Part shown: one piece after another, positions 1-12,733 of the stretch
Layout of the letters: every line of letters starts with the position of its first letter
Position numbering within the stretch: position 1 is the stretch's first letter
Source of the DNA: a virus
Virus genome (UHGV): UHGV-0125529
Reading direction: 5' to 3' (one strand)
DNA length: 12,733 nt
Notes under the pieces: model-generated
What the model was told of the DNA's origin: nothing
The model's input: only the letters and a program-made list of their open reading frames with translations
Databases searched by the model: none
Made by a program: the position numbers and the translations under genes

Positions 1-60
1 CTCCGTGTATTCACTCGTTGGAATGAATACACAGTGCAGTGTTTATTCTGTTGTTTATGC

Positions 61-86
61 CAAAAATAAAGGCCGATTATGCGGCC
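61..86 (-). terminator. Rho-independent terminator at the end of the leftward N operon gene
   Basis: Hairpin GGCCG(71-75)/CGGCC(82-86) with a 6-nt loop that contains the stop codon of CDS 77..700; on the minus strand it is followed by TTTATTTTTG (reverse complement of 61-70). Confidence 0.55.
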
Positions 87-700
87 TCGGAAGGAAGTCC
101 AATCATCTTATTCAAATCTTCTACCCGTAAAGCAGGAAGTGCTGCACTTGCTTTATCTGCTTCTTTTGGTAGCAACTCTTTGCTTTCAGGCCAAACTTCA
201 ATAAGTCGCTTAACTGTTGTGACTGAGTTCAAAGCAGCCCATACGTTTGATTCTATATCCTTTTTCCTGGCTTCAAGTTTTTGTTGCAATGCGCAGATTT
301 CATCAAACCTTTTTGTTATTTTGTGTTCTGCGTCAAACATGCATTTATCTTTGTCGGGGGTAGGGAGCAATATATCTTCACCGTTGCCGTCTTTTCCGTA
401 TGAATGCCAGCCAACCCTTCTTCCAGATACAGTCAGATAAATCGAACATGAACTGACATCGCATGAGTAAAATGAACATCCCAGCTTTTGAAGTTCCTCA
501 CTTGCAGCCATTAACTTTGATGCCAGCTGGTCCACTTCTTCGGTTTTCTTTTTCCCGCCAAACGCAATAACTCTGGCGTCAAGTGCAAGCTGGTTCTTTA
601 ACTTTGTTACTTCTTCAAGTTCAGTGAACACCCCGGACTTAATTAAAGCGTTACGAGCGATTTCCTCTTTCATTCTCGTAGTTAAGCGGATTGATGACAT
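77..700 (-). CDS. Hypothetical protein, 207 aa, first gene downstream of N in the leftward operon
   Basis: Long ORF; preferred start is the ATG at 700 (MSSIRLTTRMKEEIARN...) with RBS AGAGGA 6 nt upstream on the minus strand; the track ORF begins 20 codons earlier at an alternative start. No family recognised. Sits where lambda carries ral/sieB/kil-type early-left accessory genes. Confidence 0.6.
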   Translation of the reverse strand: MSSIRLTTRMKEEIARNALIKSGVFTELEEVTKLKNQLALDARVIAFGGKKKTEEVDQLASKLMAASEELQKLGCSFYSCDVSSCSIYLTVSGRRVGWHSYGKDGNGEDILLPTPDKDKCMFDAEHKITKRFDEICALQQKLEARKKDIESNVWAALNSVTTVKRLIEVWPESKELLPKEADKASAALPALRVEDLNKMIGLPSEAA

Positions 701-761
701 ATTAATTCCTCTCAAATAAGTGGTTTGCTGCCTAATTTCATTTTCTGGCGACCAACACAAG

Positions 762-1145
762 TCATCTTGCTGTCAGTTGTTTGGATTTACGGTAGCCTGC
801 AGCGTAAATGGCTACGTTTGGAAGACATACACCAGTTTCTGGTTGCTTATGTCCAAACTCATTCGCGTACACAATGGCCGCTCGCTCCAGATTGCGTCTG
901 TATTCTTTCTGTTGCCAGATCACGTCCTGTGCCATGAACTTAATTGGCTTAGCGTCTTCTATGCGCTCAGGCGTTTCGTGAGTACCTTTAGCCTGAATCT
1001 GCGCTCTGCTTAGAGTAGGGCGGTGTAATACTTCTGAACTTATTGCTTCTTCGCGGGCCAGCACGCCGTTAGCTAATGCCTTTGCCTTTAAACGCTCACG
1101 ACGACGAGAACGTGAATTGCCTTTGAACTGAGTTCTGCGTGTCAT
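762..1145 (-). CDS. N: Antitermination protein N (P22 gp24 / N-like)
   Basis: Preferred start ATG at 1145 with RBS GGAGG 6 nt upstream (track ORF extended to 1211). N-terminal arginine-rich motif GNSRSRRRERLKAKALA, and C-terminus ...LPNVAIYAAGYRKSKQLTAR closely resembling my recollection of the P22 N C-terminus (...LPGVALYAAGHRKSKQITAR). Leftward orientation and position relative to the repressor match lambdoid N. Confidence 0.8.
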   Translation of the reverse strand: MTRRTQFKGNSRSRRRERLKAKALANGVLAREEAISSEVLHRPTLSRAQIQAKGTHETPERIEDAKPIKFMAQDVIWQQKEYRRNLERAAIVYANEFGHKQPETGVCLPNVAIYAAGYRKSKQLTAR

Positions 1146-1274
1146 ATGGAACCTCCTGATGAACTTTGGCGGTGAATACAGCCGGGCGACTAACTCCGGT
1201 CGCGTAATCATTGCAAAGCGCCTCCGCCGAGAAGGTTAGCTTCTGCATTCACCCCAAAGTTCACTTTGGTTATT

Positions 1275-1289
1275 GCGCTTTGTCAGCGC
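1275..1289 (-). promoter_or_regulatory. nutL boxB RNA hairpin (P22 type)
   Basis: Minus-strand sequence GCGCTGACAAAGCGC (5-bp stem GCGCT/AGCGC, loop GACAA), about 130 nt upstream of the N start and downstream of the PL candidate; matches the P22-type boxB as I remember it. No convincing boxA found. Confidence 0.6.
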
Positions 1290-1358
1290 CGTAGATTCAT
1301 ATTCGAATCGTTGTATATTCACCGCCCTGGTGAGTAGTGCGTCCTGCTGATGACGATA

Positions 1359-1399
1359 ATAATGAACCAATAGTTCGACATTATCAAGAACTATTGGTA
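1359..1399 (-). promoter_or_regulatory. Candidate PL promoter with overlapping OL operators
   Basis: Minus strand: -35 TTGATA (plus 1382-1387), 17-bp spacer, -10 CATTAT (plus 1359-1364). Overlapped by a perfect inverted repeat ACCAATAGTTC (1366-1376) / GAACTATTGGT (1388-1398); the two 11-bp AAC-N5-GTT palindromes are centred about 24 bp apart, the same spacing and half-site pattern as the OR sites. Confidence 0.4.
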
Positions 1400-1570
1400 C
1401 GAATTTTGGTGATTTATTAACTCTACGAAGTATGATTCTGATATATAAGGAAATTTATTTTTGAAAATGTGGCTGATGAAGGTTATGCGGCAGGGATCAG
1501 AACTGCATGGTTTAGCGAGTTACATCAATAAATACAATTGGTTATGTGTTTTTAGGTGGGGGATCGAGAG

Positions 1571-1599
1571 GCAAATAAAACCCGGCTCGGTGGCCGGGG
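1571..1599 (-). terminator. Rho-independent terminator ending the cI/ORF-1612..2637 transcript (tIMM-like)
   Basis: GC-rich hairpin CCCGGC(1581-1586)/GCCGGG(1593-1598) with a 6-nt loop; on the minus strand it is followed by TTTTATTTGC. Lies immediately downstream of the stop of CDS 1612..2637 and upstream of the PL candidate. Confidence 0.6.
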
Positions 1600-1611
1600 T
1601 TAGATTTTCTG

Positions 1612-2637
1612 TTACGGGCGAGTGATGGTTGATGCGTTTCCGTTTTCTATTACACCTGCTCGTATCGTGTAGCTTCCCAAGATTTTTACTGTCCTGTTTT
1701 CTTTCATTGCATCAAACAGTATGGCGATCTCGTCTTTATCATCTATGAACGACGTGTCCACCGAAACAGGGAAACTGTCTTCACTAGATGGTTCGCGGCA
1801 GCTTAGGGTTATCTTTTCCGCAGTACGCTTGATTCCATCAATGACTAATTCAAGGTTTCTTTCTTCTTTTTTTGCTTTTTCGATAGGGTTCTTGATTAGT
1901 TCGTGGATTTCTTTGTTAGACAGTTCAACTGTGCTTGCGCCTGATATGACAATTTTGTCAGCATCAGACGCGCCTTTTAATACCCCTGTATACGCTTTTG
2001 CAGTATGCTCTTGAATCCCTTCGGCGCGCTCTACTGCATCTATGCCCGCTTTAGCTCTAATCGCCTCAAGCATTCCGTCCCTTAATATCGTCATGCGCTC
2101 GTTTTCTGATTTAATCTTGGCTTCTTCGAGCTTTGTTTCTTCTTGCTTGACTTCTACTTCGGCTTTTTTCTCTAAGTATGATGTACCAACCCATGCACCG
2201 CCTATAACGGTGACAGCAAACAAGAAGCATAATGTTTTTTGGCTAGGACTCATACCGTGTGTTACCTTCTCAAAGGCTTTACCGAATGCTTCAAAAAGCT
2301 CTGTTAATGCAGCAAGTATATCAGTACAACCTTCATTAATGGTAAAGATGATCTCTGCTTCCTCTTTATCTTTACCAGTTAACCTTTGAAGGTTGTCAGT
2401 TTTATATTTTATTAGTGTGAAAACTTTATAAATTTCAGTCTGAAATTCGCATAAACCCTGAGCTAGAGGAGATGGAAGCGTTCCGTTGTAGCGAGAAGGA
2501 TCACCATAAATCTTAAAATTCACATTATTGAAGAGGTCTAACTTGATCCTGTCGATAGTGATCTCTTCGCCACCATCTAACCTTGCAAACAAAGATTCAA
2601 TGTCGTCCAGACTTGAAACATTAATAATATCTTTCAT
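1612..2637 (-). CDS. Uncharacterised single-pass membrane protein in the rexAB-equivalent locus (candidate lysogen-expressed exclusion/defence protein)
   Basis: 341-aa ORF with ATG at 2637 and RBS AAGGTG 5 nt upstream. One central hydrophobic segment (TLCFLFAVTVIGGAWVGTSYL, about aa 135-155) followed by a charged, probably coiled-coil stretch (EKKAEVEVKQEETKLEEAKIKSENER...). Visibly AT-rich relative to the flanking cI and N. Same strand as and directly downstream of cI, terminated before PL. No family recognised. Confidence 0.7.
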   Translation of the reverse strand: MKDIINVSSLDDIESLFARLDGGEEITIDRIKLDLFNNVNFKIYGDPSRYNGTLPSPLAQGLCEFQTEIYKVFTLIKYKTDNLQRLTGKDKEEAEIIFTINEGCTDILAALTELFEAFGKAFEKVTHGMSPSQKTLCFLFAVTVIGGAWVGTSYLEKKAEVEVKQEETKLEEAKIKSENERMTILRDGMLEAIRAKAGIDAVERAEGIQEHTAKAYTGVLKGASDADKIVISGASTVELSNKEIHELIKNPIEKAKKEERNLELVIDGIKRTAEKITLSCREPSSEDSFPVSVDTSFIDDKDEIAILFDAMKENRTVKILGSYTIRAGVIENGNASTITRP

Positions 2638-2717
2638 TACAACACCTTCGGCACAACCTTGCTAGTTAAATTAGTGATTATAAAAATTGGATACTTACCA
2701 GCTATGTGACGATGAAG

Positions 2718-3425
2718 TCACGAACTTTTCAGCCACTCCCTTGCCTCGATGTCATCCAGATGGCGAGATTGCTTCAGAATACCAGCCACATACTCCACCT
2801 TTGCTACTTGATGATAAGGCAACGTTATTGGCCTGTGGTCTTGGTTGATGCTTGTAAATTGGTATTCTCCATCTCTGTCATAGCCAAGAACCTTAATCAT
2901 GTTGTGTCCTTCAACGGTTCTGACAAACACCTCATCACCCGGGAATACTTTGGTGTTAGGCTCAATGAGTACATATTCTCCTGATTTTATTCTGGGCCAC
3001 ATGCTGTCTCCTTTCACACGAAGGCCAAAGGCATCTGGATCATCGCTATAAATTTTGAGCCACCCATCGCGCTCTTCGGTCATCTCGATGGCACCATCAA
3101 CACCAAGAATTGCCTCACCAACCACGCGCACTAACCCTTTTTTTAATTTGCCAACAAATGAAAGAGTATCTTCATCATTCGCTCCATTTAACGAAGTGCC
3201 GTGCTGAAGCCAAACAACATCAACGTTTAGAAATTTCGCAAGCGCATTCATTTTTTCCTGACGCGGTAAAGACTCAGCATTAAACCATTTGCTAACGCCT
3301 TTGGACGAAAGAGAAAGGGCACGGGCTATAGCCATTCCCCTACCATGTTCATCAAGACCAGCTTCTTTACAGGCTTGCGCTAGCCGCTGGGCGAATTCTT
3401 TGCGCACTTTTTCATTCTGAACCAT
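2718..3425 (-). CDS. cI: CI-like prophage repressor (N-terminal HTH, C-terminal S24/LexA-type peptidase domain)
   Basis: 235 aa; N-terminal HTH (GMAIARALSLSSKGVSKW); C-terminal VKGDSMWP motif typical of the S24 peptidase catalytic serine with a downstream lysine; divergent from the cro-like gene across a 78-bp operator region. Confidence 0.85.
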   Translation of the reverse strand: MVQNEKVRKEFAQRLAQACKEAGLDEHGRGMAIARALSLSSKGVSKWFNAESLPRQEKMNALAKFLNVDVVWLQHGTSLNGANDEDTLSFVGKLKKGLVRVVGEAILGVDGAIEMTEERDGWLKIYSDDPDAFGLRVKGDSMWPRIKSGEYVLIEPNTKVFPGDEVFVRTVEGHNMIKVLGYDRDGEYQFTSINQDHRPITLPYHQVAKVEYVAGILKQSRHLDDIEAREWLKSS

Positions 3426-3489
3426 GAGTACGATACTAAAGCACTTGCAAAAACTTTCAGTTCAATCATAATGCGTACTGAAAGTACGA
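3424..3489. promoter_or_regulatory. OR operator cluster: three palindromic sites about 24 bp apart
   Basis: Sites AGTACGATACT (3427-3437), AACTTTCAGTT (3451-3461) and the perfect 15-bp palindrome CGTACTGAAAGTACG (3474-3488); centres near 3432, 3456 and 3481. Located between the divergent cI and cro starts, the classic OR3-OR2-OR1 layout. Confidence 0.5.
3445..3472 (+). promoter_or_regulatory. Candidate PR promoter
   Basis: -35 TTGCAA (3445-3450), 16-bp spacer, -10 CATAAT (3467-3472); the predicted start site falls on the perfect palindrome at 3474-3488. Confidence 0.5.
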
Positions 3490-3503
3490 AAAAGGATATC
3501 CCT

Positions 3504-3731
3504 ATGCAAAATCTTGATGAGCCGATTAAAGGTGTCGGCATCCCTGAAGTTGCGAAGGCTTGTGGAGTTAGCGAAAGGGCTGTCTATAAGTGGCTCAAAA
3601 ACGGCTTCCTCCCTAAGACTGAGTTTTTTGGGAAAACGAAATACGCATCAAAAATCGAAGAGATTTCTGGTGGCAAATATCAAGCAAGCGAAATGCTTGA
3701 AATAAGCAAAAAGAACCTTCTGGCTGCATAA
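3504..3731 (+). CDS. cro: Cro-like HTH DNA-binding protein
   Basis: 75 aa from ATG 3504 (MQNLDEPIKG...), RBS AAAGGA 7 nt upstream; HTH segment IPEVAKACGVSERAVYKWLKNG. The in-frame ATG at 3471 lies inside the predicted PR -10 and is probably not used. Confidence 0.7.
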   Translation: MQNLDEPIKGVGIPEVAKACGVSERAVYKWLKNGFLPKTEFFGKTKYASKIEEISGGKYQASEMLEISKKNLLAA

Positions 3732-3769
3732 GTAACACCGCTATTTTCACAATGGACATTCGTCCTACG

Positions 3770-3784
3770 TCGCTGACAAAGCGA
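3770..3784 (+). promoter_or_regulatory. nutR boxB-like hairpin
   Basis: TCGCTGACAAAGCGA: same loop (GACAA) and near-identical stem to the nutL boxB, located between cro and cII. A weak boxA-like CGCTATTTT lies at about 3739-3747, but spacing to boxB is longer than in lambda. Confidence 0.5.
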
Positions 3785-3869
3785 GCCCCAAGATATCTGA
3801 CCAACTAAGGCCATATGCGTTTCCACGCATACCTTTCAACTAACTATTCACTATTGGAAATATTAAGAA

Positions 3870-4166
3870 ATGACACAAACAAGTTACAGCAAACTATCCC
3901 AGCGCGACGTTGATCGCGCAGAAACGGATTTACTCATCAACCTGTCAACGCTTACCCAGCGCGGTCTGGCAAAGATGATTGGCTGTCATGAATCGAAGAT
4001 AAGCAGAACGGACTGGAGATTTATTGCTTCGGTCCTGTGTGCTTTCGGAATGGCATCAGACATCAGTCCGATTAGCAGGGCTTTTAAGTATGCGCTTGAT
4101 GGAATCACCAATAAAAAACGCCCGGCGGCAACCGAGCGTTCTGATCAAATACAAATGGAATTTTAA
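3870..4166 (+). CDS. cII: CII transcriptional activator
   Basis: 98 aa; C-terminus ...ITNKKRPAATERSDQIQMEF is almost identical to the lambda CII C-terminus as I remember it (...TNKKRPAATERSEQIQMEF); weak RBS, as in lambda cII. Confidence 0.85.
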   Translation: MTQTSYSKLSQRDVDRAETDLLINLSTLTQRGLAKMIGCHESKISRTDWRFIASVLCAFGMASDISPISRAFKYALDGITNKKRPAATERSDQIQMEF

Positions 4167-4188
4167 CAACATCCAACGAGGTAATTAT

Positions 4189-4332
4189 ATGCGAAAAACG
4201 CAGGAAAATAAACGCGTTAATCACCGAAAAGATGTGCTACGTGACCAGTTTTATCAGGGAGTTAATCCAGCAATAGCTGTGCCACTGAGAGAAATACTTA
4301 ACAGGTACAAAACTTCGGAGAAGTCAAAATGA
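4189..4332 (+). CDS. Small basic hypothetical protein (47 aa) translationally coupled to the initiator gene
   Basis: ATG at 4189 with RBS GAGG 7 nt upstream; its TGA stop overlaps the ATG of the next gene (ATGA at 4329-4332). Product MRKTQENKRVNHRKDVLRDQFYQGVNPAIAVPLREILNRYKTSEKSK. No homolog recognised. Confidence 0.4.
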   Translation: MRKTQENKRVNHRKDVLRDQFYQGVNPAIAVPLREILNRYKTSEKSK

Positions 4333-5126
4333 GCATGAATCTTATGGCTAAGGCCATGAATATAAAGGTTGGCAACCCACTGAGAAAACTGGTTCTGATT
4401 AAACTTGCCGATAACGCCAATGATAATGGCGAATGCTGGCCTTCATATCAACATGTCGCTGACCAGTGTGAGGTGAGCAGATCGACAGTAAAAAGTCACA
4501 TTAGGGCACTGGAAGAGATGGGTCTTTTGAAAAGGGAATGCAGAAGAAAAGGAGAGCTTAACCAGTCAAACGTTTTTTATCTGACGCTGGATAATGCACA
4601 ACAAATCCCACCAGAATCAGGTGGGGCAGGAGCTGCCCGGGGTGGGTCAGGAGCTGCCCGGGGTGGGGCAGGAGCTGCCCTAGGGGGTGGGGCAGGAGCT
4701 GCCCCCAGAACCTATCACTCTTTTGAACCAGTCAATGAACCTAAAAACATTATGTTCGAACATGTCCGAACGGAGTGGGAAAAAACTCCTGACCGTCACG
4801 AAGAAACCGACAAGGCATTCGAGGAAATATTCTGGTGTGCAGGCATGCGGAAAGCCGGGAAGAAAAACGCAGCTTCAGCATTCAGAACACAGTTCAGGGA
4901 ATGGCGTAAAACTACCAGGGGTACGGCAAGCGAGTTTGCCACGATGCTGGCAGAAGACATCGCATGCAGGAATGGTAAGCAGTTCGGATTCGACAGGTTG
5001 TTACCATCGAGCTACCTGAACGGTCAACGCTGGAACGACGAGAAGCCAGAAACTATTCAACCACAATCCAAACCATCATCCGCAATCACCGTATCGAAAA
5101 CTGGCTACGTGTTTTTCGACAGGTGA
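4329..5126 (+). CDS. Replication initiator, lambda O-like in organisation (iteron-containing)
   Basis: 265 aa, RBS GGAGAAG upstream; N-terminal winged-helix/HTH-like region (...YQHVADQCEVSRSTVKSHIRALEEMGLLKRE); the iteron array lies inside the coding region and encodes a Gly/Ala-rich linker, as ori-lambda does within O. Confidence 0.75.
   Translation: MSMNLMAKAMNIKVGNPLRKLVLIKLADNANDNGECWPSYQHVADQCEVSRSTVKSHIRALEEMGLLKRECRRKGELNQSNVFYLTLDNAQQIPPESGGAGAARGGSGAARGGAGAALGGGAGAAPRTYHSFEPVNEPKNIMFEHVRTEWEKTPDRHEETDKAFEEIFWCAGMRKAGKKNAASAFRTQFREWRKTTRGTASEFATMLAEDIACRNGKQFGFDRLLPSSYLNGQRWNDEKPETIQPQSKPSSAITVSKTGYVFFDR
4620..4704. repeat. Four direct iterons, each with an internal palindrome (candidate replication origin)
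   Basis: Units GGTGGGGCAGGAGCTGCCC at 4620-4638, 4641-4659 (one substitution, GGGTCAG), 4662-4680 and 4686-4704; period 21, 21 and 24 bp; each contains GGGCAG-GAG-CTGCCC; followed by a more AT-rich stretch. Confidence 0.8.
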
Positions 5127-5236
5127 ACCATGAAATCCAGAATCAAATCGTTACTTATCGCTGGCTATAACCATGGCTGGCTTAGTTCTGCATTCGTTGA
5201 GTTCTGGTTTAACCGTCTCGATCTGAGGTCAGCGTA

Positions 5237-7117
5237 ATGACTCCAAGTGAACTGAGCGACCTGCTTTGGGCGCAGGTTGACAGGGTGGCTCCGCACCTGT
5301 TGCCAAACGGCAAGAAAGAGGGGCATGAGTGGGTTGCCGGTAACGTTAACGGTGACAAGGGAAACAGCCTTAAGGTCAACCTTAGCGGCAAGAAAAAATG
5401 GGCTGATTTCGCTGAGGGAGACGGCGGTGACATGCTTGATTTGTGGATGGCATGTCGTGGAATTAACCTGCATCAGGCTATGCAGGAAGCGAAAGCATTT
5501 CTCGGTATCAAGGATGACGATCACCATTTCGATGCCAGACGTGAGAAGAAATTCTCCAGACCTGATCGCAAGAAAATCGCCAGTTACGTTACCAGAACAG
5601 AATCCCATCTTGAGTACCTGCAATCGCGTGGCATATCGCCAGAAGTCGTAAAGCGCTACGAGGTTGTCAGCGGCAAGGTGTGGAATGGAGAGCGGGAACT
5701 GGATGCTCTGGTGCTTCCGTACAAACGCGATGGTGAGTTGTTGCAGGTCAAGCGAATCAGCACTGAGCGCCCGGACGGGAAGAAAGTCATTATGGCAGAA
5801 GGTGATTGCGAACCTTGTCTGTTCGGATGGCAGGCTCTGGACGCTGGCGTGAGGGCGGTTGTACTTTGCGAAGGCGAAATTGATTGTATGAGCTATGCGC
5901 AATACGGCATCTCGGCGTTATCCGTGCCGTTTGGTGGCGGGAAAGGCGCTAAGCAGCAGTGGATTGAGTTTGAGTATCACAACCTCGACAGGTTTGAGGA
6001 AATATTCATCTCGATGGATGTTGATGATGTTGGTCGTGAAGCCGCAAGGGAAATCGCAAGCCGACTCGGTGAACATCGTTGCCGTCTTGTTACTCTGCCG
6101 TACAAAGACATCAACGAATGCCTGATGAACGGTGTTACCGAGGATGAAATCTGGCAGTACATCGGCACGGCATCCTACTTCGATCCTGAAGAACTCTACA
6201 GCGCGCGAGAGTTTTACCAGGACACTATCAACGCTTTCTACGGCAAGCAGCAGTATCTGTTTAATCCACCGTGGGAATCTCTGGCAGATAAATTCCAGTT
6301 CCGTGAGGCCGAGTTGACGCTGGTCAATGGTGTGAACGGTCACGGAAAAACGGAGGTTGTCGGGCATATGGCACTTGAGGCAATGCGTCAGGGTGTGAAG
6401 ACGTGCATCGCGTCACTTGAGCTGAAGCCTGGTATTCTCCTTAAGCGCCTTACCCGTCAGGCGACGTGCTGCAAGATGCCGCCAGTGCTGGAAATTGACT
6501 CTGCATTTAAATTTTATGACGAAAGACTTTGGGTGTTTGGCCTGACCGGAACGGCGAAAGCCGACAGGCTGATCGAAATATTCGACTACGCTCGCCGCCG
6601 ATACGGTATCCAGTTATTCATCATCGACAGCCTGATGAAATGTGGCATAGGCGACGATGACTATAACGGGCAGAAGGCGTTTGTTGACTCGATTTGCGAC
6701 TTCAAAAACAAAACAAACTCCCACGTCATTCTCGTTACTCACTCGCGAAAAGGAGACAGCGAAGAAAAACCAACCGGGAAAATGGACGTAAAAGGCTCTG
6801 GAGCGATAACAGACCTGACAGACAACCTTTTTATCATCTGGCGTAACAAGGCTCGCGAGAGAGCGTTACAGAGAGTTCAAAGCGGTGAACAGATGTCAGA
6901 GAAGGACGAACAGCTACTGGTGTCTCCGGCATCTGTTTTGTTGCTTGAAAAACAACGTAACGGTGAAGGTTGGGAAGGTGGTATCCCGTTGTTCCTTGAC
7001 GAGCAATCGCACCAGTTCCTGCAACTTGAATCAGGATCTCCATATAGCTACATCGCCAATATGCCGAAATCGGAATATGACGAGGCGTGGAGACAGGAAA
7101 ACGTGACGGAGTATTAA
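5237..7117 (+). CDS. Bifunctional DNA primase/helicase, T7 gp4-like (TOPRIM primase plus DnaB/RecA-fold helicase)
   Basis: 626 aa. TOPRIM-region motifs align with T7 gp4 as I remember it (EGEIDCMS; FISMDVDDVGREAA; LPYKDINECLMNG). Helicase part has Walker A GVNGHGKT, IIDSL (Walker B-like) and later motifs (ILVTHSRKG; KGSGAITDLTDNLFIIWRN). The N-terminal region lacks the Cys4 zinc finger. Confidence 0.9.
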   Translation: MTPSELSDLLWAQVDRVAPHLLPNGKKEGHEWVAGNVNGDKGNSLKVNLSGKKKWADFAEGDGGDMLDLWMACRGINLHQAMQEAKAFLGIKDDDHHFDARREKKFSRPDRKKIASYVTRTESHLEYLQSRGISPEVVKRYEVVSGKVWNGERELDALVLPYKRDGELLQVKRISTERPDGKKVIMAEGDCEPCLFGWQALDAGVRAVVLCEGEIDCMSYAQYGISALSVPFGGGKGAKQQWIEFEYHNLDRFEEIFISMDVDDVGREAAREIASRLGEHRCRLVTLPYKDINECLMNGVTEDEIWQYIGTASYFDPEELYSAREFYQDTINAFYGKQQYLFNPPWESLADKFQFREAELTLVNGVNGHGKTEVVGHMALEAMRQGVKTCIASLELKPGILLKRLTRQATCCKMPPVLEIDSAFKFYDERLWVFGLTGTAKADRLIEIFDYARRRYGIQLFIIDSLMKCGIGDDDYNGQKAFVDSICDFKNKTNSHVILVTHSRKGDSEEKPTGKMDVKGSGAITDLTDNLFIIWRNKARERALQRVQSGEQMSEKDEQLLVSPASVLLLEKQRNGEGWEGGIPLFLDEQSHQFLQLESGSPYSYIANMPKSEYDEAWRQENVTEY

Positions 7118-7146
7118 ATGACCATCTACATCACTGAGCTTGTAAC

Positions 7147-7178
7147 AGGCCTGCTGGTAATCGCAGGCCTTTTTATTT
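7147..7178 (+). terminator. Rho-independent terminator after the replication genes (tR2-like position)
   Basis: Hairpin AGGCCTGC(7147-7154)/GCAGGCCT(7163-7170) with an 8-nt loop, followed by TTTTATTT. Confidence 0.55.
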
Positions 7179-7206
7179 GGGGAAGAGTAATTGGAGGCTT
7201 TAAGAA

Positions 7207-7422
7207 ATGAGTACGATAGCTGAGCTTGTCAGGGCTAATTTTCGTGAAGAGTTGGTGCGTTGGTATCGGTATCGTTCATCGTCCAGTTTGCCGCTTGATG
7301 AGTTGTATGAGCATTCACCTGCCGCACGACGCTATCCGCGTGACCGTGTTCTTCGACGGTTGTTCAAACTCAACAATGAGTTTCAGCGCAACAGAATTAT
7401 CCGGAGTCTGGATTTAAAGTGA
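7207..7422 (+). CDS. Hypothetical nin-region protein (71 aa)
   Basis: ATG at 7207 with RBS GGAGG about 9 nt upstream; no family recognised. Confidence 0.5.
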   Translation: MSTIAELVRANFREELVRWYRYRSSSSLPLDELYEHSPAARRYPRDRVLRRLFKLNNEFQRNRIIRSLDLK

Positions 7423-7432
7423 AGGAGTGAGC

Positions 7433-7615
7433 ATGAGCGAGCAAATATTCAGAGAGATTAAGCCACGGTTTTATCGCAAGGTAAGGGTAGTTTATCAGGA
7501 CGAAAACAAGACCTGTGCATACGCCATTCATAATGGTCGGTGGTCAGTGTTCGACACCAAAAACTTCGAGAAGAACTTCGAGAGGATTAAGGGTGATGAG
7601 GAAACTAACATTTGA
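7433..7615 (+). CDS. Hypothetical nin-region protein (60 aa)
   Basis: ATG at 7433 with RBS GAAGGAG 5 nt upstream (track lists a GTG start at 7427); its 3' end overlaps the ninB start by 20 nt. Confidence 0.45.
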   Translation: MSEQIFREIKPRFYRKVRVVYQDENKTCAYAIHNGRWSVFDTKNFEKNFERIKGDEETNI

Positions 7616-8012
7616 ACTAAGAAGCCCCATCCATCAGCAGAACGCCATTCAAGCTATCCAGCAAATTCTTCCAGACCCAACCAAACCAATCGTAGTAACC
7701 ATTCAGGAACGCAACCGCAGCATTCGGCAAAATGCACGCCTTCACGCGATGCTATCTGAAATAAGTAAGAAGGCTACATATCATGGAAAAGCAAGAAATA
7801 TTGAGTTTTGGAAGGGGTTATTCGTTTCTGGTTGGCAGATTGCAACCAACCAGCACCCTGAGATTATATCAGGGTTAGAAGGTGAGCTAATAAACATCAG
7901 AGAGAGTACGGCGACTCTATCTGTAAAAAAAATATCCGAAATAATGGACTACATAGAAGCATATTGTGCCATGAACTCAATTAATCTTAGCGAATGGAGG
8001 AATTATGATTGA
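7596..8012 (+). CDS. ninB: NinB (Orf-family recombination protein)
   Basis: 138 aa from ATG 7596 (MRKLTFELRSPIHQQNAIQAIQQILPDPTKPIVVTIQERNRS...), closely matching my recollection of the lambda NinB N-terminus; the track ORF has a spurious N-terminal extension from 7515. Confidence 0.85.
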   Translation: MRKLTFELRSPIHQQNAIQAIQQILPDPTKPIVVTIQERNRSIRQNARLHAMLSEISKKATYHGKARNIEFWKGLFVSGWQIATNQHPEIISGLEGELINIRESTATLSVKKISEIMDYIEAYCAMNSINLSEWRNYD

Positions 8013-8607
8013 GGTTTGGGTAGATATCGAAGGAATTCCATTTTATCAGGTTAGCAATAAAGGAAATTTCAGGTCTATTACGAGGGAAATTACAGTAACA
8101 TCAACCAGACAGAGGCCATATAAGAAAATAATTAATGGCACTAGCGTAAAACCATTCAAGTGCAAGTCGACAGGATATCTTCAAATAAAGGTATACGGTA
8201 AGAAATACAGCACCCACAGGATAGTTGCGAAAGCATTCTGTACAGGGTTCTGTGATGGCTTGGTAGTTAATCACAAAAATGGGCAAAGAGATGACAATAG
8301 GGCTGAAAACCTTGAATGGGTATCACATTCTGAAAACTCAAAGCACGGATATAAACAAAATGGAAGAATACCTATATCGCTAGGTAAATTTAGTGGTGAT
8401 CATCCTGCCAGTAAAGCTGTTATTTCTACTGACATGAAAACTGGGGAGGAGGTTTATTATGAAGCAGCTATGGATGCTGTCAGAGAAGGATTTGATAGTT
8501 CGTCAATTAGTCGTTGCTGTAATGGCGAAAGCTCATATCACAAAGGAAGATTCTGGCGATTTGCAAATGAAACAATGAAAGCAAGATGGGGAGACAGGGC
8601 GGCATGA
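8005..8607 (+). CDS. HNH homing endonuclease (NUMOD4-like N-terminal motif, HNH core, C-terminal DNA-binding region)
   Basis: 200 aa; RBS GGAGG 4 nt before the ATG; N-terminal [20 protein letters not shown] (NUMOD4-like); HNH core HRIVAKAF...[25 protein letters not shown]; overlaps the ninB stop by 8 nt. Confidence 0.85.
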
Positions 8608-8753
8608 GGCGACAGCGACGAAGTTTCACCGACATCATCTGCGAAAACTGCAAATACCTTCCAACGAAACGCTCCAGAAATTTAGTTTTGAGCAGAATAC
8701 CATGATGTCAGTGCAAGGGGGAGAAAGTCTCCTCATTATCTGATTCGCAATTT

Positions 8754-8799
8754 ACGTGCATATTTAAATATTGCACGTTACAACGTGCATGTGTATAAT
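8754..8799 (+). promoter_or_regulatory. Sigma70-type promoter with overlapping palindromic operator for the downstream moron gene
   Basis: -35 TTGCAC (8771-8776), 17-bp spacer, consensus -10 TATAAT (8794-8799) with TG dinucleotides immediately upstream. Three copies of the ACGTGCA/TGCACGT motif in alternating orientation (8754-8760, 8772-8778, 8783-8789), including the palindrome TGCACGTT-AC-AACGTGCA across the -35 and spacer. Confidence 0.5.
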
Positions 8800-8830
8800 T
8801 GACTTATCAATCACAACACGAGATATGCTC

Positions 8831-9838
8831 ATGAAAAATGATGATGTTAGTGGGAAGGCCAAAGGCGGTAAGGCACGCGCGGCAAAAATGACAGCAGAGC
8901 AAAGAAAAGAATCCTCAAGAAAGGCTGTTGCCGCAAAAAAAGAAAAAGCTTTATTGCCCGTATCTGCGAATGAGGGAAAGTTAAAGATCGGTGATGCGGA
9001 ATTAGATGTCGCGGTTCTCGAAAATGGACGGCGTATCATATCACAAGCTTCTGTTTTTAAAGCATTTGGCCGACCACAAAGAGGGGGTAGAGCACCTCAA
9101 GAAGAGGGGGTGATCAATATGCCCGCTTTTATGGATGCTGCAAACCTTAAAAAATATATAAATCAAGATGTTATGGGTGTGATCAATAAGGTCAAATACA
9201 AGACGATTACTGGCTCCGTCCAGGAAGGTTATGACGCATCCATAATACCTCTTGTCTGCGATGTTTATTTAAAGGCAAGAGAGGCAGGCGCTATCACCAG
9301 GCCAAACCAGTTAGAGACAGCCAAGAAAGCTGAAATTCTGGTGCGCTCATTAGCTAAAGTCGGAATAATAGCGCTTGTTGATGAAGCGACGGGGTACCAG
9401 CGAGATAGAGAAAAAGATGCGCTCGCCAAAATACTCGAGGCCTTTGTCGCAAAGGAAATTCAACCTTATATTACAACATTTCCTGCTGATTATTATGAAG
9501 AGCTTTTCAGGTTAAGGGGCTTAGAATACCCGCCGGAAAATCCCCGCTTCCGGCCTCAGTATTTTGGCGTTTTGACAAATGATATCGTCTACAAGAGATT
9601 GGCACCAAACATCCTTGAGGAGCTTAAAAAGCAGAACGTAAAGGCCTCAAAAGGTACAAAGTTGTTTCAGGGGCTGACGCCAAATATTGGATATCAAAAA
9701 TTAAGAGAGCATCTGTCATCAACCGTTACGATTATGAAGCTATCTAACGACTATTCAGATTTTATTGCAAAAATGAATCGCCTGCATCCAAGGTTTGAGG
9801 ATGTGAAAACAGACGAACTGGATGATTCAGACAAGTAA
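8831..9838 (+). CDS. Hypothetical protein (335 aa) with lysine-rich N-terminal tail; moron-like cargo gene
   Basis: ATG at 8831 (alternative 8825), weak RBS; N-terminal basic tail KAKGGKARAAKMTAEQRKESSRKAVAAKKEK; has its own promoter/operator upstream and a terminator pair downstream. Family not recognised with confidence. Confidence 0.7.
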   Translation: MKNDDVSGKAKGGKARAAKMTAEQRKESSRKAVAAKKEKALLPVSANEGKLKIGDAELDVAVLENGRRIISQASVFKAFGRPQRGGRAPQEEGVINMPAFMDAANLKKYINQDVMGVINKVKYKTITGSVQEGYDASIIPLVCDVYLKAREAGAITRPNQLETAKKAEILVRSLAKVGIIALVDEATGYQRDREKDALAKILEAFVAKEIQPYITTFPADYYEELFRLRGLEYPPENPRFRPQYFGVLTNDIVYKRLAPNILEELKKQNVKASKGTKLFQGLTPNIGYQKLREHLSSTVTIMKLSNDYSDFIAKMNRLHPRFEDVKTDELDDSDK

Positions 9839-9845
9839 CAGTAAC

Positions 9846-9866
9846 CCACCTTCAGGTGGTTTTTTT
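9846..9866 (+). terminator. Rho-independent terminator
   Basis: CCACCT / AGGTGG stem around a short loop, followed by TTTTTTT, 8 nt after the stop of CDS 8831..9838. Confidence 0.7.
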
Positions 9867-9933
9867 GTACAAATCCTTCAGCGTAAGTTTACCTCCTTCA
9901 CTGCATTACTACTGACCATTGACAACTTAACAA

Positions 9934-9959
9934 ACCCAGCTTCGGCTGGGTTTTTTATT
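9934..9959 (+). terminator. Second rho-independent terminator
   Basis: ACCCAGC-TTCG-GCTGGGT hairpin (tetraloop) followed by TTTTTTATT. Confidence 0.7.
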
Positions 9960-9989
9960 GGTGAATTTTCAATATGAGAGGACATGACA

Positions 9990-10712
9990 ATGAACGAGCT
10001 GATAAATAGCAACGTCATCAAAATGACTAGCATTGAAATCGCTGAGCTTACAGGTAAGCGTCATGACAATGTGAAACGAACCATCGAAACGCTGGTTAAA
10101 AGTGGAGTTATCCGGCTTCCTCAAATTGAGGTTTCCGAAAGAATCAATAACTTAGGGTTCAATGTTCAGTACGAGCATTACGTCTTCGAAGGCGAAAAAG
10201 GTAAGCGCGACAGCATTATTGTCGTCGCTCAGTTGTCGCCGGAATTCACCGCTCGTCTTGTTGACCGTTGGCGAGAACTCGAAGGGGCAACCGCGAAAAT
10301 ACCACAAACCTTTTCTGAGGCATTGCGCCTTGCGGCCGACCTTGAAGACCAGAAGGCTGAACTGGAGAAACAGCTTGCTCTCGCAGCACCTAAAGTTGAG
10401 TTTGCCGATCGCGTTGGCGAGGCCAGCGGAATTTTGATTGGAAACTATGCAAAGGTTGTTGGAATTGGTCCAAACAAACTGTTTGCGTGGATGCGCGATC
10501 ACAAAATCCTTATTACTTCAGGTGCCCGGCGCAATGTGCCAATGCAGGAATATATGGAGCGCGGCTATTTCACAGTGAAAGAAACAGCGGTCAACACAAA
10601 TCACGGAATACAGATATCGTTCACCACAAAAATCACCGGGCGTGGTCAACAGTGGCTGACCAGAAAGCTGCTCGATAACGGAATGCTGAAAGTAACAGGG
10701 GAGGCTGCTTAA
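9990..10712 (+). CDS. Rha-family phage regulatory protein with C-terminal KilAC/antirepressor-like domain
   Basis: RBS GAGAGG 8 nt upstream of ATG 9990; N-terminal [24 protein letters not shown] is typical of the Rha N-terminal domain; C-terminal half (...[24 protein letters not shown]...) resembles KilAC/antirepressor domains. Confidence 0.75.
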
Positions 10713-11317
10713 TGGCTAAACCAGCGCGAAGGAAATGCAAAATATGCAAAGAATGGTTTCACCCGGCATTCTCAAATCAGTGGTGGTGCTGCCCGGAACA
10801 CGGAACTCAATTAGCACTCGAACGACGAAGTAAAGAACGCGAAAAAGCGGAAAAAGCAGCAGAGAAGAAACGACGACGAGAGGAGCAGAAACAGAAAGAT
10901 AAACTGAAGATTCGAAAACTCGCCTTAAAGCCCCGCAGTTACTGGATTAAACAAGCCCAACAAGCCGTAAACGCCTTCATCAGAGAAAGAGACCGCGACT
11001 TACCATGTATCTCGTGCGGAACGCTCACGTCTGCTCAGTGGGATGCCGGACATTACCGGACAACTGCTGCGGCACCTCAACTCCGATTTGATGAACGCAA
11101 TATTCACAAGCAATGCGTGGTGTGCAACCAGCACAAAAGCGGAAATCTCGTTCCGTATCGCGTCGAACTGATTAGCCGCATCGGGCAGGAAGCAGTAGAT
11201 GAAATCGAATCAAACCATAACCGCCATCGCTGGACTGTCGAAGAGTGCAGGGCCATCAAGGCAGAGTACCAACAGAAACTCAAAGACCTGCGAAACAGCA
11301 GAAGTGAGGCCGCATGA
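10712..11317 (+). CDS. ninG: NinG / Rap recombination-associated Holliday-junction endonuclease
   Basis: 201 aa, near-identical over most of its length to my recollection of lambda NinG (Rap), including the Cys-rich motifs ([10 protein letters not shown]...CCPEHG; CISCG...CVVCN); start overlaps the upstream stop (TAATG). Confidence 0.9.
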
Positions 11318-11360
11318 CGCTCTCAGTAAAAACCATTCCAGATAACAAGGGAGAAGTCGC

Positions 11361-11879
11361 ATGGGCATAAGAGAACTAAACCTCACCAAAGAACAGCACG
11401 ATTGGCTGAATGGCTGGCTTGAACTGTGGGGCGCATGGGTTTATTCAGGTCGTCTGGAAAAGCGCATGAGCAGCGTAATAGCGAAGTTCATGGAGAGCGT
11501 AGAGCCGGGAAGAGTTATGACAAGACCAATGTGTAATGATGATGATGGAATGTTGATTTCTCAGGTCGTCGATTCCGTCATGTACATTGACAAGAAAGCC
11601 TTTGGCATCCTCCTCAGCTACTACGCTCATGGTTCATCTAAGAGAGCAATTGCATCCTACTATCACGCGACTGCAAAGCCACGCAAGATGTGTGGACGCG
11701 GTGGCGAGGGATGGAGAAAACCTTCACTGGCAACCTGTAGAAACGAAATTGACGATATCCTGAAAGCGTCATTATTTGTTTTGTACCAACCAATGCAAAA
11801 TGCTTTCAAAATGCGTAAACGTGTTGAGAAAGTTAAGCATGTTGCTGTTAAAAGCCTTGACATGCAATTAGCCATTTAG
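11361..11879 (+). CDS. Q: Late-gene antiterminator Q (phage 82 / QuuD-like family)
   Basis: 172 aa, RBS GGGAGAAG; motifs WGAW near the N-terminus and RPMCNDDDGMLISQVVD resemble the Q family found in phage 82 and E. coli QuuD; sits after ninG and before a strong promoter, as Q does in lambdoid phages. Confidence 0.8.
   Translation: MGIRELNLTKEQHDWLNGWLELWGAWVYSGRLEKRMSSVIAKFMESVEPGRVMTRPMCNDDDGMLISQVVDSVMYIDKKAFGILLSYYAHGSSKRAIASYYHATAKPRKMCGRGGEGWRKPSLATCRNEIDDILKASLFVLYQPMQNAFKMRKRVEKVKHVAVKSLDMQLAI
11847..11876 (+). promoter_or_regulatory. Candidate late promoter PR' (Q-utilisation region)
   Basis: Perfect -35 TTGACA (11847-11852), 18-bp spacer, -10 CATAAT (11871-11876), overlapping the 3' end of Q. 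Confidence 0.5.
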
Positions 11880-11896
11880 CCATAATTAGAGGGTAA

Positions 11897-11939
11897 GCTG
11901 CCGTTAGTGACTCTTAAGTTGCAACGGTGGCTTTTTTTA
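11897..11939 (+). terminator. Candidate tR'-like terminator, about 50 nt downstream of the PR' start
   Basis: Imperfect hairpin GCTGCCGTT ... AACGGTGGC (includes G-U pairs and a large loop) followed by TTTTTTTAT. Confidence 0.4.
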
Positions 11940-11942
11940 TTT

Positions 11943-12017
11943 GGGTCAGTCGTATAAAGGTCATTACGGAAGGCTGTTAACCTTCTTATCGTGGTTCGAT
12001 TCCCGCTACCCGCTCCA
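11943..12017 (+). tRNA. tRNA-like element, probably degenerate (Asn-type GUU anticodon arm)
   Basis: Perfect anticodon stem-loop GAAGG-CTGTTAA-CCTTC (11969-11985; U33, anticodon GTT, A37); D-arm-like CGTA-N10-TACG (11951-11968); T-loop consensus GGTTCGATTCC (11993-12003) followed at canonical distance by CCA (12015-12017). The T-stem and acceptor stem pair poorly, so it may be a pseudo-tRNA. Confidence 0.3.
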
Positions 12018-12030
12018 GATTTATTATCAG

Positions 12031-12053
12031 GCTCGCTTCGGCGGGCTTTTTTT
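12031..12053 (+). terminator. Rho-independent terminator
   Basis: GCTCGC-TTCG-GCGGGC hairpin (one G-U pair) followed by TTTTTTT. Confidence 0.65.
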
Positions 12054-12185
12054 GTATCTGCGCCACGCCCGGCGCATATCAACCACAGAGCCTTTCGGGG
12101 GTGAGCTTACGGAGTGGTCAGTGTGACTTTCTCTGTGGGCAGATCGCTCCCGGGCGTTGGCTCACCCACCCAAAGGAACGTCACG

Positions 12186-12617
12186 ATGTTTGGTATTTTT
12201 GGTAAAAAAGCCCGCCGAGCGGCAGTGGAAATTAAAAAGTTTGAGAAACGTGATCTGGCACAGGCGGTTATTAATGCTGCCTATCTGGTGGCCTATGCAG
12301 ATGGTGAATGTGAGGCTTCAGAGAAAGCGAAGATCGAGCAGGTCTTGCGTAACCAGCCTGCGTTGTCCGCGTTTACGTCAGAAATTAATGCGATTAGCGC
12401 AACCATTATCGGTCAGCTGGATACGAACTTTAAAATTGGTCGTCGAGCGGCGTTACGTGAGATCGAGGATGTGAAACACGATACGCGTGAAGCGGAAGAC
12501 GTGCTGGATGTGGCGGTGGCCATTGCCGAAGCAGACGGCGAAATAGAGCCGGAAGAGCGCAAGGTGCTGGAAGAGATTGCCGGTGTCCTGGGCCTTCGTC
12601 TGGAGAATCATCTGTGA
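12186..12617 (+). CDS. TerB-like (tellurite-resistance TerB family) domain protein
   Basis: 143 aa from ATG 12186 (RBS AAGGAA 8 nt upstream; track lists a GTG start at 12114). Two acidic repeats of the TerB type (LVAYADGECEASEKAKIEQ and AIAEADGEIEPEERKVLEEI). GC-richer than the phage genes upstream. Confidence 0.65.
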   Translation: MFGIFGKKARRAAVEIKKFEKRDLAQAVINAAYLVAYADGECEASEKAKIEQVLRNQPALSAFTSEINAISATIIGQLDTNFKIGRRAALREIEDVKHDTREAEDVLDVAVAIAEADGEIEPEERKVLEEIAGVLGLRLENHL

Positions 12618-12625
12618 CGGTAAAA

Positions 12626-12733
12626 ATGCGTCTGGCTGTGGTTGCGCTCCTGCTGTTTCTGGTGGTGATGGTGGACTTCAGCAGCCGGATAATGTCAGTG
12701 CTGGCTGACGGTGTGCTGGTGGCGGGGGGAGGG
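12626..12733 (+). CDS. Membrane or secreted protein, 5' fragment only (runs off the window)
   Basis: ATG at 12626 eight nt after the TerB-like stop; strongly hydrophobic N-terminus MRLAVVALLLFLVVMVDF...; weak RBS; truncated by the window end. Confidence 0.35.
   Translation, partial: MRLAVVALLLFLVVMVDFSSRIMSVLADGVLVAGGG

Follow-up and report, generated by a model that had tools for sequence, protein, structure and literature searches.

The analyzed window, the whole 12,733-nucleotide stretch of the virus genome UHGV-0125529, contains an open reading frame (ORF) for a protein of 341 amino acids directly downstream of a cI-type repressor gene, from which it is separated by 80 bp. It is followed by an intrinsic terminator, a PL-like promoter, a nutL boxB hairpin, and a gene for the antiterminator N (Table 1). 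All parts of the lambda-like order cI, ORF, terminator, PL, nutL, and N, on which the original prediction of an uncharacterized anti-phage gene in the rexAB position was built, were located on the minus strand. Sequence inspection also bore out a ribosome-binding site (RBS) of the ORF's own, the motif AAGGTG 5 nt 5' of the ATG.

Table 1. Features of the cI-N region, with positions in the window
Feature	Position	Strand	Evidence or remark
Antiterminator N	762..1145 (alternative end 1211)	minus	Pfam N_peptide E 2.4e-15; PhiR12_1 annotation of N corresponds to 762..1145
nutL boxB hairpin GCGCTGACAAAGCGC	1275..1289	minus	1 match; 0/200 shuffles matched
PL-like sigma-70 promoter TTGATA-17-CATTAT	1359..1387	minus	promoter scan
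Intrinsic terminator, tIMM equivalent	1573..1598	minus	hairpin + TTTTATTT
Exchangeable cargo cassette (57-nt leader + ORF + 13-nt tail)	1599..2694	minus	blastn comparison with five prophages that share the cI but differ in cargo
341-aa ORF, phrog_6191 member	1612..2637	minus	ATG start
Beta-rich C-terminal domain ending in OB-fold, residues 226-341	1615..1962	minus	
Highly charged helical region, residues 156-225	1963..2172	minus	sequence + AF2
Hydrophobic helix TLCFLFAVTVIGGAWVGTSYL, presumed membrane anchor, residues 131-155	2173..2247	minus	Kyte-Doolittle 1.65 over 19 residues
N-terminal alpha/beta domain, residues 1-128	2254..2637	minus	best-conserved family part
Leader travelling with cargo	2638..2694	minus	RBS AAGGTG; -10-like TATAAT (2677-2682) without -35
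cI-type repressor (HTH_3 + Peptidase_S24)	2718..3425	minus	Pfam PF00717 E 4.4e-16, PF01381 E 1.2e-5
cro	3471..3731	plus	
cII	3870..4166	plus	

The 341-aa ORF is a genuine gene under strong purifying selection (dN/dS of 0.04 to 0.09), and no arms-race signature was found within its alleles by dN/dS. A frameshift, by which two genes would have been fused through a sequencing error, was not seen in the comparison with homologs of 45 to 100% identity, which are full length. The HMM and structure searches suggested along with the original prediction assigned the protein to PHROG 6191, listed under "unknown function" (residues 5 to 340, E 1.3e-98), and to no Pfam, NCBIfam, or PADLOC family. The family of the protein is large, with about 734 clusters at 50% identity; its hosts range from Enterobacterales to Desulfobulbaceae, and it keeps one architecture throughout. 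Pfam and NCBIfam gave no match beyond the level of composition for the protein, its halves, or 66 homologs, and PADLOC-DB 2.0.0, whose library also covers candidates predicted from defense islands, gave zero matches at E ≤ 0.1 for the protein and zero matches for five homologs (L054, mEp332, phi458, Pmp14, and a Desulfobulbaceae metagenome-assembled genome [MAG]). Full-length matches in a BFVD structure search were solely to uncharacterized phage proteins, and no paper on the family was found in the literature on its carrier phages and on repressor-adjacent defense genes.

The terminator, 13 nt past the ORF stop, consists of a hairpin (CCCGGC, a 6-nt loop, and GCCGGG at positions 1598 to 1581 of the minus strand) followed by TTTTATTT. 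It had been called strong; it is a canonical intrinsic terminator but, with a fold energy of -12.5 kcal/mol and a z of only -1.5, not an exceptionally strong one. The same hairpin is present 3' of the gene in other phages, and prophages with other cargo have it as well. By its position the terminator closes the putative cI-cargo transcription unit and, judging from the sequence junctions described below, is also the joint at which the slot recombines on its left side. No terminator was detected between cI and the ORF in a scan of the window, and the cargo is presumably transcribed from the cI promoter (PRM). The predicted private promoter fared less well: its TATAAT hexamer exists at positions 2682 to 2677, but a usable -35 is missing, it was not among the promoters called in the scan, and the hexamer reads TTTAAT or TTCAAT in 90%-identical alleles, so that such a promoter has no support. 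The leader around it is kept with the gene downstream of differing cI genes. A small, translationally coupled partner gene downstream was also rejected: the candidate ORFs cross the terminator and are mutually unrelated, and those of related loci are regarded as spurious because they read through it.

Separate acquisition of the gene had originally been proposed on the basis of its AT-richness. With 40.5% GC, the ORF is moderately AT-richer than cI (45.6%) and N (49.1%), the whole window being at 45.7%, but Nmad5 (41.7%) and cro (42.1%) are similar to it, and the drop is limited to its 5' third, which alone falls to 33 to 38%. Composition is therefore a weak sign of acquisition, and the real evidence is carried by the cassette junctions. 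The 708-bp repressor WP_000250473.1, of the same length as cI, occurs in about 98%-identical DNA of many E. coli prophages, and in the comparison with those carrying other cargo, backbone identity of 97 to 99% stops at position 1598 (in two loci, at 1586 or 1581) and returns at 2695/2696. Between these junctions, E. coli prophages that share cI and cro with the window have BstA, DUF3024/PDC-S43 with a NYN nuclease, DUF3024 with the serine/threonine kinase Stk, small unknown gene pairs, or a divergent member of the 341-aa family. A BstA homolog fills the identical slot behind the same cI in E. coli 2013C-4538, and the BstA of CP027582, in the same slot, matches the PADLOC BstA model (PDLC02356) with E 4e-106.

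The divergent allele in the same slot is 25% identical to the 341-aa protein, and its C-terminal domain is not alignable by BLASTP. Furthermore, the comparison with a 90%-identical allele yielded a dS of 1.9 in the C-terminal domain versus 0.3 elsewhere, a contrast that suggests domain swapping at this domain. Phage mEp332, whose cI is 97% identical to that of lambda, has a 42%-identical homolog where lambda has rexA-rexB. The slot is thus in the rexAB position and variable in related prophages, with the junctions at 1598 and 2695 enclosing unrelated cargo and the mEp332 homolog replacing rexAB. The cI-to-N region has been described as a mosaic hotspot whose cargo shares a highly transcribed repressor promoter (PMC8585504). 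Taken from these sequence comparisons, the positional argument for a putative defense slot is more strongly backed than it originally was.

Across the family, an S24/HTH repressor lies directly upstream of the gene in 22 of 23 loci, on the same strand. These repressors belong to many immunity types and are mostly 16 to 30% identical to the cI of the window; the gaps, where measured, are about 24 to 220 bp, with one 4-nt overlap. The arrangement is retained in two distant members (P0065 and P0112), and in a Desulfobulbaceae MAG, the homolog of a distant Mu-like prophage likewise follows a CI-type repressor. Two distant members lie within Arc/antirepressor islands inside structural genes, corresponding to the (immI-like) sieA region of P22. 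Other defense genes found near homologs include a type VI retron reverse transcriptase with an HTH gene in Pasteurella phage Pmp14, PDC-S43 in Yersinia ruckeri, and, in two further loci, PDC-S31 (L048) and a type I restriction subunit (L059).

The AF2 model of the 341-aa protein (pLDDT 90.4, pTM 0.82) starts with an alpha/beta domain for which Pfam and PDB sequence searches returned no match. In a wide alignment, its mean pairwise identity is 27%, versus 15 to 19% in the C-terminal parts. Its polar residues K42, Q66, E68, D81, N82, and D90 are invariant. The hydrophobic segment in the center (Kyte-Doolittle 1.65, residues 135 to 155) and the charged helical stretch following it (residues 156 to 225) were recovered as first described. 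AF2 shapes the latter into a helical hairpin (169 to 196 and 199 to 222), and it shows a weak DivIC/FtsB-like composition match (E 0.05). The C-terminal domain, originally called unrecognized, is an OB-fold: a five-stranded barrel with the topology b1-b2-b3-helix-b4-b5 typical of this fold (b1 256 to 271, b2 275 to 281, b3 288 to 294, helix 301 to 312, b4 316 to 326, and b5 329 to 339), for which Foldseek against the PDB gave weak OB matches only. The last 90 residues have a mean net charge of -2.9 over 66 members (range, -11 to +6), and both soluble domains are acidic, with a mean of about -6 each. These charges would not suit a basic face for DNA binding and speak against the OB-fold as a generic nucleic-acid sensor, although charge is no test of binding. 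No enzymatic or pore-forming domain was recognized in Pfam and profile searches with the protein, its halves, and 66 homologs.

One hydrophobic segment is present at residues ~115 to 160 in 66 of 66 homologs (Kyte-Doolittle up to 3.1), kept in position and little conserved in sequence; the only matches in PDB sequence-profile searches were weak (E ≥ 0.005) and fell on membrane anchors or linkers in MotB, PBP5, and Tom20. The protein is presumably inserted into the inner membrane via this single helix. An N-in/C-out orientation is favored because the charged, 130-residue N-terminal domain has no signal peptide; its cysteine count is often odd, 45 of 66 members have a C-terminal part free of cysteine, and the charges on either side of the helix are a poor indicator of topology. 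However, in the AF2 model the N-terminal part is placed with confidence relative to the C-terminal one (pTM 0.82), which is unexpected if they reside on opposite sides of the membrane, and even the spanning is only predicted. In two attempts at mean-field DCA for contacts between them (169 nonredundant sequences), the signal was dominated by gap-column artifacts.

Among known systems, RexA/RexB of lambda share with the cassette the place and orientation, on the cI strand between cI and the terminator preceding PL, as well as a presumed cotranscription with the repressor and a membrane element. In contrast to the one ORF with one hydrophobic helix described here, they are two genes, for the sensor RexA and the multipass channel RexB, and hhalign of a 66-sequence profile revealed no homology to either (probability 0.8% and 0.2%, respectively). 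In Stx prophages of the 933W/Sp5 type, the slot behind this cI allele (WP_000250473.1) is taken by DUF3024 and Stk, a cargo that is multigenic, contains a recognizable kinase, and is unrelated in sequence to the 341-aa protein. Friedman and coworkers reportedly found in 2011 that Stk excludes HK97. BstA of prophage BTP1, a published abortive-infection protein (Owen et al. 2021, PMC8585504), likewise is a single-gene cargo downstream of a repressor with its own terminator. Since no PADLOC match of any kind was obtained, neither the window protein nor the five homologs match the BstA model, and whereas BstA is reported to be active at phage DNA replication sites (PMC8585504), the 341-aa protein combines a putative membrane anchor with an OB-fold. 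With the membrane-bound nuclease SNIPE, which cuts phage DNA during injection (PMC13190303), it would share a single-pass anchor by which a binding module is held at the site of phage genome entry, the inner membrane; SNIPE, however, carries DUF4041 and a GIY-YIG nuclease with the helix near the N terminus, and no nuclease or DUF4041 was found in Pfam and profile searches of the 341-aa protein and 66 members.

Arguing from slot, family context, and architecture, we regard the 341-aa protein as a strong candidate for a new phage-defense protein, which would most likely be expressed in the lysogen and exclude phages at the inner membrane. It is probable that the gene forms a one-gene accessory cassette in the repressor-proximal lambdoid slot, read through from the cI promoter and protecting the lysogen from other phages. 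More tentatively, the protein may be a single-chain counterpart of Rex-type exclusion; the account that joins both parts is finely balanced, leaning slightly towards doubt. According to this account, read-through from the cI promoter would transcribe the cassette in the lysogen and stop at the tIMM-like terminator, and the protein would be seated in the inner membrane via its hydrophobic helix. One of the soluble domains would sense an infection signal; differences between alleles are greatest in the C-terminal helical-hairpin/OB module. A membrane-level abortive infection would follow, for example through helix oligomers that associate via a small-residue GG..G face and collapse the membrane potential, or through some activity of the conserved N-terminal domain. 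Points against this account are that no enzymatic or pore-forming domain was recognized in the searches, that a single helix would have to oligomerize to conduct ions, that the alleles show no arms-race signature, and that the family is absent from PADLOC 2.0. A bolder variant, which we consider improbable, is a one-polypeptide outside-in immune receptor, carried beside repressors in lambdoid, Mu-like, and P22 immI-like phages, whose variable periplasmic hairpin/OB module would detect tail-tip or ejection proteins of a phage as it penetrates the envelope, with the helix relaying the signal to an acting, cytoplasmic N-terminal domain.

Superinfection exclusion at the entry step is a rather unlikely alternative to this preferred, abortive-infection reading. 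Here, the acidic periplasmic hairpin/OB part of an N-in/C-out bitopic protein in the inner membrane would capture either a tape-measure or ejection protein of the incoming phage or a host factor for entry at that membrane, blocking genome translocation while the cell survives. Known Sie proteins, among them SieA, HK97 gp15, TP-J34 Ltp, and Imm, are small proteins of the envelope that prophages express. SieA, gp15, and Ltp are also prophage borne and have no enzymatic domain, as is the case here, and the two family members in Arc/antirepressor islands occupy the place of sieA in P22. The anchor conserved family-wide fits such a protein, as do an acidic C-terminal part that mostly contains no cysteine, befitting a periplasmic binding domain, and an N-terminal domain whose odd cysteine counts and lack of a signal peptide suit the cytoplasm. 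Yet the 341-aa protein is about twice as large as SieA, gp15, or Ltp, and its best-conserved part is the large, presumably cytoplasmic N-terminal domain, for which a protein that only blocks entry would have no use. Homology to SieA is absent (hhalign probability 0.1%), the pTM of 0.82 suggests that the two domains may touch, and a specific phage or host target does not sit easily with a family that keeps one architecture in hosts as far apart as Enterobacterales and Desulfobulbaceae. Moreover, the slot occupants RexAB, BstA, and Stk are abortive-infection systems rather than entry blockers.

The tight linkage to unrelated repressor types (S24, Mu-type CI, and Arc) would equally suit a membrane protein expressed in lysogeny without a role in defense, which might influence induction or the lysis-lysogeny switch, help the envelope to tolerate stress, or contribute to lysogenic conversion. 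Such a function, which we consider unlikely, agrees with purifying selection without diversification and with the failure of any defense model in PADLOC to match, and a second role of RexA/RexB in the lysogenic-to-lytic transition has been published (Thomason 2021, as cited in PMC12315714). On the other hand, the alternatives in the slot and the neighbors of homologs are defense genes or candidates, and prophages with identical cI and cro carry unrelated cargo instead, BstA included; the switch can thus dispense with the 341-aa gene, which behaves as an exchangeable cargo. A type II secretion (T2SS) assembly protein like GspM is extremely improbable. GenBank names the PhiR12 and mEp332 proteins "T2SS GspM containing protein," and the bitopic layout, in which a coiled-coil-like stretch comes after the helix, bears a superficial likeness to GspM, PilO, and FtsB; there is also the weak DivIC match. 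However, Pfam T2SSM (PF04612) gave no match even at E ≤ 10, whether the whole protein or its halves were searched, and none in 66 members, and the gene lies in a prophage immunity region, not in a secretion operon. The N terminus of GspM is short and cytoplasmic, compared to a domain of 130 residues here.

The repressor-adjacent slot has already yielded RexAB, BstA, and Stk, and the 341-aa gene is equally well placed. If it encodes a defense protein, this would add an architecture of membrane anchor and OB-fold without a recognizable enzyme, and a single-chain model for the triggering of membrane-level exclusion, a question that 60 years of work on Rex have not settled. Nature provides "isogenic" prophages in which the slot is filled by BstA, Stk, or a divergent allele, and the identical 341-aa protein is encoded by the cultivable K-12 phages PhiR12_1 to _5.

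The window corresponds to the early region of a lambdoid prophage, with cro and cII on the plus strand, divergent from cI. The elements cI - ORF - terminator - PL - nutL - N of the layout described previously are present in this order on the minus strand, the 341-aa ORF has the proposed ribosome-binding site of its own (AAGGTG, 5 nt 5' of its ATG), and the cI-ORF interval holds no terminator; the layout description is therefore correct. The original prediction had also called the gene AT-rich and its terminator strong. The gene is only moderately AT-richer (GC content of 40.5% versus 45.7% for the window), the Nmad5 and cro genes are similar, and the terminator, although canonical, is of unremarkable strength (-12.5 kcal/mol, z = -1.5). 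A private promoter was not borne out: the TATAAT hexamer at 2682-2677 lacks a -35 element, was not called in the promoter scan, and reads TTTAAT or TTCAAT in 90%-identical alleles.

Features of the window and segments of the 341-aa protein
Feature	Position	Strand	Basis
Nmad5 gene	77-760	-	Nmad5, E = 1.5e-68
N	762-1145	-	domain match
boxB hairpin GCGCTGACAAAGCGC	1275-1289	-	motif search
PL-like promoter	1387-1359	-	promoter scan
Intrinsic terminator	1573-1598 (hairpin 1598-1581 plus T-run)	-	sequence
Cargo cassette	1599-2694		homology breaks
341-aa ORF	1612-2637	-	ORF call
Gap cI to ORF	80 bp	-	sequence
cI	2718-3425	-	Peptidase_S24 + HTH_3
HTH_36 protein gene	4329-5126	+	HTH_36
Homing endonuclease gene	8005-8607	+	PADLOC HEase, E = 2e-26; Pfam HNH_3, NUMOD4
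Q antiterminator gene	11361-11879		
TerB-domain protein gene	12114-12617	+	PF05099, E = 1e-15
N-terminal alpha/beta domain	residues 1-128		AF2
Sole hydrophobic segment TLCFLFAVTVIGGAWVGTSYL	residues 131-155		sequence
Highly charged region, modelled helical hairpin	residues 156-225		AF2
Predicted OB-fold, order b1-b2-b3-helix-b4-b5	residues 256-339		AF2

The slot between cI and the terminator was mapped in five E. coli prophages with the repressor and cro of the window, four of which are annotated with the identical proteins WP_000250473.1 and WP_001180318.1. Across the backbone they match the window at 97 to 99% identity until 1598, where the terminator hairpin ends, and identity returns at 2695, 23 nt after the cI stop; these two breaks therefore delimit the cargo cassette. 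The slot varies among related prophages, and the same junctions enclose several unrelated cargoes: a BstA homologue (PADLOC, E = 4e-106), DUF3024/PDC-S43 with an NYN nuclease in Stx2a phages, DUF3024 with a 153-aa protein and a serine/threonine kinase in O157:H7 Xuzhou21, two distinct pairs of unknown function (each about 120 aa plus 40 aa), and a decayed remnant. A divergent member of the ORF's family was also found in the slot (E = 1.6e-81 against the family profile), with 25% identity over the first two-thirds and a C-terminal domain that BLASTP could not align. In mEp332, whose cI is 97% identical to that of lambda, a family member lies exactly at the rexA-rexB position. The cI-to-N interval has been described, in the BstA paper, as a mosaic hotspot sharing the strongly transcribed repressor promoter (PMC8585504).

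The terminator hairpin CCCGGCC-ACCG-xGCCGGG and its T-run follow the gene in near-identical form in the window and in related loci (L015-L023, L008, and L045) despite different downstream sequence. The left homology breakpoint common to prophages with BstA or other cargo falls on this terminator too, which may serve as a recombination joint for cassette exchange. In Stx prophages with the same cI (L005, 1709-3055; L064, 1448-3525), DUF3024 corresponds to the PADLOC candidate PDC-S43 (E = 7e-42). Divergence within the gene is itself mosaic. In comparison with a 90%-identical allele (L017), dS rises from about 0.3 over the first two-thirds to 1.9 in the C-terminal domain, and against the Yersinia and Serratia alleles (L009/L012) dN is 0.12 in the C-terminal and 0.27 to 0.29 in the N-terminal part, a pattern that suggests domain-level recombination within the gene.

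Linkage to a repressor extends well beyond E. coli prophages with this cI. In 22 of the 23 loci with a readable upstream gene, an S24/HTH repressor lies directly upstream on the same strand, usually 24 to 130 bp away where the gap was measured. Most of these repressors are only 16 to 30% identical to the window's cI, so many immunity types are represented. The same arrangement occurs with the distant members P0065 and P0112, and at the end of a Mu-like prophage, the CI-type repressor is followed by a Desulfobulbaceae homologue. Two other distant members lie in an Arc/antirepressor island inside structural genes; in P22, the equivalent region holds mnt-arc-ant and sieA. In Yersinia ruckeri, the gene sits at the edge of a prophage whose baseplate and tail-fibre genes are of the Mu type, beside an invertase and DUF3024/PDC-S43, the latter directly upstream (L009, 4596-4937). 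Further neighbours are known or candidate defence genes. In Pasteurella phage Pmp14 (L003, 2638-5002), an HTH gene and a type VI retron reverse transcriptase (PADLOC RT_VI, E = 2e-88) precede the family member on its strand, with a gap of 84 nt; this may reflect a functional link or simply the clustering of defence genes. Elsewhere, PDC-S31 is the next gene (L048) or a type I restriction subunit is nearby (L059). Among nine related loci read past the stop codon, no conserved partner gene was found after the ORF; eight have a GC hairpin and T-run 10 to 25 nt past the stop, and the ninth ends at the stop itself. The ORF forms a one-gene unit.

The ORF is a real gene and belongs to a large family that carries no name. 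Equally long homologues with 45 to 100% identity are present in Escherichia, Citrobacter, Cronobacter, Dickeya, Pantoea, Yersinia, Serratia, Klebsiella, and Salmonella, and one member comes from a Desulfobulbaceae MAG. An exhaustive profile search yielded 734 clusters (50% identity) at E <= 1e-3 and 283 at E <= 1e-10; among the 150 clusters listed, lengths are mostly 300 to 380 aa, with some short fragments. Measured only against alleles with unsaturated dS, dN/dS is 0.04 to 0.09 in every part of the protein. PhiR12_1 to _5 encode an identical protein, and the relatives in mEp332, Pmp14, and phi458 share 42%, 33%, and 25% identity, respectively. The gene is rare in E. coli, since about 4 of 5,426 complete genomes carry it at full length; a truncated 245-aa form, which matches 56% of the protein at 96% identity, is found repeatedly in this species (H55/P0039; STEC1585 and 53 contigs).

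HMM searches agreed with the earlier view of an unrecognised protein: Pfam has no family for it or for any of 66 family members, no NCBIfam model matches it, no PADLOC 2.0 defence model (including that of BstA) matches it or the five homologues searched, and PHROGs assigns only phrog_6191, category function unknown. Nor is it a match to GspM. Pfam searches at E <= 10 did not reproduce the GenBank label "T2SS GspM containing protein" (PV340541, PV340549-PV340554), which is at odds with the predicted OB-fold and looks like an over-interpreted weak match. Family and architecture are undescribed in any library or paper searched. Outside that search lies Brenes & Laub 2025, reportedly a screen of E. 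coli prophages for defence, which might include this gene family.

AlphaFold2 (AF2) gave a pLDDT of 78 with 23 sequences and, with 66 diverse sequences, a pLDDT of 90.4 and a pTM of 0.82 at unchanged secondary structure. Residues 1-128 are best conserved family-wide (mean pairwise identity of 27% versus 15 to 19% in the C-terminal parts), with K42, Q66, E68, D81, N82, and D90 invariant in the close subfamily. Each of 66 homologues has one hydrophobic stretch at about the same position (Kyte-Doolittle up to 3.1 over 19 residues), and its sequence is poorly conserved, a pattern more in keeping with a membrane anchor than with a helix buried inside a soluble protein. The 130-residue charged N-terminal domain without signal peptide argues for an N-in/C-out orientation, with which the flank charges agree weakly. 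Each of the two soluble parts is acidic, with a mean net charge near -6; cysteines are usually absent from the C-terminal part and often odd in number in the N-terminal part. The pTM denotes confident relative placement of the two halves, which would be unexpected for domains on opposite membrane sides. Around a central hydrophobic helix, the model implies confident packing or rigid linkage of two soluble halves, a picture that a simple bitopic topology would not readily accommodate.

A lysogen-expressed anti-phage role is probable in view of the gene's location, its linkage to repressors, the alternative cargoes of the slot, and the neighbouring genes. A non-defence lysogeny function appears unlikely, as it fits poorly with a gene that is dispensable and swappable behind an identical cI. 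Within defence, we tentatively favour a Rex-like abortive or exclusion device in one membrane-anchored chain, in which one domain would sense infection and the response would occur at the membrane, because RexAB, BstA, and Stk, which lambda and related prophages carry in this slot, are abortive systems and because one architecture spans very different hosts. The main rival, entry-level superinfection exclusion, would suit a C-terminal module that is acidic, free of cysteine, and possibly periplasmic, as well as the location of two family members in a sieA-like setting. We consider it rather doubtful, since the best-conserved part is probably a cytoplasmic domain, needless for a pure entry blocker and another point for the Rex-like device.

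The ORF shares the slot position of RexAB but is one gene with one helix, and with hhalign probabilities below 1% against RexA and RexB it is, by sequence comparison, not a RexAB member. It is not homologous to SieA. SNIPE, in which a single-pass anchor keeps a binding module at the site of phage DNA entry (PMC13190303), offers a useful functional analogy, but the ORF protein has no nuclease. Swappable exclusion cargo behind a prophage repressor is a known kind; the protein family and architecture are the part without a description in the libraries and papers searched. The gene is a well-supported and easily testable defence candidate, still only a candidate.

Several other genes of the window are of note. 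The TerB-domain gene begins about 230 bp after the Q gene; in Stx phages, this late-promoter-proximal position holds toxin genes and other cargo. The HNH/NUMOD4 homing endonuclease gene is an insertion in the nin region that shares 8 nt with the end of ninB, and the gene for Nmad5 (nucleotide modification associated domain 5) directly follows N in the PL operon. The replication-initiator-like HTH_36 protein contains a Gly/Ala-rich low-complexity repeat at residues ~97-125, GGAGAARGGSGAARGGAGAALGGGAGAA, where local GC content reaches up to ~53%.

Follow-up and report, generated by a model that had tools for sequence, protein, structure and literature searches.

How does a lambda-like prophage start its DNA replication when the gene downstream of its O-like initiator encodes a primase-helicase instead of a helicase loader? 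The question is raised by positions 4189-7117 of a viral genome sequence of 12,733 nucleotides (UHGV-0125529; the whole stretch is referred to as the window). We consider it highly probable that this region is the replication unit of a lambda-like Escherichia coli prophage, in which an origin-binding initiator is combined with a T7-type primase-helicase, replacing the helicase loader of lambda. The arrangement is real, but it has already been catalogued in Shiga-toxin (Stx) and Salmonella phages, so that the locus adds no new kind of system. The comparative data instead provide elements that can be tested, namely a 56-bp origin core, a candidate recruitment tail, a 35-aa gene and a zinc-less primase domain, and Stx2a phages are among the carriers of this replication type.

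The order of the genes, with cII followed by a helix-turn-helix (HTH) initiator and a TOPRIM primase-helicase, is that of the Eru5/ES18-type lambdoid module, and phi24B and Min27, two Stx-converting phages of known sequence, contain the same module, which speaks for its functionality. The open reading frames between 5126 and 7117 are a 35-aa gene (orf35) and the primase-helicase gene, and neither product matched PF06992 (Phage_lambda_P) or PF01695 (IstB/DnaC-like) in a Pfam search. An oop-like terminator was identified via alignment to lambda. No Rfam family matched within the region, and a promoter scan returned 5 sites against 4.1 in shuffled sequence; as the sites were no commoner than in shuffled sequence, we claim no promoter within the module. 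The pairing of an iteron-bearing initiator with a gp4-like primase-helicase, which had been proposed from the sequence alone (hereafter the sequence-only reading), was borne out by the domain, family and repeat analyses described below.

The initiator gene (4329..5126, + strand; 265 aa) begins at the same start codon as in RefSeq. Its product is composed of an N-terminal winged helix, a Gly/Ala linker encoded by the iterons, a helical C-domain, a Pro/Ser/Gln linker and a conserved tail. Pfam assigned a winged helix-turn-helix to aa 17-67 (4377..4529, + strand), which is presumed to bind the iterons; HTH_36 matched with 52.1 bits (E 5.6e-14), HTH_24 also matched, and DnaD_N did so weakly. PHROGs 4617, 270, 8540 and 391, labelled 'replication initiation (O-like)', matched the protein as well, while the Phage_rep_O profile did not at E<0.01, and BLASTP against lambda O gave an E of 0.3, i.e., no detectable sequence similarity. 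The earlier description of the initiator as O-like thus stands for the architecture, HTH_36 and the O-like PHROGs, but does not extend to the sequence: judged by these searches, the protein is analogous to lambda O in its architecture, with no homology detectable at the sequence level. A deep protein search with the initiator listed only near-identical matches differing in iteron number, and the AlphaFold2 model of the protein, built from an alignment of 11 sequences with 98% identity, was unusable (pLDDT 36.6).

The repeats lie at nucleotides 292-376 of the 798-nt initiator gene, in its mid-gene, linker-coding part. TRF detected a period-21 array of 3.9 copies (4620-4704, score 136), and repeat finding together with a core count divided the array (4620-4705, no strand assigned) into four units of 21-24 bp at 4620-4640, 4641-4661, 4662-4685 and 4686-4705, of which the starts are spaced by 21, 21 and 24 bp. 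The iteron core GGGGCAGGAGCTGCCC occurred four times in the window with three or fewer mismatches, against 0.07 expected, and was found nowhere else. The 17 bp of the core, GGGGCAGGAGCTGCCCC, carry 7-bp inverted arms, GGGGCAG and CTGCCCC, which flank GAG; since the core differs from its own reverse complement by three mismatches, the palindrome is imperfect. With this qualification, the four palindromic iterons that the sequence-only reading placed inside the initiator gene are confirmed. The last iteron and the 36-bp element next to it make up a conserved origin core (4686-4741, no strand assigned), in which the 36-bp element holds two GAACC(A/T)(G/A)TCA repeats. A mosaic joint is situated just 3' of the origin core, at about 4742, the position at which homology to Sf101 and mEp043 starts. 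To the right of the iterons, the composition profile showed a stretch of lower GC content (4706-4771, no strand assigned), moderately AT-rich at 0.33-0.45 versus 0.78 in the array, and TRF found a 10-bp tandem repeat, two copies of ATGTCCGAAC, at 4752-4771. By its likeness to ori-lambda, this stretch is a candidate unwinding region, albeit the drop in GC is milder here than in the AT-rich region of lambda.

Such a repeat could be merely a Gly/Ala-rich, low-complexity linker changing its length via slippage, with the true origin located elsewhere. All four copies in the window indeed share one reading frame and encode GGAGAAR-type heptads, and near-identical genes hold anywhere from 1 to 9 copies, as in a VNTR. 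Nevertheless, in three relatives (L140, L113 and L135), one and the same gene contains the identical 17-bp core in two codon phases, encoding GGAGAAP in one phase and VGQELP in the other. Across 13 distant loci, third-codon identity amounted to 0.83-1.0 in the 56-bp origin core versus 0.38-0.48 in the N-terminal coding sequence; synonymous positions are thus near-invariant in the last iteron and the following 36 bp, while the remainder of the gene is saturated. In addition, every unit has dyad symmetry, and where an unrelated N-terminal domain is joined to the same C-half, it comes with palindromic repeats of another kind in that position. We therefore regard the slippage explanation as very improbable, and these sequence comparisons indicate that the iteron is constrained as DNA. 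The concern that the repeat might turn out to be a mere protein-coding feature, which had been named in advance as a possible refutation, is contradicted by both the two-frame reading and the third-codon identity. As for the copy number, many IMG/VR contigs break inside the iteron array, and we considered assembly collapse as the source of the IMG/VR counts of four or fewer. The polymorphism is real, as proteins encoded on multi-megabase NCBI contigs have 4-9 copies; the single-copy versions are uncertain.

The downstream gene (5237..7117, + strand) encodes a bifunctional primase-helicase of 626 aa of the gp4/Twinkle type. It matched phrog_239 ('DNA primase/helicase') with an E of 1e-170, and the Pfam search returned Toprim_2 (E 3e-12), AAA_25 (27.9 bits) and, under the cut-off of 27, DnaB_C (22.8 bits). 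Among PDB sequences, phmmer retrieved T7 gp4 (5ikn, 6n7i and 1q57; E 1e-21 to 1e-23, the best match being given as 3e-23) and then Twinkle (8e2l, E 7e-14), and the best Foldseek matches of the predicted model (pLDDT 70) were Twinkle (7t8c, E 4e-22) and T7 gp4 (5ikn, E 5e-21). The TOPRIM catalytic core recognised by Toprim_2 (aa 209-296; 5861..6124, + strand) contains the acidic residues in CEGEID (211-216), DVDD (261-264) and KDINE (290-294), which align with EGEID, DMDE and KDANE of gp4 and are invariant in the homologue alignments. The SF4 RecA-type helicase domain, delimited by Pfam and the gp4 alignment (aa 355-578; 6299..6970, + strand), carries motifs H1, H1a, H2, H3 and H4 and an arginine finger aligned with those of gp4: the Walker A sequence GVNGHGKT (nt 6329-6352), E395, the Walker B residue D464, H502, the KGSGA block and R574, the last being aligned to what we take to be R522 in the T7 numbering. 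The domain search, Toprim_2, AAA_25 and the gp4 motif alignment together uphold the proposal of a TOPRIM primase fused to a gp4-like helicase.

The same protein had been called zinc-finger-less, which is correct but does not say everything. The four zinc ligands are replaced, at positions that we presume to be G35, N38, D57 and E60 from a manual alignment to E. coli DnaG, and no Cys4 pattern was found in 22 homologues of 34-99% identity. The description is incomplete, however, as aa 26-92 (5312..5512, + strand) still match the CHC2 Zn-ribbon profile of DnaG weakly (Zn_ribbon_DnaG; E 0.063, below threshold), suggesting a zinc-less relic of the primase Zn-ribbon domain. This N-terminal block is conserved across the same 22 homologues, and in the model aa 26-64 form beta strands, with helices after them. 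Template-directed priming by T7 gp4 depends on its Zn domain; in metazoan Twinkle, the N-terminal region is zinc-less and primase activity is absent. The phage protein could be a helicase only, its TOPRIM domain having degenerated or kept just a structural role like that of metazoan Twinkle, with lagging-strand primers still supplied by host DnaG. The replacement of all four Zn-ribbon ligands across the family speaks for this possibility, as does the best whole-length Foldseek match being human Twinkle, which is without primase activity, and gp4 deprived of its Zn domain makes no template-directed primers. On the other hand, the TOPRIM acidic residues (E in CEGEID, DxD and D in KDxNE) are conserved in homologues down to 34% identity, and the zinc-less N-terminal domain is strongly conserved as well (LLPxG..EW..G...G..G.SL.V...G...W.DF..G..GDLLDLW). 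Both kinds of conservation argue for retained function, and we consider a helicase-only protein unlikely.

Two small genes accompany the initiator and the primase-helicase. The basic 47-aa gene orf47 (4189..4332, + strand; phrog_1913, E 5e-22), already proposed to be coupled to the initiator from upstream, is a genuine gene: the encoded protein is basic (net charge ~+7), the TGA stop shares bases with the ATG of the initiator (ATGA), and a pN/pS of 0.16-0.30 with homologues of 80-91% identity indicates purifying selection. Homologues were found in only 17 phage records, in which they are unannotated or called hypothetical. The second gene, orf35 (5130..5237, + strand; phrog_21848, E 2e-28; MKSRIKSLLIAGYNHGWLS..FV..WF), which lies between the initiator and the primase-helicase, was missed in the sequence-only reading. 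It is a conserved gene, present in most Enterobacterales loci (47-100% identity) with a pN/pS of 0.2-0.6 and a pS of up to 1.0, and its stop overlaps the start of the primase-helicase gene (TAATG).

Beside the sequence features, domain identities, DNA-level origin constraint, linkage patterns and purifying selection, all of which the analysis has shown, we propose the following mechanism. Rightward early transcription from the cro side would express four genes together in tight coupling, namely those for orf47, the initiator, orf35 and the primase-helicase. The N-terminal winged-helix domain of the initiator would bind the four dyad-symmetric iterons within the stretch of its own gene that encodes the linker, and this binding would destabilise the conserved, lower-GC 36-bp element just right of the iterons. 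The C-terminal end of the initiator, most likely the tail AITVSKTGYVFFDR (aa 252-265; 5082..5123, + strand), would then recruit the phage's hexameric primase-helicase of the gp4/Twinkle type, which would supply fork unwinding and probably priming. If the phage enzyme does so, host DnaB, DnaC and a P-type loader should be dispensable for initiation, and DnaG perhaps as well. The binding of the iterons, the melting of the DNA, recruitment through the tail, activity as a primase and the independence from host DnaB and DnaG are all predictions from the sequence.

The tail was singled out by motif conservation as a putative partner-recruiting peptide. The C-terminal half of the initiator is followed by the primase-helicase in 80 of 80 IMG/VR loci (78 complete and two cut by contig ends), in about half of which both the N-terminal domain and the iterons are different. 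Conversely, close N-terminal homologues with the same iterons are elsewhere joined to lambda-P-like, DnaC-like or DnaB-like genes; the term 'module swap' used in the earlier reading is thus literally true. Initiators whose C-domains are of at least three unrelated kinds retain the tail motif where the primase-helicase comes next, and the motif was seen in 27 of 58 distinct tails partnered with a primase-helicase versus 0 of 40 others, an association that was defined post hoc and may be due in part to physical linkage with the gene downstream. It is attractive, if tentative, to read these patterns jointly as a code, to which we give slightly less than even chances: a short C-terminal peptide beyond a variable linker would specify the helicase or loader to be recruited, three parts, namely the DNA-binding domain plus origin, the globular C-domain and the tail, would be shuffled independently of one another, and the orf35 product would be an accessory for loading the primase-helicase. 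Under such a code, a TVSKTGYVFF-type tail or a terminal ..G[VA][IL]-COOH may stand for gp4-like primase-helicases, an xN[ST]xxW-type tail for lambda-P-like loaders, and other motifs for DnaC-like loaders. One P-type tail reads PHWNSPEGWEDFL. If the tail-by-partner pattern holds, it would explain how lambdoid phages swap helicase systems at a single recombination joint with the coupling between initiator and helicase kept.

Alternatively, the tail may track the partner merely through its adjacency to downstream genes and translation signals, i.e., as an artefact of the recombination joint, and the globular C-domain or orf35 may make the real contact. orf35 takes its ribosome-binding site from the last codons of the initiator, GAC AGG TGA, in P-partnered genes the tail and the P start overlap by 3-18 nt, and few independent domain swaps were seen (L109, L165, L170, L179 and L184), all of which this explanation would accommodate. 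It is less easily reconciled with the purifying selection on the tail, of which the 12-residue core is kept as protein while synonymous sites have diverged (pooled pS 0.63, pN 0.17), or with the variable Pro/Ser/Gln linker preceding the core, which is the usual layout of a short linear motif. Furthermore, primase-helicase-linked initiators outside Enterobacterales, with at least six types of C-domain, share the other terminal motif, ..G[VA][IL]-COOH. We hence judge the joint artefact to be somewhat unlikely, and recruitment by the tail is the reading followed here. A strict form of it, in which orf35 is the obligatory target of the tail, was rejected, as two loci (L174 and L189) keep the tail with no detectable orf35.

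The plan of the locus resembles that of lambda in several respects. In ori-lambda, four dyad-symmetric iterons of ~19 bp are likewise located mid-gene between a DNA-binding N-domain and a partner-binding C-domain, with a spacing of 20, 24 and 23 versus 21, 21 and 24 here; the order of cII, O and partner is the same, and the oop terminator is conserved too. In lambda, however, the initiator recruits a P:DnaB complex, P being the loader of host DnaB, whereas the window encodes a self-contained primase-helicase and has two extra small genes, orf47 and orf35. T7 gp4 and mitochondrial Twinkle share with the window protein the domain order (N-terminal ribbon, TOPRIM, linker and SF4 helicase) and the catalytic motifs, and they are its best sequence and fold matches among solved structures, yet at ~20% identity. 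The zinc ligands are lost here as in metazoan Twinkle, unlike in gp4. T7 initiates from transcription-primed origins; the window protein, in contrast, would be brought to a fixed origin by a separate initiator that binds iterons.

Among lambdoid phages, P22 likewise combines an iteron-bearing initiator with a replicative helicase of its own in place of a loader (gp18/gp12; PMC8022706). P22 gp12 is a DnaB-type helicase with no primase domain that works with host DnaG (Wickner 1984, cited in PMC8022706), while the helicase here is of the gp4 type and fused to a TOPRIM primase. In ES18, epsilon34, g341c, Sf101 and mEp043, the 'O plus primase-helicase' module has the same initiator C-half, orf35 and primase-helicase, with 87-97% DNA identity from 4742 on. 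Modules of the ES18/epsilon34/Sf101 type differ from the window in the N-terminal DNA-binding domain and the iterons: the N-terminus of epsilon34 gp50 is of the lambda-O type (PMC2629481), and Sf101/mEp043-type loci have TGTCACCAAAACGGTGACA repeats instead of the window iterons.

The closest relatives are the Eru5 Stx phages. Eru5 is defined by an HTH protein and a primase beside cI, with Stx2a_F403 as the reference phage, and the same source states that no information exists on the replication proteins of the Eru types (PMC8951638). Stx2a_F403, phi24B, Min27 and phiXuzhou21 share ~98% nucleotide identity with the window over cII, orf47, the initiator, orf35 and the primase-helicase; positions 3870-7200 aligned to Stx2a_F403, phi24B and Min27 over 100% of their length with 97.8% identity, and the annotations agree. 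phi24B has three iterons and an O of 258 aa, compared with the four iterons of the window. The Eru5 Stx phages also carry a 342-aa LAGLIDADG intein in the Walker A motif of the primase-helicase (968 aa), at a site corresponding to the junction between K371 and T372 (nt 6349|6350), and the window represents the intein-free allele. About 40% of complete E. coli genomes match part of the region.

Database comparison confirmed the pairing, noticed in the sequence-only reading, of an iteron-bearing initiator (265 aa, ORF 4329-5126) with a primase-helicase, and its interpretation is supported. The 626-aa product of ORF 5237-7117 carries Toprim_2, AAA_25 and, below threshold, DnaB_C, and matches phrog_239 'DNA primase/helicase' with an E-value of 1e-170. 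Among all PDB sequences its best match was T7 gp4 (E 3e-23, from TOPRIM through helicase motif H4), followed by Twinkle; for an AlphaFold2 model (pLDDT 70), Foldseek ranked Twinkle and gp4 first and also found the zinc-binding and RNA-polymerase domains of Aquifex DnaG. With the helicase motifs aligned to gp4 (Walker A GVNGHGKT, E395, D464, H502 and R574), the claim of a TOPRIM primase fused to a gp4-like helicase stands.

Residues 26-92 of the enzyme resemble the CHC2 ribbon of DnaG only weakly (E 0.063); in a manual alignment with E. coli DnaG, the four ligand positions correspond to G35, N38, D57 and E60. No Cys4 pattern was seen in 22 homologs with identities down to 34%, in agreement with the description as zinc-finger-less, and the ribbon-like domain itself is well conserved in them. 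The main live alternative is that the enzyme is a helicase only and priming is still performed by host DnaG, which we regard as unlikely; the TOPRIM acidic residues align with those of gp4. The zinc-less enzyme would probably be active as a primase, and replication may be independent of host DnaB, DnaC and DnaG. In phi24B, Min27, Stx2a phages and some 10 loci of IMG/VR (e.g., L001, 2845-5751), the same primase-helicase is split by an intein of 342 aa, with Pfam matches to Hint and LAGLIDADG_3, that begins with ACPL and ends with THN ahead of Thr. The insertion site falls between 6349 and 6350 of the window and separates K371 from T372 in Walker A; the window has the intein-free allele, an empty homing site.

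Tandem Repeats Finder detected a period-21 array at 4620-4704 (3.9 copies, score 136), and a repeat search gave four iteron copies starting at 4620, 4641, 4662 and 4686. At three or fewer mismatches, the core GGGGCAGGAGCTGCCC matched four times in the window, where chance would give 0.07, and had no match beyond the iterons. As GGGGCAGGAGCTGCCC differs from its own reverse complement by 3 mismatches, each iteron is a palindrome, albeit imperfect, with 7-bp arms around GAG, and the four palindromic iterons proposed within the initiator gene are thus borne out. The array occupies nucleotides 292-376 of the 798-nt ORF, comparable to the lambda O gene (900 nt), in which four iterons lie at nucleotides 349-433 with spacings of 20, 24 and 23. 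The initiator begins with a winged helix (52 bits for HTH_36; cut-off 25) and was assigned to PHROG families whose annotation reads replication initiation or O-like. Pairwise comparison with lambda O found no similarity, and the Pfam search no Phage_rep_O match; therefore, 'O-like' holds for the architecture and not for membership in the lambda O family. The N-terminal domain would bind the iterons, and the lower-GC element (GC 0.33-0.45) is a candidate for melting. The 10-mer AACCAGTCAA occurs at 4726-4735, in the conserved element right of the iterons, and once more at 4560-4569, 50 bp to their left, so that one short sequence flanks the array on both sides.

All four iterons of the window share a reading frame and are translated into GGAGAAR-like heptads, which raised the possibility that the repeat is merely a protein-coding feature. 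Nevertheless, in relatives with N-terminal domains 69-87% identical to that of the window's initiator, the identical 17-bp core is read in two codon phases inside single genes (2,2,2,0,0 in locus L140; 0,2,2,0,0 in L113; 0,2,0,0 in L135), yielding the peptides VGQELP and GGAGAAP. Across 36 distinct sequences, 4686-4741, comprising the last iteron and the next 36 bp with two GAACC(A/T)(G/A)TCA repeats, is almost invariant in nucleotides, and similarity ends sharply right after 4741. In 13 loci, third codon positions match those of the window at 0.83-1.0 within this 56-nt core but at only 0.38-0.48 within the N-terminal coding region. These findings show that the DNA itself is constrained. Iteron number is polymorphic, with 4-9 copies in NCBI E. 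coli and Salmonella proteins encoded on megabase contigs and 1-6 in IMG/VR contigs, where low numbers, including single-iteron versions, need caution because contig ends in the array indicate that the repeat breaks short-read assemblies. Metagenomic viral contigs often terminate exactly inside the array (L086-L088, L103, L108, L011, L026, L027, L033, L035, L036, L039 and L077). In locus L096 (same contig as L037, IMGVR_UViG_2537561977_000031), a 398-aa ORF on the opposite strand (4364-5560) lies within the array and truncates the initiator gene, whose two halves are ~1.5 kb apart; its N-terminal sequence, inspected by eye, suggests an IS110-family transposase.

The C-terminal 131 residues of the initiator retrieved 80 IMG/VR loci (78 complete, 2 cut by contig ends), all 80 of which carry orf35, a 35-aa gene, and the primase-helicase downstream. 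In approximately half of them the N-terminal domain is unrelated to that of the window, lambda-O-like, and accompanied by its own palindromic repeats, TGTCACCAAAACGGTGACA. Conversely, a search with the N-terminal domain gave loci (69-87% identity) whose C-terminal regions differ and whose next genes encode lambda-P-like proteins (PF06992), DnaC/IstB-like AAA+ loaders or DnaB-like helicases. These reciprocal swaps indicate that the DNA-binding domain with the origin and the C-terminal part with the partner are separate exchange units, as the lambda paradigm, in which the N-domain binds the origin and the C-domain the partner, predicts. The joint lies just right of the origin core.

We surveyed initiator tails in 55 loci, with primase-helicase identities of 34-99%, on contigs limited to one genome per species. 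In Enterobacterales, initiators encoded ahead of the primase-helicase finish with [TQ][VIA][ST]x[STN]G[YL]V[FY][FIYL], e.g., AITVSKTGYVFFDR, despite different globular C-domain types ('DWxRALNTWLRNA' in L109, L165 and L184; 'PKNWF..LSAKLKYQN' in L170 and L179), whereas the same types ahead of a P-like gene have PHWNSPEGWEDFL-like tails instead. The former motif occurs in 27/58 distinct primase-helicase-linked tails versus 0/40 others, and an xN[ST]xxW-type tail in 19 of the 22 P-linked tails versus none of the 58. A ..G[VA][IL]-COOH ending is common to non-enterobacterial primase-helicase-linked initiators with at least six C-domain types. The tail core, preceded by a variable Pro/Ser/Gln linker, is conserved as protein with diverged synonymous sites (pS 0.63, pN 0.17). 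The tail might be a partner-recruiting peptide, a reading we hold with slightly more doubt than confidence, the pattern being post hoc and physical linkage possibly contributing.

The replication module is already known and widespread. Positions 3870-7200 are, over the full length, 97.8% identical to the Stx2 phages Stx2a_F403, Stx2a_F451, phi24B, Min27 and phiXuzhou21, and from 4742 on 87-97% identical to Sf101, mEp043, epsilon34, g341c and others. At least 80% of this region is found in 140 complete E. coli genomes, and some part in 2239/5426. In the phi24B record, O and P are the names given to the two genes, and a 'Gp4D helicase region' is mentioned. The published 'Eru5' replication type, an HTH protein plus a primase, has Stx2a_F403 as its reference phage, and according to the same work nothing is known of the replication of Eru-type modules (PMC8951638); epsilon34 gp50 joins a lambda-type N-terminal domain to an ES18-type remainder (PMC2629481). 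The comparative details given here have no precedent in the literature searched, and provide direct experimental handles on the module.

The basic 47-aa ORF noted upstream (orf47, 4189-4332) indeed overlaps the initiator start as ATGA, and orf35 (5130-5237), absent from the sequence-only reading, overlaps the primase-helicase start as TAATG. Both are under purifying selection: pN/pS is about 0.2-0.5, and synonymous sites have diverged as far as saturation. In Candidatus Symbiopectobacterium (L193, 2597-3466), the ORF of the initiator continues in frame into orf35 (...RRLLKRLLVSGYNHGVLCEGLVT), representing either a natural fusion or a frameshift/pseudogene in an endosymbiont genome.

The window comprises the immunity and early-right genes of a lambdoid (pro)phage: those for an N-like antiterminator (762-1211) and a cI-like repressor (2718-3425), both on the minus strand, a cro-like gene (3471-3731) and cII (3870-4166; Phage_CII, E 1.5e-33), after which come the replication genes and a nin region encoding NinB, an HNH endonuclease, Ant and NinG. 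The region's strongest terminator-like hairpin (minus strand, 4115-4142) lies inside the 3' end of cII and is the terminator of the lambda oop antisense RNA, with ~42 nt shared exactly with lambda; a minus-strand TATAAT at 4184-4189 overlaps the orf47 start codon, and an oop-like RNA therefore probably starts there. Directly 3' of the primase-helicase gene, another strong hairpin (7147-7170, plus strand; 8 pairs, 6 GC, T-run) lies within a small, hydrophobic, NinA-like 30-aa ORF (7118-7210), in a position analogous to lambda tR2. The HNH endonuclease gene (8005-8607, plus strand; phrog_59, E 5e-38), directly 3' of NinB, is probably a mobile insertion. ARAGORN found no tRNA in the window; an Rfam tRNA match barely above threshold (11943-12012, plus strand; 32.6 bits versus 29), located 3' of ORF 11361-11879, is possibly a degenerate tRNA-like element.

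Follow-up and report, generated by a model that had tools for sequence, protein, structure and literature searches.

A divergent ninB core and an I-HmuI-like HNH gene form a cassette within ninB in a lambdoid phage genome, and the HNH ORF ends in displaced ninB codons

In the viral genome UHGV-0125529, an HNH endonuclease ORF lies directly after the phage recombination gene ninB and ends in codons that appear to belong to another ninB. How did a nuclease gene come to carry the end of its neighbor, and what does this tell us about the way in which it arrived? The window analyzed here is a stretch of 12,733 nt, and the best explanation of its positions 7596 to 8607 is a two-gene module: a ninB that is complete but of the short form, and an I-HmuI-like HNH homing endonuclease gene that is free-standing. 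The resident gene interrupted there is of the lambda/HK022 type. The features on which the argument rests are as follows.

7596..8012, plus strand: ninB (orf), complete but chimeric, 138 aa, the short form without the lambda Orf C-terminal helix (Pfam, phmmer)
7596..7721, plus strand: resident HK022/lambda-type ninB 5′ segment, codons 1 to 42 (∼96% identity to HK022 ninB)
7722..8577, plus strand: cassette, 856 bp, comprising a divergent ninB core (codons 43 to 138 and stop) and the HNH gene up to ...ANETM (megablast, genome searches)
7996..8012, plus strand: junction GGAGGAATTATGATTGA, with GGAGG at 7996-8000, the HNH ATG at 8005, and the ninB TGA at 8010-8012 (sequence read directly)
8005..8607, plus strand: free-standing I-HmuI-like HNH endonuclease gene, 200 aa (Pfam, I-HmuI structure, conservation)
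8578..8607, plus strand: last nine codons and stop of the resident lambda/HK022-type ninB (KARWGDRAA and stop), now the end of the HNH ORF (alignment, translations)
8604..8705, plus strand: ninE 5′ remnant (alignment, translations, comparison with 933W)

The ninB ORF runs from an ATG at 7596 to a TGA at 8010-8012, and its product ends in ...LSEWRNYD. It is a member of the NinB family both by profile (Pfam NinB, PF05772; 3.6e-40, 137.2 bits against a cutoff of 23.8, profile positions 2 to 129 of 131) and by alignment over the structured core of lambda Orf (1PC6; phmmer E value of 1.2e-31), in which window residues 1 to 131 align to lambda residues 1 to 127. Absent from the window protein is the C-terminal DNA-binding helix of lambda Orf, with its residues R132, W137, R140, and W141 (PMC4118853). 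The protein ends at the equivalent of lambda residue 134 with the unrelated residues WRNYD, and what is missing is the whole helix of 17 residues, not merely 9; part of it is encoded instead at the end of the HNH ORF. A first, sequence-only reading of this DNA had described NinB as left near full length. Since the natural short forms of mEpX1 and HK620 are likewise without the helix, it is not needed for family membership.

The unusual end of NinB can be read directly from the junction. Bases 7996 to 8012 also code for the NinB tail R-N-Y-D and its stop; that is, ninB takes its final four codons and its stop from the cassette's own ribosome site and start codon, just as the sequence-only reading had noticed; all the elements described in that reading lie at the positions it gave. 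With the HNH ATG at 8005 and the ninB stop at 8010-8012, the two ORFs overlap by 8 nt (ATGATTGA). The W in the tail is part of a TGGAG ribosome site, where relatives have GGAGG, CTGGAG, or AGAGG and no W in the protein, and the C-terminal tails of NinB alleles generally vary with the ribosome site of the following gene. In the structure alignment window L131 is placed at lambda W127, so window E133 corresponds to lambda D129, and the window EW is probably not homologous to the EW of lambda L-A-L-E-W. MAFFT pairs the two EW motifs, in conflict with the HMM/structure-based alignment; we relied on the latter together with the tail of a relative, locus L007, described below. The tail comparison resolves the position of the break no finer than one or two codons. 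WR.YD was also considered as a native NinB ending, since mEpX1-type NinB ends in RRYE and three loci without an HNH gene (L085 to L087) end in DWRKYDMYS, each before the stop. From the aligned tails we conclude that WR.YD-type endings reflect the ribosome site and start codon of the next gene and are no conserved NinB feature. Close relatives ending in ...SEWRNYD or ...SEWRNYE do exist, but those examined carry the HNH gene, and the HNH C terminus matches NinB tails, so the displaced-tail interpretation stands.

The HNH protein begins with a NUMOD4 domain (aa 3 to 63; 51.2 bits, cutoff of 23.4), which is followed by an HNH_3 domain (aa 70 to 112; 44.1 bits, cutoff of 24.8) and a NUMOD-like DNA-binding end (aa 145 to 181), where the I-HmuI NUMOD-like domain scores weakly, at 19.3, below its cutoff of 27. 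Residues 55 to 186 align to residues 36 to 170 (of 174) of the structure 1U3E of I-HmuI, the intron-encoded nicking enzyme of Bacillus phage SPO1, with a phmmer E value of 4.8e-14. Both the HNH catalytic motif with its conserved His and Asn (H90, N102, and N111 are invariant in 30 homologues) and the extended DNA-binding modules of I-HmuI-like enzymes are present. The residue preceding the catalytic His is Asn in the window (VVNHKNG) and Asp, a metal ligand, in I-HmuI (VVDHKDG). Because Asn replaces this ligand, endonuclease activity appears plausible rather than established. Comparison with SEN22 (pN of 0.13 and pS of 0.79) indicates purifying selection on the gene; pN and pS are given instead of dN/dS because synonymous sites are saturated. 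Judged by its layout, as a separate ORF that overlaps the ninB stop and the ninE start, the HNH gene is free-standing and not part of a group I intron.

The HNH ORF ends in KARWGDRAA, which is the lambda/HK022 NinB C terminus, and its stop overlaps the ninE start (ATGA at 8604-8607). At the nucleotide level, window positions 8577 to 8607 differ from the HK022 ninB 3′ end by one base, and the homology continues past the ATGA stop/start overlap into ninE, up to 8681; the 3′ half of HK022/lambda ninB together with the start of ninE contains ...GACGAAGCGCGACTGGCTCTGGAGTGGAAAGCGAGATGGGGAGACAGGGCGGCATGAG.... The lambda NinB C terminus quoted in the sequence-only reading agrees with J02459. When lambda-type NinB tails were searched against the 1,659 ORFs of all fetched loci, the best non-NinB matches were these HNH C termini (E = 1.4e-4), a match that by this measure is not due to chance. 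The displaced codons lie past the end of the I-HmuI fold. Beyond them, the first 26 codons of the ninE remnant match NinE, after which the frame enters unrelated sequence and stops.

Alignment to lambdoid phages with an uninterrupted ninB placed the junctions after 7721 and at 8577/8578. On the left, the resident 5′ segment ends in the conserved CGCAACCGCAGC (7710-7721), where alleles join, and HK022 similarity ceases. Between the borders, the 856-bp cassette has no megablast similarity to lambda, HK022, or P22 and stands in place of codons 43 to 137 of an HK022-type ninB; its own ninB codons 43 to 138 are from a different NinB clade, without nucleotide similarity to lambda ninB. What survives of the resident gene is its first 126 nt and its last 30 nt, the latter now encoding the last nine residues and the stop of the HNH ORF and forming the ATGA overlap with the gene that follows. 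Since only these two ends are of the lambda/HK022 type, the event was a replacement by a ninB core plus HNH cassette and not the simple in-frame insertion a few codons before the ninB stop that had been proposed, although the gene itself is, as that proposal held, a homing-type HNH endonuclease gene at the ninB 3′ end with displaced lambda-type C-terminal codons. As 856 is not divisible by three, the tail has left the ninB frame and is read in that of the HNH ORF. Codons of another clade flanked on both sides by HK022/lambda-type codons (1 to 42 and the last nine) are the signature of co-conversion. Homology at the right-hand junction amounts to only about one base, and this joint looks either illegitimate or inherited from an ancestor with a longer tail.

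The cassette is found in 77 of 5,426 complete Escherichia coli genomes (∼1.4%) and in about 60 Stx phages. It is full length in all 77 of these genomes, so that the ninB core and the HNH gene are never apart, and it is ≥99% identical in 63 phage records, every one of which has the HNH gene. Its surroundings vary: in 31 loci the cassette is at least about 95% identical, yet its upstream contexts number at least 11 and its downstream contexts at least 10, and across these loci the one core is joined to eight variants of NinB residues 1 to 42. The gene that follows is ninE, Dam methylase, ninC, or ninD. For this reason the proposal that the nuclease gene had replaced a ninC-ninF block does not hold, since elsewhere the same cassette precedes ninC, Dam methylase plus ninE, ninE, or ninD. 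In the window it is followed by the ninE 5′ remnant and then by 933W-identical sequence (99.4% identity over 8600 to 10000), and in phage 933W the same remnant follows a Dam methylase gene. Uninterrupted ninB of the lambda/HK022 type, with matches in 2,161 E. coli genomes, is common, and in HK022, lambda, and E. coli prophages ninE comes next; related genomes are thus polymorphic for presence and absence at the same ninB locus. An HNH-free allele of the same ninB core was found in neither the 50,697 phage records nor the 5,426 E. coli genomes, nor among the sampled loci with a NinB more than 57% identical to that of the window. Endonuclease-free alleles, which the sequence-only reading had suggested seeking in related prophages, are therefore plentiful in the lambda/HK022 type and absent from these collections for the core itself. 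Judging by the genomes compared, the arrangement is ancient and widespread, as opposed to a recent local event. The pair of ninB core and HNH gene is already annotated in many Shiga-toxin phages. The fusion of the HNH ORF to a displaced ninB tail appears to be previously undescribed; a literature search turned up neither a homing endonuclease in ninB nor a displaced-tail fusion, and the ninR map of Curtis 2014 merely shows HNH boxes.

Relatives show that the ninB 3′ end is a recurrent HNH site. Among the sampled NinB relatives of 56 to 88% identity (Salmonella, Yersinia, and Pantoea), an HNH gene overlaps the ninB stop except in L055 and L011, the nearest HNH-free relatives of the window NinB (57% and 55.6%, respectively); L011/P0021, of the same NinB clade, has its long tail intact. 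Two HNH architectures occur at the site, NUMOD4-HNH and HNH plus AP2. Many of the HNH C termini bear NinB-like tails of differing lengths, for instance ...DAKEQAIDWARRFGETKRAA in L007, ...AFGTQRGVEWSPTSLGRAA in P0189, and ...AAEHGVRWSEYRRADA in P0190, each ending at the stop. The tail in L007 includes the equivalent of lambda DEARLALEW, which puts the ancestral break 17 codons before the ninB stop. Scanning genome contigs with an HNH profile gave largely distant HNH genes and about seven informative close relatives; in 7 of the 8 loci with close relatives, which come from diverse taxa, the HNH gene lies after ninB.

The same design occurs in mirror image at the 5′ ends of ninB and the neighboring dam. 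Locus L042 is equivalent to the window plus an HNH-AP2 gene that is fused to ninB codons 1 to 32 and followed by a substitute ninB 5′ end, so that the window and L042 are an exact empty/occupied pair for this second HNH gene. In locus L033, the same fused-HNH design is found at the 5′ end of the Dam methylase gene. The three instances found provide pairs of occupied and empty sites. These sequences suggest, tentatively, that in lambdoid phages ninB and dam may act as hot spots for homing cassettes that capture gene ends. Such a cassette would insert at one end of a translationally coupled gene and bring with it a cleavage-immune substitute for the neighboring part of that gene. In the 5′ design, the endonuclease gene would take the start codon of the target through fusion to the displaced terminal codons; in the 3′ design, seen in the window and its relatives, it would take the stop and the coupling signal. 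One possibility, by analogy with lambda Orf, where the helix binds DNA, is that the captured NinB C-terminal helix aids DNA binding by the endonuclease or its interaction with NinB.

The reading that we favor, with moderate confidence and from comparative sequence evidence, is that the HNH gene is a free-standing homing endonuclease gene that spreads together with an immune ninB segment. The endonuclease would nick or cut HNH-free ninB alleles of a lambdoid phage or prophage residing in the same cell, and repair of the break would be templated by the cassette-bearing genome, such that the endonuclease gene and the adjacent divergent ninB core are copied together. The divergent core would keep NinB function and lose the target site, which amounts to intronless homing with co-conversion. 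Crossovers would fall on the left in the conserved stretch of codons 30 to 42 and on the right in the ninB tail.

A rather unlikely account is that the ninB-HNH pair is an ordinary nin module, shuffled at conserved gene ends by homologous or illegitimate recombination, with the endonuclease as a passenger. The nin region is strongly mosaic, flanks change at the ninB start and the HNH stop, and the tails of NinB alleles vary with the next gene in any case. Moreover, the gene of the Dam methylase, an enzyme that is not a nuclease, ends in a tail fragment of another ninB allele (AIGQGVR; 18 of 22 nt match the mEpX1 ninB 3′ end), so capture of a ninB tail does not require an endonuclease. Against this account, the HNH gene shows purifying selection, two unrelated homing-type architectures are found at the same ninB site, close HNH relatives lie after ninB in nearly all of their loci, HNH genes recur in mirror image at the ninB and dam 5′ ends, and the borders fall within ninB and not solely at gene boundaries.

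Less probable still is a functional partnership in which the HNH protein assists NinB during phage recombination or replication restart, perhaps by introducing nicks that NinB goes on to process, and the pair is kept for its benefit to the phage. Its retention across much of the Enterobacterales would fit a useful partnership as well: the two genes keep their order in E. coli, Salmonella, Yersinia, and Pantoea, purifying selection acts on each, and the proteins diverge in step (NinB/HNH identities to relatives of 85/78, 62/66, 59/63, and 56/55%), and core and HNH gene are unseparated in the 77 E. coli genomes. NinB-HNH fusion proteins of Gram-positive phages have also been interpreted as cooperation (PMC2034487, PMC4118853), but these carry a different, zinc-finger HNH (PMC4118853). 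Against a partnership, most NinB genes, including the functionally studied one of lambda, have no HNH partner, and where partners occur they are of two architectures with modules typical of sequence-specific homing enzymes (NUMOD4 and AP2). The ninB tails on the HNH ORFs, varying in length, resemble insertion scars, and there are decayed copies of the pair with only one of the two genes still intact. Finally, although removal of 7998 to 8577 yields a tail resembling that of lambda NinB and MAFFT pairs both EW motifs, in-frame insertion of the endonuclease gene alone into a continuous ninB, between its W and K codons and nine codons ahead of its stop, is very improbable, being already contradicted by codons 43 to 138, which are not lambda-type, and opposed by the gapless lambda-structure alignment with E133 at D129 (the EW pairing costs a 7-residue gap), by relatives without a W at that position, and by the L007 tail, which sets the break 17 codons upstream of the stop.

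If the homing reading is true, site-specific nucleases, beyond chance recombination, drive part of the mosaicism of the lambdoid nin region, including that of O157:H7 Shiga-toxin phages, and ninB, a recombination-mediator gene, is a recurrent target. Since the HNH gene overlaps both of its neighbors, it is accommodated in the translationally coupled nin operon without breaking it, and fusion to the terminal codons of the target together with a replacement gene segment would be a neat solution for a selfish gene in so tightly coupled an operon. A likely role thereby emerges for the "NUMOD4 domain-containing protein" annotated next to NinB in ∼1.4% of complete E. coli genomes. For annotators, the last nine codons of the HNH ORF and the odd NinB C terminus are junction artifacts, not family features.

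Among known systems, I-HmuI is the closest model for the enzyme. In both proteins an HNH_3 catalytic core precedes a DNA-binding C terminus of the helix-turn-helix/NUMOD-like kind, and by this analogy the window enzyme is probably a site-specific nickase. Unlike I-HmuI, which lies in a group I intron, the window gene is free-standing, and its product carries an N-terminal NUMOD4, has Asn for Asp ahead of the catalytic His, and extends 14 residues further at the C terminus, 9 of these coming from ninB. The association of a NinB-family domain with an HNH nuclease is shared with the Orf/NinB-HNH fusion proteins (DUF968) known from phages of Gram-positive bacteria (PMC2034487, PMC4118853). In those proteins, a zinc-finger HNH is part of the same polypeptide as the NinB-like domain, whereas the window has two ORFs in different frames and an HNH of the homing type, and Pfam reported HNH_3 and no DUF968 for its ORFs, which places the pair outside that family. 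In the hidden HNH insertions of the ShiLan type in actinophage DNA methylase genes (PMC11855218), an HNH homing gene is likewise embedded in a phage gene whose reading frame is still usable. There, the insertion is translated in frame as a loop within the methylase, and the HNH is encoded in a different frame; in the window, the host gene stops prematurely and is restored by a substitute segment, with its displaced end now read as part of the HNH ORF. A similar design is seen in gene 31 of phage epsilon34, a lambdoid, P22-like phage, in which the N terminus of eaE is fused in frame to a putative HNH homing endonuclease (PMC2629481), much as the HNH ORFs in L042 ninB and L033 dam start with the N-terminal codons of the invaded gene. 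That case, an isolated report, concerns another gene and operon (early left), and neither a substitute gene end nor a C-terminal version like that of the window was analyzed there. Homing endonuclease genes at the boundaries of genetic exchange, with co-conversion of flanking sequence, are established in other phages (PMC2790892, PMC2988022, PMC10448857), and the free-standing homing endonucleases SegB and MobE of T4-type phages and the ICP1 nucleases at such boundaries are examples of intronless homing with co-conversion (PMC2330249, PMC2790892, PMC2988022, PMC10448857). As in these, the endonuclease gene of the window is beside or inside a conserved gene, occupied and empty alleles coexist, the adjacent sequence of carriers is divergent, which would protect the carriers, and mosaic tracts are flanked by recipient-type sequence. 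Unlike these, the window, read from sequence alone, is that of a temperate lambdoid phage with the recombination-mediator gene ninB as the target, its endonuclease ORF is fused to displaced codons of that target, and the cassette supplies a substitute for the part that was lost.

The window covers the early-right/nin region of a lambdoid prophage. It opens with genes for a cI-like repressor, cro, cII, and an O-like protein, in that order, followed by

5237-7117, primase/helicase gene
7207-7422, DUF7301
7427-7615, small ORF
7596-8012, ninB
8005-8607, HNH gene
8604-8705, ninE remnant, with ninE cut off after 26 codons, at 8681
8771-9838, P63C-domain gene
9984-10712, Rha/KilAC roi-like gene
10712-11317, ninG
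11361-11879, Q

From 8600 to 10000, a stretch that includes the P63C gene and roi, the window is 99.4% identical to phage 933W, which shares the ninE remnant, P63C gene, and roi but has them 3′ of a Dam methylase gene. A strong terminator-like hairpin (7147-7170), with six G-C pairs in its 8-bp stem and a run of T after it, lies directly 3′ of the primase/helicase gene and 5′ of DUF7301 and ninB. Just 5′ of the P63C gene, in 8754-8799, the heptamer TGCACGT/ACGTGCA occurs three times (8754-8760, 8773-8779, and 8784-8790), arranged as nested inverted repeats that span a TTGCAC-17 nt-TATAAT element; these may be the operator and promoter of the P63C gene.

Analysis of the ninB-HNH junction showed all the elements that the sequence-only reading had placed at the NinB tail: GGAGG at 7996-8000, the next ATG at 8005, and the ninB stop at 8010-8012. 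NinB (138 aa) matches Pfam NinB at 3.6e-40, and the 200-aa HNH ORF matches NUMOD4 (1.5e-13), HNH_3 (1.6e-11), and, weakly, the NUMOD-like domain of I-HmuI. The proposal that the HNH ORF ends in the lambda NinB C terminus was borne out, as 8577-8607 is the HK022 ninB 3′ end but for 1 base. Since sequence similarity extends across the ATGA overlap and reaches 8681 in ninE, the match reflects homology, not chance. When lambda-type NinB tails were searched by short-query BLAST against the 1659 ORFs of all fetched loci, the best non-NinB matches were these HNH C termini.

However, the gene was not simply inserted into ninB, as had been proposed. Only 7596-7721 and ∼8592-8681 matched when lambda, HK022, P22, and several hundred further phages were compared by megablast. 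Base-by-base alignment with HK022 gave ∼96% identity from the ninB start through CGCAACCGCAGC (7710-7721) and no similarity between 7721 and 8577, so the exchanged unit is the 856 bp of 7722-8577. In this cassette, ninB codons 43-138, which belong to a different NinB clade and end in a stop of their own, are joined to the HNH gene as far as ...ANETM; the whole stands in place of the 285 nt that form codons 43-137 in an HK022-type ninB. As the cassette length is not divisible by three, the 30-nt tail that survives continues the HNH reading frame rather than that of ninB. The cassette is 99.8% identical to prophages of the porcine E. coli strains ETEC1720 and PEC301.

Three findings also argue against pairing the window ...LSEW with lambda ...LALEW. 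First, phmmer against the lambda Orf (NinB) structure 1PC6 aligned window residues 1-131 with lambda 1-127, which puts window S132-E133 at lambda S128-D129. Second, the next residue, W, comes from the HNH gene's ribosome site, TGGAG; in relatives, this position reads GGAGG, CTGGAG, or AGAGG and encodes other residues. Third, at the related locus L007, where the HNH protein ends in ...DAKEQAIDWARRFGETKRAA and a stop, NinB (...GMNNITLED) spliced to the HNH tail aligns gap-free with the lambda C terminus but for 2 extra residues (TK) near the end. Together, these alignments place the predicted ancestral break ∼17 codons before the ninB stop. The window NinB lacks the entire C-terminal helix of lambda Orf, which makes a modest contribution to DNA binding (PMC4118853); the mEpX1/HK620 NinB proteins (136 aa) are natural short forms that also lack it.

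The divergent core plus HNH gene was found at ≥99% identity in 63 phage records, among them O157:H7 Stx2a phages, vB_EcoS_P27, Stx2 phage 86, Lahn2, and APC_JM3.2, and at 81% identity in Salmonella phage SEN22. All phage records with the divergent core, SEN22 included, have the HNH gene. The cassette is present in 77 of 5426 complete E. coli genomes, at full length in every one. NinB residues 1-42 occur as eight variants, lambda-like or HK022-like, joined to one core. Across 31 loci that carry the E. coli cassette, at least 11 groups can be told apart from the 300 nt on its upstream side and at least 10 from the 300 nt on its downstream side, and it is followed by ninE, Dam methylase, ninC, or ninD; the HNH gene is therefore not a substitute for ninC-ninF, contrary to the sequence-only reading. 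Some pairs are decayed: in L041 and L043, a frameshift disrupts ninB and leaves the HNH gene intact; the HNH gene ends early, at residue 55, in L021 (2910-3077) and is interrupted by ∼730 bp in L104 (2001-3395, Mixta sp.).

A NinB search over 5.8 billion proteins recovered a broad NinB clade with a common core. For the relatives P0009, P0010, P0018 (Yersinia kristensenii), P0017, and P0020 (Pantoea), with NinB identities of 56 to 67%, an HNH_3 gene overlaps the ninB stop in all contexts examined. Across the 96 NinB loci tabulated, an HNH gene stands at the ninB stop in all those with ≥56% identity, except L055, and in almost none below 56%. For example, L011/P0021 (55.6%), without an HNH gene, has an intact long NinB tail, ...CDEDLSIKKWSARWGA and a stop. 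Two architectures occupy this 3′ site, NUMOD4-HNH in the window versus HNH_3 plus AP2 in L007, L008, and L046. NinB and HNH identities drop in parallel (85/78% for SEN22, 62/66% for L009, 59/63% for L013, and 56/55% for L012), and the HNH gene is under selection (pN 0.13 against SEN22; pS 0.79, saturated). Eight close HNH relatives come from other taxa; a NinB-family ORF lies directly upstream of seven, the sole exception being from Pseudomonas aeruginosa, and of none of the distant HNH relatives in the contexts examined. In other nin regions, further HNH_3/AP2-type endonuclease genes lie one or two genes 3′ of the ninB-HNH pair (L014:2306-3043 and L101:2727-3224); genes of this type seem to accumulate in the nin region.

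The I-HmuI alignment stops at ...HKGRFWRF (window HNH residue 186; I-HmuI 170/174), and the residues past 186 are extra. HNH homologues likewise carry C-terminal extras resembling the NinB C-terminal region, with differing start points:

P0189, ...WRFAH-AFGTQRGVEWSPTSLGRAA, stop
P0190, ...AAEHGVRWSEYRRADA, stop
P0191, ...DRHGVRWSE...
P0216, ...AYGDKHGVRWTGE...
L012 HNH, ...DADTAEIKQWIGYSGDKNRSAA, stop
L013 HNH, ...SAVMRWAQQHNRSSAA, stop

P0189 and P0190 are each encoded directly 3′ of a ninB gene. AP2-type enzymes at other sites end immediately past a ...GEFARY motif, so the 20 extra residues of L007 and L008 are foreign to that family. SEN22 retains a tail of only ...ERMAA and a stop. A lambda-type tail appears to have been joined anew to the E. 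coli cassette at ...ACAATG/AAAGCA..., with ∼1 base of common sequence.

Mirror-image cases, with the HNH gene fused to 5′ codons of its target, were also found. Locus L042 (IMGVR_UViG_2751185961_000005) is the same as the window up to 7691, and identity resumes at 7710. Between these points, an HNH_3+AP2 endonuclease ORF continues in frame from ninB codons 1-32 (L042:1912-2905); after it come a new ribosome site and a divergent ninB 5′ end that substitutes for the original (MKCVKYHLTNESIRYNAIQYLRTCDLDIIVEFKQ-RNRS...). Window 7692-7709 corresponds exactly to the unoccupied site of this second homing-type gene in ninB, an arrangement present in 8 of 5426 E. coli genomes. The same end-capture design occurs in another nin gene in L033:3509-4563 (IMGVR_UViG_2703719355_000002), where an AP2-type HNH endonuclease gene starts with the first nine codons of a Dam-type methylase (MTIKSNTPA), after which comes the methylase with a substitute N terminus (MIKHKSETPKEVRDCWQTPLW...).

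The best-supported reading is that the cassette HNH is a free-standing homing endonuclease, probably acting as a nickase by analogy with I-HmuI. The enzyme would attack a target site in ninB alleles that lack the HNH gene, and repair would copy the gene plus the adjoining immune ninB core, with crossovers in the conserved codon 30-42 stretch on the left and in the ninB tail on the right; inheritance of the cassette would then depend on the HNH gene. Beneath this reading, the cassette anatomy, its distribution, selection on the HNH gene, and the pairs of occupied and empty sites are shown. Passive mosaicism of the nin region is a less likely explanation of the arrangement, supported by the Dam methylase. 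In P27, the Dam methylase (L001:4650-4740) ends in ...AALMAIGQGVRRAA and a stop (C terminus ...AIGQGVRRAA), and its DNA GGCGATCGGGCAGGGCGTCAGG matches the mEpX1 short-type ninB tail AWAIGQGVRFTDRRYE plus stop (L006:1150-1204) at 18 of 22 nt. A non-nuclease gene thus also bears a displaced ninB-tail fragment, and tail capture is possible without a nuclease. A useful NinB-HNH partnership, less likely still, is suggested by how long the two genes have stayed linked and by the Orf-HNH fusion proteins that phages of Gram-positive bacteria encode (PMC2034487, PMC4118853).

Database records already annotate the gene pair as NinB plus an HNH endonuclease or NUMOD4 protein, and HNH boxes are drawn on a published ninR-region map (PMC4118853). 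Our literature search found no description of the cassette structure, of displaced ninB tails across the whole HNH subfamily, or of the two architectures at one ninB site and the mirror-image 5′ cases. A comparable N-terminal fusion has been noted for gene 31 of phage epsilon34 (PMC2629481), which resembles L042 and L033 in that N-terminal codons are fused to an HNH endonuclease. Free-standing homing endonucleases are themselves an already known kind; the homing concept was established in T4-type and ICP1 phages (PMC2790892, PMC2988022, PMC10448857).

Follow-up and report, generated by a model that had tools for sequence, protein, structure and literature searches.

Genes and features at the locus

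The window analyzed here is the whole 12,733-nucleotide stretch of virus genome UHGV-0125529. It contains a gene for a P63C-family protein, with ninB and ninE on one side, roi, ninG, and Q on the other, and an orientation matching that of the PR operon. The 335-aa length given in the initial annotation is confirmed, with ATG 8831 and a stop codon at 9836–9838 giving 335 codons. The region is 99.6% identical to gene L0095 of phage 933W, and we take the gene here to be 933W L0095/ST933Wp35. The features of the locus are collected in Table 1.

Table 1. Features at the P63C locus, with positions in the window
Feature	Position	Strand	Basis
Truncated ninE, 33 codons	8604..8705	+	Translations, VT2-Sakai sequence, RefSeq
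Cassette-specific DNA: leader, operator/promoter, gene, terminator 1	8682..9868	+	Junctions by comparison
Site 1, ACGTGCA (TGCACGT on minus strand), upstream of −35	8754..8760	−	Conserved in alignment A2
Predicted sigma-70-type promoter, TTGCAC-17-TATAAT; probable transcription start ~8805–8807	8771..8799	+	Sequence match
Site 2, TGCACGT, overlapping the −35 hexamer	8772..8778	+	TTGCACGT invariant in six enterobacterial homologs
Site 3, ACGTGCA, within the promoter spacer	8783..8789	−	18-bp palindrome together with site 2
Conserved 5′ leader TCACAACACGAGA, directly before the start codon	8811..8823	+	Alignment A2; also Salmonella phage SPN9CC
P63C-family gene, 335 aa	8831..9838	+	Open reading frame
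N-terminal basic motif GGKARAAKMTAEQRKESSRKAVAAKKEKA, residues 12–40, putative DNA-reading helix	8864..8950	+	Covariation with operator type
Ser28, putative specificity residue	codon 8912–8914	+	Covariation with operator type
P63C domain, residues 201–291, in the all-helical C-terminal half	9431..9703	+	Pfam, alignment, helix prediction
Terminator 1, the cassette's own: 5-bp GC stem, then T7	9846..9866	+	Hairpin and T-tract
ant (antirepressor) 3′-end remnant, stop codon 9913–9915	9889..9915	+	VT2-Sakai and L096/L098 comparison
Terminator 2, backbone, between ant and roi, outside the cassette	9932..9959	+	Hairpin and T-tract

The left junction of the cassette, 8681/8682, is placed by comparison with phage VT2-Sakai. 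The right end is the limit of collinearity with the E. coli Stx phages L096 and L098, where mnt-arc-ant comes next. In sister Stx phages the same slot reads ninE-orf34-ant, among them VT2-Sakai, which has identical flanks and no cassette. The truncated ninE product is identical to full-length VT2-Sakai NinE at 25 of its first 26 residues and divergent thereafter, and the EDL933 RefSeq entry carries the same partial gene as “NinE family protein, incomplete”. What had been described as a 160-bp non-coding spacer is mostly this gene fragment, and the truly non-coding portion is 8706–8830. The GC content is 0.40–0.45 in the cassette, 0.37–0.40 in the upstream HNH gene, and 0.47–0.51 downstream. 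The arrangement is consistent with insertion of the cassette into ninE of a lambdoid Stx-type phage beside an ant module, of which most would since have been deleted here.

A moron, as defined by Hendrix and colleagues, is an extra promoter-gene-terminator unit in a phage genome. The DNA at this locus is missing from otherwise collinear relatives and is inserted into a neighboring gene. At the sequence level it also carries its own promoter and downstream terminator, both of which are kept in homologs elsewhere. The cassette is present in 49 of 5,426 complete E. coli genomes, it interrupts ninE, and its promoter-operator-gene-terminator unit recurs in other moron slots, all of which bear out the initial description of an autonomous moron. 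So restricted a presence does not agree with a conserved core nin-region function, the alternative that had been named. The locus is thus supported as a 1.2-kb stand-alone accessory cassette with its own predicted promoter, operator, and terminator.

Predicted promoter, putative operator sites, and terminators

The −35 hexamer TTGCAC (8771–8776) and the −10 hexamer TATAAT (8794–8799) are separated by 17 bp, and the window has this combination only once, where 0.01 occurrences would be expected. The description of the promoter as near-consensus holds for the −10, which is perfect, but not for the −35, which agrees with the consensus at 3 of 6 positions. Because of this −35, a consensus scanner did not list the promoter.

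The three ACGTGCA/TGCACGT copies reported earlier are real, though they do not all cover the −35 and spacer, since site 1 lies upstream of the −35. A stretch of 36 bp holds three of the four heptamer copies of the 12.7-kb window, and the whole 61.7-kb 933W genome has four copies, three of them here. Of 200 simulated genomes, one produced a comparable cluster. Sites 2 and 3 form the 18-bp palindrome TGCACGTT-AC-AACGTGCA (8772–8789), for which the chance expectation is 0.00. Distant homologs share the layout, with the −35 inside one site and the −10 adjoining a site.

BLAST of the promoter region returned the cassette itself only. A palindrome search in IMG/VR placed the gene directly downstream in 26 of 50 palindrome-bearing contigs. 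At least one gene-less match is a cassette-type promoter in a cut-off locus; two further matches that were inspected are unrelated, one lying within structural genes and the other beside an XRE-type regulator. With these matches unrelated, and with no other site cluster found in the window or in 933W, a wider regulon was rejected. SOS control was rejected as well, as no LexA box (CTGT-N8-ACAG) occurs within one mismatch near 8600–9000. A search of the region, leader, and terminators against Rfam found no known RNA element.

Two hairpin/T-tract terminators follow the gene, as had been noted, but they are not both strong and not both part of the cassette. The first, which is the cassette's own, is modest (−8.6 kcal/mol, z = −1.2). 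The second is strong (−15.6 kcal/mol, z = −4.1) and belongs to the phage backbone, with an identical hairpin in VT2-Sakai, which is without the cassette. Homologs elsewhere have a terminator at the same place with a different sequence. A further hairpin upstream of the sites (8718–8734) is weak (z = −1.0) and is not claimed as a terminator.

The encoded protein

An alignment of 40 homologs favors the start at 8831, and the RefSeq start, ATG 8789, falls upstream of the −10. The globular body was unrecognized in the initial annotation, and the profile search suggested there identifies it. Pfam P63C (PF10546) matches residues 201–291 at 84.1 bits against a cut-off of 26.1, and PHROG family phrog_2384 matches the full length (residues 3–334, E = 1.8e-146). 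Both are matched by 40 of the 40 aligned homologs, and the family numbers more than 7,600 full-length homologs. The P63C domain was reportedly defined by Iyer, Koonin and Aravind in 2002. An invariant ALVDEATGYQ..R block, residues 181–193, shares the helical C-terminal half with this domain.

The N-terminal stretch, first read as a histone-like tail, is instead a putative DNA-reading motif whose residue 28 covaries with the operator. Helices are predicted at residues 9–19 and 22–40. By its occurrence elsewhere in sequences, the motif is a reusable module: it is found in 2–4 copies in other small proteins and also after a GIY-YIG nuclease domain. Candidate DNA partners of the motif are ATGCACGTT and ATGCAAGCAT. 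Between the two ends lies a beta/alpha domain that weakly resembles Bro-N/KilA-N. The gene product would then have three parts, a site-reading N-terminal basic helix, the beta/alpha domain, and a strongly conserved helical P63C effector half. Sequence searches returned no relative of solved structure, and an NCBIfam search with the protein returned nothing. In the literature, neither a paper on the function of the P63C/phrog_2384 family nor an experimentally shown function of phrog_2384 or other P63C proteins was found.

Distribution and genomic contexts

The comparison covered about 90 relatives. Copies in E. coli phages are intact, 99–100% identical, and keep their operators; other E. coli nin regions also carry the cassette, and it is known in two immunity types, the 933W type and the phi24B-type region of the window. 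Outside these, L003/L124, Salmonella phage SPN9CC, and about 24 related phage records have the unit after cI, in the order upstream terminator, sites, leader, gene, terminator. The cI-downstream homologs have 87% identity in L003/L004 and 35% identity in the SPN9CC-type Salmonella phages. Morganella and Pseudomonas homologs lie beside mnt/arc/ant and Arc/P22_AR_N genes, and the cassette of P. aeruginosa is antisense within tail operons. Positions directly after cI, next to immI, and antisense within tail operons are classic lysogen-expressed slots. Chromosomal islands or IS elements harbor still other homologs. Homolog loci keep an insulating terminator upstream and another terminator downstream as features, although the sequences differ. 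Comparison of these loci establishes the unit as mobile, its binding sites following the gene into unrelated surroundings and across phyla.

These contexts bear on whether the gene is a plain delayed-early nin gene, transcribed from PR under N antitermination and silent in the lysogen, with a minor promoter and with sites that serve a lytic role on DNA. Its PR-operon orientation between ninB/ninE and roi-ninG-Q would suit such a gene, as would the weak −35 and the weak terminator 1. That reading is nonetheless rather unlikely, as homologs that stand after cI behind a terminator, antisense in tail operons, or in islands and IS elements have no PR-type read-through. The retention of flanking terminators despite their differing sequences and the absence of the gene from most related phages also argue against it.

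Covariation of the sites with the protein

Across 62 loci of many phyla, the density of TGCA[AC]G[CT] is 11.3 per kb within the 160 bp preceding the gene and 0.46 per kb elsewhere. The type of site is matched by the identity of residue 28, which is Ile or Val in all 36 loci with TGC-AA-GCA sites and Ser or Ala in all 12 with TGC-AC-G sites. Gln at this position accompanies a TA or CA central dinucleotide. Parsimony places 8–9 changes on the tree, and at least five Ser/Ala lineages are nearer to Ile/Val relatives than to each other. Viral contigs outside the set from which the rule was found follow it, with Ile/Val accompanied by AA in 14 of 14 and Ser never accompanied by AA. For SPN9CC, the Ile at residue 28 predicted AA sites, and four ATGCAAGCA/TGCTTGCA sites were observed in the same framework. 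One locus, L177, is an exception and has Ala with AA sites. Across the sequences compared, site sequence and residue 28 have demonstrably changed together in at least five independent lineages.

Because operator sequence and a single residue of the cassette protein itself covary across phyla, the gene product is most likely the regulator. The initial annotation held that a different regulator was implied, and this gives way to a protein that is most likely its own repressor. A separate trans-acting regulator, either a host factor or another phage protein, could act on the ACGTGCA sites with the cassette protein uninvolved. The sites do differ from CI operators and overlap the promoter, and carriage of the cassette by phages of different immunity (933W type and phi24B-type) would fit a host factor. 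Yet such a regulator is improbable, given that the sites accompany the gene in Proteobacteria, Actinobacteria, Chloroflexi, Planctomycetes, and other phyla, where a common host factor is not expected. Close hosts also have different sites, AC in E. coli and AA in Salmonella SPN9CC and Citrobacter. No second gene moves with the cassette, the promoter has no LexA box, and residue 28 of the cassette protein is what the site sequence tracks in at least five lineages.

Taken whole, the locus is probably best explained as a self-repressing cassette with a helical P63C effector, inserted in ninE. The protein would bind its own three sites, upstream of the −35, over the −35, and in the spacer, and thereby repress its own promoter. 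Such self-repression would keep expression low, self-limited, and independent of CI, Cro, N, and Q. Antiterminated PR transcripts would add read-through of the gene during lytic growth. What we infer from these sequence patterns is that the protein physically binds the sites and represses the promoter and that the gene is expressed in the lysogen.

Some observations run against the self-repression model. As the gene is oriented with PR, most of its expression here could come from read-through. The −35 agrees with consensus at 3 of 6 positions, terminator 1 is weak, and locus L177 departs from the residue-28 pattern.

Association with IS1-family elements

Homologs are found inside IS1-family elements in many phyla. 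The P63C gene and a divergent gene for an IS1-like DDE transposase have the site-bearing intergenic region in common at 15 of 75 genome loci, and at three loci (L035, L038, and L039) the two-gene unit is bounded by 18–19-bp inverted repeats starting GGTAGTG. The cassette of the window might then be a fragment of an IS1-family transposon, a stranded phage passenger whose protein has its real role in regulating or assisting transposition. Both the shared site region and the flanking repeats would agree with this origin, which is nevertheless very improbable. A search of the window found neither a transposase nor the GGTAGTG repeat, and no viral-contig homologs cluster with transposase neighbors. 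The E. coli phage copies are intact, nearly identical to one another, and retain their operators, and phage copies occupy defined moron slots rather than random insertion points.

InsA of IS1 is a small zinc-finger/HTH protein that self-regulates a mobile element and binds its terminal repeats. P63C genes in many phyla resemble it in that they lie within an IS1-family element and diverge from the transposase gene, the sites being located in the control region common to both. The difference is that the P63C protein is large, its presumed sites are internal, and its phage copies are without a transposase.

Possible roles of the effector

The most likely guess is that the effector of the self-repressing cassette acts in mobile-element conflicts, through superinfection exclusion or BstA-type abortive infection, given that homologs are found in the cI-N slot and in further slots expressed in the lysogen. 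The gene's position and neighbors are suggestive of lysogenic conversion or defence, and defence or exclusion would be a plausible role. One public EDL933 transcriptome includes the presumed gene but assigns it zero reads. A PADLOC search of defence families gave no significant match, the best being 0.005 to a type I specificity-subunit model. Defence models match about 6% of 143 immediate neighbors, which is too weak for defence-island association to serve as proof, and that line was rejected.

In Salmonella prophage BTP1, the protein BstA is neutralized by aba (Owen et al. 2021, PMC8585504), an element that measures 63 bp and contains CCCGCC direct repeats. The P63C cassette is similar in being a single prophage gene of about 300 aa with its own terminator and, as known here from sequence, in having at the gene's 5′ end a DNA element that is cognate and specific to each homolog. 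A putative DNA-binding region near the N-terminus, at most weakly KilA-N-like, may be a further likeness. P63C homologs also fill the same slot downstream of cI in sister Lederbergvirus phages and L003. In the window, the gene is in the nin region, not right after the prophage repressor as BstA is. The direct repeats of aba also contrast with the 3–4 palindromic sites over the promoter here, which read as an operator. Homology to BstA was rejected: hhalign of the 40 homologs against BstA-BTP1 gave a probability of 0.7% and E = 0.084 over a 24-residue strand-helix piece.

Lambdoid morons and exclusion genes (lambda bor, lom, and rexAB; P22 sieA/sieB; 933W stk) are likewise promoter-gene-terminator units between genes that are adjacent in relatives. 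They share hot spots with the cassette, namely the cI-N region, the immI neighborhood, and the tail operon, and are variably present among close relatives. Their promoters are PRM or simple constitutive ones, whereas the P63C cassette has a conserved multi-site operator that its own protein probably reads, and its range covers many phyla and also contexts outside phages. The P22 immI module (mnt-arc-ant) is likewise accessory and regulatory, its palindromic operators lying over a promoter, and it adjoins the P63C cassette in several phages. The repressors of immI are the separate ribbon-helix-helix proteins Arc and Mnt, whereas the cassette has no separate repressor gene and its protein is not an Ant homolog.

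In domain content the protein resembles other P63C proteins, such as p63 of Myxococcus phage Mx8, which matches in structure and sequence, and the Bro-N/KilA-N/Rha fusions annotated “Ant”. Members of phrog_2384 differ from these by a fixed architecture of about 335 aa, a GGxARA...ARW N-terminal motif, and the ALVDEATGYQ block. Instead of a defence protein, the product could be an antirepressor-like or Bro/KilA-like regulator that binds a further protein or a DNA target, for example the repressor of another prophage, and in this way alters gene expression or induction. Several observations point this way. Modules with ant are repeatedly replaced or adjoined by the cassette, as seen in the ant remnant of the window, in the P63C-mnt-arc-ant order of L096/L098, and beside the Arc/P22_AR_N genes of Morganella and Pseudomonas. 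In 37 of 40 homologs the P63C region has a match to phrog_2899, “anti-repressor Ant” (best E = 1.6e-5), Mx8 p63, the source of the P63C name, is annotated Ant, and the weak fold matches are mostly to Bro, KilA, and antirepressor proteins. An antirepressor is still a doubtful reading. The Pfam ANT, Bro-N, KilA-N, and P22_AR domains went undetected, with P63C the sole Pfam match, and hhalign against Sakai Ant and against Roi gave probabilities of 0.4% or less. The “Ant” labels on P63C proteins come from annotation and not from experiment, and steady self-repressed expression against the phage's own CI would destabilize lysogeny. Homology to Sakai Ant or Roi was rejected for lack of profile similarity.

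A broader reading, tentative and unlikely, is that the P63C/phrog_2384 proteins form a large class of phylum-spanning, self-repressing single-gene “conflict modules” carried by prophages, in the BstA/RexAB slot and further moron slots, and by IS1-family transposons, combining a new DNA-binding motif, decoy sites, and a new effector. The previously undescribed motif GGxARAxxLTPEERxE[I/S]AxKAAxARW would read the 10-bp palindrome ATGC-NN-GCAT, whose central bases would be set by residue 28. The 3–4 sites would be an operator at single copy and, upon replication, a copy-number-dependent decoy that turns the effector off, giving an aba-like self-immunity. The helical half with its conserved DEATGYQ would be an effector of a new kind, directed against phages or against replication.

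Significance

Among Shiga-toxin phages, 933W is the best studied, and there the gene, which lies 2.9 kb upstream of stx2 and within the same early-to-late region, has been called a “hypothetical protein” since 1999. Even if the gene proves ordinary, its annotated start codons, spacer, and terminator assignments are corrected. BstA-like exclusion, if true, would affect which phages superinfect or recombine with Stx lysogens. Autoregulation, if true, would name a regulator, its operator, and a one-residue specificity switch open to test by a single point mutant. It would also make tractable a family of more than 7,600 members that spans bacterial phyla and occurs in prophage immunity slots and IS1-type transposons.

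Window Context and the Cassette Protein

The phage is lambdoid and of the Stx type, and the window, its early and nin region, carries in order N, CI-type repressor, Cro, CII, O-like initiator, primase-helicase, NinB, HNH endonuclease, cassette, Roi, NinG, and Q. Positions 8608–9959 match 933W 17351–18702 at 99.6% identity, a stretch holding L0095 (ST933Wp35), annotated as a "P63C domain-containing protein". The 341-codon ORF between N and the CI-type repressor occupies a classic lysogen-expressed slot, taken by stk in 933W and rexAB in lambda, and gives zero matches in Pfam and PADLOC searches. The HNH endonuclease (200 aa) is of the homing-endonuclease type, with NUMOD4 and I-HmuI-like modules; in 933W and VT2-Sakai its place is taken by a Dam-type methyltransferase.

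Positions of features in the window
Feature	Position	Strand	Remark
Nmad5 (nucleotide-modification-associated) protein	77–760	−	Left of N; accessory content
N	762–1211
341-codon ORF	1612–2637	−
CI-type repressor	2718–3425
HNH endonuclease	8005–8607	+
Site 1	8754–8760	+
Promoter	8771–8799
Site 2	8772–8778	complement
Site 3	8783–8789	+
Leader	8811–8823
P63C gene	8831–9838	+	335 aa
N-terminal motif	8864–8950
Terminator 1	9846–9866
Terminator 2	9932–9959
tRNA-like gene	11943–12012	+	After Q; accessory content
TerB-domain protein	12114–12617	+	Downstream of tRNA-like gene; accessory content

The body of the cassette protein, which the initial annotation left as an unrecognised globular domain, belongs to Pfam P63C, named after Mx8 p63, and the full-length protein to phrog_2384, a PHROG without a function label. 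More than 7,600 homologs are of ~335 aa, with 43–60% identity across Proteobacteria, Actinobacteria, Chloroflexi, Planctomycetes, Acidobacteria, and others. An AlphaFold model (pLDDT 77) consists of an N-terminal helical hairpin (residues 9–40), a beta/alpha domain (44–135), and a helical half (138–318); in the helical C-terminal half, the ALVDEATGYQ..R block is invariant, as are many polar residues. Fold searches yield weak matches only: Foldseek to Mx8 p63, and a series of weak Bro, KilA, and antirepressor matches. Searches with the protein return no solved-structure relative by sequence, no significant PADLOC match, and no NCBIfam family. Alignment of 40 homologs favors the start at 8831, and the RefSeq start (ATG 8789, 349 aa), which falls within site 3, ahead of the −10, looks wrong.

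Borders of the Cassette

The supposed 160-bp non-coding spacer ahead of the promoter begins as coding sequence. A truncated ninE starts at ATG 8604, overlapping the HNH stop codon (ATGA), and encodes 26 NinE N-terminal residues and seven unrelated residues before a stop at 8703–8705. In VT2-Sakai, the identical flank runs on into full-length ninE, followed by orf34 and ant; the two sequences become homologous again at window position 9889, in the last ant codons, and stay so through the second terminator into roi. In L096 and L098, Stx phages of E. coli, collinearity with the window extends to 9868, after which comes mnt-arc-ant, a P22 immI-type module. These comparisons place the cassette proper at about 8682–9868; it cut ninE short, and a neighboring ant module has since been lost here. 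Two terminators are present, as first described, but only terminator 1 is the cassette's own, and it is modest (−8.6 kcal/mol); terminator 2 is strong (−15.6 kcal/mol) but is backbone DNA.

Promoter and Operator Sites

The three alternating ACGTGCA/TGCACGT heptamers of the initial annotation are present, and sites 2 and 3 together form a perfect 8+8 palindrome, TGCACGTT-AC-AACGTGCA, with zero occurrences in shuffles. TTGCAC-17-TATAAT is the sole copy in the window, but "near-consensus" overstates its −35, which fits the consensus at only 3/6 and was missed by the promoter scanner for that reason. Three of the four heptamers in the complete 933W genome are at the cassette, and there is no second cluster anywhere in that genome. 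Directly upstream of the start codon, the leader TCACAACACGAGA is kept in six enterobacterial homologs; its counterpart in Salmonella phage SPN9CC is TTCACAACAAAGAG, retained while adjacent sequence differs, and its role may lie in ribosome binding or in regulation.

The sites accompany the gene. A metagenomic lambdoid phage copy (protein 87% identical), directly after cI and a terminator, is preceded by ACGTGCA-N11-TGCACGT-N4-ACGTGCA. The identical site type occurs at a Morganella copy adjoining mnt-arc-ant, and the same sites at an Enterobacterales isolate copy and a Janthinobacterium copy (53% identity). Homologs further removed carry a related element, (A)TGCAAGCA(T) / TGCTTGCA, usually as two inverted pairs across the promoter, with the last site often over the start codon; there too the −35 lies within a site and the −10 abuts one. 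Across 62 loci, the degenerate site has a density of 11.3 per kb in the 160 bp preceding the gene and of 0.46 per kb elsewhere, a 25-fold enrichment. On this distribution, the sites appear to belong to the gene.

Residue 28 and Recognition of the Sites

Since nothing else travels with the cassette, protein columns were screened for tracking of site type. Exactly one does so without overlap: residue 28 (window numbering), within the motif GGxARAxxLTPEERxE[I/S]AxKAAxARW in a predicted helix (22–40). Isoleucine or valine accompanies a central AA in TGC-NN-G sites at 36/36 loci, serine or alanine accompanies AC at 12/12, and glutamine accompanies TA or CA at one locus each. By parsimony, on a tree built from residue 45 to the end, 8–9 changes are needed, and at least five S/A lineages are nearer to I/V relatives than to one another. 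Among viral contigs outside the derivation of the rule, I/V occurs with AA in 14/14 and S with AA in none, with one Ala exception. SPN9CC has Ile at position 28 and four ATGCAAGCA/TGCTTGCA sites within the terminator-sites-leader framework of the Ser-type enterobacterial copies.

The motif is also found outside P63C proteins as GGxARAxxLTPEQRxEIARKAAxARW (P0125, P0127, P0128, P0129, and P0131): small proteins have it singly or repeated in tandem 2–4 times, and one array of four follows a GIY-YIG nuclease domain. Such copies fit what a modular DNA-binding unit would show and suggest a previously undescribed motif of this kind. Given the covariation of residue 28 with the site dinucleotide, we conclude that the N-terminal segment, first read as a histone-like tail, is probably a DNA-reading head, and that the cassette protein, rather than a different regulator, would bind the sites and repress its own promoter.

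A Second Habitat in IS1-like Elements

An IS1-family-like DDE transposase is the divergent neighbor of the gene at 15 of 75 genome loci, which come from widely differing phyla, and the control region that the two genes share holds the sites (L035 2983–5310, L038 2978–5338, L039 2942–5066, L014, L051, L054, L055, L064, L067, L069, L070, L078, L081, L083, and L084). The transposases are ~300 aa, ~50% identical across phyla, with an HTH and an invariant D..D..E, and the intergenic region carries TGCAAGCA sites. At L035, L038, and L039 the pair is bounded by 18–19-bp terminal inverted repeats starting GGTAGTG, which makes it a two-gene IS of about 2.1–2.4 kb. Neither the transposase nor GGTAGTG-type repeats are present in the window.

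Phage Contexts and Candidate Role

Homologs directly after cI comprise L003/L124 and ~24 Salmonella P22-like phage records, in which an annotated 409-aa ORF wrongly takes in the terminator and operator. In SPN9CC, this ORF (SPN9CC_0019) overlaps cI and covers the terminator and four operator sites (L232 2314–2500 region); its annotated start looks wrong, and the true start is likely the ATG at L232 2501. Other homologs follow an Mnt-like gene or adjoin Arc/Ant genes, run antisense within P. aeruginosa tail operons, occur in several nin regions of E. coli, and, in Pseudomonas, lie on an island that also has pyocin and PAAR genes. All of these except the Pseudomonas chromosomal island are prophage accessory-gene hot spots, and terminators stand on both sides of the unit in phage copies whose flanks were examined; both features support the moron reading of the initial annotation.

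The after-cI slot is that of rexAB in lambda and of bstA, the abortive-infection gene, in Salmonella prophage BTP1. For the cassette protein, exclusion of the BstA type is the best guess, although the protein's similarity to BstA is not significant. Defence genes make up only ~6% of neighbors, and an Ant-like regulatory role is possible. In Enterobacterales isolate CwR94, a DUF3024 gene (L007 2578–2916) precedes the P63C cassette; it matches the PADLOC candidate PDC-S43 and is the same gene as ST933Wp24, in the cI operon of 933W. The content of the cI-downstream operon suggests a stack of candidate defence genes.

Follow-up and report, generated by a model that had tools for sequence, protein, structure and literature searches.

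Is the tRNA-like element that lies just downstream of the late antiterminator gene of virus genome UHGV-0125529 a tRNA gene, the remnant of one, or the trace of another event? The window, that is the whole 12,733-nucleotide stretch of DNA analysed here, ends in the late-control region of a lambdoid prophage, whose features are compiled in Table 1. Gene Q, promoter PR', terminator tR' and the start of the element match one-to-one the annotations of phages Sf6 and L. The GenBank record of Sf6 describes the stretch homologous to PR' as 'nearly identical to phage 21 late promoter' and has qut and a phage-21-type tR' annotated on the homologous bases. This late-leader stretch is 97-98% identical among P22-like phages in BLAST alignments. 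The tR' hairpin has a predicted energy of -21.1 kcal/mol (z = -4.5; no shuffled sequence is as stable), and the element starts at 11943, four bases past the T-rich tail of the terminator (T7-A-TTT). On the other side, the second terminator-like hairpin folds at -12.3 kcal/mol (z = -2.7), and the segment 12018..12053 that holds it is identical to the sequence found 3' of tRNA-Gly in JLK-2012, NMBU-W12E19 and others. Counterparts of the cargo gene that follows are annotated as TciA in JLK-2012 and as TerB family protein in RefSeq; some E. coli prophages have a tRNA-Ile or a tRNA-Arg upstream of the same TerB gene. The position between two terminators just downstream of Q and PR', proposed in the initial annotation of the locus, is correct (tR' 11895-11938, second hairpin 12029-12048), and the element lies directly 3' of Q, PR', qut and tR', where lambdoid and P22-like phages have their late-leader tRNA module. 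The span 11880-12060 delimited in that annotation also includes the -10 box of PR', the qut/tR' region and the downstream terminator.

Table 1. Features of the late-control region at the end of the window, with the three segments that compose the tRNA-like element.
Feature	Coordinates	Strand	Evidence
Q, late-gene antiterminator of the phage-21 / P22 gp23 type, 172 aa	11361..11879	+	ORF; Pfam Phage_antitermQ, E = 1.3e-25; homologues annotated in Sf6 and phage L
PR' late promoter (TTGACA, 18-nt spacer, CATAAT); overlaps Q at its 3' end	11857..11886	+	Promoter scan, 11/12 consensus positions
Late leader: qut region, then tR' (hairpin 11895-11933, T7 11932-11938)	11884..11942	+	Fold; Sf6 record
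Hybrid positions 1-50, uniquely tRNA-Asn(GUU): 5' acceptor, D-arm, anticodon arm, variable loop, first three T-stem 5' bases	11943..11992	+	Identity to JLK-2012, Sf6 and phage L
Crossover microhomology GGTTCGA (T-stem and T-loop, standard G52-A58), common to both parents	11993..11999	+	In-register exact run
Hybrid positions 58-75, tRNA-Gly(UCC): T-loop end, T-stem 3', acceptor 3', U73, CCA	12000..12017	+	Identity to the tRNA-Gly 3' end of JLK-2012, continuing into the trailer
tRNA-Gly trailer and second intrinsic terminator (hairpin 12029-12048, T7 12047-12053)	12018..12053	+	Terminator scan; fold
tciA, cargo gene that follows the tRNA module; TerB-family protein of 143 aa	12186..12617	+	Pfam TerB, E = 3.9e-16
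tciB, DUF3927 small membrane protein gene, cut by the window end	12614..12733	+	Pfam DUF3927, E = 1.3e-11; TciB in JLK-2012

The tRNA-like element covers positions 11943-12017 (+), 75 nt that end with CCA at 12015-12017. The anticodon stem-loop and D-arm-like hairpin described initially are present: the anticodon arm GAAGG-CUGUUAA-CCUUC displays U33, anticodon GUU and A37, and the D-arm GUAU/UUAC forms three pairs with a U-U mismatch. The T-loop GGTTCGATTCC is found at 11993-12003, at canonical distance from the CCA as had been noted. The Rfam tRNA model (RF00005) matches 11943-12012 (+); its score of 32.6 bits exceeds the gathering threshold of 29, with E = 0.0012 when the whole window is searched. 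This hit is marginal, and tRNA is the sole Rfam family above threshold anywhere in the window. In a permissive Rfam scan of 11800-12250 the only other signals are sub-threshold chance matches (TarB, isrB, rsmX, Bp1_684). The covariance-model search that the initial annotation called for supports its suspicion, yielding a match above threshold together with an extensive similarity to tRNA. Judged from its sequence, the resemblance of the element to a tRNA is far beyond chance.

Comparison with deposited phage genomes, for which BLAST returned 342 records, identifies the tRNA genes from which the element derives. The alignment of its 5' part with phage tRNA-Asn regions is highly significant (E = 9e-56). 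Phages of the P22-like and lambdoid groups (Sf6, ST64T, L, BTP1 and many others) match positions 11880-12007 at 97-98% identity over their annotated tRNA-Asn, and every one of these matches ends inside the T-loop. The remainder past the T-loop is covered, among the phage matches listed, by JLK-2012 only, in two pieces. The annotated order in JLK-2012 is Q, tRNA-Asn, tRNA-Thr, tRNA-Gly, tciA, tciB. Positions 1-57 of the element are identical to the 75-nt tRNA-Asn(GUU) (57/57), positions 51-75 are identical to the 75-nt tRNA-Gly(UCC) of JLK-2012 (25/25), and the composite has no other substitution. These values (57/57 Asn, 25/25 Gly) establish its homology to the genes of the late-leader tRNA module and show its composition from two parents.

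The junction can be placed exactly. The heptamer GGTTCGA occupies positions 51-57 in each of the 75-nt parents, and the hybrid is also 75 nt long. In the intact cluster the Asn and Gly genes start 159 bp apart, a spacing found in JLK-2012, NMBU-W12E19, UTME-3, 2013C-4830 and CB9615. Since the parents are in register, the deletion amounts to exactly 159 bp and is itself in register; it removed the 3' quarter of the Asn gene, the whole Thr gene and the 5' three-quarters of the Gly gene. Alignment shows that the window equals JLK-2012 minus one 159-bp gap; on the 5' side the identity reaches into tR', and on the 3' side it takes in the terminator, tciA and tciB. The attributes of a hybrid tRNA gene are present, namely parents that are neighbours in related genomes and an in-register junction within a short shared sequence. 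No whole tRNA is left in the leader and tRNA-Thr is entirely gone: the element is a degraded derivative of the late-leader tRNA module and not a working member of it. We conclude that it is very probably a deletion-derived Asn/Gly hybrid tRNA pseudogene. The 'decaying phage tRNA-Asn' proposed initially is accurate for the 5' 57 nt as to their origin, but these carry no point mutations and the 3' part belongs to tRNA-Gly(UCC). The initial annotation had overlooked this second parent, which supplies the CCA and the 3' strands of both T-stem and acceptor stem. A K71-77 tRNA-Asn variant considered as a possible intermediate proved to be an Asn allele only.

The initial annotation had also evoked an old recombination or integration junction. 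The first term is the closest of its readings, the junction being that of a deletion between neighbouring tRNA genes; the second finds no support. Integrases commonly target the T-arm and the 3' end of tRNA genes. With its junction in the T-loop, the hybrid resembles in this respect a scar of site-specific integration, in which a mobile element leaves a partial, att-type tRNA duplication after inserting into a tRNA gene or excising from one. Such an origin is contradicted by the alignment with the intact cluster and we hold it for extremely unlikely: both halves come from neighbouring genes of one cluster in related phages, the in-register junction corresponds to a loss of 159 bp, exactly the distance from the Asn to the Gly start, and both flanks are collinear with JLK-2012. 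No integrase or foreign insert adjoins the element in the window or in E. coli SCU-104; in the latter genome no integrase is annotated within 12 kb on either side, and nothing corresponds to an att site or an integration scar. The SCU-104 prophage is identical to the window around the element and mosaic elsewhere. The chance that the hybrid is an assembly or sequencing artefact, generated by collapse of the tandem tRNA repeats, is practically nil. Short-read assemblers can collapse tandem similar genes, but here the shared repeat is just 7 nt and the parents are identical at 41/75 positions, which is far too little for a collapse. The same junction moreover recurs in six IMG/VR contigs and in four complete genomes whose laboratories and countries of origin differ, and three distinct upstream contexts precede it.

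The chimeric composition accounts for the structural defects of the element. The poor pairing of T-stem and acceptor stem noticed initially is borne out in the canonical register, with 2/5 T-stem and 3/7 acceptor pairs (13/21 over the cloverleaf, at +0.5 kcal/mol), because the Asn 5' strands face the Gly 3' strands. A 7-bp acceptor stem and a 5-bp T-stem followed by the discriminator and then CCA are not found. The loss of pairing is manifest on comparison with the parents: tRNA-Asn has 19/21 cloverleaf pairs, -19.1 kcal/mol and 55.3 Rfam bits, and tRNA-Gly 20/21 pairs, -25.4 kcal/mol and 55.4 bits, while the tRNA-Thr of the cluster scores 49 bits. The 32.6 bits of the hybrid are obtained by Infernal in a shifted register, with one position deleted in each 3' strand, which leaves C5 and U50 bulged and gives 18/19 pairs at -11.3 kcal/mol. 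Pairing works in this register because the Gly 3' end resembles the Asn 3' end save for two 1-nt gaps, and megablast of the hybrid returns the same gapped alignment of Gly tail to Asn tail as Infernal does. The shifted register puts a G at the discriminator position, followed by CUCCA instead of CCA. The minimum free energy fold of the hybrid, at -15.8 kcal/mol, is not a cloverleaf, and its stability is that of shuffled sequences (z = 0.04).

Gene-finding programs and covariance scores treat the element differently. Its score is sufficient for a tRNA gene in the covariance model while lying 23 bits under that of either parent. ARAGORN, which calls Asn and Gly in relatives, detects no tRNA gene in the window nor in ten other loci bearing the hybrid. 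RefSeq leaves the identical 75 nt unannotated in four complete E. coli genomes, while in intact alleles it annotates all three tRNAs; dedicated tRNA gene finding, whether by ARAGORN or in the RefSeq annotation, does not recognise the element.

The initial annotation had also considered a non-canonical functional tRNA, and these data bear directly on the idea that the chimera is a working tRNA-Asn of this kind. In the shifted register its acceptor stem and its T-stem would each contain a single bulged base; it would read with GUU, present a G discriminator and be charged by AsnRS after 3' trimming or CCA repair. Anticodon GUU and G73 are the main identity elements for AsnRS. The Rfam match above threshold is in exactly this register, with its 18/19 pairs and favourable energy, and the allele is unchanged through 11 copies. 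Against it, the discriminator is followed by CUCCA, so that the encoded 3' tail is two bases too long; the score is reduced by 23 bits relative to either parent, and both ARAGORN and the RefSeq annotation ignore the element. The shifted cloverleaf is also 4.5 kcal/mol less stable than the competing non-cloverleaf fold, which is itself no better than shuffles, and the shifted pairing is a by-product of the similarity between Gly and Asn 3' ends, not of compensatory evolution. We regard a working tRNA-Asn as very unlikely; from the predicted folds, the hybrid is likely non-functional as a tRNA.

The following course of events best explains the pseudogene. The ancestor would have had the order Q, PR', qut/tR', tRNA-Asn(GUU), tRNA-Thr(UGU), tRNA-Gly(UCC), terminator, tciA, tciB, with three tandem tRNAs in the leader of the late operon, and some E. 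coli prophages, like phage JLK-2012, still show an arrangement of this ancestral type. A single event of recombination or slippage would have joined the Asn and Gly copies of the T-arm heptamer GGTTCGA, either by slipped-strand mispairing or by short-homology recombination, leading to the 159-bp deletion; unequal crossover between two phage genomes would give an identical product. We infer that the direction of change was from an intact cluster to the deleted form. The outcome would be a gene of 75 nt, a normal tRNA length, combining the 5' acceptor and T-stem strands of Asn with the 3' strands of Gly. As the two halves are not complementary, the acceptor/T-arm minihelix should be unable to form. 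The remnant is probably still transcribed, within the Q-antiterminated late transcript that reads through tR', and would be neither processed by RNase P and the 3' processing enzymes nor aminoacylated. Since RNase P and the synthetases require an acceptor/T-arm helix, which it lacks, the remnant would stay as inert leader sequence. The phage would accordingly have lost its Asn, Thr and Gly tRNAs and, to judge from the spread of the allele behind several Q alleles, apparently have stayed viable.

The hybrid is not confined to the window. It occurs at 100% identity over its 75 nt in 4/5,426 complete E. coli genomes (SCU-104, LZSFT34, PM4-5 and EC100), its junction is present in 6 IMG/VR contigs, and it is found in no deposited phage genome; a search with the exact 29-nt junction against one genome per species gives 0 matches. 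With coverage set to at least 80%, BLAST of the 75-nt hybrid does not single out hybrids, because megablast bridges the Gly-derived tail to the Asn tail with two gaps, and the four matches at 100% are those that mark hybrids. The intact Asn-Thr-Gly arrangement exists in thirteen complete E. coli genomes. The IMG/VR contigs that have the Gly 3' end with its trailer divide into 13/19 with the Gly 5' half and 6/19 with the Asn 5' half. Hybrids make up 4/17 of the Gly/tciA-module loci in E. coli and 6/19 in IMG/VR, about a quarter to a third, which is more than a strongly deleterious lesion would be expected to reach. Intact tRNA-Asn is present in at least 120 IMG/VR contigs, and the hybrid is rare by comparison. 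ARAGORN assigns to the surveyed loci 91 Asn-Thr pairs, 13 Asn-(Thr)-Gly clusters, 3 Asn alone and 10 cases with no tRNA; these ten are the hybrids.

The upstream surroundings of the hybrid are of three kinds: a 519-bp Q of the phage-21 type, a Q of 489 bp, and a Q with an HNH gene after it. Homology to the window sets in only 47-51 nt before the hybrid. Intact clusters are also found behind similar contexts. All hybrid copies are identical (n = 11) and the event is demonstrably recent. This identity implies that there is no accumulated decay to prove a loss of constraint. The T7 tract (versus T6) in tR' is common to all hybrids and occurs also in two intact alleles, so it is not diagnostic. 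The 730 nt downstream carry 2-5 substitutions relative to the window, in hybrid loci and in the intact JLK-2012 and NMBU loci alike. The intact cluster contains four direct repeats of at least 7 nt, including a 10-nt repeat of the Thr and Gly T-loops. Hybrids that would arise at other microhomologies have 0 matches in IMG/VR, be it for the Thr/Gly T-loop (10-nt repeat), the Asn/Thr T-loop or the Asn/Gly D-arm (7-nt repeat); there is thus no sign that T-loop deletion is a frequent, recurrent process at this locus. The evidence leans toward one or a few historical events, and toward later movement of the hybrid between Q contexts by homologous exchange within the conserved stretch of ~100 bp formed by tR' and the Asn sequence.

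The chimera might instead have been kept as a functional RNA other than a tRNA, for instance as an uncharged decoy for anticodon nucleases such as AriB of PARIS, or as an element for processing or stability of the late leader. The whole Asn anticodon stem-loop is intact, the phage Asn arm reads U36-A-A-C-C-U41 where the E. coli target has UAAUCC, and within its module the allele is not rare. The conservation signal is nonetheless identity by recent descent and nothing beyond, and no predicted structure is stabler than random. AriB appears to depend for recognition on features distant from the anticodon loop, and the deletion also takes the Thr gene, which would be the more valuable anti-PARIS component (PMC12409363). 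We give this role very little credence. A broader version, in which the chimera is alive in the PR' transcript under Q antitermination, either as a misshapen but chargeable tRNA-Asn (G73) or as a nuclease-resistant uncharged decoy (UAACCU versus host UAAUCC), is highly improbable. If true, either role would explain the spread behind three contexts and the quarter-to-third share of the module.

The importance of the finding is modest. The locus should be labelled as a hybrid pseudogene and not as tRNA-Asn, and it illustrates that two genuine tRNAs, once fused, can give rise to a marginal covariance match. It is also a documented case of recombination microhomology provided by the conserved T-arm sequence inside a phage tRNA cluster. 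Matched prophages with intact and hybrid alleles would be convenient pairs for testing codon supply versus counter-defence as the role of a widespread module.

That module is the Asn/Thr(/Gly) set of phage 21, P22-like and lambdoid phages (Sf6, ST64T, L, BTP1, SfI, PS3 and JLK-2012), which occupies the same slot, after Q-PR'-qut-tR' and before the cargo or lysis genes. Leader and first 57 nt are 97-100% identical to the window in these phages, and the 3' 25 nt together with the terminator, tciA and tciB are identical in JLK-2012. The module phages carry two or three intact tRNAs that fold separately, whereas the window has one 75-nt chimera in place of all three. An Asn-Thr pair in tandem after Q has been described in SfI, Sf6, ST64T, PS3 and phage 21, and the study of SfI noted a supply of tRNA for codon ACA and no clear reason for the Asn gene (PMC3636060). 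A counter-defence role is a candidate function of the intact module and a reasonable lead. The initial annotation was right that lambdoid phages have tRNA genes at this position, namely the Asn/Thr(/Gly) module, but the Stx phages that it put forward are not the relatives concerned. Stx-converting lambdoid phages such as 933W carry the tRNA genes ileZ-argN-argO between Q and stx, likewise in the Q-dependent late leader, but these are different tRNAs (Ile, Arg, Arg). None of the best BLAST matches at the element is to these Stx-phage tRNAs, the annotated matches listed being tRNA-Asn or the Asn/Thr/Gly cluster.

The element shares with generic tRNA pseudogenes and att remnants a partial tRNA character, a sub-par covariance score and the absence of annotation as a gene. 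It differs from them in having neither point-mutational decay nor integration behind it, being the clean deletion product of two parents. We found no published description of this hybrid allele. The formation of a hybrid by deletion is a known kind of event, and the element is an ordinary decay product. McClain and Foss (Cell, 1984; 38:225-231) reportedly obtained hybrid tRNA genes in phage T4 through unequal recombination between neighbouring tRNA genes; those hybrids are said to have been laboratory mutants selected by function, at least some of which gave stable tRNAs. There too, two tRNA genes of one phage cluster were fused in register at a short shared tRNA sequence with loss of the intervening DNA. 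Unlike the T4 hybrids, the hybrid of the window is a natural allele in temperate-phage DNA, and its two halves do not pair.

Of 18 phage tRNA-Gly copies that are intact otherwise, seven carry substitutions in the 5' half. They fall into three groups (L014, L023 and L142; L016 and L086; L093 and L141), and three types of substitution are distinguished: the first combines C8 to T with G10 to A, the second is a G-to-T change within the anticodon stem, and the third a G-to-C change within the T-stem. These substitutions hint that constraint on the phage tRNA-Gly is relaxed in prophages. The intact parents of the Asn/Gly hybrid have imperfect stems. The acceptor stem of the intact phage tRNA-Asn has a U4-U mismatch of its own (equivalent to window positions 11946/12010), and a U13-U22 mismatch is present in the D-stem of both tRNA-Asn and tRNA-Gly, which have an identical D-arm core, CGTATAA...ATTAC.

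The JLK-2012-type tRNA-Thr(UGU) is not called by ARAGORN and gives 49 bits with Rfam, whereas the Sf6-type tRNA-Thr gives 61.5 bits; by eye, just three Watson-Crick pairs are found in the anticodon stem of the former. It contains U36-AAUC-A41, the sequence reported as the cleavage site of AriB, the anticodon nuclease of PARIS defence, in its E. coli targets; the Sf6-type tRNA-Thr has UAAGCG instead. RefSeq annotates tRNA-Asn and tRNA-Gly in E. coli O55:H7 CB9615 and nothing in the 84-nt Thr slot between them, where the tRNA-Thr differs from that of JLK-2012 by a single C-to-T change over the 76-nt gene, located in the 3' strand of the acceptor. The Thr slot of phage L holds a feature annotated 'tRNA-Leu (TAA)', which scores only 42 bits, is not called by ARAGORN, and looks like a further degraded tRNA of the same module.

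The ten other loci bearing the hybrid are identical to the window from position 11943 onward, except at two positions within 12658-12729, inside tciB, where the window differs from all of them. Compared over its whole length with the prophage of SCU-104, the window is a mosaic. The TerB-family gene tciA, 3' of the hybrid, is intact in the window and is a pseudogene in PM4-5 and EC100. Some alleles have an HNH endonuclease gene between Q and the late-leader terminator tR' with its tRNA module, and in JLK-2012 Rfam gives a strong hit to the sRNA STnc100 3' of tciB.

Coordinates of module features in the collected loci
Feature	Locus	Coordinates	Remark
tRNA-Asn	L001 (JLK-2012)	1549-1623	intact
tRNA-Thr(UGU)	L001 (JLK-2012)	1629-1704
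tRNA-Thr	L002 (Sf6)	1343-1418
'tRNA-Leu (TAA)'	L003 (phage L)	1343-1414	Thr slot
Thr slot	L014 (CB9615)	1369-1452
tciA pseudogene	L012 (PM4-5)	3293-3724	internal stop
tciA pseudogene	L013 (EC100)	3293-3724	internal stop
HNH gene insertion	L011 (LZSFT34)	2484-2996	hybrid locus
HNH gene insertion	L017 (UTME-3)	684-1196	intact locus
STnc100	L001 (JLK-2012)	2609-2781	Rfam, 107 bits, E = 2.9e-23; equivalent position beyond window's end

Window 11974-11985 covers the hybrid's anticodon loop and 3' stem, both derived from tRNA-Asn, and here the phage arm reads U36-A-A-C39-C40-U41. The corresponding sequence of E. coli tRNA-Asn is given as UAAUC|C (PMC12409363). For tRNA-Lys, cleavage by AriB is abolished by a change at position 39. 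On this basis the phage tRNA-Asn may be nuclease-resistant.

Follow-up and report, generated by a model that had tools for sequence, protein, structure and literature searches.

In this study, we show that positions 12050–12733 of the virus genome UHGV-0125529 are where the late operon of an ordinary lambdoid prophage begins, one whose Q is of the phage-21 type. The whole stretch of DNA that was analysed, hereafter the window, is 12 733 nt long; its last part carries, in order, the antiterminator gene Q, the late promoter PR′, the qut region with the tR′ terminator, a dead Asn/Gly hybrid tRNA, a second terminator, a structured leader, tciA and tciB, and the window stops inside tciB (Table 1). 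Judged from the sequence and its relatives, the genes of this region represent a known accessory pair, tciA/tciB, in the slot between Q and the lysis genes (the ‘stx’ slot), and the prophage does not appear to be truncated. The leader RNA that precedes the pair is apparently both widespread and undescribed. A first-pass annotation had held that the late region does not follow Q; it does follow, and opens with an accessory cassette.

Table 1. Features of the Q-to-tciB region, with positions in the window
Feature	Position	Strand	Basis or detail
Antiterminator Q, phage-21/Sf6/P22 type, 172 aa	11361–11879	+	Pfam Phage_antitermQ, E=1.3e-25
Late promoter PR′ (TTGACA, 18 nt, CATAAT), overlapping the 3′ end of Q	11857–11886	+	11/12 consensus positions
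qut region and tR′ terminator	11884–11940	+	Coordinates transferred from the Sf6 annotation
Hybrid pseudo-tRNA	11943–12017	+	Rfam tRNA at only 32.6 bits, mismatched pairs
Second intrinsic terminator (8-bp stem, UUCG loop, U7)	12029–12056	+	Terminator scan; 5′ boundary of the cassette
Conserved leader RNA, ~130 nt, with two predicted long-range tertiary pairings	12057–12185	+	Covariation, conservation
Leader P1 hairpin	12059–12076	+	Loop ACGCCC at 12065–12070
Leader P2, 5′ strand CCACAGAG	12083–12090	+	
Leader anti-Shine-Dalgarno CCUUU	12091–12095	+	
Leader stem A	12099–12106 with 12160–12167	+	
Leader stem B	12110–12119 with 12142–12152	+	
Leader P2, 3′ strand CUCUGUGG, in the apical loop	12131–12138	+	
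Leader internal loop GGGCGU, predicted to pair with the P1 loop	12152–12157	+	
Leader Shine-Dalgarno AAAGGAA	12172–12178	+	
tciA, 143-aa cytoplasmic TerB-domain protein with two acidic ADGE...E motifs	12186–12617	+	Pfam TerB
tciB, first 40 of 54 codons, DUF3927 membrane protein	12614–12733	+	RefSeq annotation in identical DNA

The DNA of the Q module is 95–98 % identical to that of Sf6, HF4s, the P22-like phage ST64T and phage L, and the Sf6 record labels its own copy as similar to phage 21 Q. PR′ is homologous to a feature that the Sf6 record describes as ‘nearly identical to phage 21 late promoter’, and the tR′ hairpin (11895–11933), also of the phage-21 type, has a dG of -20.2 kcal/mol and is followed by U7. 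Of the layout of a lambdoid late operon under a phage-21-type Q, the window itself shows Q, PR′ and tR′, and the lysis genes are seen only in relatives. The second terminator, which had been noticed at first pass, lies 3′ of the tR′ hairpin; in other phages, equivalent terminators of differing sequence stand 5′ of the leader.

Between the two terminators, the first 52 nt of the pseudo-tRNA correspond to a phage tRNA-Asn(GUU) and the last 23 nt to a tRNA-Gly(UCC). We interpret the element as the scar of a deletion between two GGTTCGA T-loops in which a tRNA-Thr was lost, and the deletion is visible when it is aligned with the Asn-Thr-Gly array of phage JLK-2012. A functional tRNA at this position was rejected, as the element is an Asn/Gly chimera, only three of its seven acceptor-stem pairs form (compared with 6/7 and 7/7 in the parent tRNAs) and ARAGORN found no tRNA in the window.

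The TerB-family gene and the start of a gene for a hydrophobic protein, both recognized at first pass, were borne out. TciA matches Pfam TerB (PF05099) over residues 26–138 (59.8 bits against a cutoff of 24.4 bits, E=3.9e-16), Klebsiella pneumoniae TerB (PDB 2JXU) over residues 15–137 (E=6e-8) and PHROG 632 (E=3e-69). It is 99.3 % identical to TciA of JLK-2012, 68–71 % identical to TerB of Erwinia jumbo phages and 53 % identical to TciA of phage P1. The acidic motifs AYADGEcEasE and AEADGEIEPEE are conserved, with D39/G40/E46 and D117/G118/E124 invariant across the lambdoid, P1 and jumbo-phage homologues; paired acidic motifs of this kind in TerB (Dxx..E) are thought to bind metal. Sub-threshold similarities were found to DjlA in NCBIfam (E=8e-7, 28.9 bits against a cutoff of 162) and to DUF533 in Pfam (E=4e-5, 23.6 bits against 29.6). 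A longer in-frame start for tciA, GTG at 12114 (167 aa), was rejected: the region covaries as RNA, and Klebsiella variants carry an in-frame TGA there, so this start is not real.

The second gene begins at GTG 12614, in a GTGA overlap with the tciA stop codon that suggests translational coupling, and is cut by the end of the window. Full-length TciB (54 aa, taken from DNA identical to the window) matches Pfam DUF3927 (PF13064, E=4.8e-20), falls in PHROG 1470 ‘TciB-like’, is 44 % identical to P1 TciB, and has two hydrophobic segments flanked by basic residues that we read as two transmembrane helices. A DUF3927-like gene stands 3′ of tciA in nearly all Enterobacterales loci examined (one, L213, was unclear), and DUF3927-like proteins share conserved ‘VDFTS’ and ‘LADG’ motifs; in Pseudomonas, another small membrane protein, not DUF3927, comes after tciA. 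The tblastn survey for tciB was run without a low-complexity filter. Escherichia phage JLK-2012 already annotates tciA and tciB, names that come from phage P1, and the pair seen here has the same genes in the same order as JLK-2012 and as the tciA-tciB-tciC cluster of P1. In the annotation of Escherichia coli SCU-104, tciA and tciB are present and overlapping, with no third gene annotated after tciB. In contrast to the window, P1 is without a structured leader (no covariance-model hit), and its genes lie near ban rather than in a Q-controlled late operon.

Relatives of the window make the position of the pair clear. E. coli SCU-104 is 100 % identical over 11300–12726, and E. coli LZSFT34, 99.9 % identical, is among the matches listed the only record that spans the whole window (1–12726). 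Both strains continue downstream of tciA-tciB, without a change of strand, with a SASA/NanS-p-type esterase gene, DUF1378, DUF826, a holin gene and a lysozyme gene, and then with a gene for an Rz-type lysis protein and with terminase, capsid and tail genes; because these copies run on into lysis, terminase and tail genes, we place the accessory pair in the stx slot. Phage JLK-2012 has the order Q, tRNA-Asn/Thr/Gly, tciA, tciB, yjhS, S, R, Rz; in vB_Apl-pPE4, tciAB directly adjoins a holin-holin-endolysin block; and a holin or endolysin gene lies within 3–4.2 kb in 24 of the 27 IMG/VR loci whose sequence extends 3.9 kb or more downstream. The relatives thus indicate that the prophage of this window, too, would continue into lysis genes. 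The final 7 nt (12727–12733) are unlike all relatives, presumably a contig-end artefact. The cassette recombines with several Q types, the type found here being present in only 29 of 80 loci, and it sits among phage tRNA genes in P1, lambdoid and jumbo phages. At least 80 % of the leader plus tciAB is present in 790 of 5426 complete E. coli genomes (~15 %), and homologues are also carried by virulent phages, both jumbo (Machinavirus) and N4-like, and by Vibrio and Pseudomonas phages.

The rise in G+C content after the second terminator, also reported at first pass, was upheld by a compositional check: 12050–12733 has 54.2 % G+C, compared with 45.5 +/- 3.8 % across all 684-nt windows, of which 0/241 reach 54.2 %, making it the GC-richest stretch of the window. 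The noncoding leader has 62 % and tciA 50.9 %, and the rise is due chiefly to the leader and tciB. The idea that the prophage is truncated right after Q, with 12050–12733 being host chromosome or a cryptic remnant, could draw on this value, which is near the E. coli average, and on a window without any lysis gene, but it retains a negligible probability, being refuted by 99–100 % identical DNA inside complete prophages and in sequenced phage genomes, by the long viral contigs that reach a holin or endolysin gene, by a cassette that was never met outside a phage context, is joined to different Q types and has close homologues in jumbo phages and P1, and by the origin of the GC rise. The Chi sequence GCTGGTGG, to which the first-pass annotation had given positions 12712–12719, is actually at 12715–12722, where it falls within Leu-Val codons of the tciB coding sequence; a single copy in the window, compared with 0.22 expected and with at least one copy in 39 of 200 shuffles, is no more than chance and carries no information.

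Covariation strongly supports a model in which the leader, a conserved RNA, makes two tertiary pairings over long range and has a closing helix that sequesters the Shine-Dalgarno (SD) sequence. In this model, the SD helix, stem A and stem B would form one long hairpin, locked by two tertiary contacts, one between the P1 loop and the internal loop between stems A and B, and the other (P2) between the strand after P1 and the apical loop. As the closing helix pairs CCUUU with AAAGG of the SD sequence, the folded leader should be translation-OFF. In Klebsiella phages, the leader still shows 84 % identity, although TciA has only 43 %. In an alignment built with a covariance model (which, with anchor-based scripts, took the place of MAFFT, as the latter misaligned the stems of diverged leaders), 91–94 % of cells were paired, compared with 39–47 % when the partners were slid, and 13–14 pairs were changed on both sides, compared with 7–8 +/- 1.4 in shuffles (0/500 as high); these pair counts are too low, since the covariance-model alignment misplaces P1 in three jumbo phages. 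Both tertiary pairings are kept in 150 of 165 unique anchor-selected candidate leaders, among which there are ~18 distinct P2 strands, ~8 loop strands and ~12 P1 stems.

Covariation is seen in P1, P2, stem B, an SD-helix pair (G-C to A-U) and the loop-loop pairing. The five core pairs of the SD helix (CCUUU/AAAGG) are invariant, so that the covariation support for SD sequestration is that of the flanking pair only. The nested fold lies within 2.4 kcal/mol of the minimum free energy (MFE), with neither pseudoknot counted. P2 was judged across leader types by per-class inspection and the larger survey; a first cross-class control was noisy, its 12-nt window including GAGCC. P2 crosses both stem A and stem B; the RNA may alternate between P2 and these stems instead of forming a pseudoknot with all of them at once. 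Two other folds were considered and set aside. The single-sequence MFE fold, which pairs GCUUACGGAG with CUCUGUGGGC, is not conserved on inspection of the Klebsiella variants. A long-range ‘P1’ proposed by RNAalifold was half right, as compensatory changes in the jumbo phages show that the stem is a local hairpin of which only the loop pairs at long range.

Rfam 15 gave no relevant match at E<=10 for the leader of the window or for its type II, type III and jumbo-phage variants, and a literature search found no description of it. The leader stands 5′ of ~60 unrelated cargo genes, which so far include TerB/tciAB, antirepressors, Rha, HNH endonucleases, tail-tip-like proteins and many unknowns, and this range counts against a ligand tied to TerB function. 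A hairpin with a T-run lies directly upstream in 149 of 186 unique motif instances, and the leader is found directly after tRNAs or terminators; its orientation and its spacing to the SD sequence and ATG are fixed in all instances. There is no copy of the motif in DLP12 or Qin of E. coli K-12, so the K-12 sRNA literature is not linked to the leader. In PPompW prophages, ISEc20, an IS110-family element, is inserted at approximately nt 45 of the leader block.

We tentatively propose that the leader founds a class of phage RNA not described before: a riboswitch, a switch worked by a protein, or a small self-cleaving ‘insulator’ ribozyme. It would serve as a portable translational lock for mobile accessory cassettes. 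The folded leader might be opened by the binding of a ligand or protein, by RNase III or self-cleavage, or through folding kinetics. Such a lock would operate in two settings, the late operons of temperate phages of enterobacteria and the tRNA islands of jumbo phages, with the terminator insulating transcription and the RNA insulating translation. A riboswitch would bind a specific ligand directly and thereby change expression; what is supported for the leader is the fold and the SD sequestration, and the cargo genes are heterogeneous.

A narrower version, in which the leader is not a ligand- or protein-operated switch and instead is self-cleaving or RNase-processed, detaching the cargo mRNA from upstream tRNA or terminator RNA and freeing the SD sequence, seems to us unlikely. 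The compact fold with its two long-range tertiary pairings is more like that of small ribozymes than that of a simple operator, the cargo is unrelated and includes homing-type HNH endonucleases, and the leader lies directly 3′ of tRNAs or terminators; the long A/B helix has a length that suits RNase III, and the λ N leader is a precedent for the unmasking of an SD sequence by that enzyme. However, no known ribozyme model matches the leader, a cleavage site cannot be inferred from its sequence, and the SD sequence forms part of the closing helix, an arrangement seen in OFF-type riboswitches. A function at the level of DNA, as a recombination linker or boundary or as a target for mobile elements, with no role for the RNA, is highly improbable: whilst the leader block does mark mosaic junctions between unrelated upstream modules and unrelated cargo, and is the site of the ISEc20 insertion, its five helices stay paired through many compensatory changes, which would not be demanded of a mere patch of DNA homology, and its orientation and spacing do not vary.

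Taking the leader together with the operon, our overall reading, which we consider probable, is that tciAB is a TerB and membrane-protein gene pair of the late operon, dependent on Q and gated by the leader. In a consensus-only scan, which a weak, non-canonical or non-sigma-70 promoter could escape, PR′ was the sole plus-strand promoter-like site near tciAB, and there was none between PR′ and tciA. With no such site and with two terminators upstream, the cassette should be reached only by RNA polymerase that Q has made resistant to terminators; the modified polymerase would read through both terminators into tciAB, and translation would then be gated a second time by the leader. Together with the homologues in virulent phages, this anatomy makes it more likely that tciAB is a Q-dependent late lytic function than a lysogenic-conversion moron.

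Of the two alternatives offered by the first-pass annotation, host DNA and a Q-dependent moron pair in the toxin/conversion slot, the second is supported by the lysis genes downstream in relatives as regards Q dependence and the slot, and fails as regards the classical moron, which has its own promoter upstream and a terminator downstream; here, the terminator is upstream instead. That tciAB nevertheless acts as a classical lysogenic-conversion moron, expressed from the prophage and conferring tellurite or colicin resistance or phage exclusion in the manner of a ter operon, we hold to be decidedly unlikely. The P1 gene names, the PHROG category ‘moron, auxiliary metabolic gene and host takeover’, speculation in the literature that tciA/tciB may help the host survive, the frequency of the cassette in E. 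coli genomes, and the place of TerB in ter operons tied to tellurite resistance, colicin resistance and phage inhibition all point in that direction. Apart from the lack of a promoter-like site and the two terminators, the sequestered SD sequence speaks against it, as do a terB-like gene that stands alone, with no terC, terD, terE or terZ nearby, homologues in strictly lytic phages, which form no lysogens, and the loss of the operon in about half of one P1 subgroup.

A literature search found no functional test of tciAB. With low confidence, we suggest a role in membrane or ion status. TciB would insert in the inner membrane as a two-helix hairpin with a conserved Asp in each predicted helix, and the acidic TerB domain of TciA, presumed to bind metals or cations, would dock on the cytoplasmic side of the membrane; as two separate polypeptides, the proteins would thereby rebuild the membrane-tethered arrangement of TerB seen in DjlA and YebE. 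Late in infection, the pair would stabilize or monitor the membrane and its ion status against threats such as premature depolarization by colicins, abortive-infection systems or a superinfecting phage, and it would not give the lysogen tellurite resistance. Very unlikely, in our judgement, is a counter-defence role in which a free membrane TerB domain acts as a decoy or antagonist of Ter, Shango or Bunzi. In its favour, Shango and Bunzi, two anti-phage systems that may, it has been suggested, perform ‘membrane surveillance’, contain TerB domains, genes for a TerB domain on its own are scattered over unrelated phages, virulent and temperate alike, and the position of the cassette suits late or lytic expression. 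Nevertheless, TciA has no significant match among the PADLOC defence-system models (best PDC-S48, E=0.003), there is no experimental link, and simple mimicry leaves the conserved membrane partner unexplained.

Several known systems share parts of this arrangement. As with stx1 and stx2 in Stx phages of the 933W type, tciAB lies 3′ of Q, PR′, tR′ and phage tRNAs and 5′ of nanS-p/yjhS and S-R-Rz, and its anatomy suggests the same dependence on Q read-through; unlike stx, the cargo is no toxin and has its own upstream terminator and an SD-sequestering leader. TciA has the same domain as TerB of the ter operons (terZABCDE), whereas it is phage-encoded, apparently late-expressed and alone with a 54-aa membrane partner, its neighbours being Q and tRNAs upstream and DUF3927, the esterase and lysis genes downstream. 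DjlA and YebE (DUF533) carry a TerB-type domain at the cytoplasmic face of the inner membrane, an arrangement that tciAB would resemble in outline; in contrast to both, anchor and domain are separate, apparently coupled polypeptides, and there is no J-domain.

The leader, too, has partial parallels. For mobE, I-TevI, e and soc of phage T4, simple hairpins hide the ribosome-binding site, and the λ N leader has an RNase III site; as in these cases, a read-through transcript would mask the ribosome-binding site of a gene that is dispensable or dangerous, and so restrict its translation to one phase or one processing state. The leader described here differs from such hairpins in its 130-nt fold, its two covarying tertiary pairings and its sharing by many unrelated genes in many phages. 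The SAM-II and preQ1-II/III riboswitches are translational OFF switches with the SD sequence in a closing helix or pseudoknot, and the leader would resemble them in its compact pseudoknotted fold and in a tertiary structure that stabilizes SD pairing; it has no Rfam match, however, and, unlike those of a metabolite riboswitch regulon, its downstream genes are functionally unrelated.

The tciA/tciB pair was already known, and the false lead of host DNA and Chi is now removed. Two points are less ordinary. First, the anatomy of tciAB argues for a late lytic function, which contradicts the usual ‘tellurite resistance’ annotation as lysogenic conversion and reframes experiments on a cassette carried by ~15 % of complete E. 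coli genomes. Second, there is a strongly covarying leader RNA, absent from Rfam, 5′ of dozens of unrelated accessory genes. Among these, the antirepressors stand out, as their leaky expression would induce prophages. If the leader is indeed a regulated switch or a ribozyme, it would represent a general phage mechanism that keeps cargo genes silent until the right moment, and a ready-made natural insulator part for synthetic biology.

The window spans the early-right/nin part of a lambdoid prophage, with NinG and the phage-21-type antiterminator Q lying near its 3′ end. Over the Q module (11348-12013), identity with Sf6, HF4s and P22-like phages is 95-98%, and the tR′ hairpin (11895-11933; -20.2 kcal/mol) is followed by U7. 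As the first-pass annotation had described, the sequence after the second terminator becomes GC-richer (54.2% G+C over 12050-12733, against a mean of 45.5 ± 3.8% for all 684-nt windows, 0 of 241 being as high), and it encodes a TerB-family protein, TciA, followed by the start of a hydrophobic protein, TciB, which is complete in DNA identical to the window as a 54-aa DUF3927 protein. These tci annotations rest on homology. The Chi octamer reported in this stretch is present, but at 12715-12722, three bases off the position first given, and its count is at chance level (1 copy vs 0.22 expected; at least one copy in 39 of 200 shuffles). At its very end (12727-12733) the window reads GGGAGGG, unlike all close relatives, which have GTGTGGTGG there; these 7 nt are probably an artefact of the contig end or of poly-G sequencing, and such an artefact would account for the window ending inside tciB.

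Coordinates of the late-control features, the tciAB cassette, its leader RNA and related loci (window positions unless a compared locus, L-number, is named)
Feature	Coordinates	Details
NinG	10712-11317	Pfam-confirmed
Antiterminator Q	11361-11879	Pfam-confirmed
PR′, phage-21-type late promoter	11857-11886	Equivalent annotated in Sf6 record; 11/12 consensus positions in scan
qut	11884-11932	Equivalent annotated in Sf6 record
tR′	11896-11940	Equivalent annotated in Sf6 record
Second intrinsic terminator	12029-12056	Terminator scan
P1 hairpin	12059-12076	
P2 tertiary pairing	12083-12090 with 12131-12138	Post-P1 strand CCACAGAG; apical loop CUCUGUGG
Loop-loop tertiary pairing	12065-12070 with 12152-12157	P1 loop ACGCCC; A/B internal loop GGGCGU
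SD helix	12091-12095 with 12172-12176	CCUUU with AAAGG, plus two further pairs
Stem A	12099-12106 with 12160-12167	
Stem B	12110-12119 with 12142-12152	
tciA	12186-12617	143 aa; Pfam TerB E=3.9e-16; Klebsiella pneumoniae TerB (PDB 2JXU) E=6e-8
tciB	from GTG 12614	Overlaps tciA stop codon; runs past window end
Paralogous leader loci	L398 (LZSFT34) 17350-17488 and 9649-9777; L091 13782-13922; L087 7089-7226; L229 5479-5596; L280 4913-5049	Also ~120 loci, L283-L397
tRNA clusters around tciA-tciB	L002 8593-9587; L205 915-2785; L204 976-3367; L206 991-2228	
Stem A G-run variants	L102 696-833; L144 1134-1272; L034; L110	

Two readings had been offered for this stretch: a Q-dependent moron pair in the toxin slot, or a truncated prophage running into host chromosome. 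A search downstream in relatives for holin, endolysin, Rz and structural genes decides between them. Escherichia coli SCU-104 is 100% identical over 11300-12726, and there tciA is followed by the DUF3927 gene, approximately 1 kb of noncoding DNA, a SASA-family (NanS-p-like) esterase, DUF1378, DUF826 and a holin, and then by lysozyme, an Rz-type lysis protein, terminase, capsid, portal and tail genes, all within a prophage bounded by an integrase beside mlrA. E. coli LZSFT34, the only record among the matches listed that matches across the whole window (1-12726), is 99.9% identical here and has the same downstream gene order. In phage JLK-2012 the annotated tciA and tciB lie between tRNAs on one side and yjhS-S-R-Rz on the other, and in vB_Apl-pPE4 the pair immediately adjoins holin-holin-endolysin. 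Among 80 IMG/VR loci with a TciA at least 97% identical to that of the window, tciB was present in 79, and 24 of the 27 whose downstream sequence extends for 3.9 kb or more reach a holin or endolysin. The truncation reading is therefore refuted and the accessory-pair reading is right, with the caveat that tciAB is better described as a late gene pair than as a moron in the classical sense. Only 29 of the 80 loci carry the Q type of the window, and the cassette is thus a mosaic module; at least 80% of leader plus tciAB occurs in 790 of 5426 complete E. coli genomes. The gap between tciB and the esterase, which lies past the window end (L001, 21515-22230), contains a tandem duplication with a period of approximately 484 nt bearing several terminator-like hairpins; over 20500-22600 of the same locus, both strands, 11 terminator-like sites were counted vs 2.4 expected.

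Between tR′ and the second terminator lies a tRNA-like sequence (11943-12017) that we reject as a working tRNA. It scores only 32.6 bits and is rejected by ARAGORN because it is a chimera: aligned with the tRNA-Asn, tRNA-Thr, tRNA-Gly array at the matching place in JLK-2012, its 5′ 52 nt derive from phage tRNA-Asn and its 3′ 23 nt from tRNA-Gly, joined in the shared GGTTCGA T-loop, and only three of seven acceptor-stem pairs form. The element is what remained when 159 bp were deleted between the two GGTTCGA T-loops of such an array, and SCU-104 carries the same scar. In LZSFT34 its place is taken by an HNH endonuclease cassette (L398, 9775-10287), in which a terminator of its own and a degenerate leader copy were recognized by eye. 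The tciAB pair lies within tRNA clusters of three unrelated phage lineages: lambdoid phages (Asn/Thr/Gly), phage P1 (Asn and Thr upstream, Ile downstream) and Machinavirus jumbo phages (Trp and Cys upstream; Tyr, Gln, Ile and Met downstream).

Klebsiella phages in which TciA identity has dropped to only 43% still match the 130-nt block preceding tciA (12057-12185) at 84%. An in-frame GTG extension of tciA into the block was rejected, as a stop codon interrupts it in the Klebsiella phages, and the block is therefore noncoding. Variants gathered from IMG/VR, GTDB genomes and GenBank phages support a fold consisting of the P1 hairpin, a long hairpin (SD helix, stem A and stem B) and two tertiary pairings, every element being backed by compensatory changes. 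Jumbo-phage leaders have P1 stems CACAUC/GAUGUG or CUGUC/GACAG, P2 CCGUAGAG/CUCUACGG and stem B GGAGUG/CACUCC. In paralogous type II/III copies, P2 reads GAAAGU/ACUUUC, CGAGAG/CUCUCG, CCAAAGA/UCUUUGG, CACAGAA/UUCUGUG, CUCAGAA/UUCUGAG, CGAGACA/UGUCUCG or CCCCGAG/CUCGGGG. Variants of the loop-loop pairing include UCGCAC/GUGCGA, UCUCAC/GUGAGA, UCGUAC/GUACGA, CGCUC/GAGCG and GGCUC/GAGCC. In a covariance-model alignment of 16 type-I and jumbo-phage sequences, 91-94% of cells were paired vs 39-47% with slid partners, and 13-14 pairs changed on both sides, a count that none of 500 shuffles equalled (7-8 ± 1.4). Both tertiary pairings were kept in 150 of 165 unique anchor-selected candidate leaders, which comprise approximately 18 distinct P2 strands, 8 loop strands and 12 P1 stems. 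The five core SD pairs are invariant, and only the adjacent pair covaries, from G-C to A-U (11 vs 16 sequences). The nested part of the fold lies within 2.4 kcal/mol of the minimum free energy, with neither pseudoknot counted. We regard the fold as shown; no variant matched a family in Rfam 15 at E≤10, and no account of it turned up in the literature searched. Stem A has at its base a run of G (GGGGGUGAGC) that differs in length between loci, reaching 12 G, and T-to-G variants also occur; this could reflect sequencing artefact or real homopolymer polymorphism.

The leader is generic and not specific to tciA. The motif also precedes genes for antirepressors (ANT/KilAC, P22_AR_N, KilA-N), Rha regulators, HNH_3 endonucleases, proteins with a tail-tip-like C-terminus, a 463-aa protein without a Pfam match and many unknowns, and one scan yielded 60 distinct cargo N-termini among approximately 105 instances. 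A single late region of LZSFT34, overall the closest relative, contains two clear copies: the one ahead of tciA scores 161.6 bits and the one ahead of Rha 34.5 bits (E=5e-7). A third, degenerate copy precedes its HNH gene (9.6 bits, E=0.52) and was recognized by eye. The usual 5′ neighbour of the motif is a hairpin and T-run, directly adjacent in 149 of 186 unique cases; the jumbo-phage copies follow tRNA-Cys instead. The DLP12 and Qin prophages of E. coli K-12 lack the motif. ISEc20, an element of the IS110 family, interrupts the leader near nt 45 in PPompW prophages (for example, LC567818 15683-15727). The first ~45 nt abut this element there and at L187 (1146-1277), so that the leader appears to be a recurrent insertion target for it.

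TciA of the window shares 53% identity with its counterpart in phage P1 and 68-71% with the TerB proteins of jumbo phages of Erwinia and Salmonella. N4-like phages and phages of Vibrio and Pseudomonas, strictly virulent ones among them, encode weaker homologues. Two acidic ADGE...E motifs are invariant. In nearly all the Enterobacterales loci examined (one, L213, is unclear), the gene after tciA encodes a DUF3927-like protein with two hydrophobic segments, and the conserved VDFTS and LADG motifs of this protein place one Asp in each segment. Pseudomonas loci (L218-L226) have a different 67-aa small membrane protein in this place and a different conserved hairpin leader (CUGCACCUUGGCGACAGGGUGCAG) approximately 70 nt upstream of the tciA homologue.

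Because two terminators and, in our scan, no promoter-like site lie between PR′ and tciA, transcription of tciAB would depend on Q-modified polymerase and fall late in the lytic cycle, which fits the presence of homologues in virulent phages. We favour, with low confidence, a two-part membrane-tethered TerB module in which TciA and TciB may stabilize or sense membrane and ion status late in infection. One main rival is anti-defence mimicry: the Shango and Bunzi defence systems contain TerB domains, though a PADLOC search gave no defence-system match. The other is the usual reading, lysogenic conversion, by which tciAB would give the lysogen ‘tellurite resistance’; the probable late, Q-dependent transcription argues against it, and no terC, terD, terE or terZ lies near tciAB in the neighbourhoods of SCU-104 and JLK-2012. 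In phage P1 all three tci genes are non-essential by CRISPRi, and papers on P1- and D6-like phage-plasmids list the tci genes as possible morons.

Since the closing helix of the leader contains the Shine-Dalgarno sequence, the folded form is predicted to be a translational OFF state for tciA. The unrelated cargo genes make a metabolite tied to TerB function an unlikely trigger; the candidates for opening the lock are a ligand reflecting general host state, a protein of phage or host origin, RNase III or self-cleavage, and folding kinetics. The TerB and membrane-protein genes, whose identity, position and integrity in relatives are secure, form a common phage cassette that was already annotated. 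It is the undescribed structured leader, predicted to lock tciAB and many other cassettes, that deserves further attention.
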